64,000 nucleotides of DNA from contig JANWJF010000001.1 in the NCBI GenBank assembly GCA_025449535.1, forward strand, positions 219,406 to 283,405, in the 5' to 3' direction. The position numbers and the translations under genes were made by a program. This document shows, piece by piece, positions 1-64,000 of this stretch. This DNA comes from Candidatus Saccharimonadia bacterium (GTDB lineage: Bacteria; Patescibacteriota; SICC01). Below the pieces are notes generated by a model. The model saw only the letters and a list, made by a program, of their open reading frames with translations. It did no database searches and was not told where the DNA came from. Numbering within the stretch: position 1 is the stretch's first letter; each line of letters begins with the position of its first letter.

Positions 1-414
1 GATCATAGCTCCGACGAAGGCTAGCAGGATGCCGATGAACGTTTTCGCGTTCATATGTTCCTTGAGGAACTTGACCGAGAGTATACCCAGGAGCAGCGGC
101 CCTAGCAGGGTGATGACGCCAGAGTTGATGCTCGGGGCGTAGGTCAAACCGACGTTAAGCGCCAACGTCGCGAACGTGATGTAAATGAGCGAACTCAAGG
201 CCAAAAGCCCGAACTCTTTCCTCTTCAACGGTTTCCAAGTCCGGATAGCGAATGGCAACAGAATCAAGGAAGCCGCCAAGAACTTTGTTGCCATGAAAAG
301 CGTGAGTGGAAACGTCTCCAGGCCCAGCTTCACCATCGGGACGTTCACGCCCCAAAGCAGGCTTGCCGCTACGAGAGCAAGAATGGGCAACGTACTGTTT
401 TTGGGTTTTTGCAT
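1..414 (-). CDS. EamA/DMT-family transporter, N-terminal part (gene runs off the window start)
   Basis: Minus-strand ATG at 414 (MQKPKNSTLPILALVAASLLWGVNVP...). Continuous hydrophobic helices with EamA-like segments (LGPLLLGILSVKFLKE), no stop before position 1. Not in the ORF track because it is truncated. Confidence 0.6.
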   Translation of the reverse strand, partial: MQKPKNSTLPILALVAASLLWGVNVPMVKLGLETFPLTLFMATKFLAASLILLPFAIRTWKPLKRKEFGLLALSSLIYITFATLALNVGLTYAPSINSGVITLLGPLLLGILSVKFLKEHMNAKTFIGILLAFVGAMI

Positions 415-417
415 CTC

Positions 418-678
418 TTACCGCATCCATGAGACTAAGAGAATTACCGGGGCTGCGATCACCAGTCCGACCACTTCCGGCTTCCGCGCCGCGACTTCCA
501 CGTCGAAGCGCCGCAGCACGTCCCCGACCTTGTCGGCGGAGATGTCTGCGTTATACACCTCGAACTTCCCTGGCTCTTCGTTATCGAAGTAGAGGCGCAG
601 CCGGGTCGGCCAACCGCCATGCTCAAAGTCCCAGGCTCCCCAGGTAATGCTGTCGCCGAAGATGCAGACACGTGCCAT
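418..678 (-). pseudogene. SGNH/GDSL-hydrolase-like N-terminal fragment (86 aa)
   Basis: Starts MARVCIFGDSITWGAW (GDS(L) block I) but ends after 86 aa in a hydrophobic tail. SGNH hydrolases are about 200 aa, so this looks like a remnant. Confidence 0.3.
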
Positions 679-708
679 GGGTCTATCTTAACGGCTTCAT
701 CACCCCCG

Positions 709-807
709 CCCCACCTCGTGCGAGATGAGCCAAGGGTGATGCCTGTTTCAATCCGGTCGCTTGCGCGGGGATTGCTGACGCACCGCTTGCGCGGCACAGG
801 CATCGTC
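709..807 (-). repeat. Conserved 99-bp structured element, copy A (about 93% identical to 5532..5630)
   Basis: Lies between the stop of the zinc-ribbon gene (814) and the next minus-strand start (678). On the minus strand it has a 9-bp closing stem (GAUGCCUGU...ACAGGCAUC) enclosing two CGCGCAAGCG hairpins with GNRA (GCAA) tetraloops. Confidence 0.6.
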
Positions 808-813
808 GGGCCG

Positions 814-1080
814 TCAGGCCCCGATCTTCTCGAAGTGCTCCTCCAGGGTGTTTCGCTCCCGATGAAGGAACTTGCGGTCGTGCTCGGGGGTCCGCTGGGA
901 CGGTAGCCTGAAGGTCTTCCAGTTCCACGGCCAGAACGGCTGACTGAAGATCCACCCCCTGCCTTCACAGCGCCCGCAGGTGCTGCGCTCCTGGCTCTCG
1001 AAGCTGTAGAGGTTCAGGAATCCGCGCCCTTTGCAGGGCGGGCACCGCCACTTCTTGACCGGCTTGCCGGAAGTCCGCAT
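814..1080 (-). CDS. Small zinc-ribbon protein, paralog 1 (two CxxCxGxG motifs, 88 aa)
   Basis: Start trimmed to the internal Met (MRTSGKPVKKWRCPPCKGRG) by alignment with paralog 5639..5956. AAGGAGG sits 8 nt upstream of that ATG. Conserved C-terminal FWPWNW...FRLP...R..FLH.ER. Confidence 0.6.
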   Translation of the reverse strand: MRTSGKPVKKWRCPPCKGRGFLNLYSFESQERSTCGRCEGRGWIFSQPFWPWNWKTFRLPSQRTPEHDRKFLHRERNTLEEHFEKIGA

Positions 1081-1185
1081 CGACTTTTCGCCTCCTTGGT
1101 AAGATTCGCCACCGGGGGTCTGCATGCGATCCGGGTTCCGGATCGACTATGCATGGTACCCCGATTCGACGTATAAAGGTAAGTC

Positions 1186-1641
1186 ATGGACGAAAGCGCG
1201 GCATCAGCAGAGCATCTCAGGCAGTCCGAAGGCGAAGGCCAGGCGGACTGGTTGATACGGGTCACCGAAGCATTCAAGGACGACCCGCGCATAGAGCCCG
1301 CCGAGGCGCTGGTGGAATGCCTCAGGCGATCCGGCGACATCAACACCGGTGCCAGGATCACCCATGCGGTCGAGGTGACCGCCCTCCTGCTGCGAGCGCC
1401 GGGAACCGCCCGGGAAGAAAGCCGGTACCGAGAACTTGCCCAGGAAGCGGCGGACCTGTGCCCCGACGATACGACGAAGGCCATCCTTTGGACGCACATC
1501 GCCGAATACCTGCCGCCGGCCCAGCGGGCTTCCGCCATGCAAAAGGCACGAGATTCCCTTACGGGTGAAGGCAAGGAGTTGCCGAACGCTTTCGAACTGT
1601 TCGGGGACAAGGCGTTCGGACGCGGCGAGGCGTACGTCTAG
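1186..1641 (+). CDS. Hypothetical protein (151 aa)
   Basis: ORF with balanced amino-acid composition and an AAAGG SD-like sequence upstream. The overlapping minus-strand ORFs are Arg/Pro/Ala-rich artefact-like. Confidence 0.45.
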   Translation: MDESAASAEHLRQSEGEGQADWLIRVTEAFKDDPRIEPAEALVECLRRSGDINTGARITHAVEVTALLLRAPGTAREESRYRELAQEAADLCPDDTTKAILWTHIAEYLPPAQRASAMQKARDSLTGEGKELPNAFELFGDKAFGRGEAYV

Positions 1642-2258
1642 GGTCGACCGACGTATACTTCCAACCAACCCTGGTCGTCCTTTCCCTCCGGAGTCAGGAA
1701 CTCCGGGCGACCCAGCTGCCGGCGCGTCCTACGTATCAGGATCCGAATATGCTCGGTCCGGTGCTCGTTCATCCGCCAGTATTCTTCCTTCGTGAAGACA
1801 TCCCACGGCCGGCCGAACCGCTTCCGTTCCTGGCGCAGTTGGGCGGTGTCGCGCAGGACCTCGCAGACGGTCGACTCGTCTTCCAGGACCTGTATCCGGT
1901 ACTCTTCCAGCGTCACCGGTTCGTCCAGCATGGGGTCGAACACCCAGCCGTTCTCCGCGCAGACTACGTGACAGTTCCAGGAGAACCGCCCTTCGGTGGT
2001 GAGGAGCGCCACCTTCGGGAACCGTCCTATCGCGTGATCGAGCGGTTCGTAGTCCGAAGCGTGGAACAGCGTCAGCTGCGGGTCCGGTGACGGCGGCCGG
2101 AACGCGAGCAGCTCGGGTTCGCCACCTTCTTCAAGCCGGCGCCAGGCCAGCGCGCAAGCCACGTCCAGGCAGTTCCGGTCTCCTGGGTACGGGTCGCCCT
2201 GCTCCACGAAGGCCGCTTGCCTCCGGGCGAAGTACGCTTCTGATGATTCGATCGGCAT
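1638..2258 (-). CDS. Hypothetical protein (206 aa)
   Basis: Long ORF with coding-like composition; 4-nt tail overlap with the 1186..1641 ORF. Confidence 0.5.
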   Translation of the reverse strand: MPIESSEAYFARRQAAFVEQGDPYPGDRNCLDVACALAWRRLEEGGEPELLAFRPPSPDPQLTLFHASDYEPLDHAIGRFPKVALLTTEGRFSWNCHVVCAENGWVFDPMLDEPVTLEEYRIQVLEDESTVCEVLRDTAQLRQERKRFGRPWDVFTKEEYWRMNEHRTEHIRILIRRTRRQLGRPEFLTPEGKDDQGWLEVYVGRP

Positions 2259-2439
2259 AACGACCCATGATACCGAATTGATCGGCGTCCTGCCCTTAAT
2301 CTACCGTTCCATGGATCTCATAACCCCGCCGTAGAGGTACTTATATAGTTGGTGGCTTGTCATTATCCCTGACAAGCGCATGCTGCAGGCAAGATTCAAT
2401 AAGCTGAGCAGCGTTGACGCCTGCTTAAGGGGAACAAAA

Positions 2440-3333
2440 ATGAAAAGGTTCAAATATACGACAGTATCCGCACTAGTCGCTGCTTTGGCGATCGGTTTTC
2501 CGGCGCAGGCCCTGGCCGAGCCCACGGTCGACCTGGGCACCGCCGATGACTTCGCGGTCCTGGCCGGTACGGCCGTCACGAACGTGCCTACTTCCGCCAT
2601 CACCGGCGACGTAGGCCTCAGCCCGGCCGCCGGCAGCAACTACGCCGGCCTGACGGACGCGGAAGTGGACGGCACGATCTACGCGGTAGACGGCACCGGC
2701 CCGGCCGGCTCGGTCAACAATCCCGGCCTGCTGACGACGGCCAAGGGCGACCTGGTCACGGCGTATAACGACGCGGCGGGGCGGACGGTCACGTCCACCA
2801 TCGGCTCGGGACTCGGCGGGGTGACCCTGACGGAAGGCGTCTACGACTCCGCCGCGGGCACGTTCGCCCTGGGCGTAGGAACGACCCTGACGCTCAACGG
2901 ACAAGGCAACGCCGACGCGGTGTGGATCTTCCAGATGGCGACCACGCTGACCACGGGTTCCGGCAGCACGATCCTCCTCACCAACGGCGCCCAGGCCTGC
3001 AACGTCTTCTGGCAGGTCGGCAGCTCGGCGACGCTCGGCACGAACTCCACGTTCGTGGGCAACATCCTGGCCCTGACCTCCATCACGCTTACCACCGGCG
3101 CCGAAGTGGAAGGCAGCATGCTGGCCCGGAACGGCGCGGTGGCGATGGACTCGAACACCATCACCGACACGGCCTGTGCCGCGGTGATTCCGCCGGATGA
3201 TGACGACGGTTCCGGCGATGACGGATCGGACGACGGCTCGGACTCCGATGCCATAGGCTCGACCACCGGCTCGCTGGCTGTGGGCGACATCGTCCCGAAG
3301 CTTCCGAACGCAGGAGCCGGTCCCCGAAACTAA
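2440..3333 (+). CDS. Secreted DUF3494 (ice-binding-like) beta-helical protein with an acidic Asp/Gly/Ser linker and C-terminal LPNAG
   Basis: Signal peptide MKRFKYTTVSALVAALAIGFPAQALA. Then LGTADDFAVLAGTAVTNVPTSAITGDVGLSP, which matches the DUF3494 N-terminal signature. Thr/Gly/Asn-rich beta-solenoid-like body. SD AAGGGG before ATG 2440. Confidence 0.65.
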   Translation: MKRFKYTTVSALVAALAIGFPAQALAEPTVDLGTADDFAVLAGTAVTNVPTSAITGDVGLSPAAGSNYAGLTDAEVDGTIYAVDGTGPAGSVNNPGLLTTAKGDLVTAYNDAAGRTVTSTIGSGLGGVTLTEGVYDSAAGTFALGVGTTLTLNGQGNADAVWIFQMATTLTTGSGSTILLTNGAQACNVFWQVGSSATLGTNSTFVGNILALTSITLTTGAEVEGSMLARNGAVAMDSNTITDTACAAVIPPDDDDGSGDDGSDDGSDSDAIGSTTGSLAVGDIVPKLPNAGAGPRN

Positions 3334-3351
3334 GGCCGCGCCTCACGCACT

Positions 3352-4020
3352 ATGTCTGCCGATACGCGATCCAGACGAACGGTATCGGCAGTCCTCATGG
3401 CGGGACTGGTGCTGTCCCTGGCGTTGGCCGTCGATTCCTGGGGCAACCCGACCCCGCTTCCCTCGGGCAGTGCCGCGGTCCGTGGGTCCGAACGGACGGG
3501 ACTGCCGACGCGGCTCAGGATTCCGCGCATCAAGGTCCACGCGCCCATCGAGCATGTCGGCCTGACGCCGGACGGAGCGATGGACGTACCGAAGGAAAGC
3601 CCGATGAACGCCGCTTGGTACGACCTCGGGCCGCGTCCCGGGGATGCGGGGAGTTCCGTCATTGACGGACACTTCGGCACGACGGATGGCAGCCCGGCGG
3701 TGTTCGACGACCTGCGCCAGCTGCGTACCGGGGACCGGATCCAGGTCGAGGATGCGAGCGGGGCGAAGGTCACGTTCATGGTGCGCGGGTTCCGGACATA
3801 CCAGCCGGAAGAGGACGCAACGTCCGTGTTCAGTTCGAGTGACGGCCGGGCGCACCTTAATCTCATCACGTGCACGGGGGTGTGGAACCGGACCGAGCAA
3901 AGGTATTCCAACCGGCTCGTGGTCTTCACCGACCGCGACCTGCGTTTCGGACTGACCCGGCTGAGCGTCGTGCGCAACGACGACGCGCCCGGTTATGACG
4001 TCGCGTGGATCGGCTACTGA
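3352..4020 (+). CDS. Sortase-family transpeptidase (membrane-anchored)
   Basis: N-terminal TM, catalytic His (VIDGH), TLxTC-type motif NLITCTG, downstream Arg. Sits 19 nt after the DUF3494 gene. Confidence 0.7.
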   Translation: MSADTRSRRTVSAVLMAGLVLSLALAVDSWGNPTPLPSGSAAVRGSERTGLPTRLRIPRIKVHAPIEHVGLTPDGAMDVPKESPMNAAWYDLGPRPGDAGSSVIDGHFGTTDGSPAVFDDLRQLRTGDRIQVEDASGAKVTFMVRGFRTYQPEEDATSVFSSSDGRAHLNLITCTGVWNRTEQRYSNRLVVFTDRDLRFGLTRLSVVRNDDAPGYDVAWIGY

Positions 4021-4027
4021 CGGCCGA

Positions 4028-4447
4028 TCAGCTGCCCATCCCGCCGGTACCGATATTAAACAGCCAGTAGATCCCGTACTTGTCTATCAGCATCCCGAAG
4101 GTGTCGCCCCACGGCGCTGGCTTCAACGGCTCCAGGACCTTCCCGTCCTTGCTGAGCGATTCGAAATACTTGGTCAGGCGATCGGTGTCATCCCCTGACA
4201 ACGACAGGGCGACATTCGTGCCGGCGACGACGTCCTCGTCTTTCATGCCGTCGCTGGCCATCAGGGTGATCGCGTCGCTCTCCAGCACCCCATGCATCAC
4301 CAGGTCCTTGTTATGTGGTTTCGCCCCCGGCATGTCCCCGAACTTCATGATTTCCACCGTGCCGCCGAAGATACCTTTGTAGTACTCCAGCGCTTCGGCA
4401 GTGATGCTGGGGAAATTGAGATACGGGTTCAGTTTGACGTCGGGCAT
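4028..4447 (-). CDS. VOC/glyoxalase-superfamily protein (PhnB-like)
   Basis: 139 aa; PhnB-like pattern (MPDVKLNPYLNF...HGVLESD...WGDTFGMLIDKYGIYW). Confidence 0.55.
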   Translation of the reverse strand: MPDVKLNPYLNFPSITAEALEYYKGIFGGTVEIMKFGDMPGAKPHNKDLVMHGVLESDAITLMASDGMKDEDVVAGTNVALSLSGDDTDRLTKYFESLSKDGKVLEPLKPAPWGDTFGMLIDKYGIYWLFNIGTGGMGS

Positions 4448-4504
4448 GGGCCTCCTTGGTTCAGGTGGTAGTGCGGAGCCATTGTACGCTCACTGCGCGG
4501 GTTG

Positions 4505-5488
4505 TCATCCGGGATTTCGACGAAGGTCCACCCCCGGAGGAAATACTAGCCCTGGGGAGAGCAGGCCTTTCCGCGCCAGGACAGCGTGGACTTGCTCAAA
4601 GTTCCGGACCTCGGCTTTGAACCGGCTTTGGGAACGGTTCGGGTCCTCGCTGTAGCGCTGCAGATATCCGGCGGCCCGGTGGAAGTCTCCCGGCGCCGAG
4701 ATACCCTTGAACTCCTGCAGCGAGCAGACCGCCTGACCGAGCGCGGCATTGGTCGCGATATCGAATCGTTCGATCTCGACGGCTACCGCTTCCAGGCGCC
4801 GTAGGGTCGCCATGGCTTCCACGAATTGCTTAGTTTCGTTCTGGGTGTCTGCGGTAACGAGCAACAGCGTGGCTTCCTCCTCCTTGAACGCCGGTTTCTC
4901 CAGAAGCCGTTCGCAGTAGTCAGTGACCCGCTCCTGATCGCCTTCCCGGTAGAGGCCCAGTAGCGAAACTCGTTGCACTTCAGCATAGCCGTTCCGCACC
5001 TCGGGCAGGACCGCTTCCGCGGCTCCCCGTTCGTCCGAACCTTCGGCTAGCTCGGCGACGTCCGCGAGATAATCCAGCACAAGCTCAAGCTCACGAAGCG
5101 CGTCACTGTAATCTCCCTGGCCGTTCCACGCTTCCACACGCTGCACTACCCCGCGGGCTGCTCGTGCGGGATCGCCAAGCTTCTTGTGCAGTGCTTCAGC
5201 ACGGGTCGCGTGCCTCTCGACAGCAGGCCAGTCCTTTTGGGCGTGGCAGATCATGACCAGGAATTGCAAGTACTCGCCTTGGTGCGCTTCCTCCACGTCT
5301 TCCAGCGCGATCTCAAAGCGTGCGCGGACTCGCGGGAGGTCGTCCAGTCGCTCGTTGACCCAGTTCAGGGTTTGCTCACTGTCCGTAATCTCGCCGGTCT
5401 CCGGGTCGGTGAAGGCGGACATATCCAACTGCCGCACGATCAGTTCGCATTCCACCGGATTCAGTTTGTCCTGGTCTCCCATAACCAA
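4505..5488 (-). CDS. Hypothetical all-helical (TPR-like) protein (327 aa)
   Basis: Long ORF; helical-repeat-like composition; no recognised catalytic motif. Confidence 0.5.
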   Translation of the reverse strand: MVMGDQDKLNPVECELIVRQLDMSAFTDPETGEITDSEQTLNWVNERLDDLPRVRARFEIALEDVEEAHQGEYLQFLVMICHAQKDWPAVERHATRAEALHKKLGDPARAARGVVQRVEAWNGQGDYSDALRELELVLDYLADVAELAEGSDERGAAEAVLPEVRNGYAEVQRVSLLGLYREGDQERVTDYCERLLEKPAFKEEEATLLLVTADTQNETKQFVEAMATLRRLEAVAVEIERFDIATNAALGQAVCSLQEFKGISAPGDFHRAAGYLQRYSEDPNRSQSRFKAEVRNFEQVHAVLARKGLLSPGLVFPPGVDLRRNPG

Positions 5489-5531
5489 GAAGCGTAGCCG
5501 TTCTCTCCGGACGATTCAATCGTCACCCTTA

Positions 5532-5630
5532 CCCCACCTCGCACGAGATGAGCCAAGGGTGATGCCTGTTCCAATCCGGTCGCTTGCGCGGGAATCGGTA
5601 ACGCACCGCTTGCGCGGCACAGGCATCGTC
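5532..5630 (-). repeat. Conserved 99-bp structured element, copy B
   Basis: 7 mismatches in 99 bp versus 709..807. Same position relative to a zinc-ribbon paralog (stop at 5639) and the next minus-strand gene (start at 5488). Confidence 0.6.
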
Positions 5631-5638
5631 ATTGGCGT

Positions 5639-5956
5639 TCAGGCAGTACCGATTCCGGCACCGGCTTGCTCCAGTTGCCGCTCCAGGGCGTCGCGCTCCG
5701 GGTGGAGGAACTCACGGTAACGAGGCTCGGTCCGCTCATGCGGCAACCGGAACTCGACGCGGTTCCAGAACCAGAACGGACGCTTGAAGGTCCAACCCTT
5801 CCCGTCGCAATGCACGCATGTGCATGGCAGGACGGTCACCTGTCGCAGCGGGCCATTCTGGAAACTCTCGATCAGCACCGTCGTTTCGTGATGACAGCCC
5901 CGGCCCTGACAGCCCGGGCAACGCCATTTGGTCCCCGGCTTGGCGGAGGTCCACAT
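5639..5956 (-). CDS. Small zinc-ribbon protein, paralog 2 (105 aa)
   Basis: MWTSAKPGTKWRCPGCQGRG...CVHCDGKGW...FWFWNRVEFRLPHER. AAGGAG lies 8 nt upstream of the ATG. Confidence 0.65.
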   Translation of the reverse strand: MWTSAKPGTKWRCPGCQGRGCHHETTVLIESFQNGPLRQVTVLPCTCVHCDGKGWTFKRPFWFWNRVEFRLPHERTEPRYREFLHPERDALERQLEQAGAGIGTA

Positions 5957-6030
5957 ACTCTCACGCTCCTTGCTGGTAAGCTTCGTTGCAGGCCTTGGTG
6001 CGATCCGAAGGTTCCGGACCGACCATACCG

Positions 6031-6405
6031 TCAGGCGGTCGCGGCGGCGGCCTCCTTGGCCTCGGAATCTCGTACATCGTCTGGCAGGGCTTCCTTGGCC
6101 GTGTCGAATTGGTCCTTGCGGATCATCAGTTTGACCTGGATCGAGGGGCCTCCGGCGAAACGCGGACGCGTCAGCCAGCCTTCCGACTCTGGGAAGCTGA
6201 GTAGGATGCGCATGTCGAACCCGTTGGCGACCCAGACGTGTACTTCACGGACAAACCGCTCCACCTCCGCGATCGGAATCTGTTCGTCCATCAACGGGAA
6301 GTGCACGTACTCCGGATCGGTGCTTTCGGGTCTTTGAGGTGGCTGCTGCCTTCGTCCTGCTCGTCCCCTGCGCCCTCGGGCCTTGGTCCGCACTCGGCGT
6401 GCCAT
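6031..6405 (-). CDS. Hypothetical protein with a basic Arg-rich N-terminus (124 aa)
   Basis: ORF co-oriented with and upstream of zinc-ribbon paralog 2. Confidence 0.4.
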   Translation of the reverse strand: MARRVRTKARGRRGRAGRRQQPPQRPESTDPEYVHFPLMDEQIPIAEVERFVREVHVWVANGFDMRILLSFPESEGWLTRPRFAGGPSIQVKLMIRKDQFDTAKEALPDDVRDSEAKEAAAATA

Positions 6406-6595
6406 GACTCTCCTTTCGTTTCCGGTCGGGCGTCAGCGGGATTGCCGATGCCGGTTCCGGAAACGAAAAGTCTGTAAAGGTGCATCCCCTAGCGACTCAT
6501 CAGTGTACGCTTTGGGTAATACAGTCGTCCAATTCACCCAGCGGTACGCGTTAGAGCACGGCTAGCTTCGGTAAACCTTTAGAAACCTATGAGCC

Positions 6596-7384
6596 TCAAG
6601 TAGGCGTGAACAGACGCTGCGGCGTGGCGGTTTCCGGATCGAGCTGACCGCATTCATCGAAGATCTCGACTCCACCCTTCCAAAGGGTCCGGATGTGCGG
6701 AGCGACCGGGCATCCGACGATTTCCGACGGGTCAGGAGTACGGAGGCCGTCCGCGTGTACGCAGACGGATTTAGTGTAGCCGACGTACCTCCCCTGCTCG
6801 TTGCACTTGACCATCAGGTAGTCCTGTCGATGCAGCGCGAGAACGGTAACGCGTTCCAAGGATTGGTCCAATAGGGTCTCGGAAGCGAATCTCGTGGCTA
6901 TGTCATCGCTACGTTCGACGGCCGGTCGGACCGGGTCGTCGGGATCATCCTCGATCAGCGTATCCCGAACGGCGCACATCAGGCGGAACACGTCACCTGA
7001 CGCATGTCGAAGATAATGCTCGATGCGATTACGAACGAACGCCACCGTATCCGAAGTCACTTCCTCCGCGGAACCTGCAGCAACCAGTTGTCGCCTCTTC
7101 AGGTCGACCCCCGCTAAGGCCATCCCATGCAGTTCAGTATCGCCGCTGAAGATATCCAGCATCAGTTTCCGACCGCGTGCCTCGCGCGCACTCCACTGAA
7201 GCTCGAGAGACGCGTCTAGTTCCGGATCGAAGCCTGCCCAGTCTGACTGGGTGCGGTTGGCCGCTCGGAACAGATGCGCGTAGAAGTCTTGTTCATGTTG
7301 ATAGAACCGTTCCTTAGCCTCTCGCGCGGCCTCATCAAATACGGGTTCTTCCCGTGGCACATCCGATTGACTGACTTTTCCCAT
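6596..7384 (-). CDS. Hypothetical protein (262 aa)
   Basis: Long ORF with coding-like composition; no recognised motif. Confidence 0.5.
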   Translation of the reverse strand: MGKVSQSDVPREEPVFDEAAREAKERFYQHEQDFYAHLFRAANRTQSDWAGFDPELDASLELQWSAREARGRKLMLDIFSGDTELHGMALAGVDLKRRQLVAAGSAEEVTSDTVAFVRNRIEHYLRHASGDVFRLMCAVRDTLIEDDPDDPVRPAVERSDDIATRFASETLLDQSLERVTVLALHRQDYLMVKCNEQGRYVGYTKSVCVHADGLRTPDPSEIVGCPVAPHIRTLWKGGVEIFDECGQLDPETATPQRLFTPT

Positions 7385-7531
7385 GACTATGCATAATACT
7401 GTAACCTAGCGTATAAAGAGAAGTCGTCCCTTTACATGCGCTTGGCTTCCAGGAGGGCCGCCGCGAGCCGTACCCAATCGTGGCTTTTTTCTGGAAACCA
7501 ACCCATCAATCCCCGAGGAAAGGATGTACCG

Positions 7532-7999
7532 ATGCGCCTTCTGGGTATCGTATTGCTCGTCCTCTTGGCTCTCTGCTTTAGCAAAGGCCAATTCGCATCC
7601 GCCGGAAGCAGCACCCCGTCGGTCGTCGGTATCGAGGACATCGAAGACCAAACCGGCAAGTGGATCTGCCTATCCAACATGGACGACCTGGGAGAACTCT
7701 GGTTCCAGGGCGTGGACCACCCCGTCCTGAAAGTCGACTATTTCGCCGAAGAAGGCCAGTGCAAGCGACTCAACCCACAGCGGGCCAGCGTCGTGAAGGT
7801 AACGAACTACTACTTCGGCGTAGCCTGGGGCATCGGCCTCTACTACAACGGACAGCTGACCTGGCAGGACGTCCAAGGCGTGGCTGGAGACGTTGGCGCC
7901 CTGAACAATGCCTGGTTCGGCTATGAAGTCGTGCACCGCCAGACATTCGACAAATACGGCTACCCAAGGAAAACCTGGACCGTCGAGGTCCCCGAATAG
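7532..7999 (+). CDS. Small secreted protein (signal peptide)
   Basis: Start trimmed to MRLLGIVLLVLLALCFSKGQFASA (hydrophobic signal sequence). The next two genes follow with 14-nt gaps. Confidence 0.5.
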   Translation: MRLLGIVLLVLLALCFSKGQFASAGSSTPSVVGIEDIEDQTGKWICLSNMDDLGELWFQGVDHPVLKVDYFAEEGQCKRLNPQRASVVKVTNYYFGVAWGIGLYYNGQLTWQDVQGVAGDVGALNNAWFGYEVVHRQTFDKYGYPRKTWTVEVPE

Positions 8000-8013
8000 G
8001 AAGGAGTGCCGTC

Positions 8014-8403
8014 ATGGCGCTAACTTTTAATGACGACGTGGTTATCGTCGTGAGTCCGCAGACCGGGCAGCACTTCGTCGTCTCGTTCAGTAAAACCTCG
8101 GTTCATCGAGAGACCGCCAAGGCCGAACAGCTCCCGATCGACCGGGTGCGCGAGTACTTGGGGCAAATCGTCGACATCGCGATGCACAAGGACGCGCCGT
8201 ACGCGTACCGGACGGTCAAAGGGCTCGCCAAGGAGCTGGACCTGCCCGCCGCCATCGTCAAACACTGTCTCGAACAATCCGACAAGGTACGCGTCTCGCC
8301 ACTGCAGAACAAGCAGGGCGAAACACTCTACTGCCGGGCCGACCGTCCGCTCGACTTCAAGGAGCGGCTCGAGCGATTCCGGATAGCCCTGGGACGCAAC
8401 TGA
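8014..8403 (+). CDS. Hypothetical protein with an HTH-like segment (129 aa)
   Basis: YRTVKGLAKELDLPAAIVKHCLEQ resembles a helix-turn-helix. Confidence 0.45.
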   Translation: MALTFNDDVVIVVSPQTGQHFVVSFSKTSVHRETAKAEQLPIDRVREYLGQIVDIAMHKDAPYAYRTVKGLAKELDLPAAIVKHCLEQSDKVRVSPLQNKQGETLYCRADRPLDFKERLERFRIALGRN

Positions 8404-8417
8404 AAAGGAGGTCGCCT

Positions 8418-8825
8418 ATGCGCGACATGCGGAAAGAGGACCCGGTCCTCAGGTCCGGAAACCGTTGGCGCAGGCTGCCAACCGTCCAAGTACCCGGCGA
8501 CCCCGAGGCGTTGCCCTGGGATCTGGGGAAACGCTCGGAGCAGGACATCCGGGACTCATGGCGGAAAGTCGCCGTCTTCCACGTCAGCCGGGTCGGTGGC
8601 CGAGGCGATGATCCGGTCAGATTCACGATCGGATTCCGGAATAGCTCCGGTGAGATCCACCGGCTCGGCTTTCTGATCATGGACCGGGAGTTCGGCATGG
8701 AAGTGGGTCACGAGGACGTCGAATTCGTCATCTTCGCTGGCAACCCCCTGGACGAGCTCAACCTCGTCCTCGTCGACGTCGTCGATAAGGACAATCCGGC
8801 CTGGAAACACCTACCGCTCTATTGA
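8418..8825 (+). CDS. Hypothetical protein (135 aa)
   Basis: ORF in an apparent operon with the two preceding genes. Confidence 0.45.
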   Translation: MRDMRKEDPVLRSGNRWRRLPTVQVPGDPEALPWDLGKRSEQDIRDSWRKVAVFHVSRVGGRGDDPVRFTIGFRNSSGEIHRLGFLIMDREFGMEVGHEDVEFVIFAGNPLDELNLVLVDVVDKDNPAWKHLPLY

Positions 8826-8953
8826 GCAAGGGGCAGGACCGCGACTTCGTGCATACCAGCACGCAAGAAGCACCTGTCCCGCCCCCTGAGACCGTCTCGA
8901 ACGAGGCGTCCTGAGGAGGCATTACTGACTACGGTGAACAAAAAACCGATGTT

Positions 8954-10777
8954 ATGGTATTTTTTATGGTCACCATGGTACAGAAGACCACACATCGAGA
9001 TACGCCCGGATCCGGAGAGCCTGGTCCGGAACGCACGGTCGAAGCGGGTCCAGATACGGAGCCCGGGGACGTCCTCGAACGGGTCGCGTGGTACTTCTCC
9101 GCCCCGATGGACCGGTTGCTCAGCCCCGAGAAGAGTCCCCGCCTGTCGGAAATCCGCGGATTGACGGCCGTGCTGCTGTACGACCACACGCCGCTCGAGC
9201 GCGGCGACATCGCGGAGTTCCTGGATCGCGCCGAGAACTACCTCTCCGAACTGATCGCCCGCACCCGGCGACAGTTGGGCGGGAGCGCGGAGTGGCGCGG
9301 CTTCTACGCCGACCTAACCGCCGAGACTCCGCCCGAGCTGTCCCTGTTGGACCAGTACCTGGCCGGATTCTGCCACGCATACGACGTGCCGCCGGACGTC
9401 ATCACTCAGCTAAATCCGAAGGACTTTATCAAGGAAGCACGCCAGGGATTGATCTACCGCCTGCAAGAGGAGACTCCCATCCCCCTGCAAGCATTGGCCG
9501 AGCGCTTCGGTTTCGGTGTTGAGAGGACCACGCTCGTCGAAACCCGTTACAGCGCGGAAGAGATATTCGCCCAGGACCCGGAAGCCTTGAGACGGATCAT
9601 GGCGATCGAACGGAGCGCCCGTTTACCCGCGGAGTCGCGTCCAGCCCGGAAAGTGGTAGACGGCATCCTGCAGGAAGCGGGCGCCGCCTGGGCGGATCTC
9701 CAAAGCCCCCGCCGCGGCCGGGAGTTGCTCCAGGCCCGCCGCCGGATCGTCAGACAGCTGTACTTCCGGAGTCCGATGGCGCCGCAGGAGATCGCGGAGA
9801 TCTTGCATCGTACGCCAGAACACGTCAGTCAGATCGCGAAGGAGATGGAGGCCTCCGAGGGCGACGATCCCGTGGTCGTCAAACCGGAACGCGTCTACGA
9901 GCGCGAATCGGAGCGGGTCTCACTGTTCTTCGGCATGCCGGTCGCCGGATATGAGAAGGACAGCGGCCCGCACCTGGCCCTGTTGCAGGTGCTGACTGAC
10001 CGGGGATTGACCGTGACGGAAATCGCAAGATGTGGCGGCGCCAACCGGACCCGGGTCCCCCAGTTCCTCGCAAGGTCGGCACGCCGCCGGAGCGAGGATC
10101 CGTTCTTTCGGCAGCTGGTCGAGGCCGTGGACGCCGGCGTGGAGCCGCCCGGCGGGAACGGCCTGATCGAAGCAGTGCTGGAAGCCAGCGCCAATCTGGC
10201 GGGGACAACCGTGGAAACGCTGCACCGGCATCCCAAGCAGGCGGAAGGAAGCGTTGCCCGAGACTGGGCCGCTTACCTGCTTCGGAAACGCGTCGGACTC
10301 AAGACACGTCACGTCCAAGAGCACGCCGGCCTGCCCTCCCCGAACCGGATACGGAAAGGAGTCGAGCGAGTATCGGAAGAAATTGCCCGTTCGGAAGAGG
10401 CGGCCGCCTTGGAACGGTTCGTTTGGCGGTGCCTGCTGGGGAACCACCTGGCTCCCGAGCAAGGCGACGCCGTGTTGTACTTCGCCCACGGATTGAACAG
10501 GCAGGTCCGGGTCGGCAGGGTCAAGGAAGTCCACGAAGAGGCAGAGGGGCGGCTGCTCATCATCAACGGGCACCGGCACCACGCGAAACATACGGCGTTC
10601 GCAGGCGATCCGAGCGTCCTGGATGCCGAAGCGGCGGCCGTGGTCATGCGGGAGCCGAACGCGCTCGATCTCTGGCTGACCAGCCATCGGGTCGGACCGT
10701 CGTTGGGGGAGCAGATGCGACAGGCGTTGCGGCGTGAACCCGTGCCTGGCAACGGTAATGCCTTGACCTCTGGCTGA
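8954..10777 (+). CDS. Large protein with about five degenerate DnaA-C-terminal-like HTH repeats (607 aa)
   Basis: Five segments read as DnaA domain-IV-like helix-turn-helix repeats: RLSEIRGLTAVLLYDHTPLERGDIAEFLDRAENYLSELIAR; PLQALAERFGFGVERTTLVETRY; RRIVRQLYFRSPMAPQEIAEILHRTPEHVSQIAKE; LALLQVLTDRGLTVTEIARCGGANRTRVPQF; ARDWAAYLLRKRVGLKTRHVQEHAGLPSPNRIRKGVERV. Start uncertain among four clustered Mets. Confidence 0.5.
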   Translation: MVFFMVTMVQKTTHRDTPGSGEPGPERTVEAGPDTEPGDVLERVAWYFSAPMDRLLSPEKSPRLSEIRGLTAVLLYDHTPLERGDIAEFLDRAENYLSELIARTRRQLGGSAEWRGFYADLTAETPPELSLLDQYLAGFCHAYDVPPDVITQLNPKDFIKEARQGLIYRLQEETPIPLQALAERFGFGVERTTLVETRYSAEEIFAQDPEALRRIMAIERSARLPAESRPARKVVDGILQEAGAAWADLQSPRRGRELLQARRRIVRQLYFRSPMAPQEIAEILHRTPEHVSQIAKEMEASEGDDPVVVKPERVYERESERVSLFFGMPVAGYEKDSGPHLALLQVLTDRGLTVTEIARCGGANRTRVPQFLARSARRRSEDPFFRQLVEAVDAGVEPPGGNGLIEAVLEASANLAGTTVETLHRHPKQAEGSVARDWAAYLLRKRVGLKTRHVQEHAGLPSPNRIRKGVERVSEEIARSEEAAALERFVWRCLLGNHLAPEQGDAVLYFAHGLNRQVRVGRVKEVHEEAEGRLLIINGHRHHAKHTAFAGDPSVLDAEAAAVVMREPNALDLWLTSHRVGPSLGEQMRQALRREPVPGNGNALTSG

Positions 10778-10879
10778 AAAACCCCCATACTAAGGGAAGT
10801 TCTGTTGGATAGGATCTTGTAACTACGATTTCGCTGTTCACCCGAACGGCGATTTATTTTCTTAACCCAAGGATCCAAC

Positions 10880-12172
10880 ATGGCAAATCCCAACGCACGG
10901 GCCGCGCGAGGGCGCGGCGGACAATTCAACAAAGGCAACGGCCAACGGCGCAAGGCCGGCGGCAATGCCCGTAACTTCGGCAGCCAGGCGTATGGCAACA
11001 AGAGCCTCGGCGGACGCGGCGGCGGCACCCAGCGGCAGCGCAGCCGTGGACCGGCCAAGTCGACGATCGACCCCTCCCGGTTCGTGAACCGCGCCACTTC
11101 CCCGCGCGATATCCTGCCCTACACCCCGCGCCGGCAGTTCAAGAACTTCGCGTTCGACCCACGCATGCACCGGGCGATCACTTCCAAGGGCTATACCGCC
11201 CCGACCGCGATCCAGGACCAAGCGATCCCGCACATCCTGGCCGGCCACGACGTAGTCGGCATCGCCAATACCGGCACCGGCAAGACGGCGGGCTTCGTGC
11301 TCCCGATCATCAACCGGCTGATTCCCCGCCGGGACGGCATGGCCCTGGTCGTCGCGCCGACCCGCGAGCTGGCCCAGCAGATCGATGAGGAGTTCCGCAG
11401 CTTCGCGGACCGGCTCGACCTGCTCTCCACCGTCTGCGTCGGCGGCATGAACGAGCGGCCCCAGATCAAGTCGCTGAAGCGCAATCCGCAGATGGTCATC
11501 GGTACGCCGGGCCGGCTGAAGGACTTCGTGACCAACAAGCACCTCGACCTGAAGCGCTGCCACACCTTCGTGCTCGACGAGGCCGACCGGATGCTCGACA
11601 TGGGCTTCATCAACGACATGAAGTTCCTGATGCGGTACCTGCCGGAAGAGCGGCAGTCGCTCTGCTTCTCCGCGACGATCACGCCCGAGGTGAAGAAGAT
11701 CATCGACGCCCTGCTCGACGAGCCGGTGACGGTCTCCGTCCGCACCACCGAGACCCAGGAGCACATCGAACAGGACGTGATCCGGGCGGACACCGCGGCC
11801 GAGAAGCTGGCGCACCTGGAGAAGCTGCTGGTGAAGCCGGAGTTCTCCAAGGTGGTGATCTTCGGGCAGACTAAGCACGGCGTGCAGCGGTTGTCCGACA
11901 AGCTGTCCAAGCGGAACATCTCCGTGACGACGATCCACGGCAACAAGAACCAGAACCAGCGCCGCCGGGCGTTGTCCGCGTTCAAGAGCGGTCCGGTGAA
12001 GGTCCTGGTGGCGACCGACGTGGCCGCGCGCGGGCTGGACATCCGGAACGTCAGCCACGTGATCAACTACGATCCCCCGCAGGCCTACGACGACTACATC
12101 CATCGCATCGGCCGGACCGGCCGTGCCGGCAAGACCGGCTCCGCGATCACCTTCGTACCGACGAAGGCGTAG
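10880..12172 (+). CDS. DEAD-box ATP-dependent RNA helicase with an N-terminal Gly/Arg-rich (RGG-like) extension
   Basis: Q-motif region, GTGKT, PTRELAQQ, DEAD, SAT, HRIGRTGRAG. Confidence 0.9.
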   Translation: MANPNARAARGRGGQFNKGNGQRRKAGGNARNFGSQAYGNKSLGGRGGGTQRQRSRGPAKSTIDPSRFVNRATSPRDILPYTPRRQFKNFAFDPRMHRAITSKGYTAPTAIQDQAIPHILAGHDVVGIANTGTGKTAGFVLPIINRLIPRRDGMALVVAPTRELAQQIDEEFRSFADRLDLLSTVCVGGMNERPQIKSLKRNPQMVIGTPGRLKDFVTNKHLDLKRCHTFVLDEADRMLDMGFINDMKFLMRYLPEERQSLCFSATITPEVKKIIDALLDEPVTVSVRTTETQEHIEQDVIRADTAAEKLAHLEKLLVKPEFSKVVIFGQTKHGVQRLSDKLSKRNISVTTIHGNKNQNQRRRALSAFKSGPVKVLVATDVAARGLDIRNVSHVINYDPPQAYDDYIHRIGRTGRAGKTGSAITFVPTKA

Positions 12173-12322
12173 TCACGCTAGCCTCGTTGTCCGAACCTTT
12201 GCGTATCTTGCGCCTAAGGTTCGTCGATGGTAGTGTAAAAAACTCAGAACTAAGCGATATTTATCGATTCTTTCTGAGTGTCCATTGTTCCGTTCTTTCA
12301 AACGACAGAGAGGGTGAGGTGT

Positions 12323-12928
12323 ATGCCGGGAATCGTGGTCATCGGAATTGGTGGCCCACCGGGGCTGGGAATCGACCTGACGGGTCTGCTGAGTCCTGAG
12401 GGACTCATCGAGCACGCTCGGGAGCACGTGCAGGAATGCCGCGACGGCAACTACAGCGAAGCAGCGTGCCTCGTCGGCACGGTGCGCGGGGAGCTGCTCT
12501 CCCTGGAGGAACTCGGGATTACCGAGGAGGAGCTGGAAGAGTTCCGCCAGAAAGGCGTCGTCGAACCGGCCAAGCGATACGTCGAGGAGTGCCGGGACGG
12601 CGACTACGAGCACCTCGGGTCACTCATCGACTGGCTGTCAATCAAGACGGTCACCGAGGAGGAGCTCGGGATTACCGAGGAGGAGCTGAACGGGTTCATC
12701 AAGCAGGAGAACCTGCGGACCGCCAAGGACATCATCGCGGAATGCCGTGAGGATGACTACAGGCAGCTAGGTCCGATACTCGCGGCGATCTCCAACGGCA
12801 TGTTCACGGTCGAGGAGCTCGAGACGAGCAAGCAAGAGCTCGGGGAATTCATGATCAAGCGGAGGCTTGGGTCGACGCAATCGAGCAACGGCTCGGGCAC
12901 GCATGAGCGGACCAGTCAAAGCTCCTGA
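12323..12928 (+). CDS. Repeat protein: three roughly 50-aa repeats (ECRDGxY...EELGITEEEL...F)
   Basis: ATG after GAGGGTGAGG. Repeats are REHVQECRDGNY..EELGITEEELEEF, KRYVEECRDGDY..EELGITEEELNGF, KDIIAECREDDY..EELETSKQELGEF. Confidence 0.5.
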   Translation: MPGIVVIGIGGPPGLGIDLTGLLSPEGLIEHAREHVQECRDGNYSEAACLVGTVRGELLSLEELGITEEELEEFRQKGVVEPAKRYVEECRDGDYEHLGSLIDWLSIKTVTEEELGITEEELNGFIKQENLRTAKDIIAECREDDYRQLGPILAAISNGMFTVEELETSKQELGEFMIKRRLGSTQSSNGSGTHERTSQSS

Positions 12929-12971
12929 ACAGCATCACCTCGTAGGAACCAAACTCATCCTCCTGACCGGA

Positions 12972-13027
12972 GAAACGAACGGATTGCCCCTGGTAGTGTT
13001 ACCACATTGCCGGGGGCGTTCGTTTTT
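12972..13027. terminator. Bidirectional intrinsic terminator between the convergent genes at 12323..12928 and 13037..14788
   Basis: AAACGAACGG ... CCGTTCGTTT stem with an inner TGGTA-GTGT-TACCA hairpin; A-run on the left, TTTTT on the right. Confidence 0.5.
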
Positions 13028-13036
13028 ACGTCTAGC

Positions 13037-14788
13037 CTATTCGGACCGGCGGGTCCGACCGAGGTAGATCGTAGCCAGCGCGGCCAGTAGCGTGAAGATC
13101 GAGAGATAGCGGAAGGTGGCTGCGGAGGACTTAGAGAGCCCTTGGTCGATCCCCTTGGTCAGGGCCTCCTGCTGCTTAACTTGCTGCTTCCGCAGTTCCT
13201 TCTGCCGTTCCCGGACCTGCTTCTGCCGCTTCTCGAGTTCCTCCTTCGTCGGCACGTTACCGGGCTTGAACGGCAAGGCCTGGGCCACGGTACCGAGGAC
13301 CGGCGCCTGTTCGGCTGCGCGTGTCTGCGGCGGGAACGGCCTCAGCGGCAACGGCAGTCCTGGCGATAACCCGGGGCGGGCGCCCCTGGTACCGGTCAGG
13401 CCGGCACCGTCCTCGTCCAGCTTCAGCAGATCGACCCCGTTCTGCTTGATAGAGGTCTTCAGTTGCTCAGAAGTCCCCTGTTGGACTCCGTCGGCAACGG
13501 CCTTGGGGACCTGCGTGCCGACTTGGCAGACGAATACCGCTCCGGCGACCGCGATGCCGACCAGGGCTCCCATATTCCGAGCTCCGCCGAACACGCCGGA
13601 AGCGGCGCCATATTCGGCCGGTGCCGTACGGTCCAACGCGACGTTAGTGACCGCCGGCAAGGCCAGGGCGGCGCCGAGACCGAGGACGACCAACGGAATC
13701 GCCAGGTCCCCGCGGCCGGTGGACGCCTCGACCGTGGAGAGTCCCCACAGTCCGCCCGACGCCAGCAGGAGACCGACGGCGGTCAGGAGCCGTTCGTCGA
13801 AGCGGTCCGCCAGCTTGCCGGCAAACGGCGCGACCACCGTCAGGGCGATCGCGAACGGCAGCACGGCGATGGCGGTGTCGCCCGCGGAGTAGTCGAAGAC
13901 CTGCTCGAATTGCAGAGCGGTCACGAAGAGGCCGCCGAGGATACCGGCGGAAGCCAGGAAGACTATCAGGCTGCCGACACCGAAGTCCCGGCTACAGAGC
14001 CGGCCGATGTCTATGAGCGGAGCGGGCTGATGACGCTCGACCAGGACGAAGGCCACCGACTGGCTGACCGTCAGCCCGAACAGCGCGATGATCAGCGGCG
14101 AATCCCAACCGGCCTGCTGGCCTTGCAGCACCGCGAACCCGAGGGCCGCCAGTGCGCCGGTGCCCGTCAGCGCCCCCGCAAAGTCGAAACGGCCTGCCCG
14201 GCCGGAATCCTTGGCGACGAATCGGAATGCAAAGAGCGCGGCCACTGCGGCCAGCACGGCACCGCCGTAGAAGAGCCAGCGCCAACCGAGATCGTCGATG
14301 ACCGTCCCGCTGAGCGCGATGCCCCCGGCGTACGCCACGGCCAGCACCGCGGTCCAGAACCCGAACGCCGCGCCGCGGCCGCGCCGCGGGAACGCGTCGA
14401 GGATCAGGCTGAGCGTGACCGGTAGGACTAGCGCCGCGCCAGCGCCCTGCAGGACCCGGAATCCGATCAGCCATCCGGCGTCGGACGACGCTCCGGCCGC
14501 GACGGAACCGACGACGAACGTCGCCAGGCCGACCAGCAGCGCCTTGCGTCGGCCGAACATATCGCCCAGCTTCCCGCCCACGAAGAGCAGTGCGGCGAAG
14601 GACAATGCGTACGCCTTAAAGATCCACTCCGCGTTCGCGGATTCGATCCTCAAGGCATTGGCGATCGTCTCGGTCCCGTCGGTGACGGCCGTGACGCCGA
14701 GGAATGTGACCAGCAACGCCAACAGCGCGGTCCCCAACGAGGTCCACCTGTTTCCGACGCTACTGTTTGTTTGCTCCATTTCATGCAA
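13037..14788 (-). CDS. MFS transporter (DHA2/EmrB-like, 14 TMS) with a roughly 170-aa C-terminal extension (charged coiled-coil segment plus an extra TM)
   Basis: Many TM helices with MFS motifs (GKLGDMFGRRKALL). C-terminus KEELEKRQKQVRERQKELRKQQVKQQE then YLSIFTLLAALATIYLG. Confidence 0.75.
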   Translation of the reverse strand: MHEMEQTNSSVGNRWTSLGTALLALLVTFLGVTAVTDGTETIANALRIESANAEWIFKAYALSFAALLFVGGKLGDMFGRRKALLVGLATFVVGSVAAGASSDAGWLIGFRVLQGAGAALVLPVTLSLILDAFPRRGRGAAFGFWTAVLAVAYAGGIALSGTVIDDLGWRWLFYGGAVLAAVAALFAFRFVAKDSGRAGRFDFAGALTGTGALAALGFAVLQGQQAGWDSPLIIALFGLTVSQSVAFVLVERHQPAPLIDIGRLCSRDFGVGSLIVFLASAGILGGLFVTALQFEQVFDYSAGDTAIAVLPFAIALTVVAPFAGKLADRFDERLLTAVGLLLASGGLWGLSTVEASTGRGDLAIPLVVLGLGAALALPAVTNVALDRTAPAEYGAASGVFGGARNMGALVGIAVAGAVFVCQVGTQVPKAVADGVQQGTSEQLKTSIKQNGVDLLKLDEDGAGLTGTRGARPGLSPGLPLPLRPFPPQTRAAEQAPVLGTVAQALPFKPGNVPTKEELEKRQKQVRERQKELRKQQVKQQEALTKGIDQGLSKSSAATFRYLSIFTLLAALATIYLGRTRRSE

Positions 14789-14898
14789 AGACTACTAGTT
14801 GGTCGCCGAAGTGGCAACCTGGGTTTCAGGAACCTTTCTTCGGCGCCTTGTCACTGAAGCGGTGCGCCTTGGAAGGGCCAATCGCCATGTACACAAAC

Positions 14899-16602
14899 CT
14901 AGTCGTCCTTCAGTTCCGCGAGCCGTCGCCTGATCCAGTATTCCAGCGAGTCGGGCCGAGCCCGGCCGGATCCGATCCGGCGCAGCAGCATGTCGCCGTT
15001 CTTCACCGAGTACTTCCGCATCACTACTTCCTGTCCCTTCGCACTCAGGAAGGACATCGGGTCCTTCGGGTCCGGGAACTCCAGGTCCGGGAATCGTTCT
15101 TTGAGCAGCTGCCACGCGCGGCTCCGGTACTTCTCCGCCTGACGGTCCAGTTCGGCCCGGCGCAGCCGCTTCCGGGCACGCGGCGTTTTCACGGACTGCA
15201 GCCAGCTTTCCGTCCAGGTCCCGTCGCTGCCGTACTTCTTAGGAGCACATTCCGCATCAACCACGTCTCCGGTCTGCACCGGGTCGTCGAACCGAGCGGG
15301 CTTTCCGTTAATCCAGACCCGTTTGGTCCGCAGAGCCCGGTCGCTGTCTGCAGCGAACGACACGTCGAGCACGGTGGCGCCTTCCGGCACGTGGTGGACG
15401 TTGCCGTCCGGGCTGAACACCAGGAGTTCAGGAGGTCGCAGCGAGGCTAACTCGACGTTAGGGTCCTCGCGCAGCCGCATCGCCGCCCGCGTCCGCCAGC
15501 GGTACATCCGCGTCTGCCCGACTCCCTTGCCGCGGAATTTCCCCGGCGTCAGCTTGGAAGCCGCCTCGTAGGCCAGGTGCGAGACGTCCGGGTCGCCGGA
15601 AGCACGCTCGTGCATCTTGCTGGTTCGGATCTGGACCTCCATCGGCACGCCGTCGGGGCCGTACAGGGTGAGGTGGATGCTTTGGTAGCCGTTCGCCTTC
15701 GGCAACTGGATGTAGTCCTTGTACCGATCATAGTCCGGGTCGAACTTCTCGTTGAGCACGCTGACCACCTCGTAACACTTGGCGATCGCCCCCTCCTCGC
15801 CCTGTTCGGAATCGATGTCGATGACGACGCGCGCGCCGAAGAAGTCCGGCAGTTCGTAATCCGTCCGTCCGCGTTGGCGACACTTCCGCCAGACGCTGTA
15901 GTAACTCTTCCGCCGGGCGTTGACCCCCACCCGACCCTCGAGGTCCGGGATCTTTTCCTTGATCTCATTACCGATCAGGCGATCGTACCGCTCCGTGGCC
16001 GTCGCCAGCGCCTTCTCGCGGGCTTCCTCGTCCTCGCCGCCGAACATCTCCACGTAGGTCTCGCGGATGCGCGACACCTCGCCCGGCATCAGCGTCTTGA
16101 AGGCCGTCTTCTCGAGACGCTCCTTCAGGCCATGCCAGCCCATGATTTCCGCAGCCGGCGCCCACAGCAGGAACGCCTGCTCCGCCAGAACCTTCCCTTG
16201 CTCCCCCGATTCCTCAATCCTCCCGCGCGCGAACTCCAGGAAGGTCCGGAGGTTGTCCTGATGACCGGCCGCCTCGAACAGCAGCTTCAGGTAGTTCTCG
16301 AGCGTGACATTGTGGTTCTCCTTCTGGTTCTCGATGTTGTCCGGCGGCAACAGGGCCTTCACATACCCCATGACTTCCAGTCGCGCGGCCAGTTCGTCCG
16401 TCGGCGGCAGTTCCTGCCAGTCGACCTCGTAGGCAGGACGGTCGCTTTCGAGCGCCCCGGCGATATCCGCCCAGCGCTCGGGGCCGATCGCGCGTAGCTG
16501 CGCGAGGGCATCCGGCCGGAGCTCGTCCTCACCCCACGGGTGCTCAGCGGACTCGAAGCGGTCCGCCGGCAGGCCGGGAATCTTCTGGTGCGGTTTGGGC
16601 AT
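14899..16602 (-). CDS. rel: RelA/SpoT-homolog (p)ppGpp synthetase: synthetase + TGS domains, no intact HD motif, no ACT-length C-terminus (567 aa)
   Basis: Synthetase motifs YSVWRK, GARVVIDIDS, YQSIHLTL, EVQIRTSKMHERA. TGS-like LLVFSPDGNVHHVPEGATVLDVSF..VWINGKP. No HD...VED motif in the 220-aa N-terminal region. Confidence 0.75.
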   Translation of the reverse strand: MPKPHQKIPGLPADRFESAEHPWGEDELRPDALAQLRAIGPERWADIAGALESDRPAYEVDWQELPPTDELAARLEVMGYVKALLPPDNIENQKENHNVTLENYLKLLFEAAGHQDNLRTFLEFARGRIEESGEQGKVLAEQAFLLWAPAAEIMGWHGLKERLEKTAFKTLMPGEVSRIRETYVEMFGGEDEEAREKALATATERYDRLIGNEIKEKIPDLEGRVGVNARRKSYYSVWRKCRQRGRTDYELPDFFGARVVIDIDSEQGEEGAIAKCYEVVSVLNEKFDPDYDRYKDYIQLPKANGYQSIHLTLYGPDGVPMEVQIRTSKMHERASGDPDVSHLAYEAASKLTPGKFRGKGVGQTRMYRWRTRAAMRLREDPNVELASLRPPELLVFSPDGNVHHVPEGATVLDVSFAADSDRALRTKRVWINGKPARFDDPVQTGDVVDAECAPKKYGSDGTWTESWLQSVKTPRARKRLRRAELDRQAEKYRSRAWQLLKERFPDLEFPDPKDPMSFLSAKGQEVVMRKYSVKNGDMLLRRIGSGRARPDSLEYWIRRRLAELKDD

Positions 16603-16739
16603 AAGGATTTGCCGTAGTTATGCGGCTAATCATTCTATCCCAAGCAGTCGAGTTTCCCCAATACCGACTCCAGGCCGACGCTTTGCCCAGCACGGGCTTC
16701 CAGGGCAAGGATACTTAGGGGTAGCTGACAAGAAAACCG

Positions 16740-17219
16740 TCAGAAGTCTAGCAGGCTCCTCGTCGGCAACCCGACGCCATCCGGCAGAGCCCGGAGGACC
16801 CGCCGCACCGACTGACGCACCGCCGGCTGCTTCGAACTCCGCAGCGCGGCCTGCAGGGTCTGGCGATGTTCCTGGTAGCGGTCGGCCGTCTCCGGATCGG
16901 AGGCGCCGGACAGCTCCGCCGCGGCATGCCGCTCGGTGGTCACCGCCCGCTCCGCGGTCTCGGCCACCTTCTCCTTGGAAGCCCCCTGTTCGGTGAGCAG
17001 GTTAAGTTCCGCGATGTTCAGGTCCACTTCGTCAAGATACCGGTCGCTCCGGTCTTCCCCGCCCGAAGCCAAGGCCGTCCGTAGCTCCGTGACGGCCTCC
17101 TTGACGCCGTATGTCCGGTCGCCCGGCATGCTACCGGCGACGCTCACAACGAAGGCCGCCAGGAGGAACGAACCCGCGGTCACGACGGCGACCAGCTTGG
17201 TGACCGATGGGACCCTCAT
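16740..17219 (-). CDS. Small secreted/anchored protein translationally coupled to the histidine kinase
   Basis: Signal/TM MRVPSVTKLVAVVTAGSFLLAAFVVSVAG. Its start overlaps the kinase stop (ATGA). Confidence 0.5.
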   Translation of the reverse strand: MRVPSVTKLVAVVTAGSFLLAAFVVSVAGSMPGDRTYGVKEAVTELRTALASGGEDRSDRYLDEVDLNIAELNLLTEQGASKEKVAETAERAVTTERHAAAELSGASDPETADRYQEHRQTLQAALRSSKQPAVRQSVRRVLRALPDGVGLPTRSLLDF

Positions 17220-19126
17220 GCCGGCACTTTCGCCGGCTTCCTGGTCCGGCTGACGCTCCGGGCGAACCGCAGCCGGACGGTCGTGCCGGCGTCCGGACGT
17301 GAGTCTATCTCGAGCTTCCCGCCTTGCCGCTCCACCAGGTCCTTGGCGATCGGCAGGCCCAGCCCGGCGCCGCCGGCCGCGATGGAAAGCTTGTTCTCTT
17401 CGCGATAGAACTTGTCGAAGACCTTGTGCAGGTTCCGCTGCCTGATGCCGACGCCGGTATCGCTCACCATGGTGACGACGTCCCGGCCGGCCGTCTCGAC
17501 GGATACGGTCACGTACCCGCCGGATGGCGTGTACTTGAGCGCGTTATCGAGCAGGTTGACGACCACTTGGACGTATTTGTCCTTGTCCGCCCGGATACGG
17601 TCCTCGGGATCGAGCCGGTCCTCAAACGCCAATGTGATCTCCTTGCGGTCGAACATGGTCTGCAATGTCTCGACCTCGCCCCAGAGCGCCGCGCTCGGGT
17701 TGAACCGGGTCAACGTGACCGGCAGCTTGTCATGGTCGATTTTGGTCGCGTACAGGAGATCTTCCACCAACCGACCCAACCGCTGTGCCGCTTTGAACGC
17801 CCGCTCCGTGAACCGCGGTGCGGACTCGGGTTGCTGCTCGGCCATCGAGAGGTATCCCATCAAGGCGGTCAGCGGCGTGCGCAGTTCGTGCGAAGCCATC
17901 GATATGAACTGCTGCTGGCGACGCTGGAGCGCCCGCCGGTCATCGATATTCCGGAAGATCGCCACCGCGCCGGCGGGCTTTCCCTGCCAGACGATCGGCG
18001 CGGCGCTGGTCTCATAGCAGAACCGGGTACCGTCACGTCGGCGAAGGAAGTACCGGCCGGACTGGACAGCCCGTCGGCCGCTAAGCGCCCGGATCACCGG
18101 CCGCTGCGAACGGGGCAGCCTGCGGCCCTGCTCGTTCTCGGTATGACATACCTCGGTCAGCTGTTTACCTATCGCTTCCTCGCGACTCCAGCCGAGCAGC
18201 TGCTCGAACTTCCGGTTGACCATGACTATCTTGCCCTCGGTGTCGACGACCAGCAGCGCATCGCCGACCGCCTGCAGGAACGCCTCGGCCCGGGCCTTGG
18301 CCCGCTCCGCGCGCCGTTTCTGTTTCCGGAGCTCCTCCACGTTCCGCGAAAGCAGCCTGGTCTGCGCCTTCACTTTCTGGCTGAGGTCGCGGTCGGACCG
18401 CTCCAGGCGTCCGGCCATCTGGTTGAACGCTTCCGCCAACTCGCCGACCTCGTCCCGCGAGCGGACCTCGGCGCGCCGTCGTAGCTTTCCCTGCCGGAAC
18501 GACCGGGCGATCGCCGTGAGCTCCCGGATCGGGCGGGTCATCCAACGGCCCAGCGCCGCGGAGAGGGCGGCCACCAGCAGCGTAATCACGGCTCCCAGGA
18601 TCAGGAAGGTATTCCGGATCACCCGGACCGGCGTCAGGGCCTCCGCCCGGTCGATCTTCACGACCAGCGCCCAGCCCGGCGCGAACTGTCGCGTCACCGC
18701 GAGGACTTCCCTACCCCGATAGTCGGTCGCGTTGCCGTCGGTCGACTCCGGCTGCGCCAACGCCCGTATCCCGATCGGACTCGTGTCGCCGTCGACCGCG
18801 AAGCGGCGTGGGGTCACCAACGTCGCTACGCCGTCCTGCTCCCTGATCACGTAGGCCTCGCCGGTGGCGCCGAACTCCGGAAGCGGCACGTCCTTGAGCG
18901 CTCCCGGTCCGCTGGTCCGCAGTTCCGCGGCGTACCGGTTGGCCTCGACGTCGGCGATGGTATAGAGGTTCTCCAGCGTCTGGGTCTGCAGGGAGTGCCG
19001 GGTCACGGCATACAACAGCGCGCCCGCGATCGCCAGCGGCACCAACGCCACCAACAGGGAGAGACCGATAGTTTTCTGAGTTATGCCCAAGGGACTTCGG
19101 GATTCGAAGCCAGCATTGTACCGCAT
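17216..19126 (-). CDS. Sensor histidine kinase (TM, periplasmic domain, HAMP, PAS, HisKA, HATPase)
   Basis: HAMP (RPIRELTAIARSF...GELAEAFNQMAGRL), H-box FISMASHELRTPL, ATP-binding N/G boxes (LDNALKYTP, DTGVGI, GGAGLGL). Start trimmed to MRYNAGF at 19126, because the track's 185-aa Gly/Arg-rich extension overlaps the MFS gene that ends at 19168. Confidence 0.8.
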   Translation of the reverse strand: MRYNAGFESRSPLGITQKTIGLSLLVALVPLAIAGALLYAVTRHSLQTQTLENLYTIADVEANRYAAELRTSGPGALKDVPLPEFGATGEAYVIREQDGVATLVTPRRFAVDGDTSPIGIRALAQPESTDGNATDYRGREVLAVTRQFAPGWALVVKIDRAEALTPVRVIRNTFLILGAVITLLVAALSAALGRWMTRPIRELTAIARSFRQGKLRRRAEVRSRDEVGELAEAFNQMAGRLERSDRDLSQKVKAQTRLLSRNVEELRKQKRRAERAKARAEAFLQAVGDALLVVDTEGKIVMVNRKFEQLLGWSREEAIGKQLTEVCHTENEQGRRLPRSQRPVIRALSGRRAVQSGRYFLRRRDGTRFCYETSAAPIVWQGKPAGAVAIFRNIDDRRALQRRQQQFISMASHELRTPLTALMGYLSMAEQQPESAPRFTERAFKAAQRLGRLVEDLLYATKIDHDKLPVTLTRFNPSAALWGEVETLQTMFDRKEITLAFEDRLDPEDRIRADKDKYVQVVVNLLDNALKYTPSGGYVTVSVETAGRDVVTMVSDTGVGIRQRNLHKVFDKFYREENKLSIAAGGAGLGLPIAKDLVERQGGKLEIDSRPDAGTTVRLRFARSVSRTRKPAKVPA

Positions 19127-19167
19127 CACCGGGAAAATGCAGTAGCGGAATTCACTAGCCAGGAAGC

Positions 19168-20667
19168 TCAGGCCCTGGCGGCGATACTCGCCTCGATCTT
19201 CTCGCCCTTGCGATGCTTCACGAAGACCAGCGCGAACAGCGCGCCCAGCACCGCCAGCGCGGCCCCGACGTAGAACGCGGCGTGGAATCCGTCGACCAGC
19301 GCGGCGGTCTGGAGATCCGGCGCCGCGGCCGGGTTCGGGAAGCCCGCGTGGGTCGCGCCGGCGCCGGACGCAGGCAGGGCCGCCAGCTTCTCGCTCAGGT
19401 AGTCCTTGGCCGCGGAGGCCGAGACCGCGGAGAGGATCGCCAGTCCGAGCGCGCCGCCGACCTGCTGGGTCGTGTTGAGCAGACCCGAGGCCAACCCGGA
19501 ATCCTTGGCCGGCACGCCGTTGGTAGCTCCGATGGTCACGCTCACGAACGAGAGGCCCATGCCGGCAGCCACCAGCACCAGCGGCGGCAGCACGTCGGTC
19601 AGGTACTCGCCCTGCACCGGCAGGTGCCCGAGCCAGAAGAGTCCGCCGGCGATGAACAAGGGTCCGGCGACCATCGGCCACTTGAACCCGATCTTGCTGA
19701 TCAAACCCGAGGCGATGCCGGCGACGATGCCGATCGTGATCGCCACGGGGAAGAAGGCGAGGCCAGTCTTCACCGGACTGTACCCGAGGACGTTCTGGAT
19801 ATAGAGCGTCAGGAAGAAGAACATCGCGAACATCGAGGCCACCACCGGGAACATCACCAGGTTGGACTTACCGACGTTCTTGGTAGTGAAGATCGACAGC
19901 GGCATTAGCGGGTGCTTGCTGCGACGTTCGTTCAGCAGGAACACGGCCAGGGTCGCCAACGCCCCGCCGAGCATCGCCAGGGTGCGCTCGTCTCCCCAGC
20001 CGTATTCCGGCGCCTTGGTCAGGCCGTATACCAGCAGCATCAGCCCGCCGGTCACGGTGGCCGCGCCGAAGAGGTCGAACTGCTTATGACCGAGGTCCGC
20101 CCGGCTTTCCGGCACGATCCGCCAGGCCGCCAGCGCCACCAGTAGGCCGATCGGCACGTTCACGAAGAAGTTATACCGCCAGCTGAAATACTCAGTCAAG
20201 ACGCCGCCAAGCAACAATCCTACCGCGGCACCGCTCGAGGTTATAGCCCCCCAGACGCTGAGCGCCCGGTTGCGATCCTTCCCCTCATTGAACGTGTTCA
20301 GGATGATCGACAACGCCGCCGGCGACATGAACGCCGCGGCCAACCCCTGGACGCCGCGTGCCAGGATCACTAGTGATTCGTTCTCCGCGATACCGACCAG
20401 CAGTGAGGCGATCGAGAACGCGGCAACGCCCGCCATGAACGTCCGCTTGCGGCCGAGGATGTCCGCCGCCCGGCCGCCGAGCAGCAGGAAGCCGCCGAAC
20501 GCCAGGGTGTACGCGGTGATAATCCATTGTAGGTTGATGGCGGAGATACCGAGGTCCCGTTGCATCGACGGTAGCGCGACGTTCACGATCGTCACGTCCA
20601 GCACTACGATGAACTGCGCCATCCCGACCAGCGCCATCACCCACCAGCGGTTCACCGCCTTGGCCAC
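19168..20667 (-). CDS. MFS transporter (DHA2 family, 14 TMS)
   Basis: Hydrophobic helices throughout; GRAADILGRKRTFM motif. Confidence 0.8.
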   Translation of the reverse strand: MAKAVNRWWVMALVGMAQFIVVLDVTIVNVALPSMQRDLGISAINLQWIITAYTLAFGGFLLLGGRAADILGRKRTFMAGVAAFSIASLLVGIAENESLVILARGVQGLAAAFMSPAALSIILNTFNEGKDRNRALSVWGAITSSGAAVGLLLGGVLTEYFSWRYNFFVNVPIGLLVALAAWRIVPESRADLGHKQFDLFGAATVTGGLMLLVYGLTKAPEYGWGDERTLAMLGGALATLAVFLLNERRSKHPLMPLSIFTTKNVGKSNLVMFPVVASMFAMFFFLTLYIQNVLGYSPVKTGLAFFPVAITIGIVAGIASGLISKIGFKWPMVAGPLFIAGGLFWLGHLPVQGEYLTDVLPPLVLVAAGMGLSFVSVTIGATNGVPAKDSGLASGLLNTTQQVGGALGLAILSAVSASAAKDYLSEKLAALPASGAGATHAGFPNPAAAPDLQTAALVDGFHAAFYVGAALAVLGALFALVFVKHRKGEKIEASIAARA

Positions 20668-20670
20668 CGG

Positions 20671-21324
20671 TCAGAATTCCCCGGAAAGGATCGTCTTCTC
20701 CGGCGTGCCGTCGTCCTTGCTCTCCTGGGTCACTGCGACCTTGCTGTACGCCGACGCGTCACGGGCCTGGTCGAGCGTCATCACCCACCGGTCGTCGATC
20801 TTCAGCAGCCGGCCGGCCGAGAACTCGGACCGGGTATCGGGATTGATCAGGAAGGCCTCGTAGAAGGTGCCGGCCGGGGGATCCGGCAGCTCCGCGGATA
20901 CCGCCAGGACAAACCGTCCGGCGGCGGTGGACCGGGCGGCCTCGCCGCTGGCATCAGGGTCGACGTCGCCGTCAGGCTTGAGCGTCGCTACCTGCTGACC
21001 GGGGTCGAGTCCGACGGAGGCGGACGGCGACGGGGTCGCTTCCGCCGGCGGCGTGAACTCAGGAGCTTCCGGCGTGGTGTTGCCGCCGAGACCGACCAGG
21101 GCGTATGCCGCCACCGCGGCCGCGGCCAGGAGTACCAGCCCGACGACCGACATCACGATCAGCTTGAGGTTCCTGCCGCCGCCGGCCGGTTCGGGGTCGA
21201 TCGGATGGGGAGGAGGCGGAGGCGGGGTGGACGCTCCGGAGGCGCCGGAAGGGTCCGGGCCCTGGTCGGGTCCGGGCATGTCCGGTCGCTGGCTTGGCTG
21301 TTGGTTTGGAACCCCTTCCTGCAT
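20671..21324 (-). CDS. Membrane-anchored protein with a Pro-rich cytoplasmic N-terminus and an extracytoplasmic domain (possible anti-sigma RskA-like C-terminal domain)
   Basis: PPPPPPHP, single TM LIVMSVVGLVLLAAAAVAAYALV, C-terminal FYEAFLINPD...AGRL. Confidence 0.45.
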   Translation of the reverse strand: MQEGVPNQQPSQRPDMPGPDQGPDPSGASGASTPPPPPPHPIDPEPAGGGRNLKLIVMSVVGLVLLAAAAVAAYALVGLGGNTTPEAPEFTPPAEATPSPSASVGLDPGQQVATLKPDGDVDPDASGEAARSTAAGRFVLAVSAELPDPPAGTFYEAFLINPDTRSEFSAGRLLKIDDRWVMTLDQARDASAYSKVAVTQESKDDGTPEKTILSGEF

Positions 21325-21408
21325 GGCCCCAATGTACTACACGCCTGGTTGGAAGACTACGGGTTTCGCTGAGCAGCCAGCCGGGGCAATCTGCACTACC
21401 ATGAGGCC

Positions 21409-22605
21409 ATGCGCGGCTTGATCGCATTCCGGCGCCAGTGGCTGGCCCTCAGCACGGCGGTCCTCGGACTCACCGCCTCGGTGACGGTACTCGCCTTCTA
21501 CCTGCCGTTGATCCTCTCTGACCTGACCGATTCCCAGGCCGCGATCGGCTTCGGGGTCGGTGTGGAGGGATTGGTCGCCCTGACCGTGCCGCTGTTCGTG
21601 GGCCGGGCCTCGGACCAACGCGGCCGGCGCATCCCCTACATGCTGGCCGCCACGCCGCTGGTCGTCGGCGGGCTGCTTGGCGTCACGTTGTTCGACTCGT
21701 ACTGGGCCCTGGTCGGGGCGGTCGTGGCCTACTTCATCGGCTATTATGCCTACTACACCGCGTACCAGTCGCTCTACCCGGACCTGGTCAGCCAGGACGA
21801 GTACGGTCGGGCCTGGTCGCTGCTCAACATCTTCCAAGGCGTCGGGGTCGGACTGGCCTTGCTCGGCGGTGGCGTGTTGATCGGCATAAACCTCTCCGCG
21901 CCGTTCCTGGCCGCCGCCGGGCTGTTCCTGCTCACCACATTGGTAACGACGTTGCTGATCCGCGAGACCGGTGGCCGCGGCAAGCGCCCGGAGTTCGGCC
22001 GGATCGGCCTGTTGGTCCGCCGGCTCCGCAGCGACCGTAACCTCCGGCTCTTCCTGCCGGCGCACTTCGGCTGGGAGTTCGCGCTGGCGGCGATCCGGGC
22101 GTTCGTGCTGCTCTACCTGGTCGACGGCCTGGGTCTGGACGGGGCAGCGGTGGCCGGCATCCTGATGGTCGTGATCGCAGCCTACATGGTGGCGGCCATC
22201 GTCTCGGGCAACATCGTCGACCGGTTCGATCCCCGCGATTACACCGCAGGAGCAATCGTGATCTTCGCGGCGTCGATGCTGGCCCTCGGCCTGACCGTCA
22301 ATGACATCACGCTCCTGCTTGTCCTGCCGTTCGGGGTGTTCGCGGCGGCGGCCGTCCTAATGCTGGCCTACCCGATTCTGCTGCGGATCACCCCGGATGA
22401 CCGGCATGGCGAGTACACCGGCTACTACCAGGCCAACCGCGGACTGGCCTTGATCCTCGGCACCGTCGGGACCGGCTGGCTGATCGACCGGTTCGGCCAG
22501 TACTTCCCGACCGCCGACGGCTACCAGACGTTCTGGCTGACCGGCGGCGTCATGGTGGCGCTGACCTTGCCGTTCTTCCTGCGGCTTACTCGAAAGCAGG
22601 CCTGA
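21409..22605 (+). CDS. MFS transporter (12 TMS)
   Basis: Hydrophobic helices; GRASDQRGRR motif. Its stop overlaps the lgt start (TGATG). Confidence 0.7.
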   Translation: MRGLIAFRRQWLALSTAVLGLTASVTVLAFYLPLILSDLTDSQAAIGFGVGVEGLVALTVPLFVGRASDQRGRRIPYMLAATPLVVGGLLGVTLFDSYWALVGAVVAYFIGYYAYYTAYQSLYPDLVSQDEYGRAWSLLNIFQGVGVGLALLGGGVLIGINLSAPFLAAAGLFLLTTLVTTLLIRETGGRGKRPEFGRIGLLVRRLRSDRNLRLFLPAHFGWEFALAAIRAFVLLYLVDGLGLDGAAVAGILMVVIAAYMVAAIVSGNIVDRFDPRDYTAGAIVIFAASMLALGLTVNDITLLLVLPFGVFAAAAVLMLAYPILLRITPDDRHGEYTGYYQANRGLALILGTVGTGWLIDRFGQYFPTADGYQTFWLTGGVMVALTLPFFLRLTRKQA

Positions 22606-23372
22606 TGGCAGCCGCGGTCTCGCTCGGCCCGCTGGCCGTCCACTGGTACTCCGTCTTCATCCTGGCCGGCGCGATCGCCGGCTACTTCCTGGCCAAGCCG
22701 GAGGCGCGGCGCTTCCGGATCGAACCGCGTGCCCTCCAGGAGTCGATCTTCTTCGGGGTGATCCCCGGCATTATCGGGGCCCGGCTCTATCACGTACTCG
22801 ACGAGTTCGGATACTATGCCGCGGATCCGGGACGGGTCCTCGCGATCTGGAACGGCGGGCTCGGGATCCTCGGCGGCTTGGCCGGCGGACTCCTCGGGCT
22901 CTGGTACTTCGCGCGGCGATGCCGGATCTCCCTGCTCCGGCTGCTGGACGTCTGGGCCCCTTCGGTGCTGTTGGCGCAAGGCATCGGCCGGTTCGGTAAC
23001 TGGACCAACCAGGAGGCGTTCGGGCCGCCGACCGACCTGCCCTGGGGCGTACCGATCGACCCCCCGCACCGTCCGGCGGAACATGCGACGAGCACCCACT
23101 TCCACCCCACGTTCTTCTACGAGGCCGCCTGGGACTTCCTCGGTCTGGTGGCCCTGCTGCTGCTCCGCCCCAAGCTGCGCGCCACGCCCGGCCGGGTCCT
23201 CGGGGCGTACTTGGTCGTCTACGCTACGGGCCGGTTCGTCGTCGAGTTCTGGCGGTTCGACACGGCGCACGTGGCGGGCCTGCCGCTGGCCCAACTAGTG
23301 GCGGTCGCGATCGCCGGCACCGGCATCTGGCTGCTGGCCCGGGGGCGCGGACGGACGGTTACGGCCTCGTGA
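22605..23372 (+). CDS. lgt: Prolipoprotein diacylglyceryl transferase
   Basis: HWYSVFILAGAIAGYFLA...IGARLYHV...GIGRFGNWTNQEAFG (Lgt signature). Confidence 0.8.
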   Translation: MAAAVSLGPLAVHWYSVFILAGAIAGYFLAKPEARRFRIEPRALQESIFFGVIPGIIGARLYHVLDEFGYYAADPGRVLAIWNGGLGILGGLAGGLLGLWYFARRCRISLLRLLDVWAPSVLLAQGIGRFGNWTNQEAFGPPTDLPWGVPIDPPHRPAEHATSTHFHPTFFYEAAWDFLGLVALLLLRPKLRATPGRVLGAYLVVYATGRFVVEFWRFDTAHVAGLPLAQLVAVAIAGTGIWLLARGRGRTVTAS

Positions 23373-24192
23373 CTCCGTAACCGCCGTAGCCCGGTTCCTC
23401 GAGCTCGACTTCGACTGTATCGGATCCATGCTCCGCTTCCTCGGCATGGCCATGCGGCAGATAGACCGTCAGAAGGACGATCGCGACGACCCCAGCCAGG
23501 AACGGCAGGCCGTAGATGAAGCGTCCCTTCACCCGCTGGTGATGGAGTTCCGGGATCAGGTTGGCGGCGGCGATGTAGATGAACATCCCGGCCACCGCCG
23601 CGATGAACCAGGCCAGATGCACCTCCACGAAGTCCCCGGCCGCGAAGACCGCGACCGCGCCAAGTACCGCCGTCAGTCCAGACAGAAAGTTATACATGAG
23701 CGCCCGGGTCCGGCTATACCCGGAGCGCACCAGGATCGCGTAATCGCCGACCTCGTGCGGCAGTTCGTGGGCGGCGACCGCCAAGGTGGTCAGGATGCCC
23801 AGGTCCGGCGAGATGAGGAACGCCGCCGCGATCGCCACGCCGTCGACGAAGTTGTGGATACCGTCGCCGACCAGGATGAAGTAGCGTGAGGCGACATGGT
23901 GTCCCGTATGCGATTCCTCGCCATGATGCTTATGGGACCCGTGGATCACCCGTTCCAGGTAGTAGAACGCGACCATCGCCGCCAGCGTCGCGCCGAGAAC
24001 GGAGGAATCACCGTGCTCCAACGCTTCCGGCAGCAGGTCGAGGAACGTCGTCGCCAGGAGCACCCCCGCCGCGAAGGCGATCGCCCGCAGCTCCGCACGT
24101 TCCTTCCAGTTCCGGACGACGAACAGGAGTCCAACGAAGGATAGTAGACTGACGCCGAAGGTCGCGAGAAGTGAGCTGGCCAATGCGGACAT
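23359..24192 (-). CDS. ZIP-family metal (zinc) transporter
   Basis: HNFVDGVAIAAAF and HELPHEVGDYAILV motifs; 8 TMS. Confidence 0.8.
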   Translation of the reverse strand: MSALASSLLATFGVSLLSFVGLLFVVRNWKERAELRAIAFAAGVLLATTFLDLLPEALEHGDSSVLGATLAAMVAFYYLERVIHGSHKHHGEESHTGHHVASRYFILVGDGIHNFVDGVAIAAAFLISPDLGILTTLAVAAHELPHEVGDYAILVRSGYSRTRALMYNFLSGLTAVLGAVAVFAAGDFVEVHLAWFIAAVAGMFIYIAAANLIPELHHQRVKGRFIYGLPFLAGVVAIVLLTVYLPHGHAEEAEHGSDTVEVELEEPGYGGYGVTRP

Positions 24193-24201
24193 GACCTGAG
24201 C

Positions 24202-24867
24202 CTAGCTTGCTTTGAGCGGTTTGAGCAATGCGCGGACCGGCGCGCCGTCGCCGTCCGCGATCCGGAGCGGCAAGCAGGTCAGATCGTACTCCCCCGCCGG
24301 GACGTCGGTCAGCACCAGACCCTCGACGATGGCGATGCCCGCCCCGAGAAGCGCCGTGTGCGGGGTCGAGTCCGGGCCGCGACGCTGGATCGAGAGGTAG
24401 TCGATGCCGACAAGCTTGAGAACGCCACGCGCGGCTAACGATTCGGCAGCGTCCGCCGACAAGCCGACGTAGTCCTCGGTGAACGGTTTCTCCAGCAGCC
24501 GCTGCGTGGAGTTGCGTGTCTTGAGCAGCAGCCGTTCGGTCCCCTCCGGGAGCGCGGCCAGCTGCGCGGGACTGATTTCGTTCGCGGCGTCTTCCGAATC
24601 TCCCACGCCGCCGGCTTCCGTCAGGTCGAGCACGAACGCCCGCCCGATGAACTGCGCCGGGTCATACGAGTCGATGCCGCCGCCATCGGCCAGGTTATGC
24701 TTCGGCGCGTCCACGTGAGTACCGAAGTGCGTCCCGGTGCGGAGCTCGGTCACGTTAGAGCCTTTTTCCTCAAGCGTCTTGAACGGCTTGAGTGAGACGT
24801 CCGGGTCCGACGGCCAGGAGAGCATCCCGTCCCGGATCGGCATGGAGATGTCGATGTAATCGCTCAC
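24202..24867 (-). CDS. Cyclase-family protein (kynurenine formamidase-like)
   Basis: GTHFGTHVDAPKH motif. Confidence 0.7.
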   Translation of the reverse strand: MSDYIDISMPIRDGMLSWPSDPDVSLKPFKTLEEKGSNVTELRTGTHFGTHVDAPKHNLADGGGIDSYDPAQFIGRAFVLDLTEAGGVGDSEDAANEISPAQLAALPEGTERLLLKTRNSTQRLLEKPFTEDYVGLSADAAESLAARGVLKLVGIDYLSIQRRGPDSTPHTALLGAGIAIVEGLVLTDVPAGEYDLTCLPLRIADGDGAPVRALLKPLKAS

Positions 24868-25790
24868 TTCTTTTCTTCGATGGCGTGGCCGCCGAACTTG
24901 TTCCGGAGGATCGCCAGGACCTTGTTGGAGAACTCGTCGCGCTGCTTGGTGTTCCAGCGCTGGAAGACGGCGTGCGCGTTGACCGTGTACGGCAGCTGCT
25001 TGTCCAGCGCCGCCTCGGCCGACCAGCGACCCTCGCCGTTCTCGTCCACCTCGCCGCCGATCTTCTTCAGCTGCGGGTCCTCGTCCAGCGCCTCGGCCAG
25101 CAGCTCGGAAAGGAGCGAGCGCACGATCGAGCCGGCGTCCCAGACGTGCGCCACCTTGGCCAAGTCCACGTCCGGATAGTGCCCGTTGGCAAGCAGGTTC
25201 ATCCCCTCGCCGAAGGCCTGCATCATCCCGTACTCGATCGAGTTGTGGACCATCTTCACGTAATGTCCCGCCCCGGCCGGCCCGAAGTACCCGCCGCCTC
25301 CCTCGGGCGTCATCGAGTCCACCAGCGGGCCGATGTGCTTCCAGGCAGATTCGTCGCCGCCGGCCATCATCGCGTAACCGATCCGCGGGCCGAGCACGCC
25401 GCCGGAGGTACCGATGTCGAGGAAGCGGACGCCCTGCTCCTGGCAGAGCCGGTCGTGTTCCTGCGACTTGGTCCAGCGCGAGTTGCCGCCGTCGATCAGG
25501 ATGTCATCCTTGTCCAGCAGTCCGACGAGCTTCCCGACCATCTCGTCGGTGACGGTCGGCGCGTCCGGGTCCTCCTTGTTCACGGACGGCAGCATCACCC
25601 AGACGACCCGGGGCTTCGCCAGCTTCTCCGCGACTTCCTCGACCGTCTCGGCCGGGATGGCGCCGTCCTTGGCCACCTCCGTGACGGCATCCGGGGTCCG
25701 GTTCCAGGCGACCACCTCGTGACCGTCCTTGAGGAGTCGGGCCGCCAGGCCCTTCCCCATCCGTCCCATGCCGAGGATGCCGATTTGCAT
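24864..25790 (-). CDS. gnd: 6-phosphogluconate dehydrogenase, decarboxylating (short form)
   Basis: MQIGILGMGRMGKGLAARL Rossmann motif and 6PGDH C-terminal region. Start trimmed to MQIGILG, which leaves a 35-nt divergent intergenic region. Confidence 0.8.
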   Translation of the reverse strand: MQIGILGMGRMGKGLAARLLKDGHEVVAWNRTPDAVTEVAKDGAIPAETVEEVAEKLAKPRVVWVMLPSVNKEDPDAPTVTDEMVGKLVGLLDKDDILIDGGNSRWTKSQEHDRLCQEQGVRFLDIGTSGGVLGPRIGYAMMAGGDESAWKHIGPLVDSMTPEGGGGYFGPAGAGHYVKMVHNSIEYGMMQAFGEGMNLLANGHYPDVDLAKVAHVWDAGSIVRSLLSELLAEALDEDPQLKKIGGEVDENGEGRWSAEAALDKQLPYTVNAHAVFQRWNTKQRDEFSNKVLAILRNKFGGHAIEEKK

Positions 25791-25825
25791 GCTCATAGTG
25801 TATCGCACGTATGATGAAGCGGATG

Positions 25826-26917
25826 AAACCGACCGTATACCTCGGAGCTGACCACGGCGGATACCGTCTCAAGGAGCGGCTCCGCGAGAAACTCGCAGAC
25901 TGGGGCTACGAGACGGCGGACCTCGGGGACGTCCGGCTGGATTCGCACGACGACTACCCGCTGTACGCGCTGATGGTCGCCTCCCGGGTGGCCGCGGAAC
26001 GCGCCCGGGCCAAGGCGGCCGTGGGGATCCTGGCCTGCCGCTCCGCCGGCGGAATGGCGATCGCCGCCAACAAGGTGCCGGGCATCCGGGCCGTAGCCGC
26101 CCCGGACCGCCGGTCGGCGATCCACGCCCGGACCGACAACGACGCCAACGTCCTGGCGTTGGCCGGGGATTACCTCAACCACCGGCAGGTGGCCGCGGTC
26201 GCCAAGGCCTGGCTGGACGCCAAGCCGCCGAAGGCTGGCAAGCACCTGCGCCGGATCGGCCAGGTGGAACGGTTCGAGACGGACGGGATCGACGTGGTAC
26301 CCGGCGTGCTGGAACGGGACACCCGCGCCGCGAACGCGGCGGCGAAGCCGCTGGCCGCGGTCTCCGATTGGGTGCACGTGGACGTCGCGGACGGGGCGTT
26401 GGTGCCGGAGTCGGCGCTGGCGGAACCCTCGGACGCCACCGGTATCCGGATCAACGTGAAGCTCGAGGTCCACCTGATGGTCGAGGAGCCGGCGCGGTTC
26501 GTCACGCCGTGGGTCCGGACCGGCGCCAAGCGGCTGATCGCCCACGTGGAGGCCGACGGCATCCGGGAGTTCCTGCGGTCCGTGAACAAGCGGGTCGGCG
26601 TCGAAGCCTGGGTCGCCGTCGACGCGGCGACGCCGGTCGCGAGGCTCAAGCCGTTGCTCGGCCGCATCGACGGCGTGACCGTCATGGCAGTGACGGCCGG
26701 ACGCTCCGGGCAGGAATTTCAGACCGCCACCCTGACCAAGGTCGCCAAGCTGAAGGAACTGAAACCGAACCTGCCGGTCGAGGTCGACGGCGGGATAAAT
26801 CAATGGACGGCCCCTGCCGTCCGGGCCGCCGGCGCCGACCGGGTGGTGGCGACCTCCTTCCTGAAGCGCCGCAAGGACGTGGCCGGCGGCATCGGCATCC
26901 TGAAGGGGGCCGGATGA
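25826..26917 (+). CDS. rpiB: Fusion of ribose-5-phosphate isomerase B and ribulose-phosphate 3-epimerase
   Basis: N-terminal MKPTVYLGADHGGYRLKE...GMAIAANKVPGIRA (actinobacterial-type RpiB). C-terminal DWVHVDVADGALVP...VHLMVEEP...VEVDGGIN (Rpe). A single ORF with no stop between the two halves. Confidence 0.7.
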   Translation, partial: KPTVYLGADHGGYRLKERLREKLADWGYETADLGDVRLDSHDDYPLYALMVASRVAAERARAKAAVGILACRSAGGMAIAANKVPGIRAVAAPDRRSAIHARTDNDANVLALAGDYLNHRQVAAVAKAWLDAKPPKAGKHLRRIGQVERFETDGIDVVPGVLERDTRAANAAAKPLAAVSDWVHVDVADGALVPESALAEPSDATGIRINVKLEVHLMVEEPARFVTPWVRTGAKRLIAHVEADGIREFLRSVNKRVGVEAWVAVDAATPVARLKPLLGRIDGVTVMAVTAGRSGQEFQTATLTKVAKLKELKPNLPVEVDGGINQWTAPAVRAAGADRVVATSFLKRRKDVAGGIGILKGAG

Positions 26918-27756
26918 CGGACCGGCCGGACACCCGGATCTTCGTGGACGGCGGCGACCCGACCGAGTCGCAGCGGGTGAAGGACGCCCTTGGTTACCTC
27001 GACGGCCAGACGACGAACCCCTCGCTGGTCTCGAAGAACCCGCACATCCGGGAGCGGATCGCGCAGGGCAAGCTCACCTCCGAGGAGTTGCTGGAAGAGT
27101 ACAAGAAGATCGTCCAGGACGTCTCACGACTGACGCCGGACGGCTCGGTCTCCATCGAAGTCTATGCAGACGCGGACACCACCGCCGAGGCGATGCTGGC
27201 CCAGGGGCGGGAGATGTTCGGCTGGATCCCCAACGCGCACATCAAGTTCCCGATCACCGCGGCCGGGTTGGAAGCCGCGGAACGCGCGGTGGCGGACGGG
27301 ATGCGGGTGAACCTCACTCTCTGCTTCTCGCAGGCCCAGGCCGCCGCCGTGTACGCCGCCACCCGGGAGGCAAAGAAGGGTCAGGTGTTCGTCTCGCCGT
27401 TCGTCGGACGACTGGACGACCGCGGCGAGCGCGGCATGGACGTGGCCGCCGACATCATCCGGATGTACGGAGCCGGAGACGGCCACGTGGAAGTGCTCAC
27501 CGCCAGCGTCCGCGGCGTGCCGCACTTCCGGCAAGCGCTCGACCTCGGCACTGACATCATCACCGCGCCCGCCCAGGTGATTCTCGACTGGCATGCTGGG
27601 AAGTCCGAACCGGCGGACGACGGGAAGCTCAAGCCGATCTCTTATCGGGAGCTCGACCTGGACGCGGACTGGCGGAGCTTCGACCTGCACCACGACCTCA
27701 CGGACGCGGGCATCGAGAAGTTCGCCGCCGATTGGAACGCGCTGCTCAAGCAGTGA
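26916..27756 (+). CDS. tal: Transaldolase (TalC/MipB-like, about 280 aa)
   Basis: MTDRPDTRIFVDGGDP...GQTTNPSLV...FVSPFVGRLDD. ATGA overlap with the stop of the upstream gene. The track's 462-aa form is an upstream out-of-context extension. Confidence 0.75.
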
Positions 27757-29274
27757 TCACCCGTCCGAGTGCGCCGTGGCCTGGCCCGCGCCGGGGACCG
27801 GGCAGACGTCGAGGCGGTCGCTCCACCAGCGCCGGCCGTCGCGCTTGAGCAGCTTGTCCGCCACGGCCGGACCCCAGGTGCCGCCGGCGTACGGCCGTGG
27901 CCGGACGGCCTGCCGCTCCCAGTGACGGAGGATCGGATCGACGAACCGCCAGGACGCCTCGATTTCGTCCGCCCGGGTGAAGAGTCCTTGGTTCCCGGCC
28001 AGCGCGTCGAGCAGGAGCCGGTCATAGGCGGACGGAAGCTTACCCGCGAACGCGTCACGGTAACAGAAGCTCATGTCTACCTCCTCCAGTGACTCCTGCG
28101 GCTCGCCGGGGCGCTTGAGGTAGAGCCGAAGGGCGATCCCTTCGTTCGGCTGGACGCGCAGGGTCAGCAAGTTGGCGCCGCCGTCATGGGCACGGACGCG
28201 ATGGCTCGACGGCTTGAACTGGACCGTGATCTCGGCCACCCGCTTCGGCAACCGCTTGCCGGTCCGAAGGTAGAACGGCACGCCCTTCCAGCGCCGGTTC
28301 GGCAGCTCGGCCCGAAGCGCCACGAACGTCTCGGTCCGCGACCGAGCCGCCACGTGCGGCTCCTCGCGATAGGCGGCCGTCCGCTTGCCGAGCAGGTCCT
28401 GTCCGGCGGCGTACTGCCCGGAGACCGTCCGCTCCGCGACCTGACGAGGCGTCGGCGGCTTGAGGCCGCGTAAGGCGGCGACCCGACGGGCCCTGACGTC
28501 CTTCGCCGACCAGGACGCCGGCGGTTCCATCGCGACCTGGGCCAGCAACTGCAGCGCGTGGCTTTGGATGACGTCCCGGAGCGCGCCGGCTTCCTCGTAA
28601 TACCGCCCGCGCGAGCCGACGGCTTCGTCCTCCGCCACCGTGATCTGCACGTGGTCGATATGGTCGCGGTTCCAGACCGGCTCGAACAGGCCGTTCTCGA
28701 ATCGGAAGGCCAGGATGTTCTGGACCGTGTCCTTGCCGAGATAATGGTCCATCCGGAAGATCTGCGATTCGTCGAAGTGGCGGGCGAGGTGCCGGTTGAG
28801 GCGCCGTGCCGAGGCCAGGTCCCGGCCGAACGGCTTCTCCAGGACGATCGCCGGCGTACCCTCGCCGACCCGCCGGTTGAGGCGCGCCTTGGCTAGCCCC
28901 TCGGCCACCGGCTCGAACAGGCTCGGCGGCGTCGCCAGGTAGTAGACCACGCGGCACGGCCGCTTGCCGATCTTCTTCGCGAGCGCCGGACCCCAGTCGT
29001 CGTTAGCGAGATCCGCGGTCACGTGCGCGAACTTCGCCGTCCGCGGCAGATCCGGTCCGGACGCCCCGGCGGCCCACTTCCCGAACGTCGCGTCCGTGTG
29101 CGGGTGCTGCGAGACGCCGACCAGCCGGAACGAGGGGCCGAGCAGGCCGTTCCGGGCCAGATGGCTGAGCGCCGGCAAGAGGTATTTGGCGGACAGGCCG
29201 CCGGTAGCGCCGAACAGGACGAGGACGGTCGGTCCCGTGATTTCGGTATGGGTGTCGGCGGCCGTCTTGGTCAC
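27757..29274 (-). CDS. zwf: Glucose-6-phosphate 1-dehydrogenase
   Basis: GTG start (VTKTAADTHTEITGPTVLVLFGATGGLSAKYLLPAL). Also DHYLGKDTVQNILAFRFENGLFEPVWNR and the G6PD C-terminus. The track's 1066-aa ORF is read-through into antisense of the GT genes. Confidence 0.85.
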   Translation of the reverse strand: MTKTAADTHTEITGPTVLVLFGATGGLSAKYLLPALSHLARNGLLGPSFRLVGVSQHPHTDATFGKWAAGASGPDLPRTAKFAHVTADLANDDWGPALAKKIGKRPCRVVYYLATPPSLFEPVAEGLAKARLNRRVGEGTPAIVLEKPFGRDLASARRLNRHLARHFDESQIFRMDHYLGKDTVQNILAFRFENGLFEPVWNRDHIDHVQITVAEDEAVGSRGRYYEEAGALRDVIQSHALQLLAQVAMEPPASWSAKDVRARRVAALRGLKPPTPRQVAERTVSGQYAAGQDLLGKRTAAYREEPHVAARSRTETFVALRAELPNRRWKGVPFYLRTGKRLPKRVAEITVQFKPSSHRVRAHDGGANLLTLRVQPNEGIALRLYLKRPGEPQESLEEVDMSFCYRDAFAGKLPSAYDRLLLDALAGNQGLFTRADEIEASWRFVDPILRHWERQAVRPRPYAGGTWGPAVADKLLKRDGRRWWSDRLDVCPVPGAGQATAHSDG

Positions 29275-29310
29275 GAATGCAGCATAGCATTGTGATATAG
29301 TCGACCCGCC

Positions 29311-29676
29311 ATGGCCGGTCCGAAGAAAATCCTGCTGATCGAAGACGACTTCCTCCTGTTGGAGATGTACGCGATCACGCTTTCCGGCGAAGGATACGAG
29401 GTCTACAAGGCGTCGGACGGCCGCCAGGGACTCGACCTGATCCAGAAGGAACGGCCCGACCTGATCCTGCTCGACCTCTCGATGCCGAGCATCTCGGGAT
29501 TCCAGGTGTTGGACGACCTTAAGGAATCCGGCGACGACACCCCGGTGATCGTGATCTCGAACACCGACGAGCGCGCCGCGATGGACAAGTGCAAGGAGCT
29601 CGGCGTGAAGGAGTACGTCGTGAAGGCGCGGACGAACCTCGACCAGATCAAGGACATCGTGAAGCGCTATCTCTGA
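29311..29676 (+). CDS. Single-domain response regulator (CheY-like receiver)
   Basis: ILLIEDD...DLILLDLSMP...VIVISN...K. Confidence 0.8.
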   Translation: MAGPKKILLIEDDFLLLEMYAITLSGEGYEVYKASDGRQGLDLIQKERPDLILLDLSMPSISGFQVLDDLKESGDDTPVIVISNTDERAAMDKCKELGVKEYVVKARTNLDQIKDIVKRYL

Positions 29677-29727
29677 CCCGCGGAAGTCCCGAATGAACCC
29701 AACAACCAGCAAAACCGAAAAGAAAAG

Positions 29728-30897
29728 ATGAAGATCCTGCTCGCGACCGAATCCTACTGGCCCAACCTCGACGGCGGGGCCATCTTCGAGCGCAACCTCG
29801 TCCTGGGACTCGGCGACCTCGGCCACGAAGTCCGGGTGGTGGCTCCGTCCCCCGACGGCAAGCCGCGGGTACAACAGGACGGCCGTTCGGAGGTGCACCG
29901 GACTCGGTCGCTCGGCCTCCCCGAACGGTTCGGGACACACGGCGCCAAGGGATCGCTCTTTCCCGGCAAGATCGTCCGCGACCTGGTGGACGGCTTCCGG
30001 CCAGACGTGATCCACGGCCACAACCACTTCTTCATCTGCCTGGCCGCACAGAAGGCGGCCCGGAAGCATGACATCCCCTATGTCGCGACGTACCACAACA
30101 TGCCGGAGAACGCCGTCGACAACCTGGGGCCGCTCAAGTACGTGGTCCCGGATCTGGTCGGGAAGATCTGGAAGTGGGACATGAAGTTCCTGAACCGCGC
30201 CAGCTACGTGACCTCCCCGACCAAGACCGCGATCGAGTACCTGGAGGCGCACGGGCTGGCCGCGCCGCACCGGCCGGTCTCGAACGGGATCAGCATCGAG
30301 AAGCACACCCCCGGACCGAAGCCGAAGGCGCTGGCCCGGAAGTACCGGCTGCCGGACAAGCCGATCGTGCTCTACATGGGCCGGCTGGACGGCGAGAAGC
30401 AGATGGACGTCTGGCTGGACGCCGCTGCCAAGATCCGCGAGGAGATCGACGCCCACTTCCTGATCGGCGGACGCGGCAGCAAGGCCGGAGCGCTGAAGCG
30501 GCAGGCCGCCTCGCTCGGGATCGCCCAGCACGTCACCTTCACCGGGATCGTGCCGGACAAGGACATGGGCGAATTCTACCGGCTCGGCGACGTCTTCGCG
30601 ATCAGTTCCCCGGCGGAACTGCAGAGCCTGGTGACGCTCGAGGCGATGGCCTCGGGTCTCCCGGTGGTGGCAGCCGACGCGATGGCCCTGCCCGAGCTTT
30701 GTCACAGCGGCCGGAACGGCTACCTTTTCCTCACGGGCAGCGCCGACGGGATGACCAAGAGCGTCGTCCGGATCCTCCAGAACCCGGCGATGGCCCGGCA
30801 GATGGGCGCGGAGTCGCGGAAGATCATCGAGAAGCACCACGACGTCCGCGAGATGCCGAAGCATTACGCGGCGGTGTACCAGGAAGCGATCGGGTAG
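29728..30897 (+). CDS. Glycosyltransferase family 4
   Basis: GT4 fold and EX7E-like C-terminal region. Confidence 0.8.
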   Translation: MKILLATESYWPNLDGGAIFERNLVLGLGDLGHEVRVVAPSPDGKPRVQQDGRSEVHRTRSLGLPERFGTHGAKGSLFPGKIVRDLVDGFRPDVIHGHNHFFICLAAQKAARKHDIPYVATYHNMPENAVDNLGPLKYVVPDLVGKIWKWDMKFLNRASYVTSPTKTAIEYLEAHGLAAPHRPVSNGISIEKHTPGPKPKALARKYRLPDKPIVLYMGRLDGEKQMDVWLDAAAKIREEIDAHFLIGGRGSKAGALKRQAASLGIAQHVTFTGIVPDKDMGEFYRLGDVFAISSPAELQSLVTLEAMASGLPVVAADAMALPELCHSGRNGYLFLTGSADGMTKSVVRILQNPAMARQMGAESRKIIEKHHDVREMPKHYAAVYQEAIG

Positions 30898-30901
30898 CGG
30901 C

Positions 30902-32155
30902 ATGAACATCGGCTTCTTCTCCGAGACGTACAAGCCGGACATCAACGGGGTGATCACCTCGATCGAGAGTTTCCGCCAGGAACTCGAGGCGGACGGTCAC
31001 ACGGTCTACGTCTTCGCGCCGGACCAGCGCTTCTTCCAGATGCCCTGGCAGAAGTCGAAGCGCGAGCGCCGGGTGTTTCGGTTCGGTTCGTTCCAATACC
31101 CCGCCTACAAGTCGATCCGGGTGGCGATGCCGCTCAACATCCCGGTGGCACGGAAGATCCCGTCACTGAAGCTGGACGTGGTGCATTCGCACACGCCGTT
31201 CTCGCTCGGGCTGTTCGCCAGCTGGGTAGCCCGGAAGTACGACATCCCCCACGTGCACACGTACCACACGCTGTATCCCGAGTACGCGAAATTCTACTTC
31301 CCCGGCTTCAAGAAGTGGAACCAGAAGGGCGCCGAGAAGCTTTCCGCCCTCTTCTGCAACCAGGCCACGGAGATCATCGCGCCATCCGACGACATCCGGC
31401 GGAAGCTCCGGAGCTACGGGATCCGCCGTCCGGTGACTACGCTGCCGACCGGCGTCGACAAGGAATTCTTCACCGTGAAGGATCCGGACCACGGCATCCG
31501 GAAGCGGTTCGGCATCCCGCAGGCCGCGCCGCTCCTGATCACGGTCGCCCGGCTCGGGCGCGAGAAGAGCATCGACTTCATCCTCCGTTCGTTCGTGAAG
31601 GTCCGGAAACAGCGGCCGGACGCGTATTACCTGATCGTCGGGGACGGCCCCGCCCGGCTCGAGTTGGAGACACTGAGCAAGGAACTCGGCGTCGCCGACC
31701 GCGTGGTCTTCACCGGGTTCCTGGGCAGCCGGACGGACGTCGTGCGGGCGTACGCGAACGCCGACCTCTTCGTCTTTGCCAGCCGCACGGACACCCAATG
31801 CCTGACCATCCTGGAGGCGGCGGCGACCGGCCTGCCGGTGGTGGCGGTCAAGGACAAGCCGCTGGAACTGGCGCTACATCACGGGCGGAACGGGTATGCC
31901 GTGCCGCCGCGAGAGGTCGCGTTCGCGGACAAGGCCGTGGCGCTGCTGGCGGACAAGGCGCGGATGCGACGGTTCGGGGCGGAGAGCCGGAAGATCGCCC
32001 GGGGCCTGTCCGCCAAGCAGCAGGCGAAGAAACTCGTGACGATCTATGAGCGCGCCCGGGCGGAGGAGTTCTCACCCCAGGACCCCAAGCGGCTCAGCGA
32101 GGCGTTCCGGCGCGTCCGGAAAGGCTTCGACCTCCGGTCGCGGATCCGGCGCTGA
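30902..32155 (+). CDS. Glycosyltransferase family 4 (glycolipid-synthase-like)
   Basis: MNIGFFSETYKPDINGV N-terminus with a GT4 C-terminal domain. Confidence 0.8.
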   Translation: MNIGFFSETYKPDINGVITSIESFRQELEADGHTVYVFAPDQRFFQMPWQKSKRERRVFRFGSFQYPAYKSIRVAMPLNIPVARKIPSLKLDVVHSHTPFSLGLFASWVARKYDIPHVHTYHTLYPEYAKFYFPGFKKWNQKGAEKLSALFCNQATEIIAPSDDIRRKLRSYGIRRPVTTLPTGVDKEFFTVKDPDHGIRKRFGIPQAAPLLITVARLGREKSIDFILRSFVKVRKQRPDAYYLIVGDGPARLELETLSKELGVADRVVFTGFLGSRTDVVRAYANADLFVFASRTDTQCLTILEAAATGLPVVAVKDKPLELALHHGRNGYAVPPREVAFADKAVALLADKARMRRFGAESRKIARGLSAKQQAKKLVTIYERARAEEFSPQDPKRLSEAFRRVRKGFDLRSRIRR

Positions 32156-32165
32156 CCGGTTGGTG

Positions 32166-32239
32166 TGGACTCAGTAGGATTCGAACCTACGACCTCCTCA
32201 ACGTCAATGAGGCGCTCTAGCCAACTGAGCTATGAGTCC
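32166..32239 (-). tRNA. tRNA-Val (GAC)
   Basis: Reverse complement GGACTCATAGCTCAGTTGGCTAGAGCGCCTCATTGACGTTGAGG...GGTTCGAATCCTACTGAGTCCA folds as a cloverleaf with anticodon GAC. Confidence 0.85.
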
Positions 32240-32287
32240 GAATGGCAGTAATCATAGTACCTTCTCGTTCGAACACTCGCGAGGAGC

Positions 32288-32875
32288 CTACCGGTCCTCG
32301 AACCCGACGTCGAACATCTCCTCGAACCGCTCCACGGTGGCATTATCCGGGGGGTCGACAAGGTCGCCGTCTTCATGATGGCGAGAATCGTACATGATCG
32401 AGTCCGGATCGGACGAGTGACCCAATCCACGGTTATGCCCTTCCTCGTGAGTGTTCGTCCGCTGCATCTCTTCCGGCGTCAGCCTCGAGTTGAGCCACTT
32501 TTGACAAGTCTTGGTGGAGAATGCCCCGGCAGGCTCGGTATCGGGATCGAAGTCCTGCTGATCCTCGAAGTGGTCGGTGAAGACCACCGTTTCTCCATCG
32601 CAACCCGGTTCGGGAGCACCTACCCGCTCCCAGAAAATCTCCGCTGCCTCCTCAGCTTCCCGATACGCGGCGATCAAGTCCGGACGGACATCGCCCCGAA
32701 ATTCCACCTCCGGAGGATCGACTGCTCCCGGCGGAAGGTCCGATAGCTGCCAGTCCGACGCCGTCAACGGTGCCGCTTCCCGTTCGGGCGACGGCGGTTG
32801 TTGGGCCGGTTCCCCGCCCATGGCGAAGACTGACCAGACGGTCGCGACGGCAGCTCCTATTCGCTCGGCTTTCAT
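32288..32875 (-). CDS. Secreted metzincin-type zinc metalloprotease (matrixin/M10-like)
   Basis: Signal peptide; HEEGHNRGLGHSSDPDSIMY (HExxHxxGxxH plus Met-turn). Confidence 0.65.
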   Translation of the reverse strand: MKAERIGAAVATVWSVFAMGGEPAQQPPSPEREAAPLTASDWQLSDLPPGAVDPPEVEFRGDVRPDLIAAYREAEEAAEIFWERVGAPEPGCDGETVVFTDHFEDQQDFDPDTEPAGAFSTKTCQKWLNSRLTPEEMQRTNTHEEGHNRGLGHSSDPDSIMYDSRHHEDGDLVDPPDNATVERFEEMFDVGFEDR

Positions 32876-32919
32876 AGCCGGACATTATGCTTGTTGACCA
32901 TTAACAAGTCAACCAAGCT

Positions 32920-33327
32920 TCATTTACGTTTCTCAAGATCAAGCGCCGCGGAGTTTACGCAGTATCTTCGCTTGCCAACGTGGCCAGGAAGGTCGTCAAA
33001 GACGTGGCCGAGGTGGCCGCCGCAGCGGCGACAGATGACCTCGGTGCGGACCATGCCGTGCGAGGTGTCGGGACGCAGCTCGACCGCTTCCCTCACCGCC
33101 GGCTCGGTGAAGCTCGGCCAGCCGGTCCCCGAATCGACCTTGGCGTCGGAAGAGAACAACGCGGCGGCGCACGCCACGCAGCGGTACATGCCGTCCGCCT
33201 TTTCGCGTACGTAATCCCCAGTGAACGGCCGTTCGGTCCCGCGTTCGCGCAGGACCCGGTACTGCTCAGGCGTCAGGCGTTTCCGCCAGCCGGCGTCGTC
33301 CTGCGGCAGTTCGGAGGAATCGGTCAT
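32920..33327 (-). CDS. msrB: Peptide methionine (R)-S-oxide reductase
   Basis: RYCVNSAAL, CGGHLGHVFDDG, CxxC pairs. Start set at ATG (MTDSSELPQ), which overlaps the stop of a small upstream ORF (ATGA). Confidence 0.85.
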   Translation of the reverse strand: MTDSSELPQDDAGWRKRLTPEQYRVLRERGTERPFTGDYVREKADGMYRCVACAAALFSSDAKVDSGTGWPSFTEPAVREAVELRPDTSHGMVRTEVICRRCGGHLGHVFDDLPGHVGKRRYCVNSAALDLEKRK

Positions 33328-33443
33328 TCGCAACAAGGGTCATGGTACCCGCAGTTCTGGCAGTCTCCCGTCCAGGCGCCGGACCTGGCGTCCATCTCCT
33401 CTCCGCACTGCGGGCATTCCTGCGTCTGTTCGGTGTAGCTCAC
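33324..33443 (-). CDS. Candidate 39-aa zinc-ribbon peptide translationally coupled to msrB
   Basis: GTG..SYTEQTQECPQCGEEMDARSGAWTGDCQNCGYHDPCCE* with two CxxC pairs. In-frame TAG four codons upstream of the GTG. Not in the ORF track because it has a non-ATG start. Confidence 0.3.
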   Translation of the reverse strand: MSYTEQTQECPQCGEEMDARSGAWTGDCQNCGYHDPCCE

Positions 33444-33512
33444 GCCGCCATTCTACGCCGGCGGCGGCGGGAGCGCTCGGGCTTCCGAGCACGGACGGGT
33501 ATACTGGGAACC

Positions 33513-35303
33513 GTGGCAAAAAAGAACGCACCGAAGCAGGAACCGGCCGACCTGGCGGCGATGCGCCATTCGCTGTCGCACGTGCTGGCAATGGCGGTAC
33601 TCGACATGTTCCCCGAGGCCAAGCTAGGGATCGGGCCGGCCACGGACGACGGCTTCTATTACGACTTCGACCTCCCCCGAACGCTGATTCCGGAGGACCT
33701 GCCGATCCTCGAACAGAAGATGCGGAAGATCGCGAAGCGCGGATTGACGTTCGACGGCAAGGAGGTCGCACCGAAGGAAGCGGTCGATACCCTCAAGGGA
33801 GCCGGCCAGCCGTACAAGGTCGAACTGGCCGAGGAGTTCGCACAGGCGAAGGAGCCGATCACGTTCTACCGTTCCGGCGACTTCACCGACCTCTGCAAGG
33901 GCGGCCACGTGAAGTCCACCAAGGATACCGGTGCGTTCAAGCTGACGCGGATCGCCGGGGCGTACTGGCGCGGCGACGAGACGCGGCCGCAGCTCCAGCG
34001 CGTCTACGGCGTGGCGTTCGCGACGCAGGCCGAGCTCGACGCGTACCTGGAGCGCCAGGAGAAGGCCAAGCAGCGCGACCACCGGAAGCTCGGCAAGGAA
34101 CTCGACCTGTTCACCTTCTCCGAACTGGTCGGGTCGGGGCTGCCCTTGTTCACGCCGCGCGGCACGGTCCTCCGGACGGCCCTCCAGGACTCGCTGCTCG
34201 AGATCAGCAAGAAGTACGGCATGCAGCCGGTGACGATCCCCCACATCGCCAAGCTCGACCTGTACGAGAAGTCGGGACATGCCGAGAAGTTCAGCGCCGA
34301 GCTGCTGAAGGTGCAAAGCAAGTACGGTGAGTTCGTGATGAAGCCGGTCAACTGCCCCCATCACACCCAGATTTACGCCAGCCGGCCACGCTCTTACCGC
34401 GACCTGCCGCTGCGCTACATGGAGTCGACGATGCAGTACCGCGACGAGAAGCCCGGTGAGATCGGCGGCCTGACCCGGGTCCGGGCGATCACCGTCGACG
34501 ACGGCCATGTCTTCTGTCGGGTCGACCAGATCAAGGCCGAGGCAACGAATATCGCCAAGGTCATCGAGGAGTTCTACGGCAACCTCGGCATGTTCGGTGA
34601 CCACTGGGTCTCGCTGTCGGTCCGCGACCCGGGGACGCCGGACGCCTACATCGGCGACGCCAAGGACTGGGATGCCGCCGAGGTCATGCTTCAGGAGCTG
34701 TCCGAAGAGCTGAAGCTGGACGCCAAGCGCATGGAGGGCGAGGCCGCGTTGTACGGGCCAAAGCTCGACTACATGTTCAAGGACGCGCTGGGCAACGAGC
34801 GCCAGCTGGCGACGATCCAAATCGACTTCGCGATGCCGCCGCGGTTCGGCTTGACGTACGTCGGCCAGGACGGCCTGGAGAAGCCGCCGGTGATCATCCA
34901 CCGGGCGATCCTCGGCTCATACGAACGCTTCCTGGCGATCCTGATCGAACATTTCGCGGGCGCGTTCCCGCTCTGGCTGGCCCCGGAACAGGTCCGGGTA
35001 CTCCCGATCAGCGGGAAGCAGGCCGCGTACGCACACTCGGTGGCCGAGGAGCTGCGCGCCGCCGGACTCCGCGTGGAGGTCGACGACGAGGCGGAGACCA
35101 TCGGCAAGAAGATCAGGAACGCCGAGACCATGAAGATCCCGTACATGCTCGTGGTCGGCGACAAGGAGAAGCAGGCCGGTACGGCCGCGGTCCGCAGCTA
35201 TCACCGCGGCGATCTTGGCGCGAAGAAGGCGGCGACCGTCGCCAAGGCGTTGGCCAAGGAAGCCGTCGACCGGTCGCTTCCGGAAAAACCGAAACGGGCG
35301 TGA
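33513..35303 (+). CDS. thrS: Threonyl-tRNA synthetase lacking the N-terminal TGS (N1) domain
   Basis: Begins in the editing domain (RHSLSHVLAMAV..GFYYDFDLP); class II motifs and anticodon-binding domain follow. Start uncertain: GTG at 33513 just after TATACT, or ATG at about 33564. Confidence 0.85.
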   Translation: MAKKNAPKQEPADLAAMRHSLSHVLAMAVLDMFPEAKLGIGPATDDGFYYDFDLPRTLIPEDLPILEQKMRKIAKRGLTFDGKEVAPKEAVDTLKGAGQPYKVELAEEFAQAKEPITFYRSGDFTDLCKGGHVKSTKDTGAFKLTRIAGAYWRGDETRPQLQRVYGVAFATQAELDAYLERQEKAKQRDHRKLGKELDLFTFSELVGSGLPLFTPRGTVLRTALQDSLLEISKKYGMQPVTIPHIAKLDLYEKSGHAEKFSAELLKVQSKYGEFVMKPVNCPHHTQIYASRPRSYRDLPLRYMESTMQYRDEKPGEIGGLTRVRAITVDDGHVFCRVDQIKAEATNIAKVIEEFYGNLGMFGDHWVSLSVRDPGTPDAYIGDAKDWDAAEVMLQELSEELKLDAKRMEGEAALYGPKLDYMFKDALGNERQLATIQIDFAMPPRFGLTYVGQDGLEKPPVIIHRAILGSYERFLAILIEHFAGAFPLWLAPEQVRVLPISGKQAAYAHSVAEELRAAGLRVEVDDEAETIGKKIRNAETMKIPYMLVVGDKEKQAGTAAVRSYHRGDLGAKKAATVAKALAKEAVDRSLPEKPKRA

Positions 35304-36238
35304 CGGACCACCCCCGCCACCGGAAGCCGCCGCTGGTCGTGATCGTCGGCCCGACCGCTTCCGGCAAGACGGCGTTGGCGATCGAATTGGCCGAGGAGTT
35401 CCATGGGGAGATCGTCTCCGCGGACTCGCGGCAGGTGTATCGCGGCATGGACATCGGCACCGCCAAGGCGATGCCGGAGGAACTGACCCGGGCGCCGCAC
35501 CATCTGATCGACATCGCCAAGCCGACCGACCGCCTGACTCTCGCCGAATACAAGGAGCACGCCGACCGGGCGATCCTGCATATCCAGGACCGGGGACTGC
35601 TACCCTTTCTGGTCGGGGGGACGGGGCTGTACGTCCAAGCCGTGGTCGATAACCTCGACATACCCGCAGTGCCGCCGCAGCCGGAGCTCCGCGCGAAGCT
35701 GGAGAAGCTCAGCCTGGAGGCGCTGGGCAAGCGGCTCAAGCAGATCGACCCGACGTCGTACGCCGCGGTCGACCGGAAGAATCCCCGACGGCTGATCCGG
35801 GCGATCGAGGTCGGCGAGACCGAGGGCGTGTCCATCCAACGGCTGAAGCGGTCACGGAAGCCTTTGTTCGACATCCTCATGCTGGGACTCAGGACCGATC
35901 CGAAGACGTTGGAGAAACGCGTCCGCGGCCGCATCGACGACTGGCTGGATCGCGGGCTGCTCGACGAGATCAGCCGTCTCCACGACGACTTCGGCGTGTC
36001 GTGGGACCAGCTCGAGGACTTCGGCCTCCACTACCGTACCTTCGCCGAACATCTCCAGGGGAACCTAGAGTTCGACCGGGCCAAGGAGCTGGCGGTGACG
36101 GAGAATCTCAAGTACGCCAAGCGCCAGCTGACCTGGTTCAAGCGGGACAAGCGGATCCGTTGGATCAACGACGAGGATCATGCCGGCGTATTGGTGTCCG
36201 ACTGGCTGATCGAACGCGCGCAAGGAGTGGGGCGATGA
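35300..36238 (+). CDS. miaA: tRNA dimethylallyltransferase
   Basis: VIVGPTASGKTALAIELA...DSRQVYRGMDIGTAK. Confidence 0.85.
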   Translation: MTDHPRHRKPPLVVIVGPTASGKTALAIELAEEFHGEIVSADSRQVYRGMDIGTAKAMPEELTRAPHHLIDIAKPTDRLTLAEYKEHADRAILHIQDRGLLPFLVGGTGLYVQAVVDNLDIPAVPPQPELRAKLEKLSLEALGKRLKQIDPTSYAAVDRKNPRRLIRAIEVGETEGVSIQRLKRSRKPLFDILMLGLRTDPKTLEKRVRGRIDDWLDRGLLDEISRLHDDFGVSWDQLEDFGLHYRTFAEHLQGNLEFDRAKELAVTENLKYAKRQLTWFKRDKRIRWINDEDHAGVLVSDWLIERAQGVGR

Positions 36239-37587
36239 GACACGCGCTGGCGCTGGCAACGGCACGCGTCCTGGCCGCCGCCGCGCGGCGGCGCGGCGGC
36301 GGCGCGACCAGCCTGCCCGGCCTGGCAGCACTCAAGCTGGATCCCGGCTTCATCCGCCGCCGGTCGCGGCGGCTGGCAGGCAGCGTGGTCGTCACCGGCA
36401 CCAACGGGAAGACCACGACCGCCCGGTTCCTCGGCGCCGCCTTCGGCGCGGCGGGACGGTCCGTCGTGCACAATCAGTCCGGATCGAACCTGCTCCGCGG
36501 CATCGCCTCCACCCTGGCGGCTGCGCGACTTCCCAGCTCCGGCCGGAAACCCTGGGGGGTCCTCGAGGTCGACGAAGCGACGGTACCCGGCGCCTGCCGG
36601 GAGCTCCGGCCCCGGGTCGTGGTGGTGACCAACCTGTTCCGGGACCAGCTCGACCGCTACGGCGAGCTGAAGCGGACCGCCGAATACCTCCGTACCGGCC
36701 TGGCGTCCCTGCCGAAGTCGAGTACGGTCGTCCTTAACGCGGACGACCCGCTAGTGGCCTCGCTCGGCAAGGGTCTGAAGTGCCGGGTCCGGTACTACGG
36801 CATCGAGGACGTGTCCCGGTCTCGGCCGAGCCTGCCGCACGCCGCCGACGCCGTCTCGGACCCCAAGAGCGGCGCCCTGCTTCGTTACGAGGCGGTCTTC
36901 GTCGGCCACCTCGGCCACTACCGTGGCACCTCGCTGCGCCGGCCGAAGCCCCAGGTCCGGCTGACCGCCTTCCGGACCGGCGGTGCCGTGGAGGTCCGCT
37001 CCGGCCGCCAGACCGTCGGGCTGACGCTCAAGCTGCCGGGAACCTACAACGCGTACAACGCCCTGGCGGCCCTGGCGGCGGCCGAGGCGGCGGGCATCGA
37101 CGTCGCGAAGGCCGCCGAGGCAGTCTCCGCGACGACGGCCGCCTTCGGACGCCAGGAATCGGTCGAGGTCGGCGGGCGGGCAGTACGCATCGGCCTGATC
37201 AAGAACCCGACCGGCGCCGACGAGGTCATCCGCACGCTGGCGGAAGCGCCCGGGAAGAAGCGGATACTGGTCCTGATCAACGACAACTTCGCGGACGGCC
37301 GGGACGTCTCCTGGCTCTGGGACACGGACTTCGAGACGCTCCGGGGGCGGACTGAACGGATCGCGGTCGGTGGCCTCCGCGGCCGGGACATGGCGCTCCG
37401 GCTGAAGTACGCCGGTTTCCCGACCGGCGACCTGCCGAGGTACGGGTCCGTCGAGGAGGCGTTGCGAGAGGAACTCCGGCAGGTCCCGGAAGGCGGGACG
37501 CTGGACGTCCTACCGACGTACACGGCGATGCTGGAGCTCCGCCGGACGCTGGCACAGGCCGGCCACGTGAAGCACTTTTTGGATTAG
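36235..37587 (+). CDS. murT: Lipid II isoglutaminyl synthase, Mur-ligase-like subunit
   Basis: VVVTGTNGKTTT P-loop, Mur ligase middle domain, DUF1727-like C-terminus. ATGA overlap with miaA. Confidence 0.8.
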   Translation: MRHALALATARVLAAAARRRGGGATSLPGLAALKLDPGFIRRRSRRLAGSVVVTGTNGKTTTARFLGAAFGAAGRSVVHNQSGSNLLRGIASTLAAARLPSSGRKPWGVLEVDEATVPGACRELRPRVVVVTNLFRDQLDRYGELKRTAEYLRTGLASLPKSSTVVLNADDPLVASLGKGLKCRVRYYGIEDVSRSRPSLPHAADAVSDPKSGALLRYEAVFVGHLGHYRGTSLRRPKPQVRLTAFRTGGAVEVRSGRQTVGLTLKLPGTYNAYNALAALAAAEAAGIDVAKAAEAVSATTAAFGRQESVEVGGRAVRIGLIKNPTGADEVIRTLAEAPGKKRILVLINDNFADGRDVSWLWDTDFETLRGRTERIAVGGLRGRDMALRLKYAGFPTGDLPRYGSVEEALREELRQVPEGGTLDVLPTYTAMLELRRTLAQAGHVKHFLD

Positions 37588-37600
37588 ACTGGGCCACGTC

Positions 37601-38332
37601 ATGCATCTTCGAATCGCACACCTCTACCCCCGCCGGATGAGCATCTACGGCGATCGCGGCAACGTGACGACACTGGTTCGCCGCGCCCGCTGGCGGGACA
37701 TCGCCGTCAGTGTCGACGAGGTCGAGCGGGAGGATGCGCTCGAAGCCAAGCGGTACGACCTGTTCTTCTTCGGCGGCGGCCAGGACCAGGAGCAGGACAC
37801 GGTCGCCCGGGACCTTGCCAAGAAGGGTCCTGGTATCCGGGAGGCGATCCGCGGTGGAGCGGCGGCGCTGGCCGTCTGCGGTGGCTACCAACTGTTCGGT
37901 CGATACTATCAGCCCGCCGAAGCCGACCGGCTCGCAGGTATCGGGATATTCGACGCGCACACCGAGGCCGGCCCGCGGCGGTTTATCGGCAACGTCACGG
38001 CAACGCCGGAAGCGGACGGGCTCGGCGGCATCCCGCTGGTCGGGTTCGAGAACCATTCCGGCCTGACCTTCCTCGGGGGGACGGCCCGGCCGCTGGCCGT
38101 CGTGCGGACCGGACACGGCAACAATGGCCATGATAAGACTGAGGGCTGCGTCGCCGGTTCCGCCGTCGGCACCTATCTGCACGGCTCCCTGCTCCCGAAG
38201 AATCCCCACCTCGCCGACTGGCTGCTGCTCCGGGCGCTCCGGCGACGGCACACCGACCTTCCGGGGCTCCGCCCACTGGACGACGCCTTGGAGCAGGACG
38301 TGAACGAATCATTGGCCGGGAGGGCAGCGTGA
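37601..38332 (+). CDS. gatD: Lipid II isoglutaminyl synthase glutaminase subunit (CobB/CobQ-like GATase)
   Basis: MHLRIAHLYPRRMSIYGDRGN...CGGYQL. Confidence 0.8.
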   Translation: MHLRIAHLYPRRMSIYGDRGNVTTLVRRARWRDIAVSVDEVEREDALEAKRYDLFFFGGGQDQEQDTVARDLAKKGPGIREAIRGGAAALAVCGGYQLFGRYYQPAEADRLAGIGIFDAHTEAGPRRFIGNVTATPEADGLGGIPLVGFENHSGLTFLGGTARPLAVVRTGHGNNGHDKTEGCVAGSAVGTYLHGSLLPKNPHLADWLLLRALRRRHTDLPGLRPLDDALEQDVNESLAGRAA

Positions 38333-38985
38333 ACGCGTCTGGAGAGCGGGCGATTGCCAAGCTCTTGCTGGAAACGGATGCGATCTCCCTGAACCCGGAA
38401 GATCCCTACCGAGGAGTATCCGGTGTGTACACTCCGATCTATACCGACGCCCGAACGCTCCTCAGTCATCAACCGGAACGCAAGCGGGTCGGCGCTGCGA
38501 TGGAGGCTCTGGTCCGGCGGCATTTCCCGAGGATAGAAGTGATTGCAGGCGTCGCCACGTCCGGCATTCCGTGGGCATCATGGATCGCCGCGGCGATGAA
38601 CCTTCCGCTGATATACGTGCGCGGACAATCGAAACGGTACGGCAAGCAGTCACAAGTGGAAGGAGTCTTGCCACCCGGCAGCTCGACAGTGATCATTGAC
38701 GACGTCATCAATACCGGCAAGAGCACGCTCGATGCGATCAAGGCGGTGCGCAAGGCCGGCGGGCAAGTGGCAGGAGTGGCGGCTATCTCGACCTATTCCC
38801 TTGCTCCCGCCTCCGAAGCGTTCCGCCGCGAAAGCATCGCGCTCTTCACATTAACGAACCGGAAAGCGATCCTGGACCAAGCCGTGCAAACGGGCATGAT
38901 GTCGGAAGAGGGTATCGCGGTCGTAAACGAGTGGGCGGCAGACCCCTTCAAATGGAAAGCTAAACGAGGTGCCTCGCATGTCTGA
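38329..38985 (+). CDS. pyrE: Orotate phosphoribosyltransferase
   Basis: PRPP-binding VIIDDVINTGKST motif. Confidence 0.85.
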   Translation: MNASGERAIAKLLLETDAISLNPEDPYRGVSGVYTPIYTDARTLLSHQPERKRVGAAMEALVRRHFPRIEVIAGVATSGIPWASWIAAAMNLPLIYVRGQSKRYGKQSQVEGVLPPGSSTVIIDDVINTGKSTLDAIKAVRKAGGQVAGVAAISTYSLAPASEAFRRESIALFTLTNRKAILDQAVQTGMMSEEGIAVVNEWAADPFKWKAKRGASHV

Positions 38986-39811
38986 CCGGCTGCACCAGAC
39001 ATTCGCCGAACGGGCCGAGCTGGCGGCCAGCGCCGTCGCACAACGGCTCTTCAAGTTGATGACGAAGAAGGAGTCGAACCTATGCCTGGCGCTAGACGAG
39101 ACCGATCCCGACCGTTTCCTGACCGTCGCCGAGTCCCTCGGACCGCATCTGGCCGTCTTGAAGACCCACATCGACACGCTTTCGTCCTTTACGTCCAAGC
39201 TCACGATCGAACTGGCAAACCTCGCTCGGGAGCATGACTTCCTGATCTTCGAGGACCGGAAGTTCGCGGATACCGGCACGACCGTCAAGAACCAATACAC
39301 CAAAGGACTCTACTCGATCATGGAATGGGCGGATATCGTAAACGCCCATGCCCTGCCTGGCCCAAGTATTGTCGAAGGGTTGCGTGAGGAAGTGGAGAAC
39401 CGGGATCTATTGGAGCGACGCGCTATCCTGCTACTTGCTCAGATGAGTCCCAAGGGCAACATGCTTGATGCCGCGTACACGAAGAAGGTCGTCGCCATGG
39501 CAAAGGAGTACCCCGATTTCGTGATGGGGTTCGTAGGCACGGGGCCGAAAGCATTACCCGCCCTGGCCAGGGAGGCGGATCCGGGCCAAGTCATCTTCGC
39601 CCCCGGGGCAAAGATCGGCGAGAAGGACAAGCTCGGACCGCGGTACTCGCCGCCGGAGGATTTGGTCGAGGCTGGCGCGGACGTCCTGATCGTCGGCCGC
39701 GGCATCTGGGAGGACCCCAAGCCGCTTCGCATGGCAAAGGATTACCGCGAACGGTGCTGGGGAGCCTACCAGCAACGGATCGCCGCGCCGAAGGTCGGCA
39801 AGAAGAAGTAG
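38978..39811 (+). CDS. pyrF: Orotidine 5'-phosphate decarboxylase (long type)
   Basis: LCLALDE...LKTHID. Start set at ATG after GAGGTG; it overlaps the pyrE end. Confidence 0.8.
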   Translation: MSDRLHQTFAERAELAASAVAQRLFKLMTKKESNLCLALDETDPDRFLTVAESLGPHLAVLKTHIDTLSSFTSKLTIELANLAREHDFLIFEDRKFADTGTTVKNQYTKGLYSIMEWADIVNAHALPGPSIVEGLREEVENRDLLERRAILLLAQMSPKGNMLDAAYTKKVVAMAKEYPDFVMGFVGTGPKALPALAREADPGQVIFAPGAKIGEKDKLGPRYSPPEDLVEAGADVLIVGRGIWEDPKPLRMAKDYRERCWGAYQQRIAAPKVGKKK

Positions 39812-39812
39812 C

Positions 39813-41324
39813 CTACGCCGGCTGTCCCGCCAGTCGTTCCCGATACTGCAGCGCTTCCGCTACGTGCGTCTCCGAGACGCCGACCTCGCCGGCCAGGTCG
39901 GCGATCGTCCGCGCCACCCGCAGGACCCGGTGGCATCCTCGTACCGAAAGGTGCCAGCGGTCGACCGCCCGCTCCAGAAGCGACCCGGTCTCGCTAGAGA
40001 CCGCGGCATGGCGTTCCAGTTCCGCCAAGGTCATGCCGGCGTTGACACGGTCCGGGCCGAGTCGGTCCGCCTGCCGCTGCCGGGCGGCGGCCACGCGCTC
40101 CCGGACACGGGCCGTTGATTCGCCCTCCGGTAACGACAGTTCACCGTAGGCCAGCCGGGGCACGACCGCCAGGATGTCGAACCGGTCCCGGATCGGGCCC
40201 GACAGTCGCTGCTGGTACCGGGACACCGTCAACGGACTGCAGCTGCAGGGGCGGGCCGGGTCTCCCGCGAAACCACAGGGACACGGGTTCTGGCTGCCGA
40301 CCAACATGCATCCGGTCGGAAACTCCAACGTCTCGCGGACCCGGCTGATCCGGACGTACCCGTCCTCGAGCGGAGCCCGGAGTCCCTCTAATACGGATGG
40401 CGGGAACTGCGGCAGTTCGTCGAGGAACAGTACGCCGCGATGCGCCAAGGTCACCTCGCCCGGCCGCGGGTGGCTGCCGCCGCCGATCAGTCCGGCCAGC
40501 GAGACGGAGTGGTGCGGGCTGCGGAACGGCCGGCTGCGCACCAGCGGCTGGTCCGGCGGCAGGATGCCCGCCACGCTGTGGGCCGCCGTGATCTCCAGTA
40601 GCTCCTCGCGCGAGGGAGGAGGCAAGAGCCCCGGCAGCGCCTTGGCCAATAGGCTCTTGCCGGTGCCCGGCGGTCCGGTCAGGAGCAGGTTGTGGCCGCC
40701 CGCTGCCGCTACCTCCAACGCCCGCTTGGCGTGCGCCTGGCCGCGGATCTCCGAGAGGTCCGTGGCCGGGGTCGGCGAGCCTTCCAACTTCACGGGCAGT
40801 TCCGGTCGGCGGAATCGCTCCCCGCGGAGATGTGCCGCCAGCTCGGTGACGGACGTCATGCCGAACACCGTGAGCCCTGCCGCCATCGCGGCCTCGGCCG
40901 CGTTCCCCCGCGGGACCACCAGGGCCCGTACCCCGTGCGCCGCCGCGCCGAGGGCCACCGGCAGCGTCCCGTGTACCGGCTGGAGCGTGCCGTCCAACGA
41001 GAGTTCCCCGAGGAAGAGCGTCGCCTCGTCGGGCGGCGGGACCTGTTCCGTGGCCGCCAGGATCCCCACAGCGATCGGCAGGTCAAGTCCGGAGCCGGCT
41101 TTCCGCGTGGCGGCAGGCGCCAGGTTGACCGTGATCCGCCGGGCCGGCAGTTCCCCGCCCGCCTGACGGATCGCCGCCCGGACCCGCTCGCGGCTCTCGT
41201 CCACCGCCTTGTCCGGCAGGCCGACGATGGAGAGTCCCGGCAGGCCGGAGGATACCTCGACCTCCACGGTCACCGGTTGCATCGCCAGGCCCGACAGCGT
41301 CGCCGTCCGTACCCGTGCCACCAT
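39813..41324 (-). CDS. comM: Mg-chelatase-like AAA+ ATPase YifB/ComM family
   Basis: Walker A LLLTGPPGTGKS, Walker B, ChlI-like core, C-terminal HTH. Convergent with pyrF with a 1-nt gap. Confidence 0.85.
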   Translation of the reverse strand: MVARVRTATLSGLAMQPVTVEVEVSSGLPGLSIVGLPDKAVDESRERVRAAIRQAGGELPARRITVNLAPAATRKAGSGLDLPIAVGILAATEQVPPPDEATLFLGELSLDGTLQPVHGTLPVALGAAAHGVRALVVPRGNAAEAAMAAGLTVFGMTSVTELAAHLRGERFRRPELPVKLEGSPTPATDLSEIRGQAHAKRALEVAAAGGHNLLLTGPPGTGKSLLAKALPGLLPPPSREELLEITAAHSVAGILPPDQPLVRSRPFRSPHHSVSLAGLIGGGSHPRPGEVTLAHRGVLFLDELPQFPPSVLEGLRAPLEDGYVRISRVRETLEFPTGCMLVGSQNPCPCGFAGDPARPCSCSPLTVSRYQQRLSGPIRDRFDILAVVPRLAYGELSLPEGESTARVRERVAAARQRQADRLGPDRVNAGMTLAELERHAAVSSETGSLLERAVDRWHLSVRGCHRVLRVARTIADLAGEVGVSETHVAEALQYRERLAGQPA

Positions 41325-41418
41325 GTCACTATGGTAGCTTGTTTAAAAGCAATAGTCGACACGAGGCCTCCCGCGGGCCGACTACCGACCACGGACCATG
41401 GGCTGTTAAACTGAAGCC

Positions 41419-41796
41419 GTGAGCAAACGAAAGCGCAAGCGGAAGCCGTCACGGCGCCAGCGCCAGGCCGGGATCGACCGGCCGGCCAAGCGTCCGGCGG
41501 ACCCGGCGGCGGTCACTCCGGAGCCGGCCACGGATCCGGAGGTTCCGGAGACCGTCGCGGAAACACCGACTCCCGGCACGCCCGATCCCGCTCCCACGGT
41601 CACCGCGGTTTTCCGCCCGTCGACCAAGTCGGAAGCGGTCGTCTCGCTCGAGCAGGAGTACATCGGCCACGATCTGCGGCGCCTCGGCGTCCTGATAGCG
41701 GCCTTGGCGACGGCGCTGACCGGAGTCGCCGTGCTCCAAGCCCAGACGAATCTGATCGGCGAACTCGGCGCTTGGCTGTTCACGTGGTGGAATTAA
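41419..41796 (+). CDS. Small membrane protein with a Lys/Arg-rich N-terminus (125 aa)
   Basis: MSKRKRKRKPSRRQRQ...; C-terminal TM LGVLIAALATALTGVAVL. Confidence 0.45.
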   Translation: MSKRKRKRKPSRRQRQAGIDRPAKRPADPAAVTPEPATDPEVPETVAETPTPGTPDPAPTVTAVFRPSTKSEAVVSLEQEYIGHDLRRLGVLIAALATALTGVAVLQAQTNLIGELGAWLFTWWN

Positions 41797-41878
41797 TCTT
41801 GTCCGTGCGTAAGAATCCCGCTATCCTGGGCACGAATGACCGAAACGACCGTCCCAGCGTGATTCGAAAGGTGCGACC

Positions 41879-42460
41879 ATAGCTTCCAAAAAGTATCGGC
41901 TCGGCGAGGCCATCCGCGCGCCTAAGCTTCGGGTAGTCGACGGTGAGAATAACCAGCTCGGCCTCCTCTCGCGAGAGGAGGCGCTCGAGAAGGCCCGGGC
42001 CGCCAACCTGGACCTGGTCGAGGTCGCGCCGCAGGCCGAACCGCCCGTCGCCCGGATCATGGACTTCGGGAAGTTCCAGTACGAGCAGAAGAAGCAGGCC
42101 AAGCAGCAGAAAAAGCAACGGGCCGGGCTGGTGAAGGAGATCCGGCTCTCGATGAAGATCGGCGCCCACGACCTGGAGTACCGGCTGAAGAAGGCCAGGG
42201 GATTCCTCGAGGAAGGCCAGAAGGTGAAGTTCAACCTGATGATGAAGGGCCGCGAGAACGCGAACCCCAAGGCGGCCATGCAGCGCGTGAAGGATATCGT
42301 CGCCGAGCACATTCCGGAAGCGGAGGCCGAAGCGGACCCCGTCCGGGCCGGCCGCAGCATCTCGATGGTGGTCGCGCCTCCGAAGGGCGGCTTCAAGGAC
42401 CCTGTACCGGAAACGGACGAATCCGGCGCGGATTCGAAGGACGTCCCCACGGACGAATAG
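41879..42460 (+). CDS. infC: Translation initiation factor IF-3 with a non-AUG (ATA) start
   Basis: Continuous frame (I)ASKKYRLGEAIRAPKLRVVDGENNQLGLLSREEALEKARAANLDLVEVAPQAEPPVARIMDFGKF... An in-frame TGA lies 12 codons upstream of the ATA, with no ATG between. AAAGG lies 8 nt upstream of the ATA. The track's version starts at the internal MDFGKF. Confidence 0.8.
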   Translation: MASKKYRLGEAIRAPKLRVVDGENNQLGLLSREEALEKARAANLDLVEVAPQAEPPVARIMDFGKFQYEQKKQAKQQKKQRAGLVKEIRLSMKIGAHDLEYRLKKARGFLEEGQKVKFNLMMKGRENANPKAAMQRVKDIVAEHIPEAEAEADPVRAGRSISMVVAPPKGGFKDPVPETDESGADSKDVPTDE

Positions 42461-42462
42461 AC

Positions 42463-42494
42463 CCATAGCCCGCAGATGTGCCTACGGGCTATGG
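42463..42494. terminator. Stable 10-bp hairpin between convergent infC and the 42510..42929 gene (terminator without a U-tract)
   Basis: CCATAGCCCG-(12 nt)-CGGGCTATGG perfect inverted repeat immediately after the infC stop. Confidence 0.45.
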
Positions 42495-42509
42495 ATTGCT
42501 GGCTTCGGA

Positions 42510-42929
42510 CTACTTGCTCTTCAGTTCGTCGATCTTCTTCACGACCTCGGCGTCATCCTGCATGTTCTCCCAAAACAGGACTGACGTCTTGGCAATGGTC
42601 ATCTTCTGTTCGGGCCGGGTCAGGTCGTTCTGGTCGATCCGGGCCAGCGTCAGTCGGGACTGGGCGTCCGGCGCCGGACTTGGGTTGGCCACGTTGCCCT
42701 GCGACTGCACCTGGTAAGCGTCCGTGAGCGTGACGTAGTCACCGCCCAAGCCGGACAGCTTGCCGAAGTACACCTGGCCGTTGGTCAGGAACACCGCCTG
42801 GTACTTGCCGTAATCGGGCTGTTCCTGGACCTGCTCGATTACCATCTTGCCAATGAACAGCACGACGACCACCACGGCGAGGCCGATCAGCCATTGCCGC
42901 GCGTTGATTACTTTGAGTCGTTGAAACAT
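42510..42929 (-). CDS. Small N-terminally anchored protein (paralog of 55965..56393)
   Basis: TM WLIGLAVVVVVLFIG. Shared YQAVxLxNGxxYFGxLSGLG..YVTL.DAY motif with 55965..56393. Confidence 0.55.
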   Translation of the reverse strand: MFQRLKVINARQWLIGLAVVVVVLFIGKMVIEQVQEQPDYGKYQAVFLTNGQVYFGKLSGLGGDYVTLTDAYQVQSQGNVANPSPAPDAQSRLTLARIDQNDLTRPEQKMTIAKTSVLFWENMQDDAEVVKKIDELKSK

Positions 42930-43075
42930 ATGGATTCCTTTTTTGTTTTATGCCTGCTTCTGCCTTGTATGGTACCCCAAAGTCAGGCTGTTTCCAGCCT
43001 GACTGGTCTTCCTGGTGATCTCCGCTGAAGTGGCCCGGCCTTGCGCCAAGGCACGGTCGGCAAGACCGGGCCGCT

Positions 43076-43972
43076 TCAGGGTTGATCGGATACGTTCGGG
43101 ATCGCCACACCGTTGATCGACGGCGCGATGTTCCGGGAGCTGCGCAGGACGGCGGCCGTCCCGCCGAACGGCGAGAGGTACCGCCACTTGATCCCTACCG
43201 CTGAGTTGGCAGGGACCGTGAACGTACAGTTGGAGTAGAGCGGCGTGTAGGTCCGCGCGTAGCTCAGCGCCTCGCCGCCGTTACAGTCCTTGCCGTTGAC
43301 GCTCAGCGTCACGGACATGCCGGTGCCTTCCGTGTTCCGGCCGGTTAGCTTGCCGCTCAGGACCAGCGTCTCCTTGGTCGGGCCGGTCCGGTGGGTACAT
43401 TCGGTACCCGGCACGTCCGCGAACGAACGTGACGTGGTGGTGGCGTCCGGGCCGGTCTCCGCCAGGCAGCTCACCGAGCGCGCTTGGCCGGTGTCGCCAC
43501 CGGACGGGGCCGGGTAGTCGGTCTCCTCGACCGACGTCGGCCCTGCGGACGGGACGGCCTTCGGCTTGCCGTCCTCCTGGCCGAGCAGTCCTTTGCCCAG
43601 GAAGTACGCCCCCGTGACCACAGCCAGGATCAGGATGGCGATGACGCCCCACTTGATCGTCCGCAACGTGCCGTGGAGCGAGTCCGACGGATCCGGCGCG
43701 GGAGCCGCCGCCTGCGGGCGCGGGTCGGGCGGAGGGGGCGGCGGAGGCGCGGATTCGTGCTGCGGCACGGGCGCGGGATGCGGAGCGGTATGCTCCGGCG
43801 CGGGCTTACGCACCCGGTGCGGTTCCGGCTTGGGCTCCGGATTCGGGTCGGGCACGTGGTCGTAGACCGGCTGCCCGTCCGGACCCAGCGGCGCGGCCAG
43901 CGCCTCGCCGGGCTTCGAGACACGGCGGTCCTTATCCGGACGTTCCCCGTTCTGGTGGCGGACGTCGTTCAC
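43076..43972 (-). CDS. Membrane-anchored protein: Pro-rich cytoplasmic N-terminus, single TM, extracellular domain related to the C-terminal domain of the giant protein
   Basis: PPPPPPPDPRP; TM IKWGVIAILILAVVTGAYFL. C-terminal ...NCTFTVPANSAVGIKWRYL resembles the giant protein's ...VPCSVELPADKEVTIKWQIRTD. Confidence 0.6.
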   Translation of the reverse strand: MNDVRHQNGERPDKDRRVSKPGEALAAPLGPDGQPVYDHVPDPNPEPKPEPHRVRKPAPEHTAPHPAPVPQHESAPPPPPPPDPRPQAAAPAPDPSDSLHGTLRTIKWGVIAILILAVVTGAYFLGKGLLGQEDGKPKAVPSAGPTSVEETDYPAPSGGDTGQARSVSCLAETGPDATTTSRSFADVPGTECTHRTGPTKETLVLSGKLTGRNTEGTGMSVTLSVNGKDCNGGEALSYARTYTPLYSNCTFTVPANSAVGIKWRYLSPFGGTAAVLRSSRNIAPSINGVAIPNVSDQP

Positions 43973-44053
43973 GCCACTCTCCCTTCGACGGAAATCCGCG
44001 CAGCCCGAACCAGCCGTGCTCCTTGTGTGCCTTGCGAACTCATGGCGTCTCCC

Positions 44054-47000
44054 TTACCTCGCGCTGGCGAACCCGTTAACGTATGGCGTCGTCGTGGCCG
44101 ACTTCCGGTAGACGAAGGCCGTGCCTCCCTCGTCCGTCCGGATCTGCCACTTGATGGTCACTTCCTTGTCTGCCGGCAGCTCGACGCTGCACGGCACCGA
44201 GATGGTACTCCAGTCTACGCTCGACTCGAACGATTCGCCGCAGACCTGCTCCTCGCCGTCCACTTCGACGACGATTCGCACGTTCACCGGCGCTTCCGGA
44301 TCCGTGGTCTTGGCCATCAGGCGGGCGTTCAGCAGCAGCACCTCGGCCGACTTGCCGGAACGGTAGCGATAGCCCTCCCCGATGTCGCTGAACTCGCGCT
44401 TGTCGACTTCCAGGTCGTCGCCCTGCTCCAGCTTGTAGTCGACCCGGCCCGGCTTGAACTTGGCCGAGGTCACGGCGCCATCCGCCAGCTCGGCGGTCTT
44501 CACGCTGCCGGCCTGCAGGGTGACCCCGCCTTCGCCCAGGCTCACGGATTGGGCCGAGGTGCCCTGCACCGCCGCGGCCACGCCGGTGGCGGAGGCCTGG
44601 TTCACGGCCGGGATCGCCAGGTCGGGCGTCGGGTACGGGCCGGCATCCTGGGAGATCCGCCGCACGGTGCCTTCGTCGGCGCCGACGGAAGCCCGCGACT
44701 GCTTCAGCTGGTCAATCTCACCTTGCAGACCCTTGAGCCGTTCGTCCACCTGGGTAGCGCGCTCCTTGTCCGCAGCGATCGCGTCGTCGCGTAGGTCATC
44801 GATCCGGGTGTTCACCTTGTCGATCTCGCCGGCATCGGCACCCGGCTGCACGGCCTCGCCCGAGGACGCCGGGCGTCCTTCCAGGTCCTCGACCTTGCTC
44901 TCCAGGTCGGCCACGCGGCCACCGGCCTCACCGGCCTTCTTGGACGCTTCATCCGCAGACCGTTTGGCTTCGCCGGCAGCGGTCTCCGCGCCGGAAATCC
45001 GGCCGGCCAGCTCCTCGACCTGCTTGCCCAAGTCGCTGACGGACTTCTTCAGGTTCTCGACCTGCTCGGCGACGGTCTTGTCCACGTCCTCGACCAGTTT
45101 GTCGACGTCCTCGGTCAGCCGCGAGATCGCGTCGGTGTTGGCCTTGCCCTTCTTGGCGGCTTCTTCCTCGACGCGTTTGATGCCCTTCCGAACCTCGTCT
45201 ACTGCCGGTTCGACGTTGGTCTTGTCGAACGCGCCGAAGAAGACGGACACCTTCTTATGCTTGACCTTCTTGCCGTCCTGGTCGACGGTCTCTTCGACCT
45301 TGCCCCAGTCGACCGGTTCGGCGACCTTGGCAATGACGTGGCTGACCGGATACGTGCCCGGATCCATCTGGGCATGACCGGCCACGCCGGAGCTGATCAG
45401 GTTATCGCCCGGTCCAAGGTCCTTGCCGGTATCAGTGATCCAGACCTCGCCGTTACCGACGGCCATCACCAGGCTCGGGTTCGAGTTAGATTCCGGCCGG
45501 TTCTTCTTGCCACCCTTTTCCTTCGGGTTCAGGACGGACAGGTACGAACCCATGACCTTCGGGTCGTTGGCCTGCGTGCTCCGCTTGATGCCATAGACGA
45601 CTTCGGCACCCGGCTTGTCGTTCTGGGTATCGTTCGCGCCGGTCTGAGTGACCAGCATGCCGCGGTCGATCGATTCCTTGGCGTCGGCGTAGTGGGAACC
45701 GGTGAAGGCATTATAGCTGACGGTCGTGCCGGAAACGGAGATGGTCCCCTCTTCGGCGCCGTCCTGCTGCAACGAGACGATGGTGCCGTCGGTGCTCTTG
45801 CGATCGAACGTCCCCGCCGTACCGGCGACCGAAGCCACGAAGGCATCGTCGGTCTTGAGCGTGTCGGTCGTCGAGCGGTAGAGGTTGGTGTCACCGGCGG
45901 AACCGAAGGTCAGACCGTCGGTACCTGCAGAGATGCTAACCCGGGTGGCTAGGGTTTGCGCGACCCCCCCTGAAGCTCCCGGTGTCCCGGTCTGGAAGTT
46001 GATCTTTCCGCCAGCAGCGTTGTTACCAGTGTTCTTACCACCGGCCAGGTTCAATGCAGCTCCGGCACCATTACTAATGGAGGTCGATGATCCAGTTGCG
46101 TTCAGGGTGACGGCGGCCGCCGAGTTGTTGGTGACACCGTTACCAATGTAGGCGTCTTGGATGCTCGTGCTGTTACTTCCGATTACCAACTGGTTCGTAG
46201 CCGTAGCAGTGGCTGAGCGACCGATGACGATGCTGTTACTGAGGTTGCTGAGAGCGGCGTTCGCACCGATGGCGATGGAGTTGTTTGGTCCACTGCCCGA
46301 CTGGGTGGCTGAGTCACCAATGATGACACTGCTGTTTCCGGTGGCGGTGGCGCTGCGACCAATGGCCACGCTATTTTGGCCGGTGCTTGCATTGGCCGCG
46401 GCCCCACTACCGACTGCAACACTAGCGCTGTTACCGCTAGTGTTGTTGGCTACTGCTGAGTCTCCAATGGCAACTGATAATGCGCCAGAGATCGCCGAAG
46501 CACCTAGGGCTGTACCGTTGTTGGCGGTGATCGTGGCGCTTTTACCGACCGCCAAGGCGCTCGTAAACGTACTGGTAGTGGAGCTCGCTCCGAAGTGTTC
46601 GCTGTTGCTGCCGCTGCCCGGGCTGGAGATGGTGCCCTGAATCGTCAAGCTGTCATCAGACTTCAAGGTGTCGGCCGCACTGCGATACAGGTTGGTGTCT
46701 CCCCCGATGGTCAGGCCAACATCAGCGGTGGTATTGCTGAGAGCTAGGGTAGTCTTGCCACCATTGTTGTTGATAGTCTGGGAATTCGTGAATACATTGG
46801 CCGCACCCAAGAGCGCAACATTAGCGCTCAATCGAGCGTCGGGGACGAAACCGCTGGTCAGCTGGGTGGCGTTGAGGTTAGTAAGGTTGCTGCCATTCAG
46901 AGCGCCCAGCGTTCCCGTCAGGTTAGCGGCATCGAGGTTGGTTAGGGCACTTCCGTTCAAGGCTGGGAGGTTCCCTGACCCGTCTAGCTGTACCAGCTTA

Positions 47001-50000
47001 TTCGCTGCGTTGAAGGTGTTACCCTGGACCGTGACGTTGCTAGAGAGTCGAGCATCAGCCAAGGTGCCAGTGCTAATGTTCGAGGCGTTCAGGTAGTAAC
47101 TAGCCGCTTGGCTGTTCAGCTGAGAAGCATTTACATTCGACAATTGAGATCCGTCACCAACGAACCCCGATGCCGTGACGTTGTTATCGAAGTAGTAGCC
47201 ACTACCGCCGGTCCCGTCATAGTAGAGACTTCCGCCGACATCTCCGAAGTAAATCACGGCGTCGGACGGGGCCCCGTTCAATGAAAGCGAGAGACTGCCC
47301 GGATCAGCGGCGGCATAGCCGCTCGTACCGACGGCAACTGAGTCATCCGTCCGTAATTCGTCCGCTGCGCTCCGGTAGAGGTTCGCGTCCCCGCCGATGG
47401 TCAGTCCGACGTTTGCAGTGGTATTCGAAAGTTGGAACGTGGTCTTGCCGCCGTTATTGGTGACGCTCTGCGAAGTCGAGAAGGCGTTGTTGATGTTCTT
47501 GAGGGCGACGTTCGAGCTCAGGCGTCCATCAGCCAGCGTACCCGAGCTGATGTTGCTGGCGTTCAGGTTGGTAAGGCTTGCACCAGAGCCTGCCAGGCCA
47601 CTGATCGTGACCGCGCCGGTCGAAGTGTTCACATTGATCAGGTCAGTGCTGTCTGACTTCTGCACTCGGAAAGCGTTGGCCGCGTCAACGCTGTTCTTAA
47701 AAAGGGCATTGCCGCCACTGCCGCTTAGGCTGAAGACGGTGGCTAGGCTATTCACGCTCGTACCGCTGGATCCCGGTTTGGCAATCTGGAAGTTCAGGTC
47801 ACCGCCAACTCCGCTGCCAGTACCCTTACCGCCAGCAAAGGTAAGCGAGGCTCCGGCGGTGTTAGTTGCTCCGGCAGGCACCCCGGTGGCGTTCAGGGTG
47901 AAGCTGACCGGCGCGACGTTAGTAACACCATTGCCGATGTAGGCAGATTGGATGTTGTCGAACGAACTCCCGCCGCCAATCACCAGCTGGTTACCTGCGG
48001 TGGTAGTGGCTTCTCGTCCAATAGCAACGCTTCCGGCAAAAGACGCGTTTGCCTGATACCCGAGAGCGGCCGTGTTATTCGCAGAGACAGACTGTCCGCC
48101 AATTGCTATGCTGCTTCCTGACGAGCTCGCAGAGTTTCCGGCGGCTATACTGTTACCAGAACTAGTAGCAGACACGCCAATGGCGACACCGCCGTTTGCG
48201 TCGGTACTAGTCTGGTTTCCGATGGAAGTACCAGCAGAGCTGGTGTTGTAACCGAGCGCAACCGCTGAGTTTCCGGTAACCGTGGCTCCGTAGCCGACCG
48301 CGGTACCTCGCAGGAATGTGCTAGTAGTCGAACCGGCCCCGAAGCGTTCACTGTTGGCACCACTGCCCGGACTGGAGAGAGTCCCGGCCACGGTCAGGCT
48401 GTCATCGGTCTTGAGCGTATCCGCCGCACTCCGATAGAGGTTGGAATCCCCACCGATCGTCAGGCCGGTGTCAGTGCCTGTGTTGGTGAGTGCCAGGGTG
48501 GTCTTGCCGCCGGCGTTAGTGATGCTCTGGCTGGTCGAGAAGGCGTTGTTGATGTTCTTGAGGGCGACGTTCGAAGACAGACGGGCATCGGCCAAGCTGC
48601 CGCTCGAGATGCTCGAGGCATTCAGGTTGGTCAATGCGCTGCCGTTTAACGCCGGCAGGTTCCCCGAACCATCCAGCTGGACCAGCTTGCTGGCGGCATT
48701 GAAGGTGTTGCCTTGCAAGGTGACGTTACTTGAGAGCCGCGCGTCATCCAATGTCCCGCTTGAGATGTTGCTGGCGTTCAGGTTGGTCAGACTGGCTCCG
48801 GAGCCGGCCAAGCCAGTGATGGTAACCGCACCGGTCGAGGTATTCACGTTGATCAGGTCGGTACTATCGGACTTCTGGACCCGGAAGGCGTTGGCCGCAT
48901 CGGCACTGTTCTTGAAGAGGGCAGCCCCGCCGGTGCCGTTCAGGCTGAAGACGGTGGCGAGTGCATTAGCGGCAGATCCGCTGCCATCAGGCTTAGCAAT
49001 TTGGAAGTTAAGGTCTCCACCAGCTGCGGAGCCAGTACCCTTACCGCCGGCAATCGCGACCGATGCTCCAGCGATATTCGTGCCCGAACCACCGGTACCG
49101 TTCAGGGTGAAGCCGACGGGCGTGGCGTTGGTGACGCCGTTGCCGATGTAGGCAGATTGGATGTGATCCGCCGCGCTGCCGCTGGAGGTGCTACCGCCGA
49201 TTACCAACTGGTTGGCCGCAGTGGTAACAGCTTCCGCGCCCAAAGCGATGCTGCCGCCGAAGTTTCCGACGTTACTGTTGTAACCGATGGCGATGGCGCG
49301 GGTCGAGCTTCCGCCACTGCCGCTCTGGGTCGCACCATACCCGATGGCGATCGTCTGGGTGGCGCTGACGCTGGCGTTGCGGCCAAGGGCAATACTATTG
49401 TCGGCTGCCGCGCTGGCGCTCGCGGAGTTACCAATCGCCACGGCGTGACTGCCGGCAGCGTTTGCCGAAGGGCCAAGTACCGTGACAGAAGCGGCGCTGG
49501 CCGATGCACTGCGCCCAACCACCACGGCGTCAACTGAGGAACCGGAACTGCCGCCACCTGCATTTGCGCCGATGATCACAGCATTACTCGAACGAGCGCC
49601 AGTTTGATATCCAATTGCCGTGGCGCCAGTAGCCTCAGCCAGAGCACCGTTACCGACCGCCAAAGAGTTTCCAAAGCTGCTGGTGCTCGCTCCTGACCCA
49701 AAGCGCTCACTGCCGCTGGCGCTGCCTGGGCTGGTAATCCCATTCTGGAATGTATTCAGAGCAGTGAACGTGTTAGCCGCATTCTTGAGCGCTACGTTCG
49801 AGCTCAGCCGGGCGTCCCCCAACGTGCCGGAGCTGATGTTGCTGGCGTTCAGATCGGTCAGCCCCGATCCGATTCCGGAGATCACGCCCGACGCGCTGAG
49901 GTTAGTTACGTTCACCGCCGTTGACCCCGTCGTATCGACGCTCAGCGGAGCAATGGTTCCGTCCGTGTTCTTGACCGTCAGGGCCACGCTGGAATCCTCG

Positions 50001-51847
50001 GTTGCCCGGAATTGGATCGGCTGGTTGAGTTCGAACTGTTTGAGCGTGGCGTTCCAGTGAAGCACCGCGTTGTGAGATACGGTGCCGAGATAGAAGATCA
50101 GGTCGGCACTTTCGGCATCGGGAGAGACGTTATCGGCATTGACGGTAAAGCTCGAAGCGTCAGTGCCGGCAATCCCGGTCGAGATAGCCTCGATGTTGTT
50201 GGCCGAGATCGTATCGGCATGGACGTTCTGGATGTAGCCGTCCTGGAAGAAGGTGCCAGCCGATCCAAGCGCTTTGGTCTGGTCGGTCGGCACGATGTCG
50301 GTATCAACCTTCGCGTTGAAGCTAACCGTGTCGGCGTCATTGGCCCCGAGGGTGACGTTGCCGCCAAAGACGTTGTCGTTCGTAAAGGTGTTCGCGGCGT
50401 CTTTGAACGGGACGTTCGAAGAAAGCCGGACGTCGGCCAGGATTCCGGAAGCGACGTTCGAGGCGTCGAGGTTCGTGACCTGCGATCCGTCAGCGACCAG
50501 GCCGTTGACGTTGACCGCTCCAGTCAGGGTATTCACGTTGATCAGATCGGTGCCTACGGCGTCTTTCACTTGGAAGGCACTGAATCCGTCGAAAGTATTC
50601 TGGAAGACCGGTGACCCGGTGAACGTCTGGGAGGCGTTGAGCAACGCGACGTTGCCGGTCAGCGCCGAATCGGACACCTTGCCGGCGCTGGAAATGGTGT
50701 CGAGCTTGTCGTCGGAGATGCCCCCGAGCAGCTCGGCGTTCTCGATCGTCTGGCCGAGCTTGGAGACGGCGTCCGACAGCCGGCCGTCGGCCAGCGTCCC
50801 GCTGGCGATGTTGCCGGCGTCGAGGTTCGTGACCTGGGAACCGTCGGCGGCCAGGCCGCTCACACTGACGGCGCCGGTCAGGGTGTCGACGTTAATCAGG
50901 TCGGTGCCGTTCGACTGCTGGACGCGGAACGCGCCGTCGCCGTCGACGGCCGGCCGGAAGACGGGGGTGCCGCTAAAGGTCTGGGAGGCGTTGAGCAGCG
51001 CGACGTTGCCGGTCAGCCGGCTCTCGGCCAGCGTCCCGCTGGCGATGTTGCCGGCGTCGAGACCGGTCAGGCCGGACCCTTCACCGGAAACGCTGGAGCC
51101 GCGGATGCTTCCGGTCACGTAGAGGTTGCCCTCCTCCGGGGTCCCGTCCGACTCCTGCAGGCTGACGCAGCTGCCATGGGGACAGACCGGCACGTCCGCC
51201 GTCTGTCCTCGAGCTCCCTGGGTCCCGGGCTGGCCCGGTTGCCCGGCCGGCCCGTCGGTGACGCTGATTGACCGTCCGGCCGTGCCAGCCTTCTGGGTCA
51301 CGCTGATGGCGAACGTGGTCTTGCCTTCGACCCGGGCACCTTCGGACAACCGGCCGACCAGTTGGTATTTCCCATTCTTGGCAAGCTGGTCGCCGATGAG
51401 TACGCCGACCACCCTGCCCTCGCTGTTCGTGTTCATCGTGAACTGGCTGGTCTTGCCGTCGGGACGGACCAGCGCGAAGTCCACCGGCGTGTCCTTGGCC
51501 GGGGTACCATCGTCCTTCTGGATCGGGTTGGTGACGAACGGCAGGTTCTGCGCCAGGGAGCCGCTGGAGATGTAGATCTCGATCGACTTGGAGGCCACGC
51601 CGGGCTGCGGGTACGGGGTCGGTGAACCGTCCGGGGCAGGATAGGCGATGCCGGTCTGCGGCAGTTCGTCAGGGATCTCCGAAGGATTCACGAGCTCGGC
51701 GATCTGCTGGCTTCCCGCCACCGCGCCGGTGGTCACCATCGCGGAGGCCGCGAGGATCGTCGCTACCCGGAGCTTGGGATCGTCCGGAAGGTGGCGCACT
51801 ATCGCCCGGACTCCGGCTGTGATTTTCGTTTTGATTGTTTCGAGCAT
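44054..51847 (-). CDS. Giant (about 2600 aa) secreted beta-helical/tandem-repeat surface protein with a collagen-like triplet segment and a coiled-coil region
   Basis: Signal-like N-terminus (MLETIKTK...RVATILAASAMVTTGAVAGS). GPAGQPGQPGTQGARGQ triplets. At least a dozen repeats of ...LNASNISSGTLADARLSSNVALKN.... Lys/Glu-rich coiled coil near the C-terminus. Start set at 51847, because the track's upstream Met lies inside the promoter. Confidence 0.8.
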   Translation of the reverse strand: MLETIKTKITAGVRAIVRHLPDDPKLRVATILAASAMVTTGAVAGSQQIAELVNPSEIPDELPQTGIAYPAPDGSPTPYPQPGVASKSIEIYISSGSLAQNLPFVTNPIQKDDGTPAKDTPVDFALVRPDGKTSQFTMNTNSEGRVVGVLIGDQLAKNGKYQLVGRLSEGARVEGKTTFAISVTQKAGTAGRSISVTDGPAGQPGQPGTQGARGQTADVPVCPHGSCVSLQESDGTPEEGNLYVTGSIRGSSVSGEGSGLTGLDAGNIASGTLAESRLTGNVALLNASQTFSGTPVFRPAVDGDGAFRVQQSNGTDLINVDTLTGAVSVSGLAADGSQVTNLDAGNIASGTLADGRLSDAVSKLGQTIENAELLGGISDDKLDTISSAGKVSDSALTGNVALLNASQTFTGSPVFQNTFDGFSAFQVKDAVGTDLINVNTLTGAVNVNGLVADGSQVTNLDASNVASGILADVRLSSNVPFKDAANTFTNDNVFGGNVTLGANDADTVSFNAKVDTDIVPTDQTKALGSAGTFFQDGYIQNVHADTISANNIEAISTGIAGTDASSFTVNADNVSPDAESADLIFYLGTVSHNAVLHWNATLKQFELNQPIQFRATEDSSVALTVKNTDGTIAPLSVDTTGSTAVNVTNLSASGVISGIGSGLTDLNASNISSGTLGDARLSSNVALKNAANTFTALNTFQNGITSPGSASGSERFGSGASTSSFGNSLAVGNGALAEATGATAIGYQTGARSSNAVIIGANAGGGSSGSSVDAVVVGRSASASAASVTVLGPSANAAGSHAVAIGNSASASAAADNSIALGRNASVSATQTIAIGYGATQSGSGGSSTRAIAIGYNSNVGNFGGSIALGAEAVTTAANQLVIGGSTSSGSAADHIQSAYIGNGVTNATPVGFTLNGTGGSGTNIAGASVAIAGGKGTGSAAGGDLNFQIAKPDGSGSAANALATVFSLNGTGGAALFKNSADAANAFRVQKSDSTDLINVNTSTGAVTITGLAGSGASLTNLNASNISSGTLDDARLSSNVTLQGNTFNAASKLVQLDGSGNLPALNGSALTNLNASSISSGSLADARLSSNVALKNINNAFSTSQSITNAGGKTTLALTNTGTDTGLTIGGDSNLYRSAADTLKTDDSLTVAGTLSSPGSGANSERFGAGSTTSTFLRGTAVGYGATVTGNSAVALGYNTSSAGTSIGNQTSTDANGGVAIGVSATSSGNSIAAGNSASSSGSSIAIGGQSVSANNTAALGYQANASFAGSVAIGREATTTAGNQLVIGGGSSFDNIQSAYIGNGVTNVAPVSFTLNATGVPAGATNTAGASLTFAGGKGTGSGVGGDLNFQIAKPGSSGTSVNSLATVFSLSGSGGNALFKNSVDAANAFRVQKSDSTDLINVNTSTGAVTISGLAGSGASLTNLNASNISSGTLADGRLSSNVALKNINNAFSTSQSVTNNGGKTTFQLSNTTANVGLTIGGDANLYRSAADELRTDDSVAVGTSGYAAADPGSLSLSLNGAPSDAVIYFGDVGGSLYYDGTGGSGYYFDNNVTASGFVGDGSQLSNVNASQLNSQAASYYLNASNISTGTLADARLSSNVTVQGNTFNAANKLVQLDGSGNLPALNGSALTNLDAANLTGTLGALNGSNLTNLNATQLTSGFVPDARLSANVALLGAANVFTNSQTINNNGGKTTLALSNTTADVGLTIGGDTNLYRSAADTLKSDDSLTIQGTISSPGSGSNSEHFGASSTTSTFTSALAVGKSATITANNGTALGASAISGALSVAIGDSAVANNTSGNSASVAVGSGAAANASTGQNSVAIGRSATATGNSSVIIGDSATQSGSGPNNSIAIGANAALSNLSNSIVIGRSATATATNQLVIGSNSTSIQDAYIGNGVTNNSAAAVTLNATGSSTSISNGAGAALNLAGGKNTGNNAAGGKINFQTGTPGASGGVAQTLATRVSISAGTDGLTFGSAGDTNLYRSTTDTLKTDDAFVASVAGTAGTFDRKSTDGTIVSLQQDGAEEGTISVSGTTVSYNAFTGSHYADAKESIDRGMLVTQTGANDTQNDKPGAEVVYGIKRSTQANDPKVMGSYLSVLNPKEKGGKKNRPESNSNPSLVMAVGNGEVWITDTGKDLGPGDNLISSGVAGHAQMDPGTYPVSHVIAKVAEPVDWGKVEETVDQDGKKVKHKKVSVFFGAFDKTNVEPAVDEVRKGIKRVEEEAAKKGKANTDAISRLTEDVDKLVEDVDKTVAEQVENLKKSVSDLGKQVEELAGRISGAETAAGEAKRSADEASKKAGEAGGRVADLESKVEDLEGRPASSGEAVQPGADAGEIDKVNTRIDDLRDDAIAADKERATQVDERLKGLQGEIDQLKQSRASVGADEGTVRRISQDAGPYPTPDLAIPAVNQASATGVAAAVQGTSAQSVSLGEGGVTLQAGSVKTAELADGAVTSAKFKPGRVDYKLEQGDDLEVDKREFSDIGEGYRYRSGKSAEVLLLNARLMAKTTDPEAPVNVRIVVEVDGEEQVCGESFESSVDWSTISVPCSVELPADKEVTIKWQIRTDEGGTAFVYRKSATTTPYVNGFASAR
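46650..49250. repeat. Long (about 1.0-1.2 kb period) near-identical tandem DNA repeats inside the giant gene
   Basis: Antisense ORFs at 47397.. and 48441.. share near-identical stretches (LVRLAPEPA.P..VTAPVEVFTLIRSVLSDF.TRKALAAS.LFLKRA.PP.P.RLKTVA), which implies near-identical nucleotide blocks. Confidence 0.5.
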
Positions 51848-51891
51848 TATGCTGCGGTTTTTCTTCTCGCTCGCTTTCCGAAAATTAACCA

Positions 51892-51920
51892 ATAGTACCA
51901 AAAATTTGCGCAAATGTCAA
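51892..51920 (-). promoter_or_regulatory. Consensus sigma70-like promoter for the giant gene with a palindromic spacer
   Basis: Minus strand TTGACA-N17-TACTAT. The spacer contains the perfect 10-bp palindrome TTTGCGCAAA. Sits about 45 nt upstream of the ATG at 51847. Confidence 0.5.
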
Positions 51921-52087
51921 GGTCGAAAGGGACGATTGAATAATCCATGTGTTCCCTTTGGGGGAATTACTCCGAGCACTATTTCCGAGCCAGTAGCGCC
52001 CGATCGAAATTCCGGCTTCGTTCGAACAAGAATCACGGACCCTCGACTATCGACTACCGACCCGCAAGCCTGTAATCTGGTTCTCGT

Positions 52088-52285
52088 ATGCCGAAAATGA
52101 AGACCCATTCCGGTACCGCGAAGCGGATCAAGACGACCGGCGGCGGCAAGCTGAAACGGCGCCGCGCCTACGTCTCGCACCTGCTCGAGCACAAGTCCGT
52201 CGCCCGGAAGCGCGCCAAGCATGGCGTCGACGACCTGGCCAAGGCGGATGTCCGCCGCGCCCGTAAGCTGCTGGGAGAAGGCTAA
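52088..52285 (+). CDS. rpmI: 50S ribosomal protein L35
   Basis: MPKMKTHSGTAKRIKTTGGGKLKRRRA. Confidence 0.9.
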   Translation: MPKMKTHSGTAKRIKTTGGGKLKRRRAYVSHLLEHKSVARKRAKHGVDDLAKADVRRARKLLGEG

Positions 52286-52287
52286 CC

Positions 52288-52686
52288 ATGACCCGCGTGA
52301 AACGGGGTGTGACCGCCCACCGCCGCCACAAGCGTGTCCTGCGCCAGACCAAGGGGTACCGGGGCCTGCGGCGCCATTCGATCAAGAAGGCCCGCGAGGC
52401 GCTGCTCAAGGCCTGGAGCCATGCCTACCGCGACCGCCGCACGCGTAAGCGCGACTTCCGTCGCCTCTGGATCCAGCGGATCAACGCCGGCGCACGCCAG
52501 CACGGCCTCAGCTACTCACGGTTCATGGCCGGCGCCAAGGCGGCCGGCATCGAGCTGAATCGGAAGATGCTCGCCGACATCGCGTACAACGACCCGCAGG
52601 CGTTCGCGGCGATCGCCAAGCAGGCCAAGGAAGGCCTCAAGAAGGCCCCCGCCAAGGACGCGGACAAAAAGACCGCGGCTAAGTAG
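52288..52686 (+). CDS. rplT: 50S ribosomal protein L20
   Basis: MTRVKRGVTAHRRHKRVLRQTKGYRG... Confidence 0.9.
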   Translation: MTRVKRGVTAHRRHKRVLRQTKGYRGLRRHSIKKAREALLKAWSHAYRDRRTRKRDFRRLWIQRINAGARQHGLSYSRFMAGAKAAGIELNRKMLADIAYNDPQAFAAIAKQAKEGLKKAPAKDADKKTAAK

Positions 52687-52749
52687 CTTCCGCGCCCACC
52701 GAGGCTTCGCCTGGGCATGAAAACGCGGTACATTAGGATTTGTTGACTA

Positions 52750-52821
52750 GGCCCCATCGTCTAGCGGCTAGGACGCCAGGTTCTCATCCTGGAAACCGGA
52801 GTTCGATTCTCCGTGGGGTCA
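52750..52821 (+). tRNA. tRNA-Glu (CTC)
   Basis: GGCCCCATCGTCTAGCGGCTAGGACGCCAGGTTCTCATCCTGG...GGAGTTCGATTCTCCGTGGGGTCA folds as a cloverleaf with anticodon loop TTCTCAT. Confidence 0.75.
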
Positions 52822-52949
52822 CACTGTGAAGCGGCTCGGCCTTGTGCCGGGACGGTTCACATTGGTTCCATGATCGAGAGGCGGGTCCGAAGATCCGATC
52901 ATATTGATTTTGGTTGAAAAATATCCTTTACTATGGTACTTTTACTTAA

Positions 52950-52997
52950 TTTCTTTAAAGCAAAAAGTATGACCCTCTTTAAAGCAAAAAGTATGAC
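52950..52997. repeat. Perfect 2 x 24-bp direct repeat spanning the start codon of the downstream gene
   Basis: TTTAAAGCAAAAAGTATGACCC occurs twice 24 bp apart, each copy with an in-frame ATG, in a lower-GC stretch downstream of tRNA-Glu. Confidence 0.6.
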
Positions 52998-53841
52998 CCA
53001 CCCCGAACGAGGAATACATCCTGAACACTTATCCCCGGAAGAGATGCGACAAGCACTCGTCGAACACGGCTGGGAACAAGTTGCCGAAGACGGCGTTCCG
53101 TTCTTCAAGCGTGAATATCCTCGAGTCAACGAGACGCTAGGTGGCCAGGAGTGGCGCAAGATAGTCATGGGTTTTAGTCATGTAAAGGAGGGTTCCGAAC
53201 TGCCTCCCGGGCAGATGATTAGCATGGCCGGGAACGATACCGAGGCGACCGTTCAAATCGCTGGAGATTCAGAAAACAGGTCCGACCTCACTAAAGCGTT
53301 CTTGCTTGATAGGTACCTACGCAGTCAGGGTTTCGAGGAAATGGATGAGTCATTGCTGACTGACTGGTTAACGCTCAAGGGCGAGCTCGGTGCGCCAGAA
53401 CGGGAAAGCCGGGAGTTCTACGAGCAGGACCCTCGGGCAGCCGAATTGCGGGAACTATGCCTCGAAGCGATCGAGGAGTATCAAAAAGTCATCATTTCTG
53501 AAGGTACCGAAGGTCCGGCAATTGAGGCCCTGCTCGACCTCAACCAACGGATGGAAGAACTAGGCATTAAGCCTGACATGCACGCTGGCAGGAAGGCGGT
53601 AGAGCTCGTTGATCCGGTCAGTGTGGCCGAGTGGGCGGCAGGCCAGCTTCGAAACCTCCTGACCAAAGGCTATGGCTTCTCTGACCGGGTCAGGGCCCTA
53701 CTGCAGGAACACGACCTACTGGGTGGCGAGGGCGACGGTACGATGGCCATAGATACGAAAGCTTCGCCGGAAGCCGGTGACGCTGCTAACTTGGTTCAGA
53801 TACTTGACCGGCTGGCTCAGAAGCTCGGCCGAGACGATTAA
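52993..53841 (+). CDS. Hypothetical protein (about 283 aa) in a lower-GC region after tRNA-Glu
   Basis: ORF starts in either repeat copy (ATG at 52969 or 52993). Acidic helical protein with no recognised motif. Confidence 0.45.
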   Translation: MTHPERGIHPEHLSPEEMRQALVEHGWEQVAEDGVPFFKREYPRVNETLGGQEWRKIVMGFSHVKEGSELPPGQMISMAGNDTEATVQIAGDSENRSDLTKAFLLDRYLRSQGFEEMDESLLTDWLTLKGELGAPERESREFYEQDPRAAELRELCLEAIEEYQKVIISEGTEGPAIEALLDLNQRMEELGIKPDMHAGRKAVELVDPVSVAEWAAGQLRNLLTKGYGFSDRVRALLQEHDLLGGEGDGTMAIDTKASPEAGDAANLVQILDRLAQKLGRDD

Positions 53842-53900
53842 GCGGGCAACTCAAGAGCCGGCCGCTTTCGCGGCCGACTTTTCAGCGTCTTACTGAAGCC

Positions 53901-54383
53901 CTAGCAGACGACCCAGGGCTGCGAGCCGTGCTTGGCGTACAGTTCCTGCGCGAACTTGTCCTGTACGCTCGCAGGAGCGTCTCCGGCGCGCTGGTAGCCA
54001 CCATAGCCGCCCCAGGTGCCGTTCAGCACCTGATACGCGCCTGAGGCAGTGCTACTGGGGTTCTGGGCGCGATAATCGCCGCCCGACTCGCGCTGCTTGA
54101 TCACGTCCAGGCCGCAACCGCCTCCGCCACCGCCGGATGACTGTTGGACGGCCGGCTGCGCGACCGCTTCCGGTTCGGGCTGGACCTTCACGACCTTGCG
54201 GACGACGATCGGATCGACCTTCGACGCTTCCACTGCCGCCGGGTTGAGGTCCGGCACGTTGGCGACGAACCCTTGGCTCGCGGCCGCGTCGGCACCGGTG
54301 GACCCGAGACTCAGGACGGCAGCGGCAAGTACCGCTCCGCCGCGGCCTAATTTCGAAATCGTTTTGCTGTGTAGTGTTTTCAT
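53901..54383 (-). CDS. Secreted transglycosylase-like protein (Rpf/SLT-like domain)
   Basis: Signal peptide; C-terminal CGLDVIKQRESGGDYRAQNPSSTASGAYQVLNGTWGGYGGY. Strong SD AAGGAGG before the ATG at 54383. Confidence 0.65.
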   Translation of the reverse strand: MKTLHSKTISKLGRGGAVLAAAVLSLGSTGADAAASQGFVANVPDLNPAAVEASKVDPIVVRKVVKVQPEPEAVAQPAVQQSSGGGGGGCGLDVIKQRESGGDYRAQNPSSTASGAYQVLNGTWGGYGGYQRAGDAPASVQDKFAQELYAKHGSQPWVVC

Positions 54384-54415
54384 GGAGGGACCTCCTTGAA
54401 ATACGGTTACTGACT

Positions 54416-54442
54416 AAAAAACGTGTGCTCAAAGCGCACACG
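54416..54442 (-). terminator. Attenuator-like intrinsic terminator in the 5' leader of the rpf-like gene
   Basis: Minus strand CGTGTGC-GCTTTGA-GCACACG followed by TTTTTT, about 30 nt upstream of the SD. Confidence 0.45.
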
Positions 54443-54450
54443 AGTGCCAA

Positions 54451-54477
54451 CTTTAGCACAAGGTCCCAGCCTGTCAA
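54451..54477 (-). promoter_or_regulatory. Candidate promoter (TTGACA-N16-TAAAGT) within the AT-rich rpf-like leader
   Basis: Hexamers read on the minus strand; the predicted TSS falls just before the attenuator hairpin. Confidence 0.3.
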
Positions 54478-54725
54478 GAAATACGTGTTTTTTGCTTGGT
54501 TTAGATGTTTTTTAATCATTTTACGTATGCCTGGAATAATTTTTCGCTTAAATCGTGCGTGCGGCCTTAAAACACGCCCAATCCGACCCCGCCGGACCCT
54601 CCCGGACTGTGGAGAACTCGCCATACGCAAAAACCAAAAAAGACTTGGATAAGCCAAATATGATGTTTGTTGACAATGCCGGATAATCCCCGATTCCGAC
54701 GGTCGCACGCCGGAGTTGGAGTATG

Positions 54726-54750
54726 AAAAACCCCGCTCAGCGGGGTTTTT
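54726..54750. terminator. Bidirectional intrinsic terminator
   Basis: AAAAA-CCCCGC-TCA-GCGGGG-TTTTT, 12 nt past the stop of the 54767..55150 gene. Confidence 0.7.
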
Positions 54751-54766
54751 CACGTATATACGGGAC

Positions 54767-55150
54767 CTAGGCGCGGGAACGGCGCGTTTCGGGCGCGAAT
54801 CCCACGTACAGCGACGCCAGCGCGATCGCGAGGTGGAGATAGTTGTCCGCCGGGTTCACCGTGATGAAGCCGAGGATCTCCGTGCTGCCGCCGAGGAAGC
54901 CAAGGATGGCGATGATGCCAAAGACGACGCCGAAGACCTGGGCGTACGAGCGGGCGTGGCCCTTCCCGGCCACGGCGGCCACGATGCCGACCAGACCAGC
55001 CAGCAGAAGGACGACGCTGTGGCCCGCGCTCACCGCGAATACGCCCAGCAGCTGCTCATCAGGCGTCAGCGCCGGGATGAAGCCCAGTACGCCGATGACT
55101 GCCAGGACGATGCCGAGCGCCAAGACGAATTGCTTAGCCATGCGTATCAC
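54767..55150 (-). CDS. Small four-TM membrane protein (DUF4383-like)
   Basis: MAKQFVLALGIVLAVIGVLGFIP... repeated Gly-rich helices. Confidence 0.55.
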   Translation of the reverse strand: MIRMAKQFVLALGIVLAVIGVLGFIPALTPDEQLLGVFAVSAGHSVVLLLAGLVGIVAAVAGKGHARSYAQVFGVVFGIIAILGFLGGSTEILGFITVNPADNYLHLAIALASLYVGFAPETRRSRA

Positions 55151-55237
55151 CTCCTCCCTGTGTGTCTGTGTTCACGTTCAATCTAATCCGGTTTGAGTAT
55201 AGGCCAGGCAGGCCCTTGCCGGTAGTCGACGGGTTCC

Positions 55238-55888
55238 CTACCACCCTCGCTTCGGGTCGGGGATGGTGCCGTCGAACGTCATCCGGTCGTAGACCTGCCG
55301 CGTCAGCTCGACGTCCTTCTTGCAGTACGTGACGATCTCGTCGAGTTTGCCGGCCGCGAAGTAGTCCGCCACCTGCGAGCCGTCGATGTCGTCCTTAGAG
55401 GTCGGCAGGCCCAAGGCCACGGACAGCGCGTGCAAGCTGACGTTGGTACGCCCCCAGCCGGTCCACTCGTGCATGGTGTCGTAGGCGGAGTTGCTGCGAT
55501 ACCGGGCAAGGTTCGGCATCACGCTCGGTCGTACGCCGAGAATCCGCGAGCGCTTGATCACGAATGGCAGGTCGAAGTCGAAGACGTTGTGTCCGATAAA
55601 TAGGGTGTCCGGCGTCGCCTGGGCCCAGAAGCCTTCCAGGATCGACCGCTCGTCGCCGGCCAGCGCCTGGACCTCCTGGTCATCGATGGCGTACGCCAAG
55701 CAGCAGATCCGGCCGAAGCTGCCGTCCAGGCTGGTCATGCGCAGGTAGGCCGAGAAGCTCTGCGGCGTTTGCGTGCTGCCTCGGGTGGCCTTCTTGGCCT
55801 TCTTCAACTCGTAGAGCTCTTTCAGGCGCGGCTCCAGCTGTTTGGGCGCGGGGATGGTCTCGATGTCGAAGAACAGTTTGCGGGGCAT
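55238..55888 (-). CDS. DEDD-type 3'-5' exonuclease (PolB-exonuclease-like, RNase H fold)
   Basis: LFFDIETIP (Exo I-like), IGHNVFDFDLPF (Exo II-like), Y..D near the C-terminus. Confidence 0.65.
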   Translation of the reverse strand: MPRKLFFDIETIPAPKQLEPRLKELYELKKAKKATRGSTQTPQSFSAYLRMTSLDGSFGRICCLAYAIDDQEVQALAGDERSILEGFWAQATPDTLFIGHNVFDFDLPFVIKRSRILGVRPSVMPNLARYRSNSAYDTMHEWTGWGRTNVSLHALSVALGLPTSKDDIDGSQVADYFAAGKLDEIVTYCKKDVELTRQVYDRMTFDGTIPDPKRGW

Positions 55889-55964
55889 GTCTCAAGTATA
55901 CGGGCTTGAAACAAAACCGGCGCCCCTCGCGGAGCGCCGGCTCAAAAGTCTTACGTGCCCGAGC

Positions 55965-56393
55965 TTACTTCTTTTCTTCCTTGTTCTGCTCGTTGATCGC
56001 CTTGGTGACCGGGCTATCCTCGCTCAACTCCTCCCAGACCGCGATCTGCTCAGAATGGATCTTCATCGCGCCGACCGGCTGGTACAGCGCCTTGTCCCGG
56101 GCTACCAGCGACAGCTGCGGGGTCGCCTGCTTGCCATCCTGGCCCTGTCCGGCCGCGTTCTGGATCGTATAGGCGTTGTCCAGCGTCACGTACTTGTTGC
56201 CAAGGCCGCTGAGCTGGCCGTAGAAGGTCGCGCCGTTGTTCAGCGTCACCGCCTGATAACGGTCATTGTCAGGGGTACCGCCACCGTAATCGCCGAATAC
56301 GCCAAACGTGGTCACGCCCGCCAGTACGATCAACGAGACCGCGATCGCCATAATCGCCCCCCGGGTGCTGATGTCCTTTATGTCTTCCGCCAT
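55965..56393 (-). CDS. Small N-terminally anchored protein (paralog of 42510..42929)
   Basis: TM AIMAIAVSLIVLAGVTTF plus the shared YQAV.L.NG..YFG.LSGLG motif. Confidence 0.55.
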   Translation of the reverse strand: MAEDIKDISTRGAIMAIAVSLIVLAGVTTFGVFGDYGGGTPDNDRYQAVTLNNGATFYGQLSGLGNKYVTLDNAYTIQNAAGQGQDGKQATPQLSLVARDKALYQPVGAMKIHSEQIAVWEELSEDSPVTKAINEQNKEEKK

Positions 56394-56469
56394 GAGCCCT
56401 CCTCTTTTCGTGTGAGTTTTGGTAATTCCGCTATTGTTTGTACCAGCTTAGCCAGGCAGGCGCAAGTCG

Positions 56470-56592
56470 GTCAGTCCCGGTGTTTACGCAGGCGGCGGAG
56501 CAGCAGGAGCGGGAGGGCCAGGATCACCCAGAACAGGCCCGCTTTCGCGACGGTGCCCTTGTTCTCTTCCTTTTCCGTGACGAGTCGGCCCA
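56470..56592 (-). CDS. Candidate 40-aa single-TM peptide downstream of the SPFH gene
   Basis: MGRLVTEKEENKGTVAKAGLFWVILALPLLLLRRLRKHRD*. Not in the ORF track. Confidence 0.3.
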
Positions 56593-56604
56593 TATGCCCC
56601 TATC

Positions 56605-57168
56605 TTAGACGCGGCTCGCGGTCTTAACCACCTGCGACAGCAGCACGTCCTCGATGATGATGCCCTTCTCCTTGAAGCTCTTGCCGAGCTCGTGCTTGAT
56701 CTCGCTCTCGATCTTGTCGCGGTCCTTGCCGGCGATGTCCAGCGACTCGTGCCGGCTGGCTACCACGCGGATCCGCGAACGCGTGATCGGGCGGATGATC
56801 TTCTCCACGTAGTCCTCGCCGATCTCTTGCCAGACCCGCGGCACCTCGTTCTCGTCCAGGCGGAAGAGGATCGTGCCCTGGAGCTCGACGTTATCGCCGT
56901 CGGCTTCCTTGGCATGGATCGCCTCGTCGCCCATCTGGGTGGGGTCGGCCAGGTCGAAACCTTTCTTGATCTGATACTCGAGCGTCTGGACGTTGAACAG
57001 CTTCGCCTTCTGCCAGAACGGGACCTTCAGATGGAGGCCCGGCTTCCAGACCTTCTTGAGCACACCGCGACCTCGATCGTAGACGCAGGCCACGTGTCCG
57101 GGCGGGACCGAGATGAAGAGTCCCAGGAGGACGTCATCAAGCAGGAATGATACGACTAACTTGTTCAT
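56605..57168 (-). CDS. SPFH/Band-7 (prohibitin-like) domain protein
   Basis: N-terminal anchor followed by an SPFH-like core (VYDRGRGVLKKVWKPGLHLKVPF...). Confidence 0.65.
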   Translation of the reverse strand: MNKLVVSFLLDDVLLGLFISVPPGHVACVYDRGRGVLKKVWKPGLHLKVPFWQKAKLFNVQTLEYQIKKGFDLADPTQMGDEAIHAKEADGDNVELQGTILFRLDENEVPRVWQEIGEDYVEKIIRPITRSRIRVVASRHESLDIAGKDRDKIESEIKHELGKSFKEKGIIIEDVLLSQVVKTASRV

Positions 57169-57237
57169 GCGGAGTCTCGCAAGGACTTAGTATACGCCCT
57201 TCGCGGCGTATGGCAAGTTTTTGCCTTTGTTATGGGA

Positions 57238-57948
57238 TTACTCAGGATCCGCGCCCAGGCTCGGCTCCACCCGGAAGACGTACTTCCCCACCAGGAAGAA
57301 CCCGACCGAGAACAATATCGAGACCAGCAAGAACAGCGACTTCGCCGAGGGCAGCAGGAGCAACACGCCGAAGACGAACAGCGGCAGGACGATCACGTAC
57401 CAGACGTCGGAGAGCTTGGCCCCGGGCTCGGGCTCGGGCGTGGTCAGCCAGAGCAGCACGTACAGCGCGCCGGCCGTGACCAGCGGCAGCCACCAGTTGC
57501 GCTCGGCCAGGTCGAACAGGCCGAAGAAAGTCGTGTCGATCCGGCCGTCGACCTGGAAGTACGCCAGCTCCGAGGGGTCGTGATGGAGGCCGGACTGGAA
57601 CACCTGGAAGAGGATCGCCAGGAAGATGACCTGGGCCAGGAGGACCATCGCCGTGGCGTAGATGTTGATGCGATGCTGCTTGAGCAGCTTCTTAGTGAGC
57701 GAACGGCGCCGGCCGACCTCGGGCATCCGCCGGAGCTTCTCCAACTGGGGGCGGAGTTCCTCGACCCTACGGGCGGAGGAGGAGCCGACCAGCGAGGCCG
57801 GCAGCAGCGCTACCCGGATCAGGAGCGCCAGGTAGATAATCGTCAGGCCCATGTCCCGTCCCGGCAGCGTCTGGTATGTGAAGACGACCAGGTTATAGAC
57901 CGGCCGGTACAGCAGGTCGTAATAGATGAAGTGGAAGAAGTCGAGCAT
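57238..57948 (-). CDS. yidC: YidC/Oxa1-family membrane protein insertase (short form)
   Basis: GLTIIYLALLIRVALLPASL signature, 5 TMS. Confidence 0.65.
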   Translation of the reverse strand: MLDFFHFIYYDLLYRPVYNLVVFTYQTLPGRDMGLTIIYLALLIRVALLPASLVGSSSARRVEELRPQLEKLRRMPEVGRRRSLTKKLLKQHRINIYATAMVLLAQVIFLAILFQVFQSGLHHDPSELAYFQVDGRIDTTFFGLFDLAERNWWLPLVTAGALYVLLWLTTPEPEPGAKLSDVWYVIVLPLFVFGVLLLLPSAKSLFLLVSILFSVGFFLVGKYVFRVEPSLGADPE

Positions 57949-57949
57949 G

Positions 57950-60004
57950 TCAGTCGTGCACGGGTTTGAACGTCAAATCATACACGAGATCGCCACGCGC
58001 CGTGCCGGTCAGGACGATCCGCCGGCCTTCCACCGTCGCGTCGTCACGGCCGTCCCAGACGTAGCCGTCCGGGAGGACGACCGTGGTGCGCACCTTCACC
58101 GTGGCGCCGGCCTGGGAGATGTAGCGAAGCGGCATCCTGCCCTGGTCGAGGTCCAACTTGCCCCGCCGGAAGTCCGCGGCGTACGACGTCGTGCCGAACC
58201 GGGGTACGTCCGTCCAGCCGCCGAGCACAGCGCCCCACTCCGGGGCCTCGTCGGTGAGTTCGCTGGCGTTCCAGCCGTCGGTCTCCGCGACCTCGCTGCC
58301 CGGCGGTAGGTACAGCCGTGCGTAGTTGAGGTTGTCGTGGGTCTCGGTCTCGCCGGAATGGGTCCGCTCCACCGCGACCGACTCGGTGACGGTGCCGCCC
58401 TCCGCGACCTCGACCGTCCGGTCCAGCGTCGTCGAGATGTCACGGCTGGACTTGAACCCGGCGATGTTCGCGTCGATCAGGCTGAGCGCCCCTTCGTACG
58501 CGCGGTGGGCCCCGGACGCCTTGGCCGTACCGAGCAGGGCTTCCTGCCGCTCGCGGTCGAAGTAGACCTGGATGTCGCCGCTCTTGGCCGCCTTCGTCAC
58601 GACGGCCAGGGCCTGGCTACGCTTCGCGTCCGGCGCGGAAGCCAGCTTCTTCAGCAAGGCCGGCAGGAAGTCACGGAGAATCTTCTTGGGGTCTTCGTCC
58701 GAGACGACGCGGCGTTCCTTCTGGTCGTCCTGGATGGTCGTCTGGAAATTGTCCGCGGTCAGGGTGTAGCCGTACTCCGACAACTCCACCGGCCCGAGGA
58801 TGCGCAGCATGTCTTCGACCGGCGTGACGGTGAGGGCGATTACCCCGTCAGTGGTGCTGCGACCGCCCTGTTCGTAGAAGTCCTGGAACCGTTTGGCGGC
58901 CGTCGGGAAGTCCGGCGACCAGTTGGCGTCCTGCAGGCCCCAGACCGGCGGATCCTGCTCGGCGAACCGGAGAAACGGGATGGGCGGCGGTTCGTCGACC
59001 GTCCGGTTGGCCTGGTTCGCCACGTTATAGATGGACTCCACCTTGAGGTCCTTCACCGCGCCGCGGTCCAGCGTCAGCTCGCCCAAGGTGCCGATGAACC
59101 CGCCGGTCGGGCGCAGCTCGGCCGGGTTCTGGAACCAGAGCAGGTACCGGCGGAACTCGCGCTCGCCGAGGATATCCGGAAGCTGGTCCACCGCCTCGCC
59201 GCCGGAAGCCAGGGCCTTCCGGGCGTCCGGCAGCAAGCGCTGGAACTCGCTGCCCGCCTCCCGGAGCTGAGGCAGGCCGCTGCCGGCGGCACGGCTGGAC
59301 AGGGCATCGAGGAGGTCGAGTTGGCGGTCCAGCTCGGAGAAACCCTCCTTGAGGGCCGGGACCCGGTCGTTGAGGATCCGACCGGTGGCATAGAAGCCGT
59401 CCTCGTGGCGCGAGGCCGCGTCGGGGATCGTCCGCACGTCCCGGACGAGGCCGCGGGCCGTCCCGACGAACCGTTCCCCGGTCGCCAGGAGTTCCACCGC
59501 CACCGTGCGGTCTCCGACGACGCGGCTGAACGGCACCCCGCCCTGCTGGCCGAGCGAGGCCACCGAGCGGTTGGCGTCGTGCAGGGAGTGCTGGGCCACG
59601 CCGAGGTCATCCTCGGCGGCGACCAGGTCGCCCTTGGCGAAGGCCTCGCGGGCCGAGTCGAGCGCCTCGCGGGCCACCGAGATCCGGGCGGTCACGTCGC
59701 CCTGGACGTCCTTGCCTTCCCCGCTGACCTGGGCGGCGAGGCCGACGACCAGCGCGACAGCGAGGGCGCCGCGGGCCAGCAGCTTCCAGCCAGGCGTCGG
59801 CCGGGCGCTCCGGCGGCGCTCCGGCGGCGCGGGCGGCGCTCCGGCGGCGCGGACCTTCGTCTCGGACAGCTTAGGTTCCTGACGCCGGTATCGGACGGTA
59901 CCGGCGCCGTCCAACCGGATGGCGTCGTCATGCCGCTTCCGCGGGGCCTTTCCCGAGGAGGGCTTCGCGTCGGACTTTGAGCGGATGTCGTCTCTGAGCG
60001 TCAT
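57950..60004 (-). CDS. Large membrane-anchored extracytoplasmic protein (DUF4012-like), typical of actinobacterial cell-wall polysaccharide loci
   Basis: N-terminal TM; REFRRYLLWFQNPAELRPTGGFIG core. Confidence 0.55.
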   Translation of the reverse strand: MTLRDDIRSKSDAKPSSGKAPRKRHDDAIRLDGAGTVRYRRQEPKLSETKVRAAGAPPAPPERRRSARPTPGWKLLARGALAVALVVGLAAQVSGEGKDVQGDVTARISVAREALDSAREAFAKGDLVAAEDDLGVAQHSLHDANRSVASLGQQGGVPFSRVVGDRTVAVELLATGERFVGTARGLVRDVRTIPDAASRHEDGFYATGRILNDRVPALKEGFSELDRQLDLLDALSSRAAGSGLPQLREAGSEFQRLLPDARKALASGGEAVDQLPDILGEREFRRYLLWFQNPAELRPTGGFIGTLGELTLDRGAVKDLKVESIYNVANQANRTVDEPPPIPFLRFAEQDPPVWGLQDANWSPDFPTAAKRFQDFYEQGGRSTTDGVIALTVTPVEDMLRILGPVELSEYGYTLTADNFQTTIQDDQKERRVVSDEDPKKILRDFLPALLKKLASAPDAKRSQALAVVTKAAKSGDIQVYFDRERQEALLGTAKASGAHRAYEGALSLIDANIAGFKSSRDISTTLDRTVEVAEGGTVTESVAVERTHSGETETHDNLNYARLYLPPGSEVAETDGWNASELTDEAPEWGAVLGGWTDVPRFGTTSYAADFRRGKLDLDQGRMPLRYISQAGATVKVRTTVVLPDGYVWDGRDDATVEGRRIVLTGTARGDLVYDLTFKPVHD

Positions 60005-61125
60005 GATTCCTGGGCGGCTTCCTTAATCAAGCGGTACGTCCCGGCGGCGGCGCGTGACCAGCGGAACCGGCCGAGCCTGGATTTCCCCTTGGCGGCCAGC
60101 CGCCGGCGCAGCGCCGGGCTCCGTTCCAAGCGTAGCAGTTCGCGGGCGACCGCGGCAGCGGAACCGACGCGAAGGGCGCCCGGCCCAACGGTCTCGTCGA
60201 AGATGCGGAGCGGCGACACCAGTCCCGGCGTCCCGCAGGCCAGCGACTCGAGCGGCGGAAACCCGAAGCCCTCCTGGCGGGATACCAGGGCCGTCGCCAG
60301 CGCCTCCCCGTACAAGCCCGGCTTGTCCCCGGCGGGGACGTAGCCGAGTACCTTGGCGCCGGCGGCTCGGGCGACGTCGAACCGCCTCCGCCACGGCGCC
60401 GGCGGCTCCGGTCCGACCATGATGAGGTCGGCCTTGAGCCCCCGTTTTTTCGCCGATTGGTATCCGTCGAGCAGCCGGGGGAGGTTCTTCCGAGGTTCGT
60501 ACGCGCCGACGTACAGGAAGTACTCCCCGGGCAACCCGTACTTACGACGAACCCGACGGCGTTCGGCGGCGGTCGGAGACCGGAGCGCCGGGTCGATCCC
60601 GGGGTGGACGGCCGAGACCTTCGCCGAGGGTACGCCGTACCAGCGGACCAACTCCCGGCGCGACTCCACGGAGACCGTGATTACCCGCCCGGCGGCGCCG
60701 ACCAGGCGGCGCGGACGCACCCCGGCGTGCCAGAGCCGTTCCTTGCGGGTATAGAGTTCCGGCGACCGCTCGAACGAGAGATCGTGTACCGTGAGGACCA
60801 ACGGCGTCTTCCCGAGCCGCGGCAGGAAGCCGAGGTTCGGCATGAAGAACGCGTCGACCGGCCCGAGCAGGCGACGCAGCGAGGGTCGGCCGGCCATGGC
60901 GAGCGACGCGTTCATGAGTTTGTTGGGGACGCGGACGTGGCGGACCTCCACGTTCCGCTTCCGAAGCGGCGACCCGGGACGCCAGGCGCGGCGGCCAGTC
61001 TGGAGCAGCACCCAGGTATCCTCCGGGTACCGCGCGATCAGCTCGCCGACCAGTTGCTCGGCGTAGTGGCCGACCCCGCGTCCGGTCGGCGAGGCGAACG
61101 GGCGGGCATCAACGCCGATCCGCAT
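60001..61125 (-). CDS. Glycosyltransferase family 4
   Basis: GT4 fold; 4-nt overlaps with both neighbours. Confidence 0.8.
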   Translation of the reverse strand: MRIGVDARPFASPTGRGVGHYAEQLVGELIARYPEDTWVLLQTGRRAWRPGSPLRKRNVEVRHVRVPNKLMNASLAMAGRPSLRRLLGPVDAFFMPNLGFLPRLGKTPLVLTVHDLSFERSPELYTRKERLWHAGVRPRRLVGAAGRVITVSVESRRELVRWYGVPSAKVSAVHPGIDPALRSPTAAERRRVRRKYGLPGEYFLYVGAYEPRKNLPRLLDGYQSAKKRGLKADLIMVGPEPPAPWRRRFDVARAAGAKVLGYVPAGDKPGLYGEALATALVSRQEGFGFPPLESLACGTPGLVSPLRIFDETVGPGALRVGSAAAVARELLRLERSPALRRRLAAKGKSRLGRFRWSRAAAGTYRLIKEAAQES

Positions 61126-62242
61126 GGCGCCTGGGCCCTTGGTCGGACGCTTGGTAGGTCCGGTGGACGTGCTCCCGTAACCGGGCGCGGAACCGGCTCG
61201 CCGAGAAATCCTTGGAACGCTCGAGCAGGTCGGCCGGGCGGTACCGCTCCGACTTGAACGTGCGAAGCGCCGCGGCGACCACGTCCGGTGTCTGCTTGTC
61301 GAAGAACGCGCCGGTCTTGGCCGTGACGATCTCCCTGGCGCCGCCTTCGCGGAACGCGATTACAGGGGTACCGGAGGCCAGCGCCTCCACCACCGTGATC
61401 CCGAAGTCCTCTTCCTGCGGGTTGACCAGCGCTCGCGCCTCTGCGAACAGCTGCTTCCGCTTGGCATCGGAGACCCGTCCCGTGAACTCCACCGTCGGTC
61501 CGGCCAGTTTTTCCAAACGGGCACGGTCGGTGCCGTTCCCCATCACGATGAGTCGGATGCCAAGCCGGTTCGCGGCCTCGATCACGACGTCGCAGCGCTT
61601 GTACGGCTCCAGGCGGCCGGCCAGCAGGAAGTAGTCGCGGCGCTTGGCCGTCGGTCCGAACTTGGACGAGTCCACCGGGGGATGGATCACCGCCGCCGGG
61701 CGGCCGTAGTACCGCTTGATCCGGTCCGCTACGTATCGCGAGTTCGCGACGTAGTCGTCGACGCCGCGGGCGGCCCGCAGGTCCTTCTTCCGGAGCCGGC
61801 CGAGGAGCGCCCGAAAGGCGGATTTCAGGAAACCCGGATACCCCGTCTCGCGAATGTAGCGGTCCGCGTCGCTCCAGAGATACCGGGTCGGCGTGTGACA
61901 GTAGCAGACGTGCAGCGTGTCCGACCCGGTCCGGACGGACTTCGCCCAGGCCGAGGCCGAGGAGACCACCACGTCGTACTCCGATAGGTCGAACCGCCGG
62001 AAGGCGCCGTCCAGCAGTAGCATCGTCCATTTGTAGAACCGCCGCGCCAACGGGAGACGTTGCAGATAGCTCGTCCGGATGTCCTTACCGCGGAAGTCGG
62101 GTCCCATCTTCCGCGGGTCGAAGTACGCCGTGTAGACCGGTGCGTCCGGCCAGGTCCGCATCAGCTCACGGAGCACCTGCTCCGCCCCGCCGTCCTGGAC
62201 GAGGTGGTCGTGGACGAGCGCGACCCTGGGCTTCCGCCCCAT
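61109..62242 (-). CDS. Glycosyltransferase family 4
   Basis: MGRKPRVALVHDHLVQDGGAEQV N-terminus with a GT4 C-terminal domain. Confidence 0.8.
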   Translation of the reverse strand: MGRKPRVALVHDHLVQDGGAEQVLRELMRTWPDAPVYTAYFDPRKMGPDFRGKDIRTSYLQRLPLARRFYKWTMLLLDGAFRRFDLSEYDVVVSSASAWAKSVRTGSDTLHVCYCHTPTRYLWSDADRYIRETGYPGFLKSAFRALLGRLRKKDLRAARGVDDYVANSRYVADRIKRYYGRPAAVIHPPVDSSKFGPTAKRRDYFLLAGRLEPYKRCDVVIEAANRLGIRLIVMGNGTDRARLEKLAGPTVEFTGRVSDAKRKQLFAEARALVNPQEEDFGITVVEALASGTPVIAFREGGAREIVTAKTGAFFDKQTPDVVAAALRTFKSERYRPADLLERSKDFSASRFRARLREHVHRTYQASDQGPRRHADRR

Positions 62243-62245
62243 GGG

Positions 62246-63646
62246 TTAGTAAGCGCCTTTCCGGCTAAATACCACCCGGATCGTCTTGAGCAGGATCGTC
62301 AGGTCTAGCAACAGCGACCAGTGCTGGATGTAGTAGAGGTCGAGGCGCATCCACTCGTCAAATCCGATGTCGCTCCGCCCGGCGACCTGCCACGGGCCGG
62401 TGATGCCCGGCTTGATCGTCAGACGGCGGCGCTGCTGGCGGTTGTACTGCTTGACCTCATGAGGAAGCGGTGGGCGCGGCCCGACCAGGCTCATGTCGCC
62501 CTTGAGCACGTTCAGAACCTGAGGAAGTTCGTCCAAACTGGTCTTCCGAAGCATGCGTCCCACCTTCGTCACCCGGGGATCATCCTTCATCTTGAAGACT
62601 GGACCGCTGACTTCATTGTGCTTAAGAAGACGCTTAGGAGGTTTCGATGTGCGCCACTGGGTCATGCTTCGGAATTTATGGTAGTTGAACAGCTGGCCCT
62701 GCCGACCAACCCGCTTTTGAGGCAATAAAACGGGTCCCGGAGAATCCAGCTTGATCGCCAGTGCGATAAACGGATACAGCAGCAGGAAGAACGGCAGGAT
62801 CAGGATGCCGCCGACCAGGTCGAACGCCCGCTTGCCGATCCGGCCCCAACCCTCGAGCGGGGTCCGGAGAAGGGTCATCAGCGGGATGCCGCCGACCGCC
62901 GCCACGCCGACCCGAGCCGTCGCCAATTCCGGCGTGCTCGGCACGAACCGGAAGTCGGTATGGGTGTCTTCGGTGGCCCCCATGATCGCTAGTTTCTGGC
63001 CGCCGGACAGATTCGGGTCGGCGTCGATCAGCTCGTCCGGCCGGTACCGCTCCAAAATCGAGGGAACGTCCCGCAGCCGGCCGATGACGCCCTTGCCCTT
63101 CGGACCCGGCTTCGTGGCCACGAAGCCGAGAATCTGGTACCCGCGGCCTTGGCGGGTCAGCTCCCGGGCCAGCGTCTTCGCGTGGGAACCAGTGCCGATC
63201 ACGACCGCCCGGCGCACGCCGATGCCGTACCGGAACAGTCCCTGCTGGACCAACCGGACCACACCGCGGACCAGGCCGAGCAGGACGATCGCCGCCAGGA
63301 ATCCGAACAACACCACGAACCGCGAGAAGAAGTCGACCCGGAGGAAGAAGATCAACGCGACGATCGAGAGCGTGCCGACGAACGACCCGGCCACGATCTT
63401 GGCGAACTCCGTCATCCCGCGTCGGTTACTGCGCAGCCGGTACAGGCCGAGCAGCGCGAAGATCACCAGCCAGAGGAGCGTCGCGGCGGCGGCGAACAGT
63501 GCGTAGTCGCCGGTGGGCAGGACATATTTGACCGGCAGGGCGCCGGATTCCACCCGGACGTAGTACGAAAGCATGAACGCGCCGTAGACCGCGGCGGCGT
63601 CCAGCGGCACCAGGAGGGCGGATATGGCAAGTTCGGAGCGTTTCAT
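62246..63646 (-). CDS. Polyprenyl-phosphate sugar phosphotransferase (WbaP/CpsE-type initiating transferase with a CoA-binding domain)
   Basis: N-terminal TMs, Rossmann segment (VVIGTGSHAKTLARE), bacterial sugar transferase C-terminus (GPRPPLPHEV...PGITGPWQV). Confidence 0.85.
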   Translation of the reverse strand: MKRSELAISALLVPLDAAAVYGAFMLSYYVRVESGALPVKYVLPTGDYALFAAAATLLWLVIFALLGLYRLRSNRRGMTEFAKIVAGSFVGTLSIVALIFFLRVDFFSRFVVLFGFLAAIVLLGLVRGVVRLVQQGLFRYGIGVRRAVVIGTGSHAKTLARELTRQGRGYQILGFVATKPGPKGKGVIGRLRDVPSILERYRPDELIDADPNLSGGQKLAIMGATEDTHTDFRFVPSTPELATARVGVAAVGGIPLMTLLRTPLEGWGRIGKRAFDLVGGILILPFFLLLYPFIALAIKLDSPGPVLLPQKRVGRQGQLFNYHKFRSMTQWRTSKPPKRLLKHNEVSGPVFKMKDDPRVTKVGRMLRKTSLDELPQVLNVLKGDMSLVGPRPPLPHEVKQYNRQQRRRLTIKPGITGPWQVAGRSDIGFDEWMRLDLYYIQHWSLLLDLTILLKTIRVVFSRKGAY

Positions 63647-63658
63647 GTTTATTCCAGC

Positions 63659-64000
63659 TTAGCGCACCAACGAGAGGTCCCGCTTGATCACGACCGGCGC
63701 GAACCCCGCGATCTCGTCCCGCAGCATTCCATCCGGGACGTCGTTCCACAGGAATATCTTCTTCCCAAGCTCGAACGCCTTGAACATCTCCAGGAACGTC
63801 GCCCCGCCGACGTAGTTCTCCTGGTCTCCCTTGGCCTCGTTGATGACCAGGATCGCGTCGTTGGCCCGGACCTTGCGTTCCTGCTCGCGCAGCATCTCCG
63901 CTTTCCATGCGGCGTGCCGCTCCGGATTACCGGCCTTGAGCCCGTCCTCCCGACCCGGATCGTCGAAGCTGTTCGGAAGCGTGACTTGATGGCCGGACTC
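63659..64000 (-). CDS. C-terminal part of a Rossmann-like protein (nucleoside 2-deoxyribosyltransferase-like?); gene continues beyond the window end
   Basis: Open frame to position 64000 (…ESGHQVTLPNSFDDPGREDGLKAGNPERHAAWKAEMLREQERKVRANDAILVINEAKGDQENYVGGATFLEMFKAFELGKKIFLW). Confidence 0.4.
   Translation of the reverse strand, partial: ESGHQVTLPNSFDDPGREDGLKAGNPERHAAWKAEMLREQERKVRANDAILVINEAKGDQENYVGGATFLEMFKAFELGKKIFLWNDVPDGMLRDEIAGFAPVVIKRDLSLVR

Follow-up and report, generated by a model that had tools for sequence, protein, structure and literature searches.

A noncoding element that occurs twice in the window (the whole 64,000-nt stretch of DNA analysed) is best read, with a probability of roughly 0.4, as a structured RNA specific to its lineage and situated at the 3′ end of zinc-ribbon transcripts. 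It would have been duplicated together with the zinc-ribbon gene and then retained by selection, its probable role being that of a platform for protein binding or processing. The computation singles out none of the four functions proposed for it in the first-pass annotation, i.e., a 3′-UTR stability or processing element, an ncRNA, a binding site of the zinc-ribbon protein, and a small mobile or duplicative unit.

The Repeat Unit and the Adjoining Genes

The two copies of the element form a gap-free repeat on the minus strand (697-807 vs 5520-5630) with 90.1% identity over 111 nt and 11 mismatches, and both occupy the same position after the stop codons of paralogous genes:

697..807, minus strand, element copy A, 111-nt repeat unit (repeat comparison, fold, covariance model 131 bits)
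5520..5630, minus strand, element copy B, 111-nt repeat unit (repeat comparison, fold, covariance model 134 bits)
814..1080, minus strand, zinc-ribbon paralogue A (P0002, 88 aa), with an AAGGAGG Shine-Dalgarno 8 nt upstream of the start
5639..5956, minus strand, zinc-ribbon paralogue B (P0001, 105 aa)

An alternative gene call for paralogue A gives 103 aa with the start at 1125. The proteins were expected to share ca. 50% of their residues and do so (51% identity), each displaying the two CxxCxGxG knuckles and the FW.WN / FRLP / FLH.ER tail described earlier. The Pfam DnaJ_CXXCXGXG model matches them with 24.6 and 15.6 bits, below its gathering score of 32.7. Overall, the protein has only a sub-threshold zinc-knuckle signature of the DnaJ/anti-TRAP type.

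The element was initially delimited as a 99-bp unit with ca. 93% identity; the identity was reproduced with blastn for the 99-nt core (709-807 vs 5532-5630, 92.9%), but the length was underestimated. Since the full repeat spans 111 nt, the element extends ca. 12 nt further on its 3′ (minus-strand) side and includes a second long hairpin. The reported distance of 6-8 nt from the stop codon was confirmed, with 6 nt for copy A vs 8 nt for copy B and TGA as the stop in each case, and the spacer itself retains residual similarity between the copies. The edges of the conserved block are sharp and fall where the predicted structure begins and ends (see below). With up to three mismatches allowed, a 27-nt probe from the element hits just two sites in the window, vs none in 100 shuffles.

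Conservation of the element far above that of the adjacent coding DNA, another earlier claim, is evident from its 90% identity over 111 nt vs 63% for the aligned zinc-ribbon coding DNA. The third codon positions of the gene pair are 51% identical vs 36% expected from composition, which is near saturation; hence, this asymmetry is genuine. The differences between the element copies comprise 10 transitions and a single transversion, vs 39:58 in the coding sequence (Fisher p = 0.002). A direct constraint at the nucleotide level, as suggested earlier, is plausible, but two sequences do not separate constraint from concerted evolution by gene conversion.

Predicted RNA Fold

Read on the minus strand, the element is predicted to fold into a three-way junction bearing two identical CGC-GCAA-GCG hairpins (P2 and P3, enclosed by P1), directly followed by a 15-bp hairpin (P4):

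702-804, minus strand, predicted structured core of copy A
798-804 paired with 738-744, minus strand, P1 of copy A, extendable to 9 bp
780-797, minus strand, P2 of copy A, GCAA hairpin
745-779, minus strand, P3 of copy A, GCAA hairpin with bulges
702-737, minus strand, P4 of copy A, 15-bp interrupted hairpin
5525-5627, minus strand, predicted structured core of copy B
5621-5627 paired with 5561-5567, minus strand, P1 of copy B
5603-5620, minus strand, P2 of copy B
5568-5602, minus strand, P3 of copy B
5525-5560, minus strand, P4 of copy B

Both copies contain the features noticed in the first-pass annotation, i.e., an outer stem of 9 bp and two CGCGCAAGCG / GCAA hairpins, and the GNRA loops indeed appear only in the minus-strand reading. 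The fold is unusually stable on this strand only, in line with the initial observation: the z-scores are -4.0 and -4.0, compared with -0.3 and -1.2 for the plus strand. Each copy contains 6-7 G-U pairs, which become A-C mismatches if the other strand is read.

The substitutions preserve the pairing. Five of the 11 differences fall in stems, and in all five the pair is kept via G-U (A-U to G-U, C-G to U-G, G-C to G-U), which works on the minus strand only; the others affect junctions, the loop of P4 or positions beyond the fold. Within that loop, CA vs TG amounts to an inversion of the palindrome centre. The RNAalifold consensus retains 38/38 pairs in both copies, and a 42-pair model places 97.6% of cells in pairs vs 35-45% with the partners slid, counts that are partly circular because the structure was derived from these same two sequences. 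No base pair has changed on both sides between the two sequences compared, and when the same substitutions were placed randomly on copy B, two or fewer pairs were broken in 22% of trials (P = 0.22, unbiased direction).

Comparative assessment of structure and role is limited by the sample, i.e., two sequences from one species, whose four independent assemblies are 100% identical here. Searches of ca. 78 kb of this uncultured Patescibacteria genome, of JGI metagenomes and of collections of viruses, phages and plasmids gave no further copies, and no Rfam family matches the element. Thus, the searchable data hold two copies only and no covariation-supported structure in homologues, the outcome named beforehand in the first-pass annotation as counting against its view of the element.

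Origin and Maintenance of the Two Copies

Similarity between the loci extends upstream of the zinc-ribbon genes:

1128..1144, minus strand, 5′-UTR hairpin GATCCGGAACCCGGATC preceding zinc-ribbon gene A (D13 and D17 among the repeat families)
6002..6020, minus strand, homologous 5′-UTR hairpin GGTCCGGAACCTTCGGATC upstream of zinc-ribbon gene B
1145..1178, minus strand, promoter-like motif CTTTATAC-N16-ATGCATAGTC upstream of zinc-ribbon gene A, at the 5′ edge of the module
7385..7418, minus strand, second copy of the promoter-like motif, abutting the ATG of a 262-aa gene

The second promoter-like motif is followed on the same strand by genes of 262 aa and 124 aa, zinc-ribbon gene B, the element and the TPR-like gene. 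The genes downstream of the element do differ, as was stated initially: one copy is followed by a GDSL N-terminal fragment and then EamA, the other by an orphan TPR-like protein. Since the 5′-UTR hairpin is common to both copies, the whole module appears to have been duplicated, hairpin included. Likely, an ancestral module (promoter-like motif, 5′-UTR hairpin, zinc-ribbon ORF and element) was duplicated as a unit, after which the ORF would have diverged to ca. 50% amino-acid identity while the RNA stayed at ca. 90%. The latter may be held by purifying selection, possibly reinforced by gene conversion.

The association of the element with the zinc-ribbon gene holds inside the present genome but not beyond it. 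Billions of proteins yielded a family of four, and beyond the two paralogues described here its members, P0003/P0007 (loci L005 and L129) and P0005 (L006), have no element next to them. Hence, homologues in two other organisms do without the element, which is not required for the protein family.

The same distribution agrees with a rather unlikely alternative, namely that the block has no function of its own and was kept or re-made by gene conversion, the fold being a by-product of a palindromic sequence rich in GC. Stretches of 30, 21 and 27 nt without a mismatch, together with the clustering of the differences, fit conversion tracts, and conversion restricted to the block could yield the same identity profile; the absence of covariation and the non-significant simulation point the same way. 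Against it, the edges of the conserved tract are not arbitrary points but the edges of the structure and the gene boundary, no consensus pair is broken by substitution, and the z-score of -4 is strand-specific. Moreover, the 10% divergence of the block implies that any conversion was not very recent, and neither the similar 5′-UTR hairpin nor the C-terminal coding half was homogenised.

Another, unlikely, origin is the insertion of a mobile or site-specifically integrated 99-nt core with duplication of a TGACGAT target, the identity then reflecting younger age or mobility. The core of copy B is indeed flanked by perfect direct repeats:

5625..5631, minus strand, TGACGAT 7-nt direct repeat, 5′ copy
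5519..5525, minus strand, TGACGAT 7-nt direct repeat, 3′ copy

In addition, the element-free loci L005 and L129 carry a single TGACGAT 5 nt past the stop codon, where their similarity to the window ends, and the size and strong secondary structure resemble those of small non-autonomous bacterial repeats. However, the sequence past the 3′ repeat is unrelated to L005, so a true “empty site” is not demonstrable. The equivalents in copy A (CGACGAT at the 5′ place and a degenerate TGATGAA at the 3′ place) match each other at only 4/7 positions, evidence against a further insertion that was both recent and independent, and 13 other TGACGAT sites in the window are unoccupied. Terminal inverted repeats are absent, both copies known in the ca. 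78 kb reside at the same position after paralogous genes, and no transposase, integrase or reverse transcriptase is among the precomputed Pfam matches of called genes in the interval that begins 4.4 kb ahead of the window and ends at position 15956.

Putative Role of the Element

In the favoured scenario, the element would act as an RNA domain of ca. 105-111 nt forming the 3′ tail of each zinc-ribbon mRNA or the stretch that separates it from the next gene. In both copies P4 lacks a subsequent U-tract (terminator prediction lists none there), an informative absence since canonical hairpin-plus-U-tract terminators exist elsewhere in the window, e.g., at 12985-13018 and 10831-10852. Given this absence and a fold that begins immediately beyond the region covered by a ribosome halted at UGA, a pre-folded platform seems most likely, its role combining binding with processing or stability at the 3′ end of the zinc-ribbon message. 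As the tips of the two hairpins are identical, the element may be recognised by a dimer or by two copies of a protein. Most simply, this partner would be the co-encoded zinc-ribbon protein, potentially enabling feedback control. Domain searches, Pfam included, demonstrated no nucleic-acid-binding domain in this protein, and its structure prediction (pLDDT 45) gave no usable model.

The next start codon on the same strand follows the element after 18 nt in copy A and after 37 nt in copy B, and EamA transporters are common riboswitch targets. The element may accordingly be viewed as a 5′ leader, an attenuator or riboswitch-like device with the junction as sensor and P4 as expression platform, which would govern either read-through into, or translation of, the GDSL/EamA genes and the TPR-like/glyoxalase-like genes. 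The P1 3′ strand can instead extend P4 in copy A, and a 5′ extension of P1 competes with P4 in copy B (pair I8), so alternative folds are possible. These pairings are not conserved between the copies, and the downstream genes are unrelated; the spacing to the upstream stop is conserved, whereas that to the downstream start is not. Furthermore, P4 lacks a U-tract and sequesters no usable ribosome-binding site (its SD-like 3′ strand is ca. 21 and ca. 40 nt from the start codons), 90% identity is atypical for riboswitch copies in one genome, and Rfam offers no matching family. The leader function is thus considered improbable.

Action at the DNA level, as a ssDNA hairpin or a dsDNA protein-binding site (e.g., a recombination site, or an operator with two CGCGCAAGCG boxes 26 bp apart), is very improbable. 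The minus strand outperforms shuffles with DNA parameters too (z = -1.5 and -3.1), but these scores and the strand asymmetry are weaker than for RNA. The motif is a direct repeat of 10 nt, and the inverted palindrome centre in the P4 loop suggests hairpin- or cruciform-mediated DNA events. Tolerance of G-T on one strand is also a property of ssDNA recombination sites; at the same time, GNRA loops and the G-U pairs are typical of RNA, the attC core sites GTTRRRY and RYYYAAC are absent from both strands, and the Pfam matches around the element contain no recombinase.

Least probable of all is an independent trans-acting small RNA gene with P4 as the 3′ stem. RNAs derived from 3′-UTRs have a matching size, a strong terminal hairpin and a position at the gene 3′ end, and the fold statistics (z about -4) would suit one. 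Still, no promoter-like site is predicted inside the zinc-ribbon ORF ends, the U-tract is absent, the only target complementarity identified spans 6 nt (CCUUGG/CCAAGG) and involves the Shine-Dalgarno region of the zinc-ribbon gene, and a trans-acting RNA does not need two copies at 90% identity. The SECIS reading failed its test, and no frame through the element is substituted in the manner of coding DNA or keeps its ORF length from copy to copy.

Comparison with Known Systems

Diversity-generating retroelements are common in Patescibacteria, and their TR/VR pairs resemble the two ca. 110-nt repeats, ca. 90% identical within 5 kb. Here, adenine specificity of the mismatches is absent in both directions and on both strands, both repeats are noncoding, and the families listed for the called genes between and beside the repeats include no reverse transcriptase. 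Integron attC sites are likewise imperfectly palindromic, ca. 100 nt long, folded on one strand and located immediately 3′ of a small ORF, but the element has no R′′/R′ core sites, integrase or cassette array, and the genes between its copies carry no such element. P4, a stable GC-rich hairpin just after a gene, recalls an intrinsic (Rho-independent) terminator; a canonical one is rejected by the missing U-tract and the 65-nt three-way junction preceding the hairpin.

REP/BIME, Correia/NEMIS, RUP, ERIC and MITE-/PATE-like repeats resemble the element in length (ca. 100 nt), in the high similarity of their copies, in their strong hairpins, in being located directly past stop codons and in their short flanking direct repeats (seen in copy B). 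The element differs in its lack of terminal inverted repeats (the MITE reading failed its test), in having only 2 copies in ca. 78 kb, in the shared position of both after paralogous genes, and in the absence of a transposase or RAYT among annotated neighbours.

As in protein–RNA autoregulatory pairs (ribosomal-protein leaders, ToxIN type III, phage coat-protein operators), a small protein gene here adjoins a structured RNA, whose repeated identical hairpins may be binding sites of the protein. Unlike in these pairs, the element is downstream rather than upstream, forms no tandem array, and its locus matches no PADLOC model.

Another parallel is provided by the gene-associated orphan structured RNA motifs, recorded as Rfam “Cis-reg” and candidate ncRNA motifs, from the comparative genomic surveys by Weinberg and Breaker (e.g., PMC2864571). 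The element differs from them in lacking an Rfam match, in lying 3′ and not 5′ of its gene and, being confined to two copies in one species, in offering no covariation. It shares with them a multi-stem junction, GNRA-capped hairpins in a UTR, association with one gene family, placement on the presumably transcribed strand and conservation above the surroundings.

The repeat pair and its conservation

The two zinc-ribbon ORFs of the minus strand, 814–1080 and 5639–5956, encode proteins of 51% identity, both with a pair of CxxCxGxG knuckles and a tail of conserved aromatic and basic residues. A conserved block begins past the TGA stop of each gene, 6 nt from it in copy A and 8 nt in copy B:

697–807, minus strand: copy A of the element, following the zinc-ribbon gene 814–1080
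5520–5630, minus strand: copy B of the element, following the zinc-ribbon gene 5639–5956

The first-pass annotation had singled out a 99-nt core as better conserved than the adjoining coding DNA, and this asymmetry turned out to be both real and large: the core is 92.9% identical between the copies (blastn) vs. 63% for the aligned zinc-ribbon coding DNA. The full repeat extends over 111 nt without gaps and with 11 mismatches, and similarity is lost abruptly at either edge. The third codon positions of the zinc-ribbon genes are 51% identical as compared with 36% expected from composition, hence their synonymous sites are near saturation. The G+C content of the window is 64.5%. The same DNA is found in the NCBI assembly GCA_036560925.1, in a 681-kb JGI contig, and in the Logan assemblies of two sequencing runs; the four assemblies of this organism checked for population variation are all 100% identical to the window where they overlap it.

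Predicted fold and pattern of substitutions

The fold predicted for the minus-strand RNA has z = −4.0 in both copies, and that for the plus strand −0.3 and −1.2; DNA folding parameters yield the same strand preference in a weaker form. The consensus obtained with RNAalifold comprises four helices:

P1: 9 bp, GAUGCCUGU / ACAGGCAUC, closing P2 and P3
P2: hairpin with a GCAA cap
P3: hairpin likewise capped by GCAA, with two bulges (C and ACC)
P4: interrupted hairpin of 15 bp immediately following P1

P4 was absent from the earlier description of the element. The tips of P2 and P3 are one identical 10-mer, CGCGCAAGCG. P1 starts 9–11 nt past the stop codon, which we take, from general knowledge of ribosome footprints, to be close to the edge of a terminating ribosome. 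A stand-alone sRNA, i.e., an RNA acting apart from the zinc-ribbon message, is considered very improbable.

Ten of the 11 differences between the copies are transitions, whereas the ORFs show 39 transitions and 58 transversions (Fisher p = 0.002). Stems contain five of the differences, and every pair affected is kept by a switch between Watson–Crick and G-U; the remaining ones are located at junction positions (three), in the P4 loop (two), and outside the fold (one). There are 6–7 G-U pairs per copy, which become A-C mismatches if the other strand is read, and the pattern of the minus strand fits RNA or, possibly, single-stranded DNA. The latter option and the strand preference under DNA parameters speak for a site operating at the DNA level; the preference is stronger under RNA parameters, and such a site is considered improbable. 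In the P4 loop, CA (722–723) faces TG (5545–5546), an exact inversion at the center of the palindrome CTCG-NN-CGAG, so this change is probably a single hairpin-mediated inversion and not two point mutations.

This fit falls short of proof. Two-sided covariation amounts to zero changes and one-sided pair-preserving changes to five, in a comparison of only two sequences from both of which the fold was derived. When the same number of substitutions was placed randomly on copy B, 22% of the trials broke no more than two pairs. Concerted evolution without function, in which the copies would have been kept alike with no role for the fold, agrees with this frequency and has to be set against the retention of every stem pair; it is judged unlikely.

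The duplicated module

The duplication of a module consisting of the zinc-ribbon gene and the element, as proposed in the first-pass annotation, was confirmed, but the module is larger than described there, since a 5′-UTR hairpin and a promoter-like motif belong to it as well:

1128–1144 and 6002–6020: hairpin shared by the 5′-UTRs of the zinc-ribbon genes
1145–1178 and 7385–7418, minus strand: promoter-like motif CTTTATAC-N16-ATGCATAGTC, also present at ~870–905 of L005 and ~11–46 of L129 (loci of zinc-ribbon homologs in other organisms)

The motif occurs only twice in the 64-kb window, copy A of the module being preceded by the first occurrence, and both occurrences head transcription units containing a zinc-ribbon gene. 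That at 7385–7418 abuts the ATG of a 262-aa gene, the first in the run of same-strand genes with copy B, suggesting a leaderless mRNA. In L005 and L129, the motif likewise lies upstream of the homolog gene. The palindrome TATGCATA is found inside the motif at 7385–7418 and in L005, with ATGCAT in its place at 1145–1178; the motif of L129 differs at two positions (ATGTACAGTC). Given the shared UTR hairpin and promoter-like motif, the duplication took in the whole module, from the promoter-like motif and UTR hairpin through the ORF to the 3′ element, and these parts then diverged at very different rates.

A leader serving the downstream genes is an alternative reading of the element. P4 (AUCACCCUU) resembles the 16S rRNA tail, as an anti-Shine–Dalgarno element would; by our own count, its Shine–Dalgarno-like 3′ strand is ~21 and 40 nt away from the next start codons, and hence offers no usable sequestered ribosome-binding site. 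The downstream genes of the two copies are unrelated and covariation is absent, so a riboswitch or another cis-regulatory leader is not indicated. A leader role is therefore doubtful, although somewhat less so than a DNA-level site.

The zinc-ribbon protein family

Both proteins score below the 32.7-bit gathering threshold of Pfam DnaJ_CXXCXGXG (24.6 and 15.6 bits), and the score with NCBIfam RtpA (anti-TRAP), whose cut-off is 65, is 22 bits. The best matches of the PDB profile search have E ≥ 0.045; the likeness to the structures of DnaJ, anti-TRAP, and the Q antiterminator is sub-threshold and confined to the zinc-knuckle motif. The AlphaFold model is of low confidence (pLDDT 45).

Only four real members of the family turned up in the searched databases, where 5.8 billion clusters were screened with a word-indexed search and 1.84 billion representatives with a full HMMER scan: P0001 and P0002, encoded next to copies B and A, respectively, P0003 (clustered with the near-identical P0007; loci L005 and L129), and P0005 (locus L006). 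Another candidate, P0004, proved to be repeats translated spuriously. Between organisms, the zinc-ribbon proteins are only ~40–51% identical, and the neighboring non-coding motifs 76–86%; judging from these alignments, the proteins seem to evolve at an unusually high rate.

Search for further copies of the element

L005, L129, and L006 share conserved upstream non-coding motifs with the window and hence represent related organisms. After their zinc-ribbon genes, no copy of the element was found by nhmmer, by the covariance model, or by eye. In L129, the gene is followed by ~330 nt of other sequence with a canonical terminator at its end (~680–735; AGGCCTTCG...CGAAGGCCT, then TTTTTCTTT), so organisms related to the source do use hairpin-plus-U-tract terminators. 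The spacer after the gene of L006 is only 42 nt long, and the 3′ region of L005 displays no unusual structure. The TPR-like protein encoded downstream of copy B, an orphan matching only itself, could not serve as a synteny handle.

The covariance model of the element, run over the window and the loci L001, L005, L006, and L127, recovered only the two known copies, apart from a partial match of 60 nt (58041–58100, 23 bits) within the minus-strand ORF 57950–60004. In the genome collection, the loose pattern CGCGCAAGCG-N12-30-CGCGCAAGCG occurred at at least 119 loci; all of the matches listed were noise by nhmmer, and the source genome was not among them. A transition-tolerant P2–P3 pattern gave one chance match, inside an Ada/MGMT-like ORF, in a metagenome collection evidently lacking the source genome. 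No copy was detected in viral contigs with three patterns or in the phage and plasmid collections with blastn. Overall, DNA scans and the matches listed in the genome collection brought up no homologs of the element in other species. The copy count in the ~78 kb of this genome that was read is thus two, both copies lying beside zinc-ribbon paralogs; the association proposed earlier holds on this scale, the longest contigs of the source genome being 681 kb and 813 kb.

Neighboring features

Another strong fold is the hairpin 6406–6480 (minus strand, z = −5.0), situated upstream of the 124-aa ORF ahead of zinc-ribbon gene B. Its counterpart at 870–950 of L006 (plus strand, z = −5.6) lies upstream of the gene pair preceding the zinc-ribbon homolog; the central 51 nt are 86% identical and include one compensatory change, U-A to C-G. 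The 3′ strand of the hairpin enters the Shine–Dalgarno region, making it a separate candidate cis-regulatory leader. Homology of P3 to this hairpin (6416–6470) is marginal for the window copy (shuffle p = 0.02–0.05) and not significant for that of L006, and was not accepted.

The non-coding stretch 8836–8925 (plus strand), located 3′ of a 135-aa gene (8418–8825) and upstream of a DnaA_C/HTH-like gene (8954–10777), is 76% identical to L005 91–181 (minus strand), which points to partial synteny and to another conserved intergenic block.

After copy A, gene 418–678 (minus strand) covers no more than the first 86 aa of a GDSL-type lipase (1–68 of the 178 positions in the Pfam profile). The gene is truncated where an EamA transporter gene starts, and is thus likely a pseudogene remnant marking a rearrangement. 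Between the copies, 2380–4020 (plus strand) encodes a secreted, ice-binding-like protein (DUF3494) with a sorting signal of the LPNAG type at its end, and a sortase gene follows directly. Farther away, ORF 44054–51913 (minus strand; 2619 aa, YadA-head repeats) is probably a giant surface adhesin. ORF 27757–30957 (minus strand; 1066 aa), with a complete glucose-6-phosphate dehydrogenase in its C-terminal half and ~580 N-terminal aa lacking a Pfam match, may represent a fusion or have been called too long.

Possible origin by insertion

The 99-nt core of copy B is bordered on both sides by perfect 7-nt direct repeats, TGACGAT. In L005 and L129, a single TGACGAT is found 5 nt past the stop, and similarity to the window ends there, so that copy B and these loci look like a filled and an unfilled site. 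However, the flanks of copy A, CGACGAT and TGATGAA, match at only 4 of 7 positions, the sequence past the 3′ repeat is unrelated to L005, and 13 other TGACGAT sites in the window are unoccupied. Moreover, the element lacks terminal inverted repeats, and the families listed for the genes called around it include no transposase, integrase, or reverse transcriptase. An insertion-derived repeat is hence regarded as unlikely, a little more so than concerted evolution without function; the flanks at most suggest a single ancestral insertion that predates the duplication of the module, and two recent independent insertions are unlikely.

Tentative interpretation and significance

The preferred reading, held at a probability of about 0.4 and thus tentative, takes the element to be a structured RNA domain, specific to this lineage, at the 3′ end of the zinc-ribbon transcripts, duplicated together with the gene and maintained by selection, with gene conversion possibly helping selection to keep the copies alike. 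Such an element would act as a pre-folded platform for protein binding, processing, or stability. In the predicted fold, the occurrence of two identical GCAA hairpins suggests a protein partner that is dimeric, for which the co-encoded zinc-ribbon protein would be the simplest candidate.

A bolder proposal combines this partnership with the insertion. It envisages that the zinc-ribbon gene and the 111-nt RNA make up an undescribed cognate protein–RNA module, in which a small structured RNA-like sequence would have been inserted with a 7-nt target duplication, and the very fast-evolving small zinc-ribbon protein would recognize both CGC-GCAA-GCG hairpins in the tail of the message encoding it. 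The outcome might be feedback control or a toxin/antidote-like ribonucleoprotein. This proposal is less likely than the simple insertion reading, but more likely than a leader role.

Known from two sequences of one uncultured species, the element is a reasonable candidate for a new orphan RNA motif rather than an established one, and a two-copy feature of a single species cannot yet carry a claim of family, structure, or function. If it is a functional RNA, it would represent an orphan structured RNA of Patescibacteria, a small-genome phylum with very little experimental study, tied to a tiny, rapidly diverging protein family with four members among billions of predicted proteins. It would also provide a small testable case of protein–RNA recognition or of control at the message 3′ end, in an organism with short intergenic regions.

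Comparison with known systems

The proposed Rfam/Infernal check was carried out, and no family reached its gathering threshold for the element. Rfam 15 at gathering thresholds returned only two tRNAs from the whole window; permissive scans of 400–6500 and of each element alone gave chance-level matches (E ≥ 0.9). The best of these, CRISPR-DR10, scored 13.5 bits vs. a threshold of 39. The weak likeness of P3 (its GGAUUGAAAC end) to this family has E = 1.7, is missing from copy B, and is accompanied by no array in the window, and was therefore rejected. The defense-system models of PADLOC gave no match.

An intrinsic terminator was rejected as well: the 15-bp stem of P4 is present, but neither copy is followed by a U-tract (the sequences after P4 are GAUGAAGCC and GACGAUUGA), and the terminator scan reported no site at either element. 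Canonical hairpin-plus-U-tract terminators are present elsewhere in the window. A bacterial SECIS or read-through signal would find UGA at both stops, but the 6- and 8-nt spacers put read-through into different frames, with unrelated peptides of 21 and 40 aa, which excludes such a signal. Regarding small ORFs, the minus frame MPVPRKRCV... stops after 36–38 aa in copy B and runs for more than 110 aa in copy A, with only 4 of 11 nucleotide differences synonymous by our own codon count; in the open plus frame, every change is non-synonymous. The element is thus non-coding.

Among mobile and recombining repeats, integron attC sites are not matched, RYYYAAC and GTTRRRY being absent from both strands of each element with 30–40 nt of flanks. 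The lack of terminal inverted repeats speaks against MITEs and non-autonomous DDE transposons: when the first 30 nt were aligned locally with the reverse complement of the last 30 nt, nothing above noise was obtained (best score 6). The template/variable repeat pair (TR/VR) of a DGR is excluded on three grounds, i.e., mismatches that are not adenine-specific, non-coding repeats, and no RT nearby (from 4.4 kb ahead of the window to position 15956, the domains listed for the called genes include no RT). In a DGR, mismatches occur at TR adenines only, whereas A stands at 3 of 11 (copy A) and 2 of 11 (copy B) mismatches on the minus strand of the element, and at 1 and 4 of 11 on the plus strand; the VR lies inside the target ORF, whereas both copies of the element are intergenic.

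Follow-up and report, generated by a model that had tools for sequence, protein, structure and literature searches.

Between infC and rpmI-rplT in this genome lies a block of genes on the opposite strand. In the 64,000-nt stretch of DNA that we analysed (the window, GC 0.645, whose numbering is used throughout), from a small, high-GC Patescibacteria (Saccharibacteria-like) genome, infC (41879-42460, plus strand) and rpmI-rplT (52088-52686, plus strand) are 9.6 kb apart (9,627 nt between infC stop and rpmI start). Three minus-strand genes, all encoding membrane-anchored surface proteins, occupy the interval; we refer to them as small139, pro298 and giant, and together as the cassette. The coordinates that an earlier note on this DNA had given are all confirmed. 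The three plus-strand genes have the same order and orientation as in the E. coli thrS-infC-rpmI-rplT operon and the B. subtilis infC operon with its L20 leader (PMC1865079); however, the adjacency of infC and rpmI that marks those operons is absent.

The infC gene encodes a 193-aa IF3 (Pfam IF3_N, 5e-28; IF3_C, 2e-22). Alignment of its upstream region shows a putative promoter (TTGTCC, 17 nt, TATCCT; 41799..41827, plus strand) conserved in the window and in L165, L005 and L006, followed by the Shine-Dalgarno sequence GAAAGGTG and a non-canonical ATA start (41866..41881, plus strand). The ATA codon, 5 nt past GAAAGGTG, is invariant in six genomes, and the block CGAAAGGTGCG...ATAGC is unchanged across them. 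A non-canonical infC start codon is the hallmark and the basis of IF3 autoregulation, and this trait of the classical operon is kept. At the junction with the convergent small139 gene is a 10-bp G+C-rich hairpin (42462..42494; -21.5 kcal/mol, z = -3.0) that is terminator-like, although it has no U-tract.

The rpmI gene (L35, 65 aa; 52088-52285, plus strand; Pfam Ribosomal_L35p, 4e-19) and the rplT gene (L20, 132 aa; 52288-52686, plus strand; Pfam Ribosomal_L20, 3e-43) remain tightly joined. The rplT ATG lies 2 nt past the rpmI stop (junction TAACCATG), and rplT has a GAGAAGG-type Shine-Dalgarno sequence within the 3′ end of rpmI; translational coupling of the two genes may plausibly be kept, as the 2-nt junction is compatible with it. 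Because a hairpin and a convergent gene come directly after infC, and 9.3 kb of opposite-strand coding sequence fills the interval, rpmI-rplT should be transcribed from the 240-nt spacer between giant and rpmI, as the earlier note had argued. This spacer is AT-rich, as also noted there (GC 0.479, compared with 0.645 for the window). It contains a putative promoter (52050..52078, plus strand) made up of TCGACT (52050-52055), 17 nt and TAATCT (52073-52078), which matches 7 of 12 consensus positions, below the threshold of an E. coli-type consensus scan, and ends 9 nt before the rpmI ATG. The TAAnCT motif (TAnnnT) ends 7-9 nt 5′ of the rpmI ATG in the window and in L005, L168, L006, L086 and L170, whether or not the infC-rpmI junction carries an insertion. 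We found no Shine-Dalgarno sequence upstream of rpmI. Together, the lack of a Shine-Dalgarno sequence and the motif about 9 nt before the ATG suggest that rpmI-rplT has its own promoter and that its mRNA is probably leaderless or near-leaderless. The same leaderless-type geometry was observed for 8 of 35 window genes where about 1 would be expected (P ~4e-6, a significance overstated by taking the whole window rather than intergenic DNA as background).

The earlier note had also proposed that the cassette disrupts the classical coupling and feedback by L20, a claim that presupposes such regulation in this lineage and that our data do not bear out. Relatives in which the genes are contiguous carry the same promoter-like rpmI upstream motif and likewise have no Shine-Dalgarno sequence. 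Shuffled sequences fold at least as well as the 176 nt that precede rpmI (z = +1.5), and the Rfam L20_leader model has no match in 41200-53000 at its gathering score or at E <= 5. The rpmI upstream region thus differs from that of the classical operon in having neither a detectable L20-leader RNA, nor a structured leader, nor a Shine-Dalgarno sequence, although a lineage-specific L20 operator of another kind could still be present.

The cassette is dominated by giant (44054-51847, minus strand), a fibre-like surface protein of 2,597 aa. Its N-terminal anchor (aa 27-46) is followed by a beta-sandwich, a 17-aa collagen-like stretch that falls below the Pfam cut-off, tail-fibre-like repeats, three YadA-head-like modules (about aa 700-1960), a domain without family assignment (about aa 2000-2200), a coiled coil (about aa 2210-2395; nt 44663-45220) with matches to coiled-coil-type profiles, and a C-terminal TNF/C1q-like tip (aa 2467-2597; nt 44057-44449). 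The only Pfam match above cut-off is YadA_head (PF05658, 9.9e-12, four stretches), and the YadA-like region weakly matches the Hep_Hag structure 3s6l. Homology searches returned no full-length homologue of giant. A sigma-70-like element (TTGACA, 17 nt, TG-TACTAT; 51892..51920, minus strand) found in a consensus scan, with 10 of 12 consensus matches and an extended -10 TG, precedes the ATG at 51847 by 45 nt; it is the likely giant promoter and would stand back to back with the predicted promoter of the ribosomal-protein genes.

The pro298 gene (43076-43972, minus strand) encodes a 298-aa protein with a variable Pro-rich N-terminal tail, a transmembrane helix (aa 99-129), a short linker and a C-terminal TNF/C1q-like domain (aa 165-292; nt 43097-43480). 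This domain is homologous to the giant tip (E 6e-17; 176 bits in a profile search), so that giant and pro298 end in the same rare domain, which has 50 representatives among 1.84 billion proteins; the tip fold is predicted with high confidence. Directly 3′ of the pro298 stop are two strong hairpins (42981..43072, minus strand; -59.3 kcal/mol, z = -3.84), the second of which is followed by UUUG and is terminator-like. The third gene, small139 (42510-42929, minus strand), encodes a 139-aa protein with an N-terminal transmembrane segment and no match in Pfam, NCBIfam or PHROG; its structure prediction reached a pLDDT of only 48, too low for a usable model. Its paralogue is a 142-aa protein encoded at 55965-56393 (33% identity, E 3e-20), and homologues of 62-65% identity adjoin infC in L165, L166, L167 and L169.

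The architecture of giant recalls three groups of known fibres and differs from each. The MAT fibres of Bdellovibrio bacteriovorus (Bd2734, Bd2439) are surface-displayed trimeric prey-recognition fibres with TNF-like tips (Caulton et al. 2024, PMC10769870). Giant shares with them a predicted C-terminal TNF/C1q jelly-roll domain; however, there is no sequence homology (7% identity), giant is about three times longer, it has an N-terminal transmembrane anchor and YadA-head-like modules and belongs to a Patescibacteria envelope, and its partner is a short protein, likewise anchored in the membrane, that bears a related tip. A C-terminal C1q-like domain on a collagen-like stalk is also found in BclA and in the F-ENA tip fibrillum of Bacillus. 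Giant resembles these in its C-terminal domain, but its collagen-like stretch is just 17 residues long, its stalk is built mainly from coiled coil and beta-roll repeats, a spore context is lacking, and it has no sequence homology to BclA, just as it has none to the MAT proteins. With the YadA-family trimeric autotransporter adhesins, giant shares YadA_head repeats and a fibrous head-and-stalk logic. Its polarity, however, is reversed, with an anchor at the N-terminus and a distal C-terminus; the TNF/C1q-like domain takes the place of the C-terminal YadA membrane-anchor barrel, for which there is no Pfam match, and no outer membrane is expected.

To place the arrangement in its lineage, we compared the locus across related genomes. 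In four related species (L165, L166, L167 and L169; IF3 84-86% identical), infC is followed by convergent small139-like and pro298-like genes, and in L165 and L167 a gene resembling the giant C-terminus comes next. The cassette proteins are 62-83% identical between the window and these species. In an IF3 tree (single-gene neighbour-joining, 154 columns), the cassette-bearing genomes form one clade, sister to L006 and L005/L168. The flanking genes on both sides are collinear with those of L005, L006 and L170-L173, and infC-rpmI-rplT is contiguous in the sister genome L006 and in L086, L088, L171/L172 and L173/L174, with short spacers of about 50-70 nt between infC and rpmI that carry the same rpmI upstream motif. 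More widely, rpmI or rplT lies within 700 nt of infC in 53 of 55 infC-anchored metagenome loci, and infC lies within 700 nt of rplT in 61 of 73 rplT-anchored diverse genomes. Separation of infC from rpmI-rplT is not unique to the window genome, since no infC was found within 10 kb upstream of rplT in 8 of the 73 (Deinococcus, some Alphaproteobacteria and a Polyangiaceae; on three short contigs a shorter stretch was scanned). Judged from these comparisons, the contiguous arrangement is the ancestral state. Because the sister genome and most other bacteria examined are contiguous and the flanking synteny is intact, the cassette is best read as an insertion into a conserved junction, as the earlier note had proposed. 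The insertion is real but old, common to a clade, and an ordinary if neat instance of operon splitting.

The junction has other occupants in other genomes. L005 and L168 carry an SKI-family (shikimate-kinase-family) gene between infC and rpmI, and L170 a 387-aa gene and a DUF5648 gene; in L087 a DUF5648 gene is convergent on infC, and in L085 a HAD-like gene follows infC on a contig that stops before any rpmI. In total, at least three different gene contents are seen at the infC-rpmI junction. The earlier note had reasoned that unrelated genes here in relatives would point to an arrangement ancestral in the lineage. Such genes do occur, but the occupants differ, which argues that insertions took place independently and more than once, and against a single arrangement inherited from an ancestor. 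The module itself is found elsewhere as well: in L175 and a JGI contig, giant is followed by a pro298-like gene beside PEGA, obg, yceG and ruvX. Its position beside obg in these more distant relatives suggests relocation, although the cassette of the window genome could equally stem from relocation, from duplication or from a separate acquisition within the lineage.

A different reading of the same distribution is that the cassette at infC-rpmI is ancient in the family, with contiguity arising secondarily by precise deletion and other occupants arriving by replacement. Occupied junctions in several sub-clades would fit this, as would fibre-repeat genes near rplT in L173 and L171. Additionally, P0042, an IF3 that falls in another IF3 clade, and the pro298 homologue P0177 each come from one Logan contig of 6,463 nt and are possibly neighbours. 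If they share one contig, the cassette would adjoin infC in a second clade, which would suggest that the insertion is older and was later lost in places, or that the cassette arrived twice. However, most outgroups are contiguous, the contiguous spacers are short and carry the shared motif described above, the occupants are unrelated to one another, the giant and pro298 module is found beside obg in two distant relatives, and many precise deletions would be required. We therefore consider an ancient cassette improbable.

The earlier note had favoured an accessory acquisition; in its strongest form this would be a recent, horizontally acquired genomic island targeted near tRNA-Glu. The gene content is indeed lineage-restricted and of accessory type, and giant stands alone at full length. 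Yet at least four related species have the cassette too, at the protein identities given above, and it is not compositionally foreign: its GC is 0.625 and its genes have GC3 values of 0.85, 0.87 and 0.76, a host-like range compared with about 0.78-0.93 for most flanking genes. Neither target-site duplications nor direct or inverted repeats link 42.46-42.51 kb with 51.85-52.09 kb, and domain and PHROG profile searches of the three genes found no integrase, transposase or other mobility domain. The tRNA-Glu(ctc) gene (52750-52822, plus strand; ARAGORN and Rfam) does not adjoin the cassette, since rpmI-rplT lie between them, and it is a conserved neighbour of rplT that also follows it in the cassette-free L005, L006, L168 and L170. 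As to the low-GC DNA and tandem repeats reported beside the cassette, the 240-nt spacer is low in GC, but the sole DNA tandem repeat (52952-52999) lies in a different gene beyond tRNA-Glu, as does an atypical, low-GC gene with a GC3 of 0.58; the two belong to another variable site, on the far side of the tRNA. A recent island is largely refuted and very unlikely.

Also very unlikely is that the cassette is what remains of a tail-fibre module from a prophage or tailocin. The tail-fibre-like repeats are shared with proteins that carry Peptidase_S74 domains, an S74-like motif occurs in the giant protein of L175, and phage receptor-binding proteins also bear TNF-like tips. However, PHROG yielded just two marginal matches (E 0.005-0.007), both in the giant coiled-coil region, an IMG/VR scan with the tip domain found no viral relatives, and there are no other phage genes alongside. 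The N-terminal anchors and conserved chromosomal context fit cellular surface proteins, and Bdellovibrio cells use such chimeric fibres (PMC10769870).

Misassembly, which the earlier note had raised as a possible explanation, can be set aside. Contigs of three JGI samples and of one NCBI MAG align to the window with 0 mismatches, and three of the four, including one of 681 kb, extend from within infC past rplT and so cover both junctions (two of these three are near-equal in length and possibly derive from the same underlying data). The infC-side junction recurs independently in contigs of the four related species, whereas the rpmI-side junction is visible in the window's own species only, as the relatives' contigs break within repeats. 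Although giant has diverged internal repeats and assemblies commonly break in repeat genes, as the relatives' contigs do inside this gene, the giant ORF is unbroken and its internal DNA repeats are only 60-83% identical, so a chimeric join within repeats has next to no probability.

We therefore favour, with reasonable though not full confidence, a clade-ancestral insertion of a lineage-native surface-gene module that was tolerated by an autonomous rpmI-rplT. The three surface-protein genes would have entered the infC-rpmI junction in the common ancestor of this small clade of high-GC Patescibacteria (Saccharibacteria-like). At its core, the cassette would be a two-gene module native to the lineage, a giant N-terminally anchored fibre and a short membrane-anchored protein, and small139, a paralogue of a conserved small membrane-protein gene, would have joined it. 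The event may have been an intragenomic or intra-lineage relocation rather than the arrival of a mobile island from outside, a reading based on the giant/pro298-like module that adjoins a PEGA-domain gene and obg in more distant relatives. The insertion would have been tolerated because rpmI-rplT expression is independent of infC in the lineage, as suggested by TAAnCT about 9 nt before the ATG without a Shine-Dalgarno sequence or structured leader, with or without insertions. On the other side, infC retains its own promoter-like element, Shine-Dalgarno sequence and ATA start and ends in a hairpin. Other genes would have settled independently at the same permissive junction in sister lineages.

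In Saccharibacteria, epibiotic growth depends on several adhesins (PMC10633639). By analogy with other fibres that have TNF/C1q-like tips, we expect giant to assemble as a trimer into a fibre on the cell surface and to bind, with its distal tip, a ligand on the host bacterium; a trimer and surface display would fit its hydrophobic anchor at the N-terminus, its coiled coil and its YadA-like repeats (the prediction is for a monomer only). The pro298 protein would present a related tip near the membrane, giving a long-plus-short adhesin pair. A wider reading, which we regard as tentative, takes the infC-rpmI junction as a lineage-specific permissive site and the cassette as a new host-recognition system. 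The autonomous, leaderless rpmI-rplT may leave room for repeated arrivals of new genes, most of them encoding surface proteins, and the cassette may supply a trimeric long fibre of about 2,600 aa and a short membrane-proximal partner, both with TNF/C1q-like lectin tips. If this is true, the pair would be reminiscent of phage tail fibres, which likewise come in long and short forms.

infC (41879-42460, plus strand; IF3_N and IF3_C domains) is separated from rpmI (52088-52285, plus strand) and rplT (52288-52686, plus strand), which have domain matches to L35 and L20, by three minus-strand genes that we call the cassette: small139 (139 aa, 42510-42929), pro298 (298 aa, 43076-43972), and giant (2,597 aa, 44054-51847). 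These coordinates agree exactly with those of the earlier note. The organism is a high-GC (64.5%) candidate phyla radiation (CPR) member with a small genome, and its nearest genomes carry the labels 'Patescibacteria group bacterium' and 'Candidatus Saccharibacteria'. Misassembly, which had been named as a possible explanation of the gap, is very unlikely because contigs of three JGI samples and one NCBI MAG (GCA_036560925.1) match the window with zero mismatches and three of them, one of 681 kb, span from the infC interior to beyond rplT; two of the matching contigs are near-equal in length and may stem from the same data.

Gene order in related genomes and contigs (L numbers; unless stated otherwise, percentages attached to them are IF3 identities to the window) indicates that the gap between infC and rpmI is an insertion into an otherwise collinear locus. 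Both flanks are collinear with L005 and L006, the two closest GTDB genomes, and the flanking genes are also collinear with L170-L173. We found infC, rpmI, and rplT contiguous, with spacers of roughly 50-120 nt, in L006 (77%), L086, L088, L171/L172, and L173/L174. More broadly, rpmI or rplT lies within 700 nt of infC in 53 of the 55 sufficiently long infC-anchored metagenome loci, and infC lies within 700 nt of rplT in 61 of 73 rplT-anchored genomes. In eight of the 73 (four Deinococcus, three Alphaproteobacteria, and one Polyangiaceae) no infC was found in the available 3.8-10 kb upstream of rplT. Linkage of the three genes is the rule, yet splits have precedent. The comparison with relatives, which show a contiguous operon in several cases, the cassette in four, and unrelated genes in others, upholds the earlier note's view of an insertion into a conserved operon junction but does not support a recent tRNA-associated island.

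The distribution of the cassette argues that it is an old feature common to a clade rather than an island of recent origin. Among IF3 sequences on usable contigs, the four closest to that of the window (L165, L166, L167, and L169; 84-86%) derive from four separate sequencing runs. All four contigs have infC followed directly by a convergent small139 homolog (62-65% protein identity) and then a pro298 homolog (63-83%), with an additional small coiled-coil gene between the two in L166 and L169, and those of L165 and L167 extend into a giant-like gene, reaching its C-terminal part (64-75%). In a neighbor-joining tree of IF3 the cassette-bearing genomes form one clade, whose sister group contains L006, with its contiguous operon, and L005/L168. 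The cassette genes, with GC3 values of 0.85, 0.87, and 0.76, fall inside or just under the range of neighboring genes and give no indication of foreign composition. A search for direct and inverted repeats found none linking the two borders, where the earlier note had advised looking for target-site duplications, and the repeats that it did find are internal to giant. Mobility genes are absent from the cassette, the only PHROGs matches are two marginal ones (E 0.005-0.007), both in the coiled-coil region, and the C-terminal domain of giant and pro298, hereafter the tip, had no relatives in an IMG/VR scan. Recent accessory acquisition is contradicted by the clade-wide presence of the cassette, its GC3, and the lack of border repeats and mobility genes.

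The tRNA and the tandem repeats that had been placed beside the cassette do not border it. rpmI-rplT stand between the cassette and tRNA-Glu(ctc) (52750-52822, plus strand), and this tRNA is also kept 3′ of rplT in the cassette-free L005, L006, L168, and L170. Only one DNA tandem repeat is present, a 24-nt duplication (52952-52999) past the tRNA in a separate variable spot, where it doubles 8 codons near the N-terminus of a plus-strand gene at 52933-53841. This gene, with a GC of 0.54 and a GC3 of 0.58 versus ~0.8-0.9 elsewhere, is the only truly atypical one by composition; it has no family match and no homolog at the same position in L005 or L006. It is this gene, not the cassette, that looks like recently acquired DNA beside the tRNA.

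Unrelated genes at the junction, which the earlier note had named as a possible sign of an ancestral arrangement, do occur in relatives. L005 and L168, two related MAGs (73-76%), have a 193-aa shikimate-kinase-family gene (Pfam SKI, 3e-12; L005 9187-9768, L168 554-1135) between infC and rpmI on the strand of the operon, and the junction of L170 (66%) holds a 387-aa gene together with a DUF5648 gene for a surface protein on the opposite strand (L170 10607-12786). A DUF5648 gene is also convergent on infC in L087 (1888-2541), and a HAD-like gene lies 3′ of infC in L085, whose contig stops before any rpmI. These occupants differ from each other: the same junction holds at least three unrelated contents in one family-level group whose other members are contiguous. 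Different occupants in different relatives argue for repeated insertion at the junction rather than one ancestral arrangement. We also observed large minus-strand genes that share the tail-fiber-like repeats of giant in L173 (4345-8571) and L171 (12236-14809), one or two genes downstream of rplT and on the strand opposite to the operon, which is contiguous there. The whole neighborhood of the ribosomal cluster seems to attract fiber genes.

infC is preceded by a promoter-like element, TTGTCC-17-TATCCT (41799-41827), and by GAAAGGTG, a strong Shine-Dalgarno sequence; its start codon is an invariant ATA, and a 10-bp hairpin lies 3′ of its stop (z = -3.0). Upstream of this promoter lies a small plus-strand gene (41419-41796) without a family match, whose product has a strongly basic N-terminus followed by a linker rich in Pro and Thr and a hydrophobic segment at the C-terminus; L165 and L170-L173 have a gene of 124-160 aa at the matching position. 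rpmI has no Shine-Dalgarno sequence. With or without an insertion, a TAAnCT element is found just upstream of the rpmI ATG, ending 7-9 nt from it, in the window, L005, L168, L006, L086, and L170, and a T-G-type hexamer with weak conservation is located 17 nt further upstream. The proposed rpmI promoter, a poor match to the E. coli consensus that drew no call from an E. coli-type promoter scan, is put forward from its conservation and position. Its proposed -35 region is overlapped by TCGACTA TCGACTA (52043-52056), two exact 7-nt direct copies in tandem. TGGCTT at 42497-42502 was considered as a leftover -35 box from an ancestral rpmI promoter that the insertion would have divided, and was rejected because the spacing between infC and the small gene is only 3-6 nt in L165-L167, with no such leftover there.

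Across the window, TAnnnT ends 4-11 nt before the start codon of 8 of 35 genes (starts at 21324(-), 24192(-), 37601(+), 41324(-), 52088(+), 52933(+), 55888(-), and 63646(-)), compared with ~1 expected from a background not limited to intergenic DNA, and a Shine-Dalgarno-like motif is absent at all eight. This pattern suggests that leaderless mRNAs are widespread in this Patescibacteria lineage. The simplest reading predicts that rpmI and rplT, which starts 2 nt after the rpmI stop, would have their own promoter and a leaderless or near-leaderless mRNA throughout the lineage, so that separation from infC would cost little. The earlier note's reading that the split forces rpmI-rplT to be expressed independently is supported. 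The accompanying claim of a disrupted classical regulation gained no support, and such regulation may never have been present in the lineage: Rfam searches of the whole window at the gathering score, and of 41.2-53.0 kb at E <= 5, returned no L20 leader, only tRNAs and chance matches, and the 176 nt upstream of rpmI are unstructured (z = +1.5). On the other strand, giant has a good divergent promoter match (TTGACA-17-TG-TACTAT, 51920-51892), and two strong hairpins (z = -3.8) follow pro298, so small139 may be transcribed separately.

giant has no full-length homolog among 5.8 billion clustered proteins, and its short repeats alone match other very large proteins at a coverage of 2-18%. From N to C, it consists of a hydrophobic anchor, a beta-sandwich, a 17-residue G-X-Y stretch, tail-fiber-like repeats, three YadA-head-like modules (PF05658, 1e-11), a further domain, a ~190-residue coiled coil, and a ~130-residue C-terminal domain. 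Scans of segments with Pfam, NCBIfam, and PHROGs gave no assignment for residues 1960-2220 (the 'SYNAFTGSHY' domain), and a PDB sequence search gave only a weak Hep_Hag match. The C-terminal domain is homologous to that of pro298 (30% identity, E 6e-17), and a profile search run exhaustively over 1.84 billion representatives found this tip in only 50 proteins, nearly always at the C-terminus. In the 27 members of the pro298 family, the Pro-rich tail varies and the four-cysteine domain is conserved; the family also has a transmembrane helix. small139 is a paralog of a conserved 142-aa gene at 55965-56393 (33% identity, E 3e-20), in a family without annotation, and its AlphaFold2 model from a two-sequence alignment has a pLDDT of 48, too low to give a predicted structure. 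The 142-aa gene, which encodes a membrane protein, lies on the minus strand between RNase_H_2/PolB-exo-like and Band_7 genes, with its counterpart at L005 14532-14957.

The tip has a predicted TNF/C1q-like fold. Comparison gave values of 13.7 with a Photorhabdus TNF-like lectin, 12.2 with the Bdellovibrio Bd2734 fiber tip, 12.0 with the Chlamydia Pgp3 C-domain, 11.4 with EDA-A1, 10.7 with BclA, 10.4 with the F-ENA tip fibrillum, and 8-10 with phage receptor-binding heads. Bdellovibrio MAT proteins are surface-displayed trimeric prey-recognition fibers with swappable tips, including TNF-like lectin tips (PMC10769870), and several adhesins are required for epibiotic growth of cultivated Saccharibacteria (PMC10633639). 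By this analogy we propose that giant may be a trimeric host-recognition fiber and pro298 its short, membrane-proximal partner carrying a related tip; the likeness of the window proteins to MAT and BclA is in fold and architecture only (7-18% identity). We rejected a trimeric autotransporter, since giant has no anchor barrel at its C-terminus and runs with the opposite polarity.

A pair of giant and pro298-like genes occupies another locus in two more distant relatives, L175 and a JGI 3300048101 contig, followed in both by convergent PEGA, obg, yceG, ruvX, a Baseplate_J-domain gene, and mreB. The giant protein of the JGI contig has 5,669 residues. That of L175 matches the window protein in the coiled coil and the tip (32% identity over 499 aa) and differs in its middle section, which has a Peptidase_S74-type motif. 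The presence of the module at the obg locus of distant relatives and the variable middle of giant point to a mosaic module native to the lineage, which probably moved to the infC-rpmI junction, by relocation or duplication, in an ancestor of the window clade. P0042, an IF3 from a different clade, and P0177, a pro298 homolog, are each found on one contig of 6,463 nt; if this is the same contig, the insertion history would be more complex. The Baseplate_J-domain gene (643-649 aa; L175 11640-13589 and the JGI contig) is itself an oddity, as a conserved housekeeping string is an unusual site for a phage-baseplate-like protein.

Operon splitting, giant mosaic adhesins, and TNF-like fiber tips are all known phenomena, so the locus does not overturn current understanding and its novelty is modest. 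It does offer a clean, datable case in which a gene string that is among the better conserved in bacteria is split, and suggests that the split was tolerated because rpmI-rplT were already equipped with expression signals of their own, probably leaderless ones. To our knowledge, few adhesins are known in Patescibacteria, which are obligate epibionts, and we know of no cultured member of this lineage. The cassette nominates a candidate host-attachment system for Patescibacteria, a giant fiber and a short partner with rare TNF/C1q-like tips. Two points stand out: the apparent repeated use of one ribosomal-operon junction within one family, and this rare pairing of a long with a short putative fiber.

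Follow-up and report, generated by a model that had tools for sequence, protein, structure and literature searches.

A conserved promoter and abutting terminator-type hairpin upstream of an Rpf-type transglycosylase gene in Candidatus Saccharimonadia, a candidate promoter-proximal attenuator

In Actinobacteria, cyclic-di-AMP riboswitches of the ydaO type precede rpf genes and genes for cell-wall hydrolases. Promoter-proximal attenuation is known from pyrG of Bacillus subtilis and a 5' stabilizing stem-loop from the phi10 leader of phage T7, while the geometry that defines an intrinsic terminator is a hairpin touching a U-run. To our knowledge, almost no gene-regulatory elements have been characterized in the Patescibacteria (CPR).

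The 5' UTR of rpfB in M. tuberculosis holds a transcriptionally regulated RNA switch, and the degradation of the wall by Rpf proteins has been argued to demand tight control (PMC6009663); this switch has been proposed to sense B12 (bioRxiv 10.1101/2024.07.19.603033). Start-site switching governs pyrC and pyrD in E. coli and Salmonella, where, in the case of pyrC, the choice between a C start 6-7 nt past the -10 element and a downstream G start decides whether a 5' hairpin forms (PMC6524683). Reiterative transcription has been described for pyrG (bioRxiv 10.1101/732214). RppH requires at least 2-3 unpaired 5' nucleotides, and 5' stabilizing stem-loops are known from ompA, papA and aprE (PMC3997798). 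In Patescibacteria, the proteins for which an action on the host envelope has been proposed include lytic transglycosylases (PMC11665869).

The gene considered here, from an uncultured ultrasmall bacterium, lies in a window of 64,000 nucleotides (64 kb), the whole stretch of DNA that was analyzed. It resembles genes under ydaO-yuaA (RF00379) control in that a PF06737/Rpf-type wall hydrolase gene is preceded by an intrinsic-terminator-type hairpin, the form that the ydaO expression platform takes. It differs in that no covariance-model match was obtained, even at E<=10 on the leader, that no conserved aptamer-sized structure is present and only 0-3 nt are predicted to precede the hairpin, and that the host is a Patescibacteria MAG and not an actinobacterium. 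With rpfB of M. tuberculosis it would share a lineage-restricted transcriptional attenuator in an rpf leader and the tight control of a self-damaging hydrolase, whereas here the hairpin is predicted to be transcribed first, with no sensing domain ahead of it; this comparison was made by description, the Rfam search having returned nothing.

The gene and the conserved unit upstream of it

The features of the gene and its leader are as follows.

53901..54383, minus strand: Rpf-type/transglycosylase-like gene, a 160-aa ORF with a PF06737 domain
54376..54404, minus strand: second hairpin (HP2), in which GGAG of the SD core pairs with CUCC and a further pairing, UUUCA to UGAAA, takes in the AUG
54391..54397, minus strand: Shine-Dalgarno sequence (SD) AAGGAGG, 7 nt ahead of the ATG at 54383
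54398..54415, minus strand: A/U-rich linker AGUCAGUAACCGUAUUUC, holding a semi-conserved AGUUAGUAA-like motif
54416..54421, minus strand: U-run of six T, abutting the stem of the first hairpin
54422..54442, minus strand: first hairpin (HP1), CGTGTGC-GCTTTGA-GCACACG, a 7-bp stem (CGUGUGC/GCACACG) with a 7-nt loop
54443..54449, minus strand: gap between the -10 hexamer and the HP1 stem, TGGCACT, the predicted start region
54450..54477, minus strand: sigma-70-type promoter P1
54478..54500, minus strand: A-rich, UP-element-like tract AAGCAAAAAAC..., directly upstream of the -35 hexamer, seen in the alignment

The 160-aa product consists of an N-terminal signal-peptide-like segment and a C-terminal domain that matched PF06737 in a Pfam search (E 6e-13, 49.7 bits vs a cut-off of 27). 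The catalytic domains of RpfE and RpfC align with it end to end; residues 92-160 cover the whole domain of RpfE (4cge) and keep its ESGG motif, at a weak E-value of 2e-3. This motif is the site of the catalytic glutamate in Rpf enzymes. The preliminary description had called the gene Rpf/transglycosylase-like, an assignment that the PF06737 match and the RpfE/RpfC alignment bear out. Because the NCBIfam RpfC equivalog model gave only 23 bits, far under its cut-off of 200 bits, the protein is classed as a member of the PF06737 family and not as an RpfC orthologue. A search for homologues returned 87, the closest of which carry a Patescibacteria label. The product is potentially autolytic and is predicted to be secreted. 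The flanks downstream of the gene differ between all lineages, and a syntenic regulator gene is absent.

Promoter P1 was recognized by a motif scan and by the occurrence of the same architecture in 10 lineages. It is composed of a -35 hexamer TTGACA (54477-54472), a 16-nt spacer, an extended -10 TGC (54458-54456) and a -10 hexamer TAAAGT (54455-54450), and it matches consensus at 10 of the 12 hexamer positions in addition to the extended -10 TG. The combination TTGACA with TGnTAnnnT occurs twice in 64 kb vs 0.01 expected, and P1 was the sole promoter-like site reported by a promoter scan of the leader region. The gap between the -10 hexamer and the HP1 stem is exactly 7 nt in all 10 lineages, including L019, where it reads TCTCTCT and differs at 5 of 7 bases. 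Counting from the -10 hexamer, positions 6-8 are pyrimidines and position 9 is a G, the second base of the stem, in every lineage (10/10). Based on the usual spacing between the -10 element and the start, the transcript is predicted to begin 0-3 nt before HP1 and to have a leader of about 60 nt. The A-rich tract, which may act as an UP element, is semi-conserved and is replaced by a T-tract in L004, L008 and L009.

The HP1 pattern matched once in the window and in 0 of 100 shuffles. Its folding energy is -11.4 kcal/mol (z = -3.2), and the stem, in which 5 of 7 bp are G-C, has a value of -10 to -11 kcal/mol. When both strands of the 64 kb were scanned for a perfect-stem hairpin followed by at least five T, only 3 loci were found: HP1, the terminator at 54726-54750 (on both strands) and a marginal hairpin at 406, which at -6.0 kcal/mol lies right at the filter threshold. 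HP1 is a G+C-rich stem-loop followed by at least five U, as expected of a terminator, an arrangement that all 11 sequences share.

The orthologue set comprises 10 independent lineages with 58-83% protein identity, all of which contain a compact unit, TTGACA-N16-TGnTA(A/T)AGT, exactly 7 nt, CGTGTGC, a 5-7-nt loop, GCACACG and T5-7, that continues into a linker of ~20 nt and then a consensus SD. Two further homologues, L020 and L018, are contig-truncated; the latter (40% identity) retains the 3' arm and the T-run (ATTTTT). A run of T5-T7 is seen in 10/10 lineages and in the partial L018 sequence. Pairwise identity is 94-96% in the -35 and TGn/-10 elements and 45% in the spacer, 96-100% in the arms of HP1 and 49% in its loop, which is 5-7 nt long and has a conserved AGA on its 3' side; HP1 of L004 is without the closing 3' G. 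Most lineages have a linker of 18-21 nt, while that of L001 measures 39 nt, and the GGAGG of the SD is conserved in 9/10 lineages, L019 having GAGAGG. HP2 (-9.6 kcal/mol, z = -2.1) is found in 8/10 lineages, L004 and L019 being without it, and appears in the RNAalifold consensus with little covariation. Because promoter, hairpin and U-run are kept in every recovered orthologue, a cis-regulatory role for this small, lineage-specific control element is likely. The stem of HP1 showed no covariation among the orthologues (RNAalifold), and the comparative data therefore do not prove pairing.

The element appears to be confined to this locus. A scan of 185,579 species genomes (GTDB) for TCGTGTGC-N5-8-GAGCACAC-N0-1-TTTT found it only at this locus, in one related MAG; a JGI metagenome scan gave 5 unrelated chance matches, in which the loops were longer and neither the promoter nor the gene was nearby, and an IMG/VR scan gave 2 matches, both unrelated, all of these distribution scans having been for exact patterns. 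The distant homologue L021 stands in a phage-like context and is without the leader. A repeated promoter-hairpin cassette was considered and rejected, since the hairpin is single in the window and the other strong promoters in the window and at related loci have no 5' hairpin. As a conserved and well-delimited promoter and leader of ~90 bp, the unit is a candidate strong native promoter/leader for genetic tools in Patescibacteria.

The riboswitch question

Further upstream, the alignment and the neighboring gene define four more features.

54608..54616, minus strand: DnaA-box-like 9-mer TTCTCCACA, from the alignment of orthologues
54650..54675, minus strand: conserved block TGTCAA-N14-GGCTTA, from the alignment, present in 6/8 lineages
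54726..54750, both strands: bidirectional intrinsic terminator of the DUF4383 gene, AAAAACCCCGC-TGA-GCGGGGTTTTT, with A5 and T5 flanks
54767..55150, minus strand: DUF4383 membrane protein, the upstream neighbor by domain match and synteny, which ends the preceding transcription unit

The preliminary description proposed a leader of ~340 nt with a promoter, a terminator-like attenuator and a candidate riboswitch, the aptamer of which might lie in the 200 nt that precede the hairpin. The motifs that it named, TTGACA-N16-TAAAGT, the 7-bp hairpin with U6 and the AAGGAGG SD, are all in place and above chance, and the promoter and the terminator-like hairpin are real and conserved. The length of the leader did not hold: P1 lies only 7 nt upstream of HP1, so that the proposed leader is mostly DNA upstream of the promoter. 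By the same token, the stretch assigned to an aptamer lies upstream of the conserved P1 and thus outside the P1 transcript with its predicted start. An alternative fold of the antiterminator type finds no space either, because with at most 3 nt predicted ahead of the stem, no sequence that competes with the 5' arm would be transcribed before the terminator. With the predicted start, an aptamer or antiterminator upstream of HP1 is excluded for want of room.

Covariance-model searches led to the same view. Neither RF00379 nor any other Rfam model matched the leader at gathering score or at E<=10, the only matches at gathering score in the 64-kb window were two tRNAs, and the 9 orthologous loci gave no match at E<=0.5, RF00379 included. 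Weak matches to RsmY, Trp-leader, rimP and rnk all fell over the DUF4383 terminator, far under their gathering scores; that to RsmY reached 23 bits vs a gathering score of 57, with the aligned identity mostly over the terminator stem. RNAalifold returned HP1 and HP2 from sets of 8 and of 10 orthologues, and from the 8-sequence set two minor stems as well: a weak 5-bp stem, the sole helix conserved further upstream, and a stem of 4 bp (GTGC/GCAC) across the -10, upstream of the predicted start. A single-sequence fold of the whole region (z = -1.4) was not better than shuffles. No Rfam match and no conserved upstream structure were the findings that the preliminary description had itself named as speaking against its riboswitch, and the leader, judged from sequence, is not a ligand-sensing RNA. 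The lesson is that AT-rich DNA and a terminator-like hairpin ahead of an rpf gene are insufficient for calling a ydaO riboswitch. The locus may instead serve to examine how, without one, a wall hydrolase is kept in check.

Possible roles of the promoter-proximal hairpin

In the preferred reading, to which a probability of roughly 0.4 is given, HP1 is an intrinsic terminator close to the promoter. It would throttle an Rpf-type transglycosylase that is potentially autolytic, and the level of read-through would be fixed at or near initiation. The near-consensus extended -10 promoter would fire 0-3 nt upstream of the invariant 7-bp stem-loop, and a terminator-type hairpin with an abutting U5-7 would sit right at the 5' end of the RNA. 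In the default state, many of the transcripts would stop at about +28 to +31, and these early stops would throttle the strong promoter of the gene. How many read through might be decided by a trans-acting factor that recognizes the stem with its invariant sequence or the conserved AGA at the 3' side of the loop, or else by the choice of start nucleotide. Read-through mRNAs would retain HP1 as a 5'-terminal protective structure and, in most lineages, would also have HP2 occluding the SD and AUG. A start-site- or factor-dependent terminator flush with its promoter would be an unusually minimal attenuator.

Several observations argue for this attenuator. Conservation is sharply focal, resting on the -35/-10 elements and HP1 arms and not on the spacer, loop or upstream region; T5-7 directly follows the stem in each of the 10 lineages and also in L018; the loop varies in length between fixed arms, as suits an RNA hairpin; HP1-type sites are rare in sequence of 64.5% GC; the element is gene-specific, as judged by the promoters of the window, the related loci and the genome scan; and attenuation in rpf leaders has a precedent (PMC6009663). 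Against it, start, termination and read-through are all predictions from sequence, HP1 makes a modest terminator (a stem of 7 bp, 5-7 nt in the loop and about -10.5 kcal/mol), and there is no obvious need for a fixed 7-nt spacing to the stem, which a 5'-end-protective hairpin or an operator would fit better. No candidate trans factor for HP1 was found. Furthermore, the stem sequence of the neighboring DUF4383 terminator varies between orthologues while that of HP1 is fixed, which implies that HP1 is constrained beyond simple hairpin formation; together with the lack of covariation, this extra constraint is left unexplained by the attenuator model.

The fixed spacing is readily accommodated if P1 and HP1 form a high-expression leader in which HP1 is a 5'-terminal stem-loop that stabilizes the mRNA against 5'-end-dependent decay, the U/A-rich linker and consensus SD maximize translation, and the U-run causes negligible or at most incidental termination. 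This explanation, the main rival, is rather unlikely. The gap of 7 nt in 10/10 lineages leaves a predicted 0-3 unpaired 5' nucleotides, as protective hairpins require, and the -35, extended -10, A-tract and AAGGAGG are all near consensus, which would suit a highly expressed secreted enzyme of a kind proposed as a host-attack factor in Patescibacteria (PMC11665869). A hairpin a few (here predicted) nucleotides from the 5' end, an A/U-rich segment and a strong SD are likewise found in the ompA, papA, aprE and phi10 leaders, but the hairpins there are without an abutting U-run, and the pure U5-7 that touches the stem in all 11 sequences would remain unexplained, since a nascent hairpin followed by U6 is expected to terminate at least in part. 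A stabilizer should also covary freely, whereas the arms are invariant, and an SD-occluding HP2 speaks against simple maximal expression. We know of no case in which the stem-loops of ompA, papA, aprE or phi10 are sequence-invariant between distant orthologues. If HP1 were only a 5' stabilizer, the finding would be an ordinary one. Invariant arms without compensatory change and a fixed distance to the -10 hexamer would also be expected of a DNA operator, the palindrome CGTGTGC-N5-7-GCACACG (about +1 to +22) binding a repressor dimer, which would block transcription from P1 at initiation or in early elongation. Repressor sites typically overlap the transcription start, as the palindrome does the predicted start. 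Nevertheless, an operator is very unlikely: a half-site spacer of 5, 6 or 7 bp implies a rotation of up to about 70 degrees, rarely tolerated by dimers, so that the variable loop between fixed arms suits a hairpin in RNA rather than a DNA site for a dimer; the conserved adjoining T-run is unexplained; and the lineage-variable downstream flanks offer no syntenic regulator gene.

A terminator could, alternatively, be set by the start site itself, pyrimidine starts (6-8 nt past the -10) terminating and G9 starts reading through, although this is improbable. With pyrimidine starts, the hairpin would contain its closing C-G pair, next to the U-run, and transcription would terminate, while G9 starts would yield a blunt 6-bp 5' hairpin set apart from the U-run and thereby read-through and a stable mRNA. 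As in pyrC, the 5' arm of the hairpin begins within the window of possible, here predicted, start sites, with pyrimidines at 6-8 and G9 in 10/10 lineages. In contrast to pyrC, where the hairpin hides the ribosome-binding site, HP1 abuts a U-run; there is no start homopolymer as in pyrG, the gene is unrelated to the nucleotide metabolism of pyrC, pyrD and pyrG, and in L004, without the closing 3' G, a start-site switch would change nothing. If true, this would be an aptamer-free, protein-free and NTP-pool-sensing attenuator of a cell-wall hydrolase in an episymbiotic ultrasmall bacterium, merging pyrC-type start-site switching with intrinsic termination, a combination of which we know no described example. 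Least probable is that HP1 terminates a separate upstream transcript, an sRNA or a long leader from an unrecognized promoter near TGTCAA...GGCTTA, with P1 as a second, internal promoter; the riboswitch of the preliminary description is one version of this. The intergenic region keeps a length of 295-393 nt, also in L016, which has a different gene on the other strand as its upstream neighbor, two short conserved blocks lie upstream, and riboswitches precede rpf genes elsewhere (ydaO and the rpfB switch, PMC6009663). However, the window leader and 9 orthologous loci gave no Rfam match, and no conserved upstream helix (RNAalifold) or significant fold (z = -1.4) was obtained. The ~280-nt upstream region shows 37% identity between orthologues with large indels, L001 having ~190 extra nt and both L001 and L017 being without one conserved block. 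The promoter scan gave P1 only, and direct reading of TGTCAA-N17-CTTAxx as an upstream promoter P2 found no register that combines the essential A-11 and T-7.

Composition and minor features of the intergenic DNA

The region 54384..54720 has a GC content of 0.475 vs a window mean of 0.645. The claim that it is the most AT-rich stretch holds at scales of 200 nt and 337 nt, at which the lowest-GC windows are 54348-54547 (0.395) and 54349-54685 (0.439), and fails at 100 nt, where 52897-52996 (GC 0.26) is more AT-rich than the leader region. The bidirectional terminator at 54726..54750 was correctly described, whereas the small RNA suggested to end there (54750) on the plus strand has neither a plus-strand promoter nor conservation.

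Other candidates in this region were set aside. A reverse-strand TTGACAG lacks a -10 partner on direct reading of the sequence, and a sigma-54 reading of TGGCAC-N-TGC is 1 base short in the GG-to-GC spacing and has TT/TG in place of GG in half of the orthologues. A second inverted repeat across the -10 (GTGC-N8-GCAC) depends on a C that is not conserved (C, G or A), and a 42-aa leader-peptide ORF (54548..54676, minus strand) sits in the unconserved, indel-rich part. An oriC was rejected on the basis of a single good DnaA box, no DnaA Walker motif in the window and a cumulative GC-skew minimum at 45.5 kb; the intergenic region has one DnaA box with at most 1 mismatch and two with 2 mismatches, a density no higher than elsewhere in the window. 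In 7/9 lineages, the distance from the DnaA-box-like 9-mer down to the -35 hexamer is 132-139 nt, and its core TCCACA is invariant in all orthologues, L019 having a perfect TTATCCACA.

The transglycosylase gene and its 5' flank

The 160-aa product of the transglycosylase-like gene combines a signal-peptide-like N-terminal segment with a C-terminal transglycosylase-like domain (PF06737; E 6e-13, 49.7 bits versus a cut-off of 27). Its residues 92-160 match the full length of the RpfE and RpfC catalytic domains, with the ESGG motif kept and weak E-values of ~2e-3, in agreement with the preliminary description of an Rpf/transglycosylase-like gene. Its closest relatives in the database carry the label Patescibacteria group bacterium, so the window is a fragment of a high-GC (64.5%) CPR genome and not of an actinobacterium. 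Orthologous loci, gathered via protein homologues and then the contigs encoding them, revealed a gene order kept in several lineages: yidC, a Band_7 gene, a small ORF, a 142-aa ORF, a PolB-like exonuclease, DUF4383, the intergenic region and the transglycosylase.

The intergenic region (54384..54766, 383 nt) has a GC content of 0.475 over the interval previously called the most AT-rich stretch of the window. Of all 200-nt and 337-nt segments of the 64 kb, those lowest in GC fall here, so that this claim holds at those scales and fails at 100 nt, where the minimum lies at 52897-52996 (GC 0.26). The features of interest are:

53901..54383, minus strand: transglycosylase-like ORF, 160 aa (ORF list)
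54477-54450, minus strand: promoter P1, TTGACA (54477-54472), 16 nt, TAAAGT (54455-54450), with an extended -10 TG (consensus scan)
54442-54422, minus strand: hairpin HP1, CGTGTGC-GCTTTGA-GCACACG, then T6 (same scan; its sole terminator-like site)

P1 was the single promoter found by the consensus scan of 2 kb. All features listed in the preliminary description are real, and the promoter hexamers and the 7-bp hairpin with its T-run occur above chance: the window has a single match to the HP1 pattern and 100 shuffles have none, and the strong promoter pattern occurred twice versus 0.01 expected.

The proposal that this leader houses a ydaO-type or other riboswitch is refuted. With gathering thresholds, Rfam cmscan returned two tRNAs and nothing else for the entire window; permissive scans found no riboswitch in 54300-54850 (E<=10) or in nine orthologous loci (E<=0.5). 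In the former, weak matches were left over the bidirectional terminator of the DUF4383 gene, e.g., RsmY at 23 bits versus a gathering score of 57. Upstream of the promoter, pairwise identity is 37%, with large indels; RNAalifold and two alignments (A1, A2) revealed no conserved helix there except one weak 5-bp stem, and the 356-nt whole-region fold was no better than shuffles (z = -1.4). Lack of an Rfam hit and lack of conserved structure in homologous leaders are the two computational outcomes that the preliminary description had named as refuting its proposal. Membership in RF00379 (ydaO-yuaA) or another Rfam family was ruled out because the defining features were sought and are absent.

A promoter-hairpin unit in ten lineages

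Ten independent lineages were compared (the window, L022, L001, L016, L017, L007, L004, L008, L009 and L019; protein identity to the window 58-83%), and all ten share one unit: TTGACA, a 16-nt spacer ending TGn, TA(A/T)AGT, exactly 7 nt, CGTGTGC, a loop of 5, 6 or 7 nt with variable sequence, GCACACG and T5-T7. The final G of GCACACG is missing in L004. In L018 (40% identity), whose contig ends inside the loop, GCACACG-A-TTTTT and the linker motif are still present.

Pairwise identity by segment of the unit
-35 hexamer + flank: 94%
Promoter spacer: 45%
TGn + -10 hexamer: 96%
7-nt gap: 88%
HP1 5' arm: 100%
HP1 loop: 49%
HP1 3' arm: 96%
U-run: 84%
Linker: 50%
SD to start codon: 75%

Spacing is kept where sequence is not: the gap reads TCTCTCT in L019 versus TGGCACT in the window, with 5 of 7 bases changed and the length still 7. 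Past the -10 hexamer, every lineage has pyrimidines at positions 6-8, followed at position 9 by a G that is the second base of the stem. Assuming normal -10-to-start spacing, transcription would begin 0-3 nt before the HP1 stem or at this G, which predicts a leader of ~60 nt and leaves the 200 nt previously considered for an aptamer upstream of the conserved promoter, outside the transcript. In eight lineages a second hairpin, pairing GGAG/CUCC and UUUCA/UGAAA, covers the SD and AUG; it is missing in L004 and L019.

A strict terminator scan of both strands of 1-64000 (stems perfect over 5 bp or more, loops of 3-8 nt, T5+ no further than 2 nt away, <=-6 kcal/mol) yielded three loci: HP1, the DUF4383 terminator (54726-54750) and a marginal site at 406. 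Canonical intrinsic terminators thus appear to be very scarce in this genome. Two of the three loci bracket the intergenic region described here. The sole exact match to the HP1 pattern among 185,579 species genomes was a related MAG already in the ortholog set, and scans of JGI metagenomes and IMG/VR gave unrelated chance matches only; the element is present in one copy, at this gene only, and within a narrow clade. No 5' hairpin was found at other strong extended -10 promoters (window 51920- and 52914+; L001 6127; L004 3868). These near-consensus promoters (the first spanning 51892-51920) read TG(G/A)TAyTAT, and ~5-12 nt past the -10 hexamer they carry AATTT(T/C)C, a candidate for a motif shared by the initially transcribed or leader sequences of this clade's promoters.

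Possible modes of action of HP1

The HP1 arms show neither G-U pairs nor compensatory changes across orthologues, whereas the DUF4383 terminator stem varies (CCCCGC/GCGGGG, CCCCGT.../GCGGGG and, in L019, GGACTGACC/GGTCAGTCC), which points to a sequence-level constraint on HP1 beyond pairing. This could reflect a trans-acting factor, or a 5' arm that also serves as the initially transcribed sequence. The U-run always touching the stem is the signature of an intrinsic terminator, rare in this genome, while the stem always lying 7 nt past the -10 hexamer is that of a structure required at the very 5' end. The reading that we favor, at a probability of about 0.4, is that HP1 is a promoter-proximal attenuator: it would terminate transcription close to the promoter, the read-through share would be fixed at or near initiation, and the hairpin retained on read-through mRNA would protect it. 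A precedent is attenuation in the rpfB leader of Mycobacterium tuberculosis, where the reason given is that Rpfs may kill the cell that makes them (PMC6009663). The fixed 7-nt distance suits a plain 5' stabilizer inside a high-expression leader, a somewhat unlikely reading for which 5' hairpins and 5'-end-dependent decay provide background (PMC3997798).

In pyrC/pyrD start-site switching, formation of a 5' hairpin depends on whether transcripts start with C, 6-7 nt past the -10 hexamer, or with G further downstream (PMC6524683). Because the HP1 locus likewise always offers pyrimidines at 6-8 and then G at 9, HP1 might be a terminator dependent on start-site choice, but L004, without the closing G, weakens this improbable reading. 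Less probable still is a DNA operator: the loop varies in length (5, 6 or 7 nt), which favors a hairpin in RNA over a site bound by a dimer. Least likely, given that no Rfam match and but one weak upstream stem were found, is an upstream transcript or long leader ending at HP1, riboswitch version included. The element is predicted to work like a leader attenuator or 5' hairpin, as a lineage-specific cis-acting element, and the unit is well defined in a poorly studied phylum.

Upstream DNA blocks and neighboring genes

Two short blocks are embedded in otherwise unconserved upstream DNA:

54616-54608, minus strand: DnaA-box-like 9-mer TTCTCCACA (consensus over orthologues, T(T/C)(C/A)TCCACA)
54675-54650, minus strand: TGTCAA-N14-GGCTTA (6 of 8 lineages; absent from L001 and L017)

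All orthologous intergenic regions share the core TCCACA unchanged (L019 568-576, a perfect TTATCCACA; L008 2768; L009 2770; L007 912; L016 280; L017 48; L001 2688), and in seven of nine lineages 132-139 nt of unconserved DNA separate the 9-mer from the -35 hexamer downstream of it. DnaA boxes with at most one mismatch number two in the whole 64 kb. An origin at these blocks was rejected because there is no box cluster, dnaA gene or skew turn, and the 9-mer is probably a regulator site. No convincing promoter was found on either strand of the second block. Both blocks are most simply read as putative binding sites for regulators of P1.

Each lineage compared has different sequence 3' of the transglycosylase gene, with toxin-antitoxin pairs (L001), a LysM protein (L004) or a sortase (L007) beyond it. 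An opposite-strand tRNA gene lies ~60-580 nt past it in L001 (3581-3652), L019 (1372-1443) and L022 (1173-1217). L021 (1-3919) encodes a 49%-identical homologue (P0016) amid >15 short, overlapping, same-strand ORFs without Pfam matches, a phage-like context in which the promoter-hairpin leader is missing. The window's counterpart of the tRNA gene (52750-52821, +) is parted from the transglycosylase gene by a 302-aa ORF (52933-53841) of lower GC (~0.55) and without Pfam or NCBIfam match, which suggests a ~1-kb insertion beside the tRNA. The stretch 52897-53000 (+) carries a promoter-like TTGAAA-N17-TGGTACTTT, and a 23-nt unit, CTTTAAAGCAAAAAGTATGACCC, occurs there twice in tandem, at the start of this ORF.
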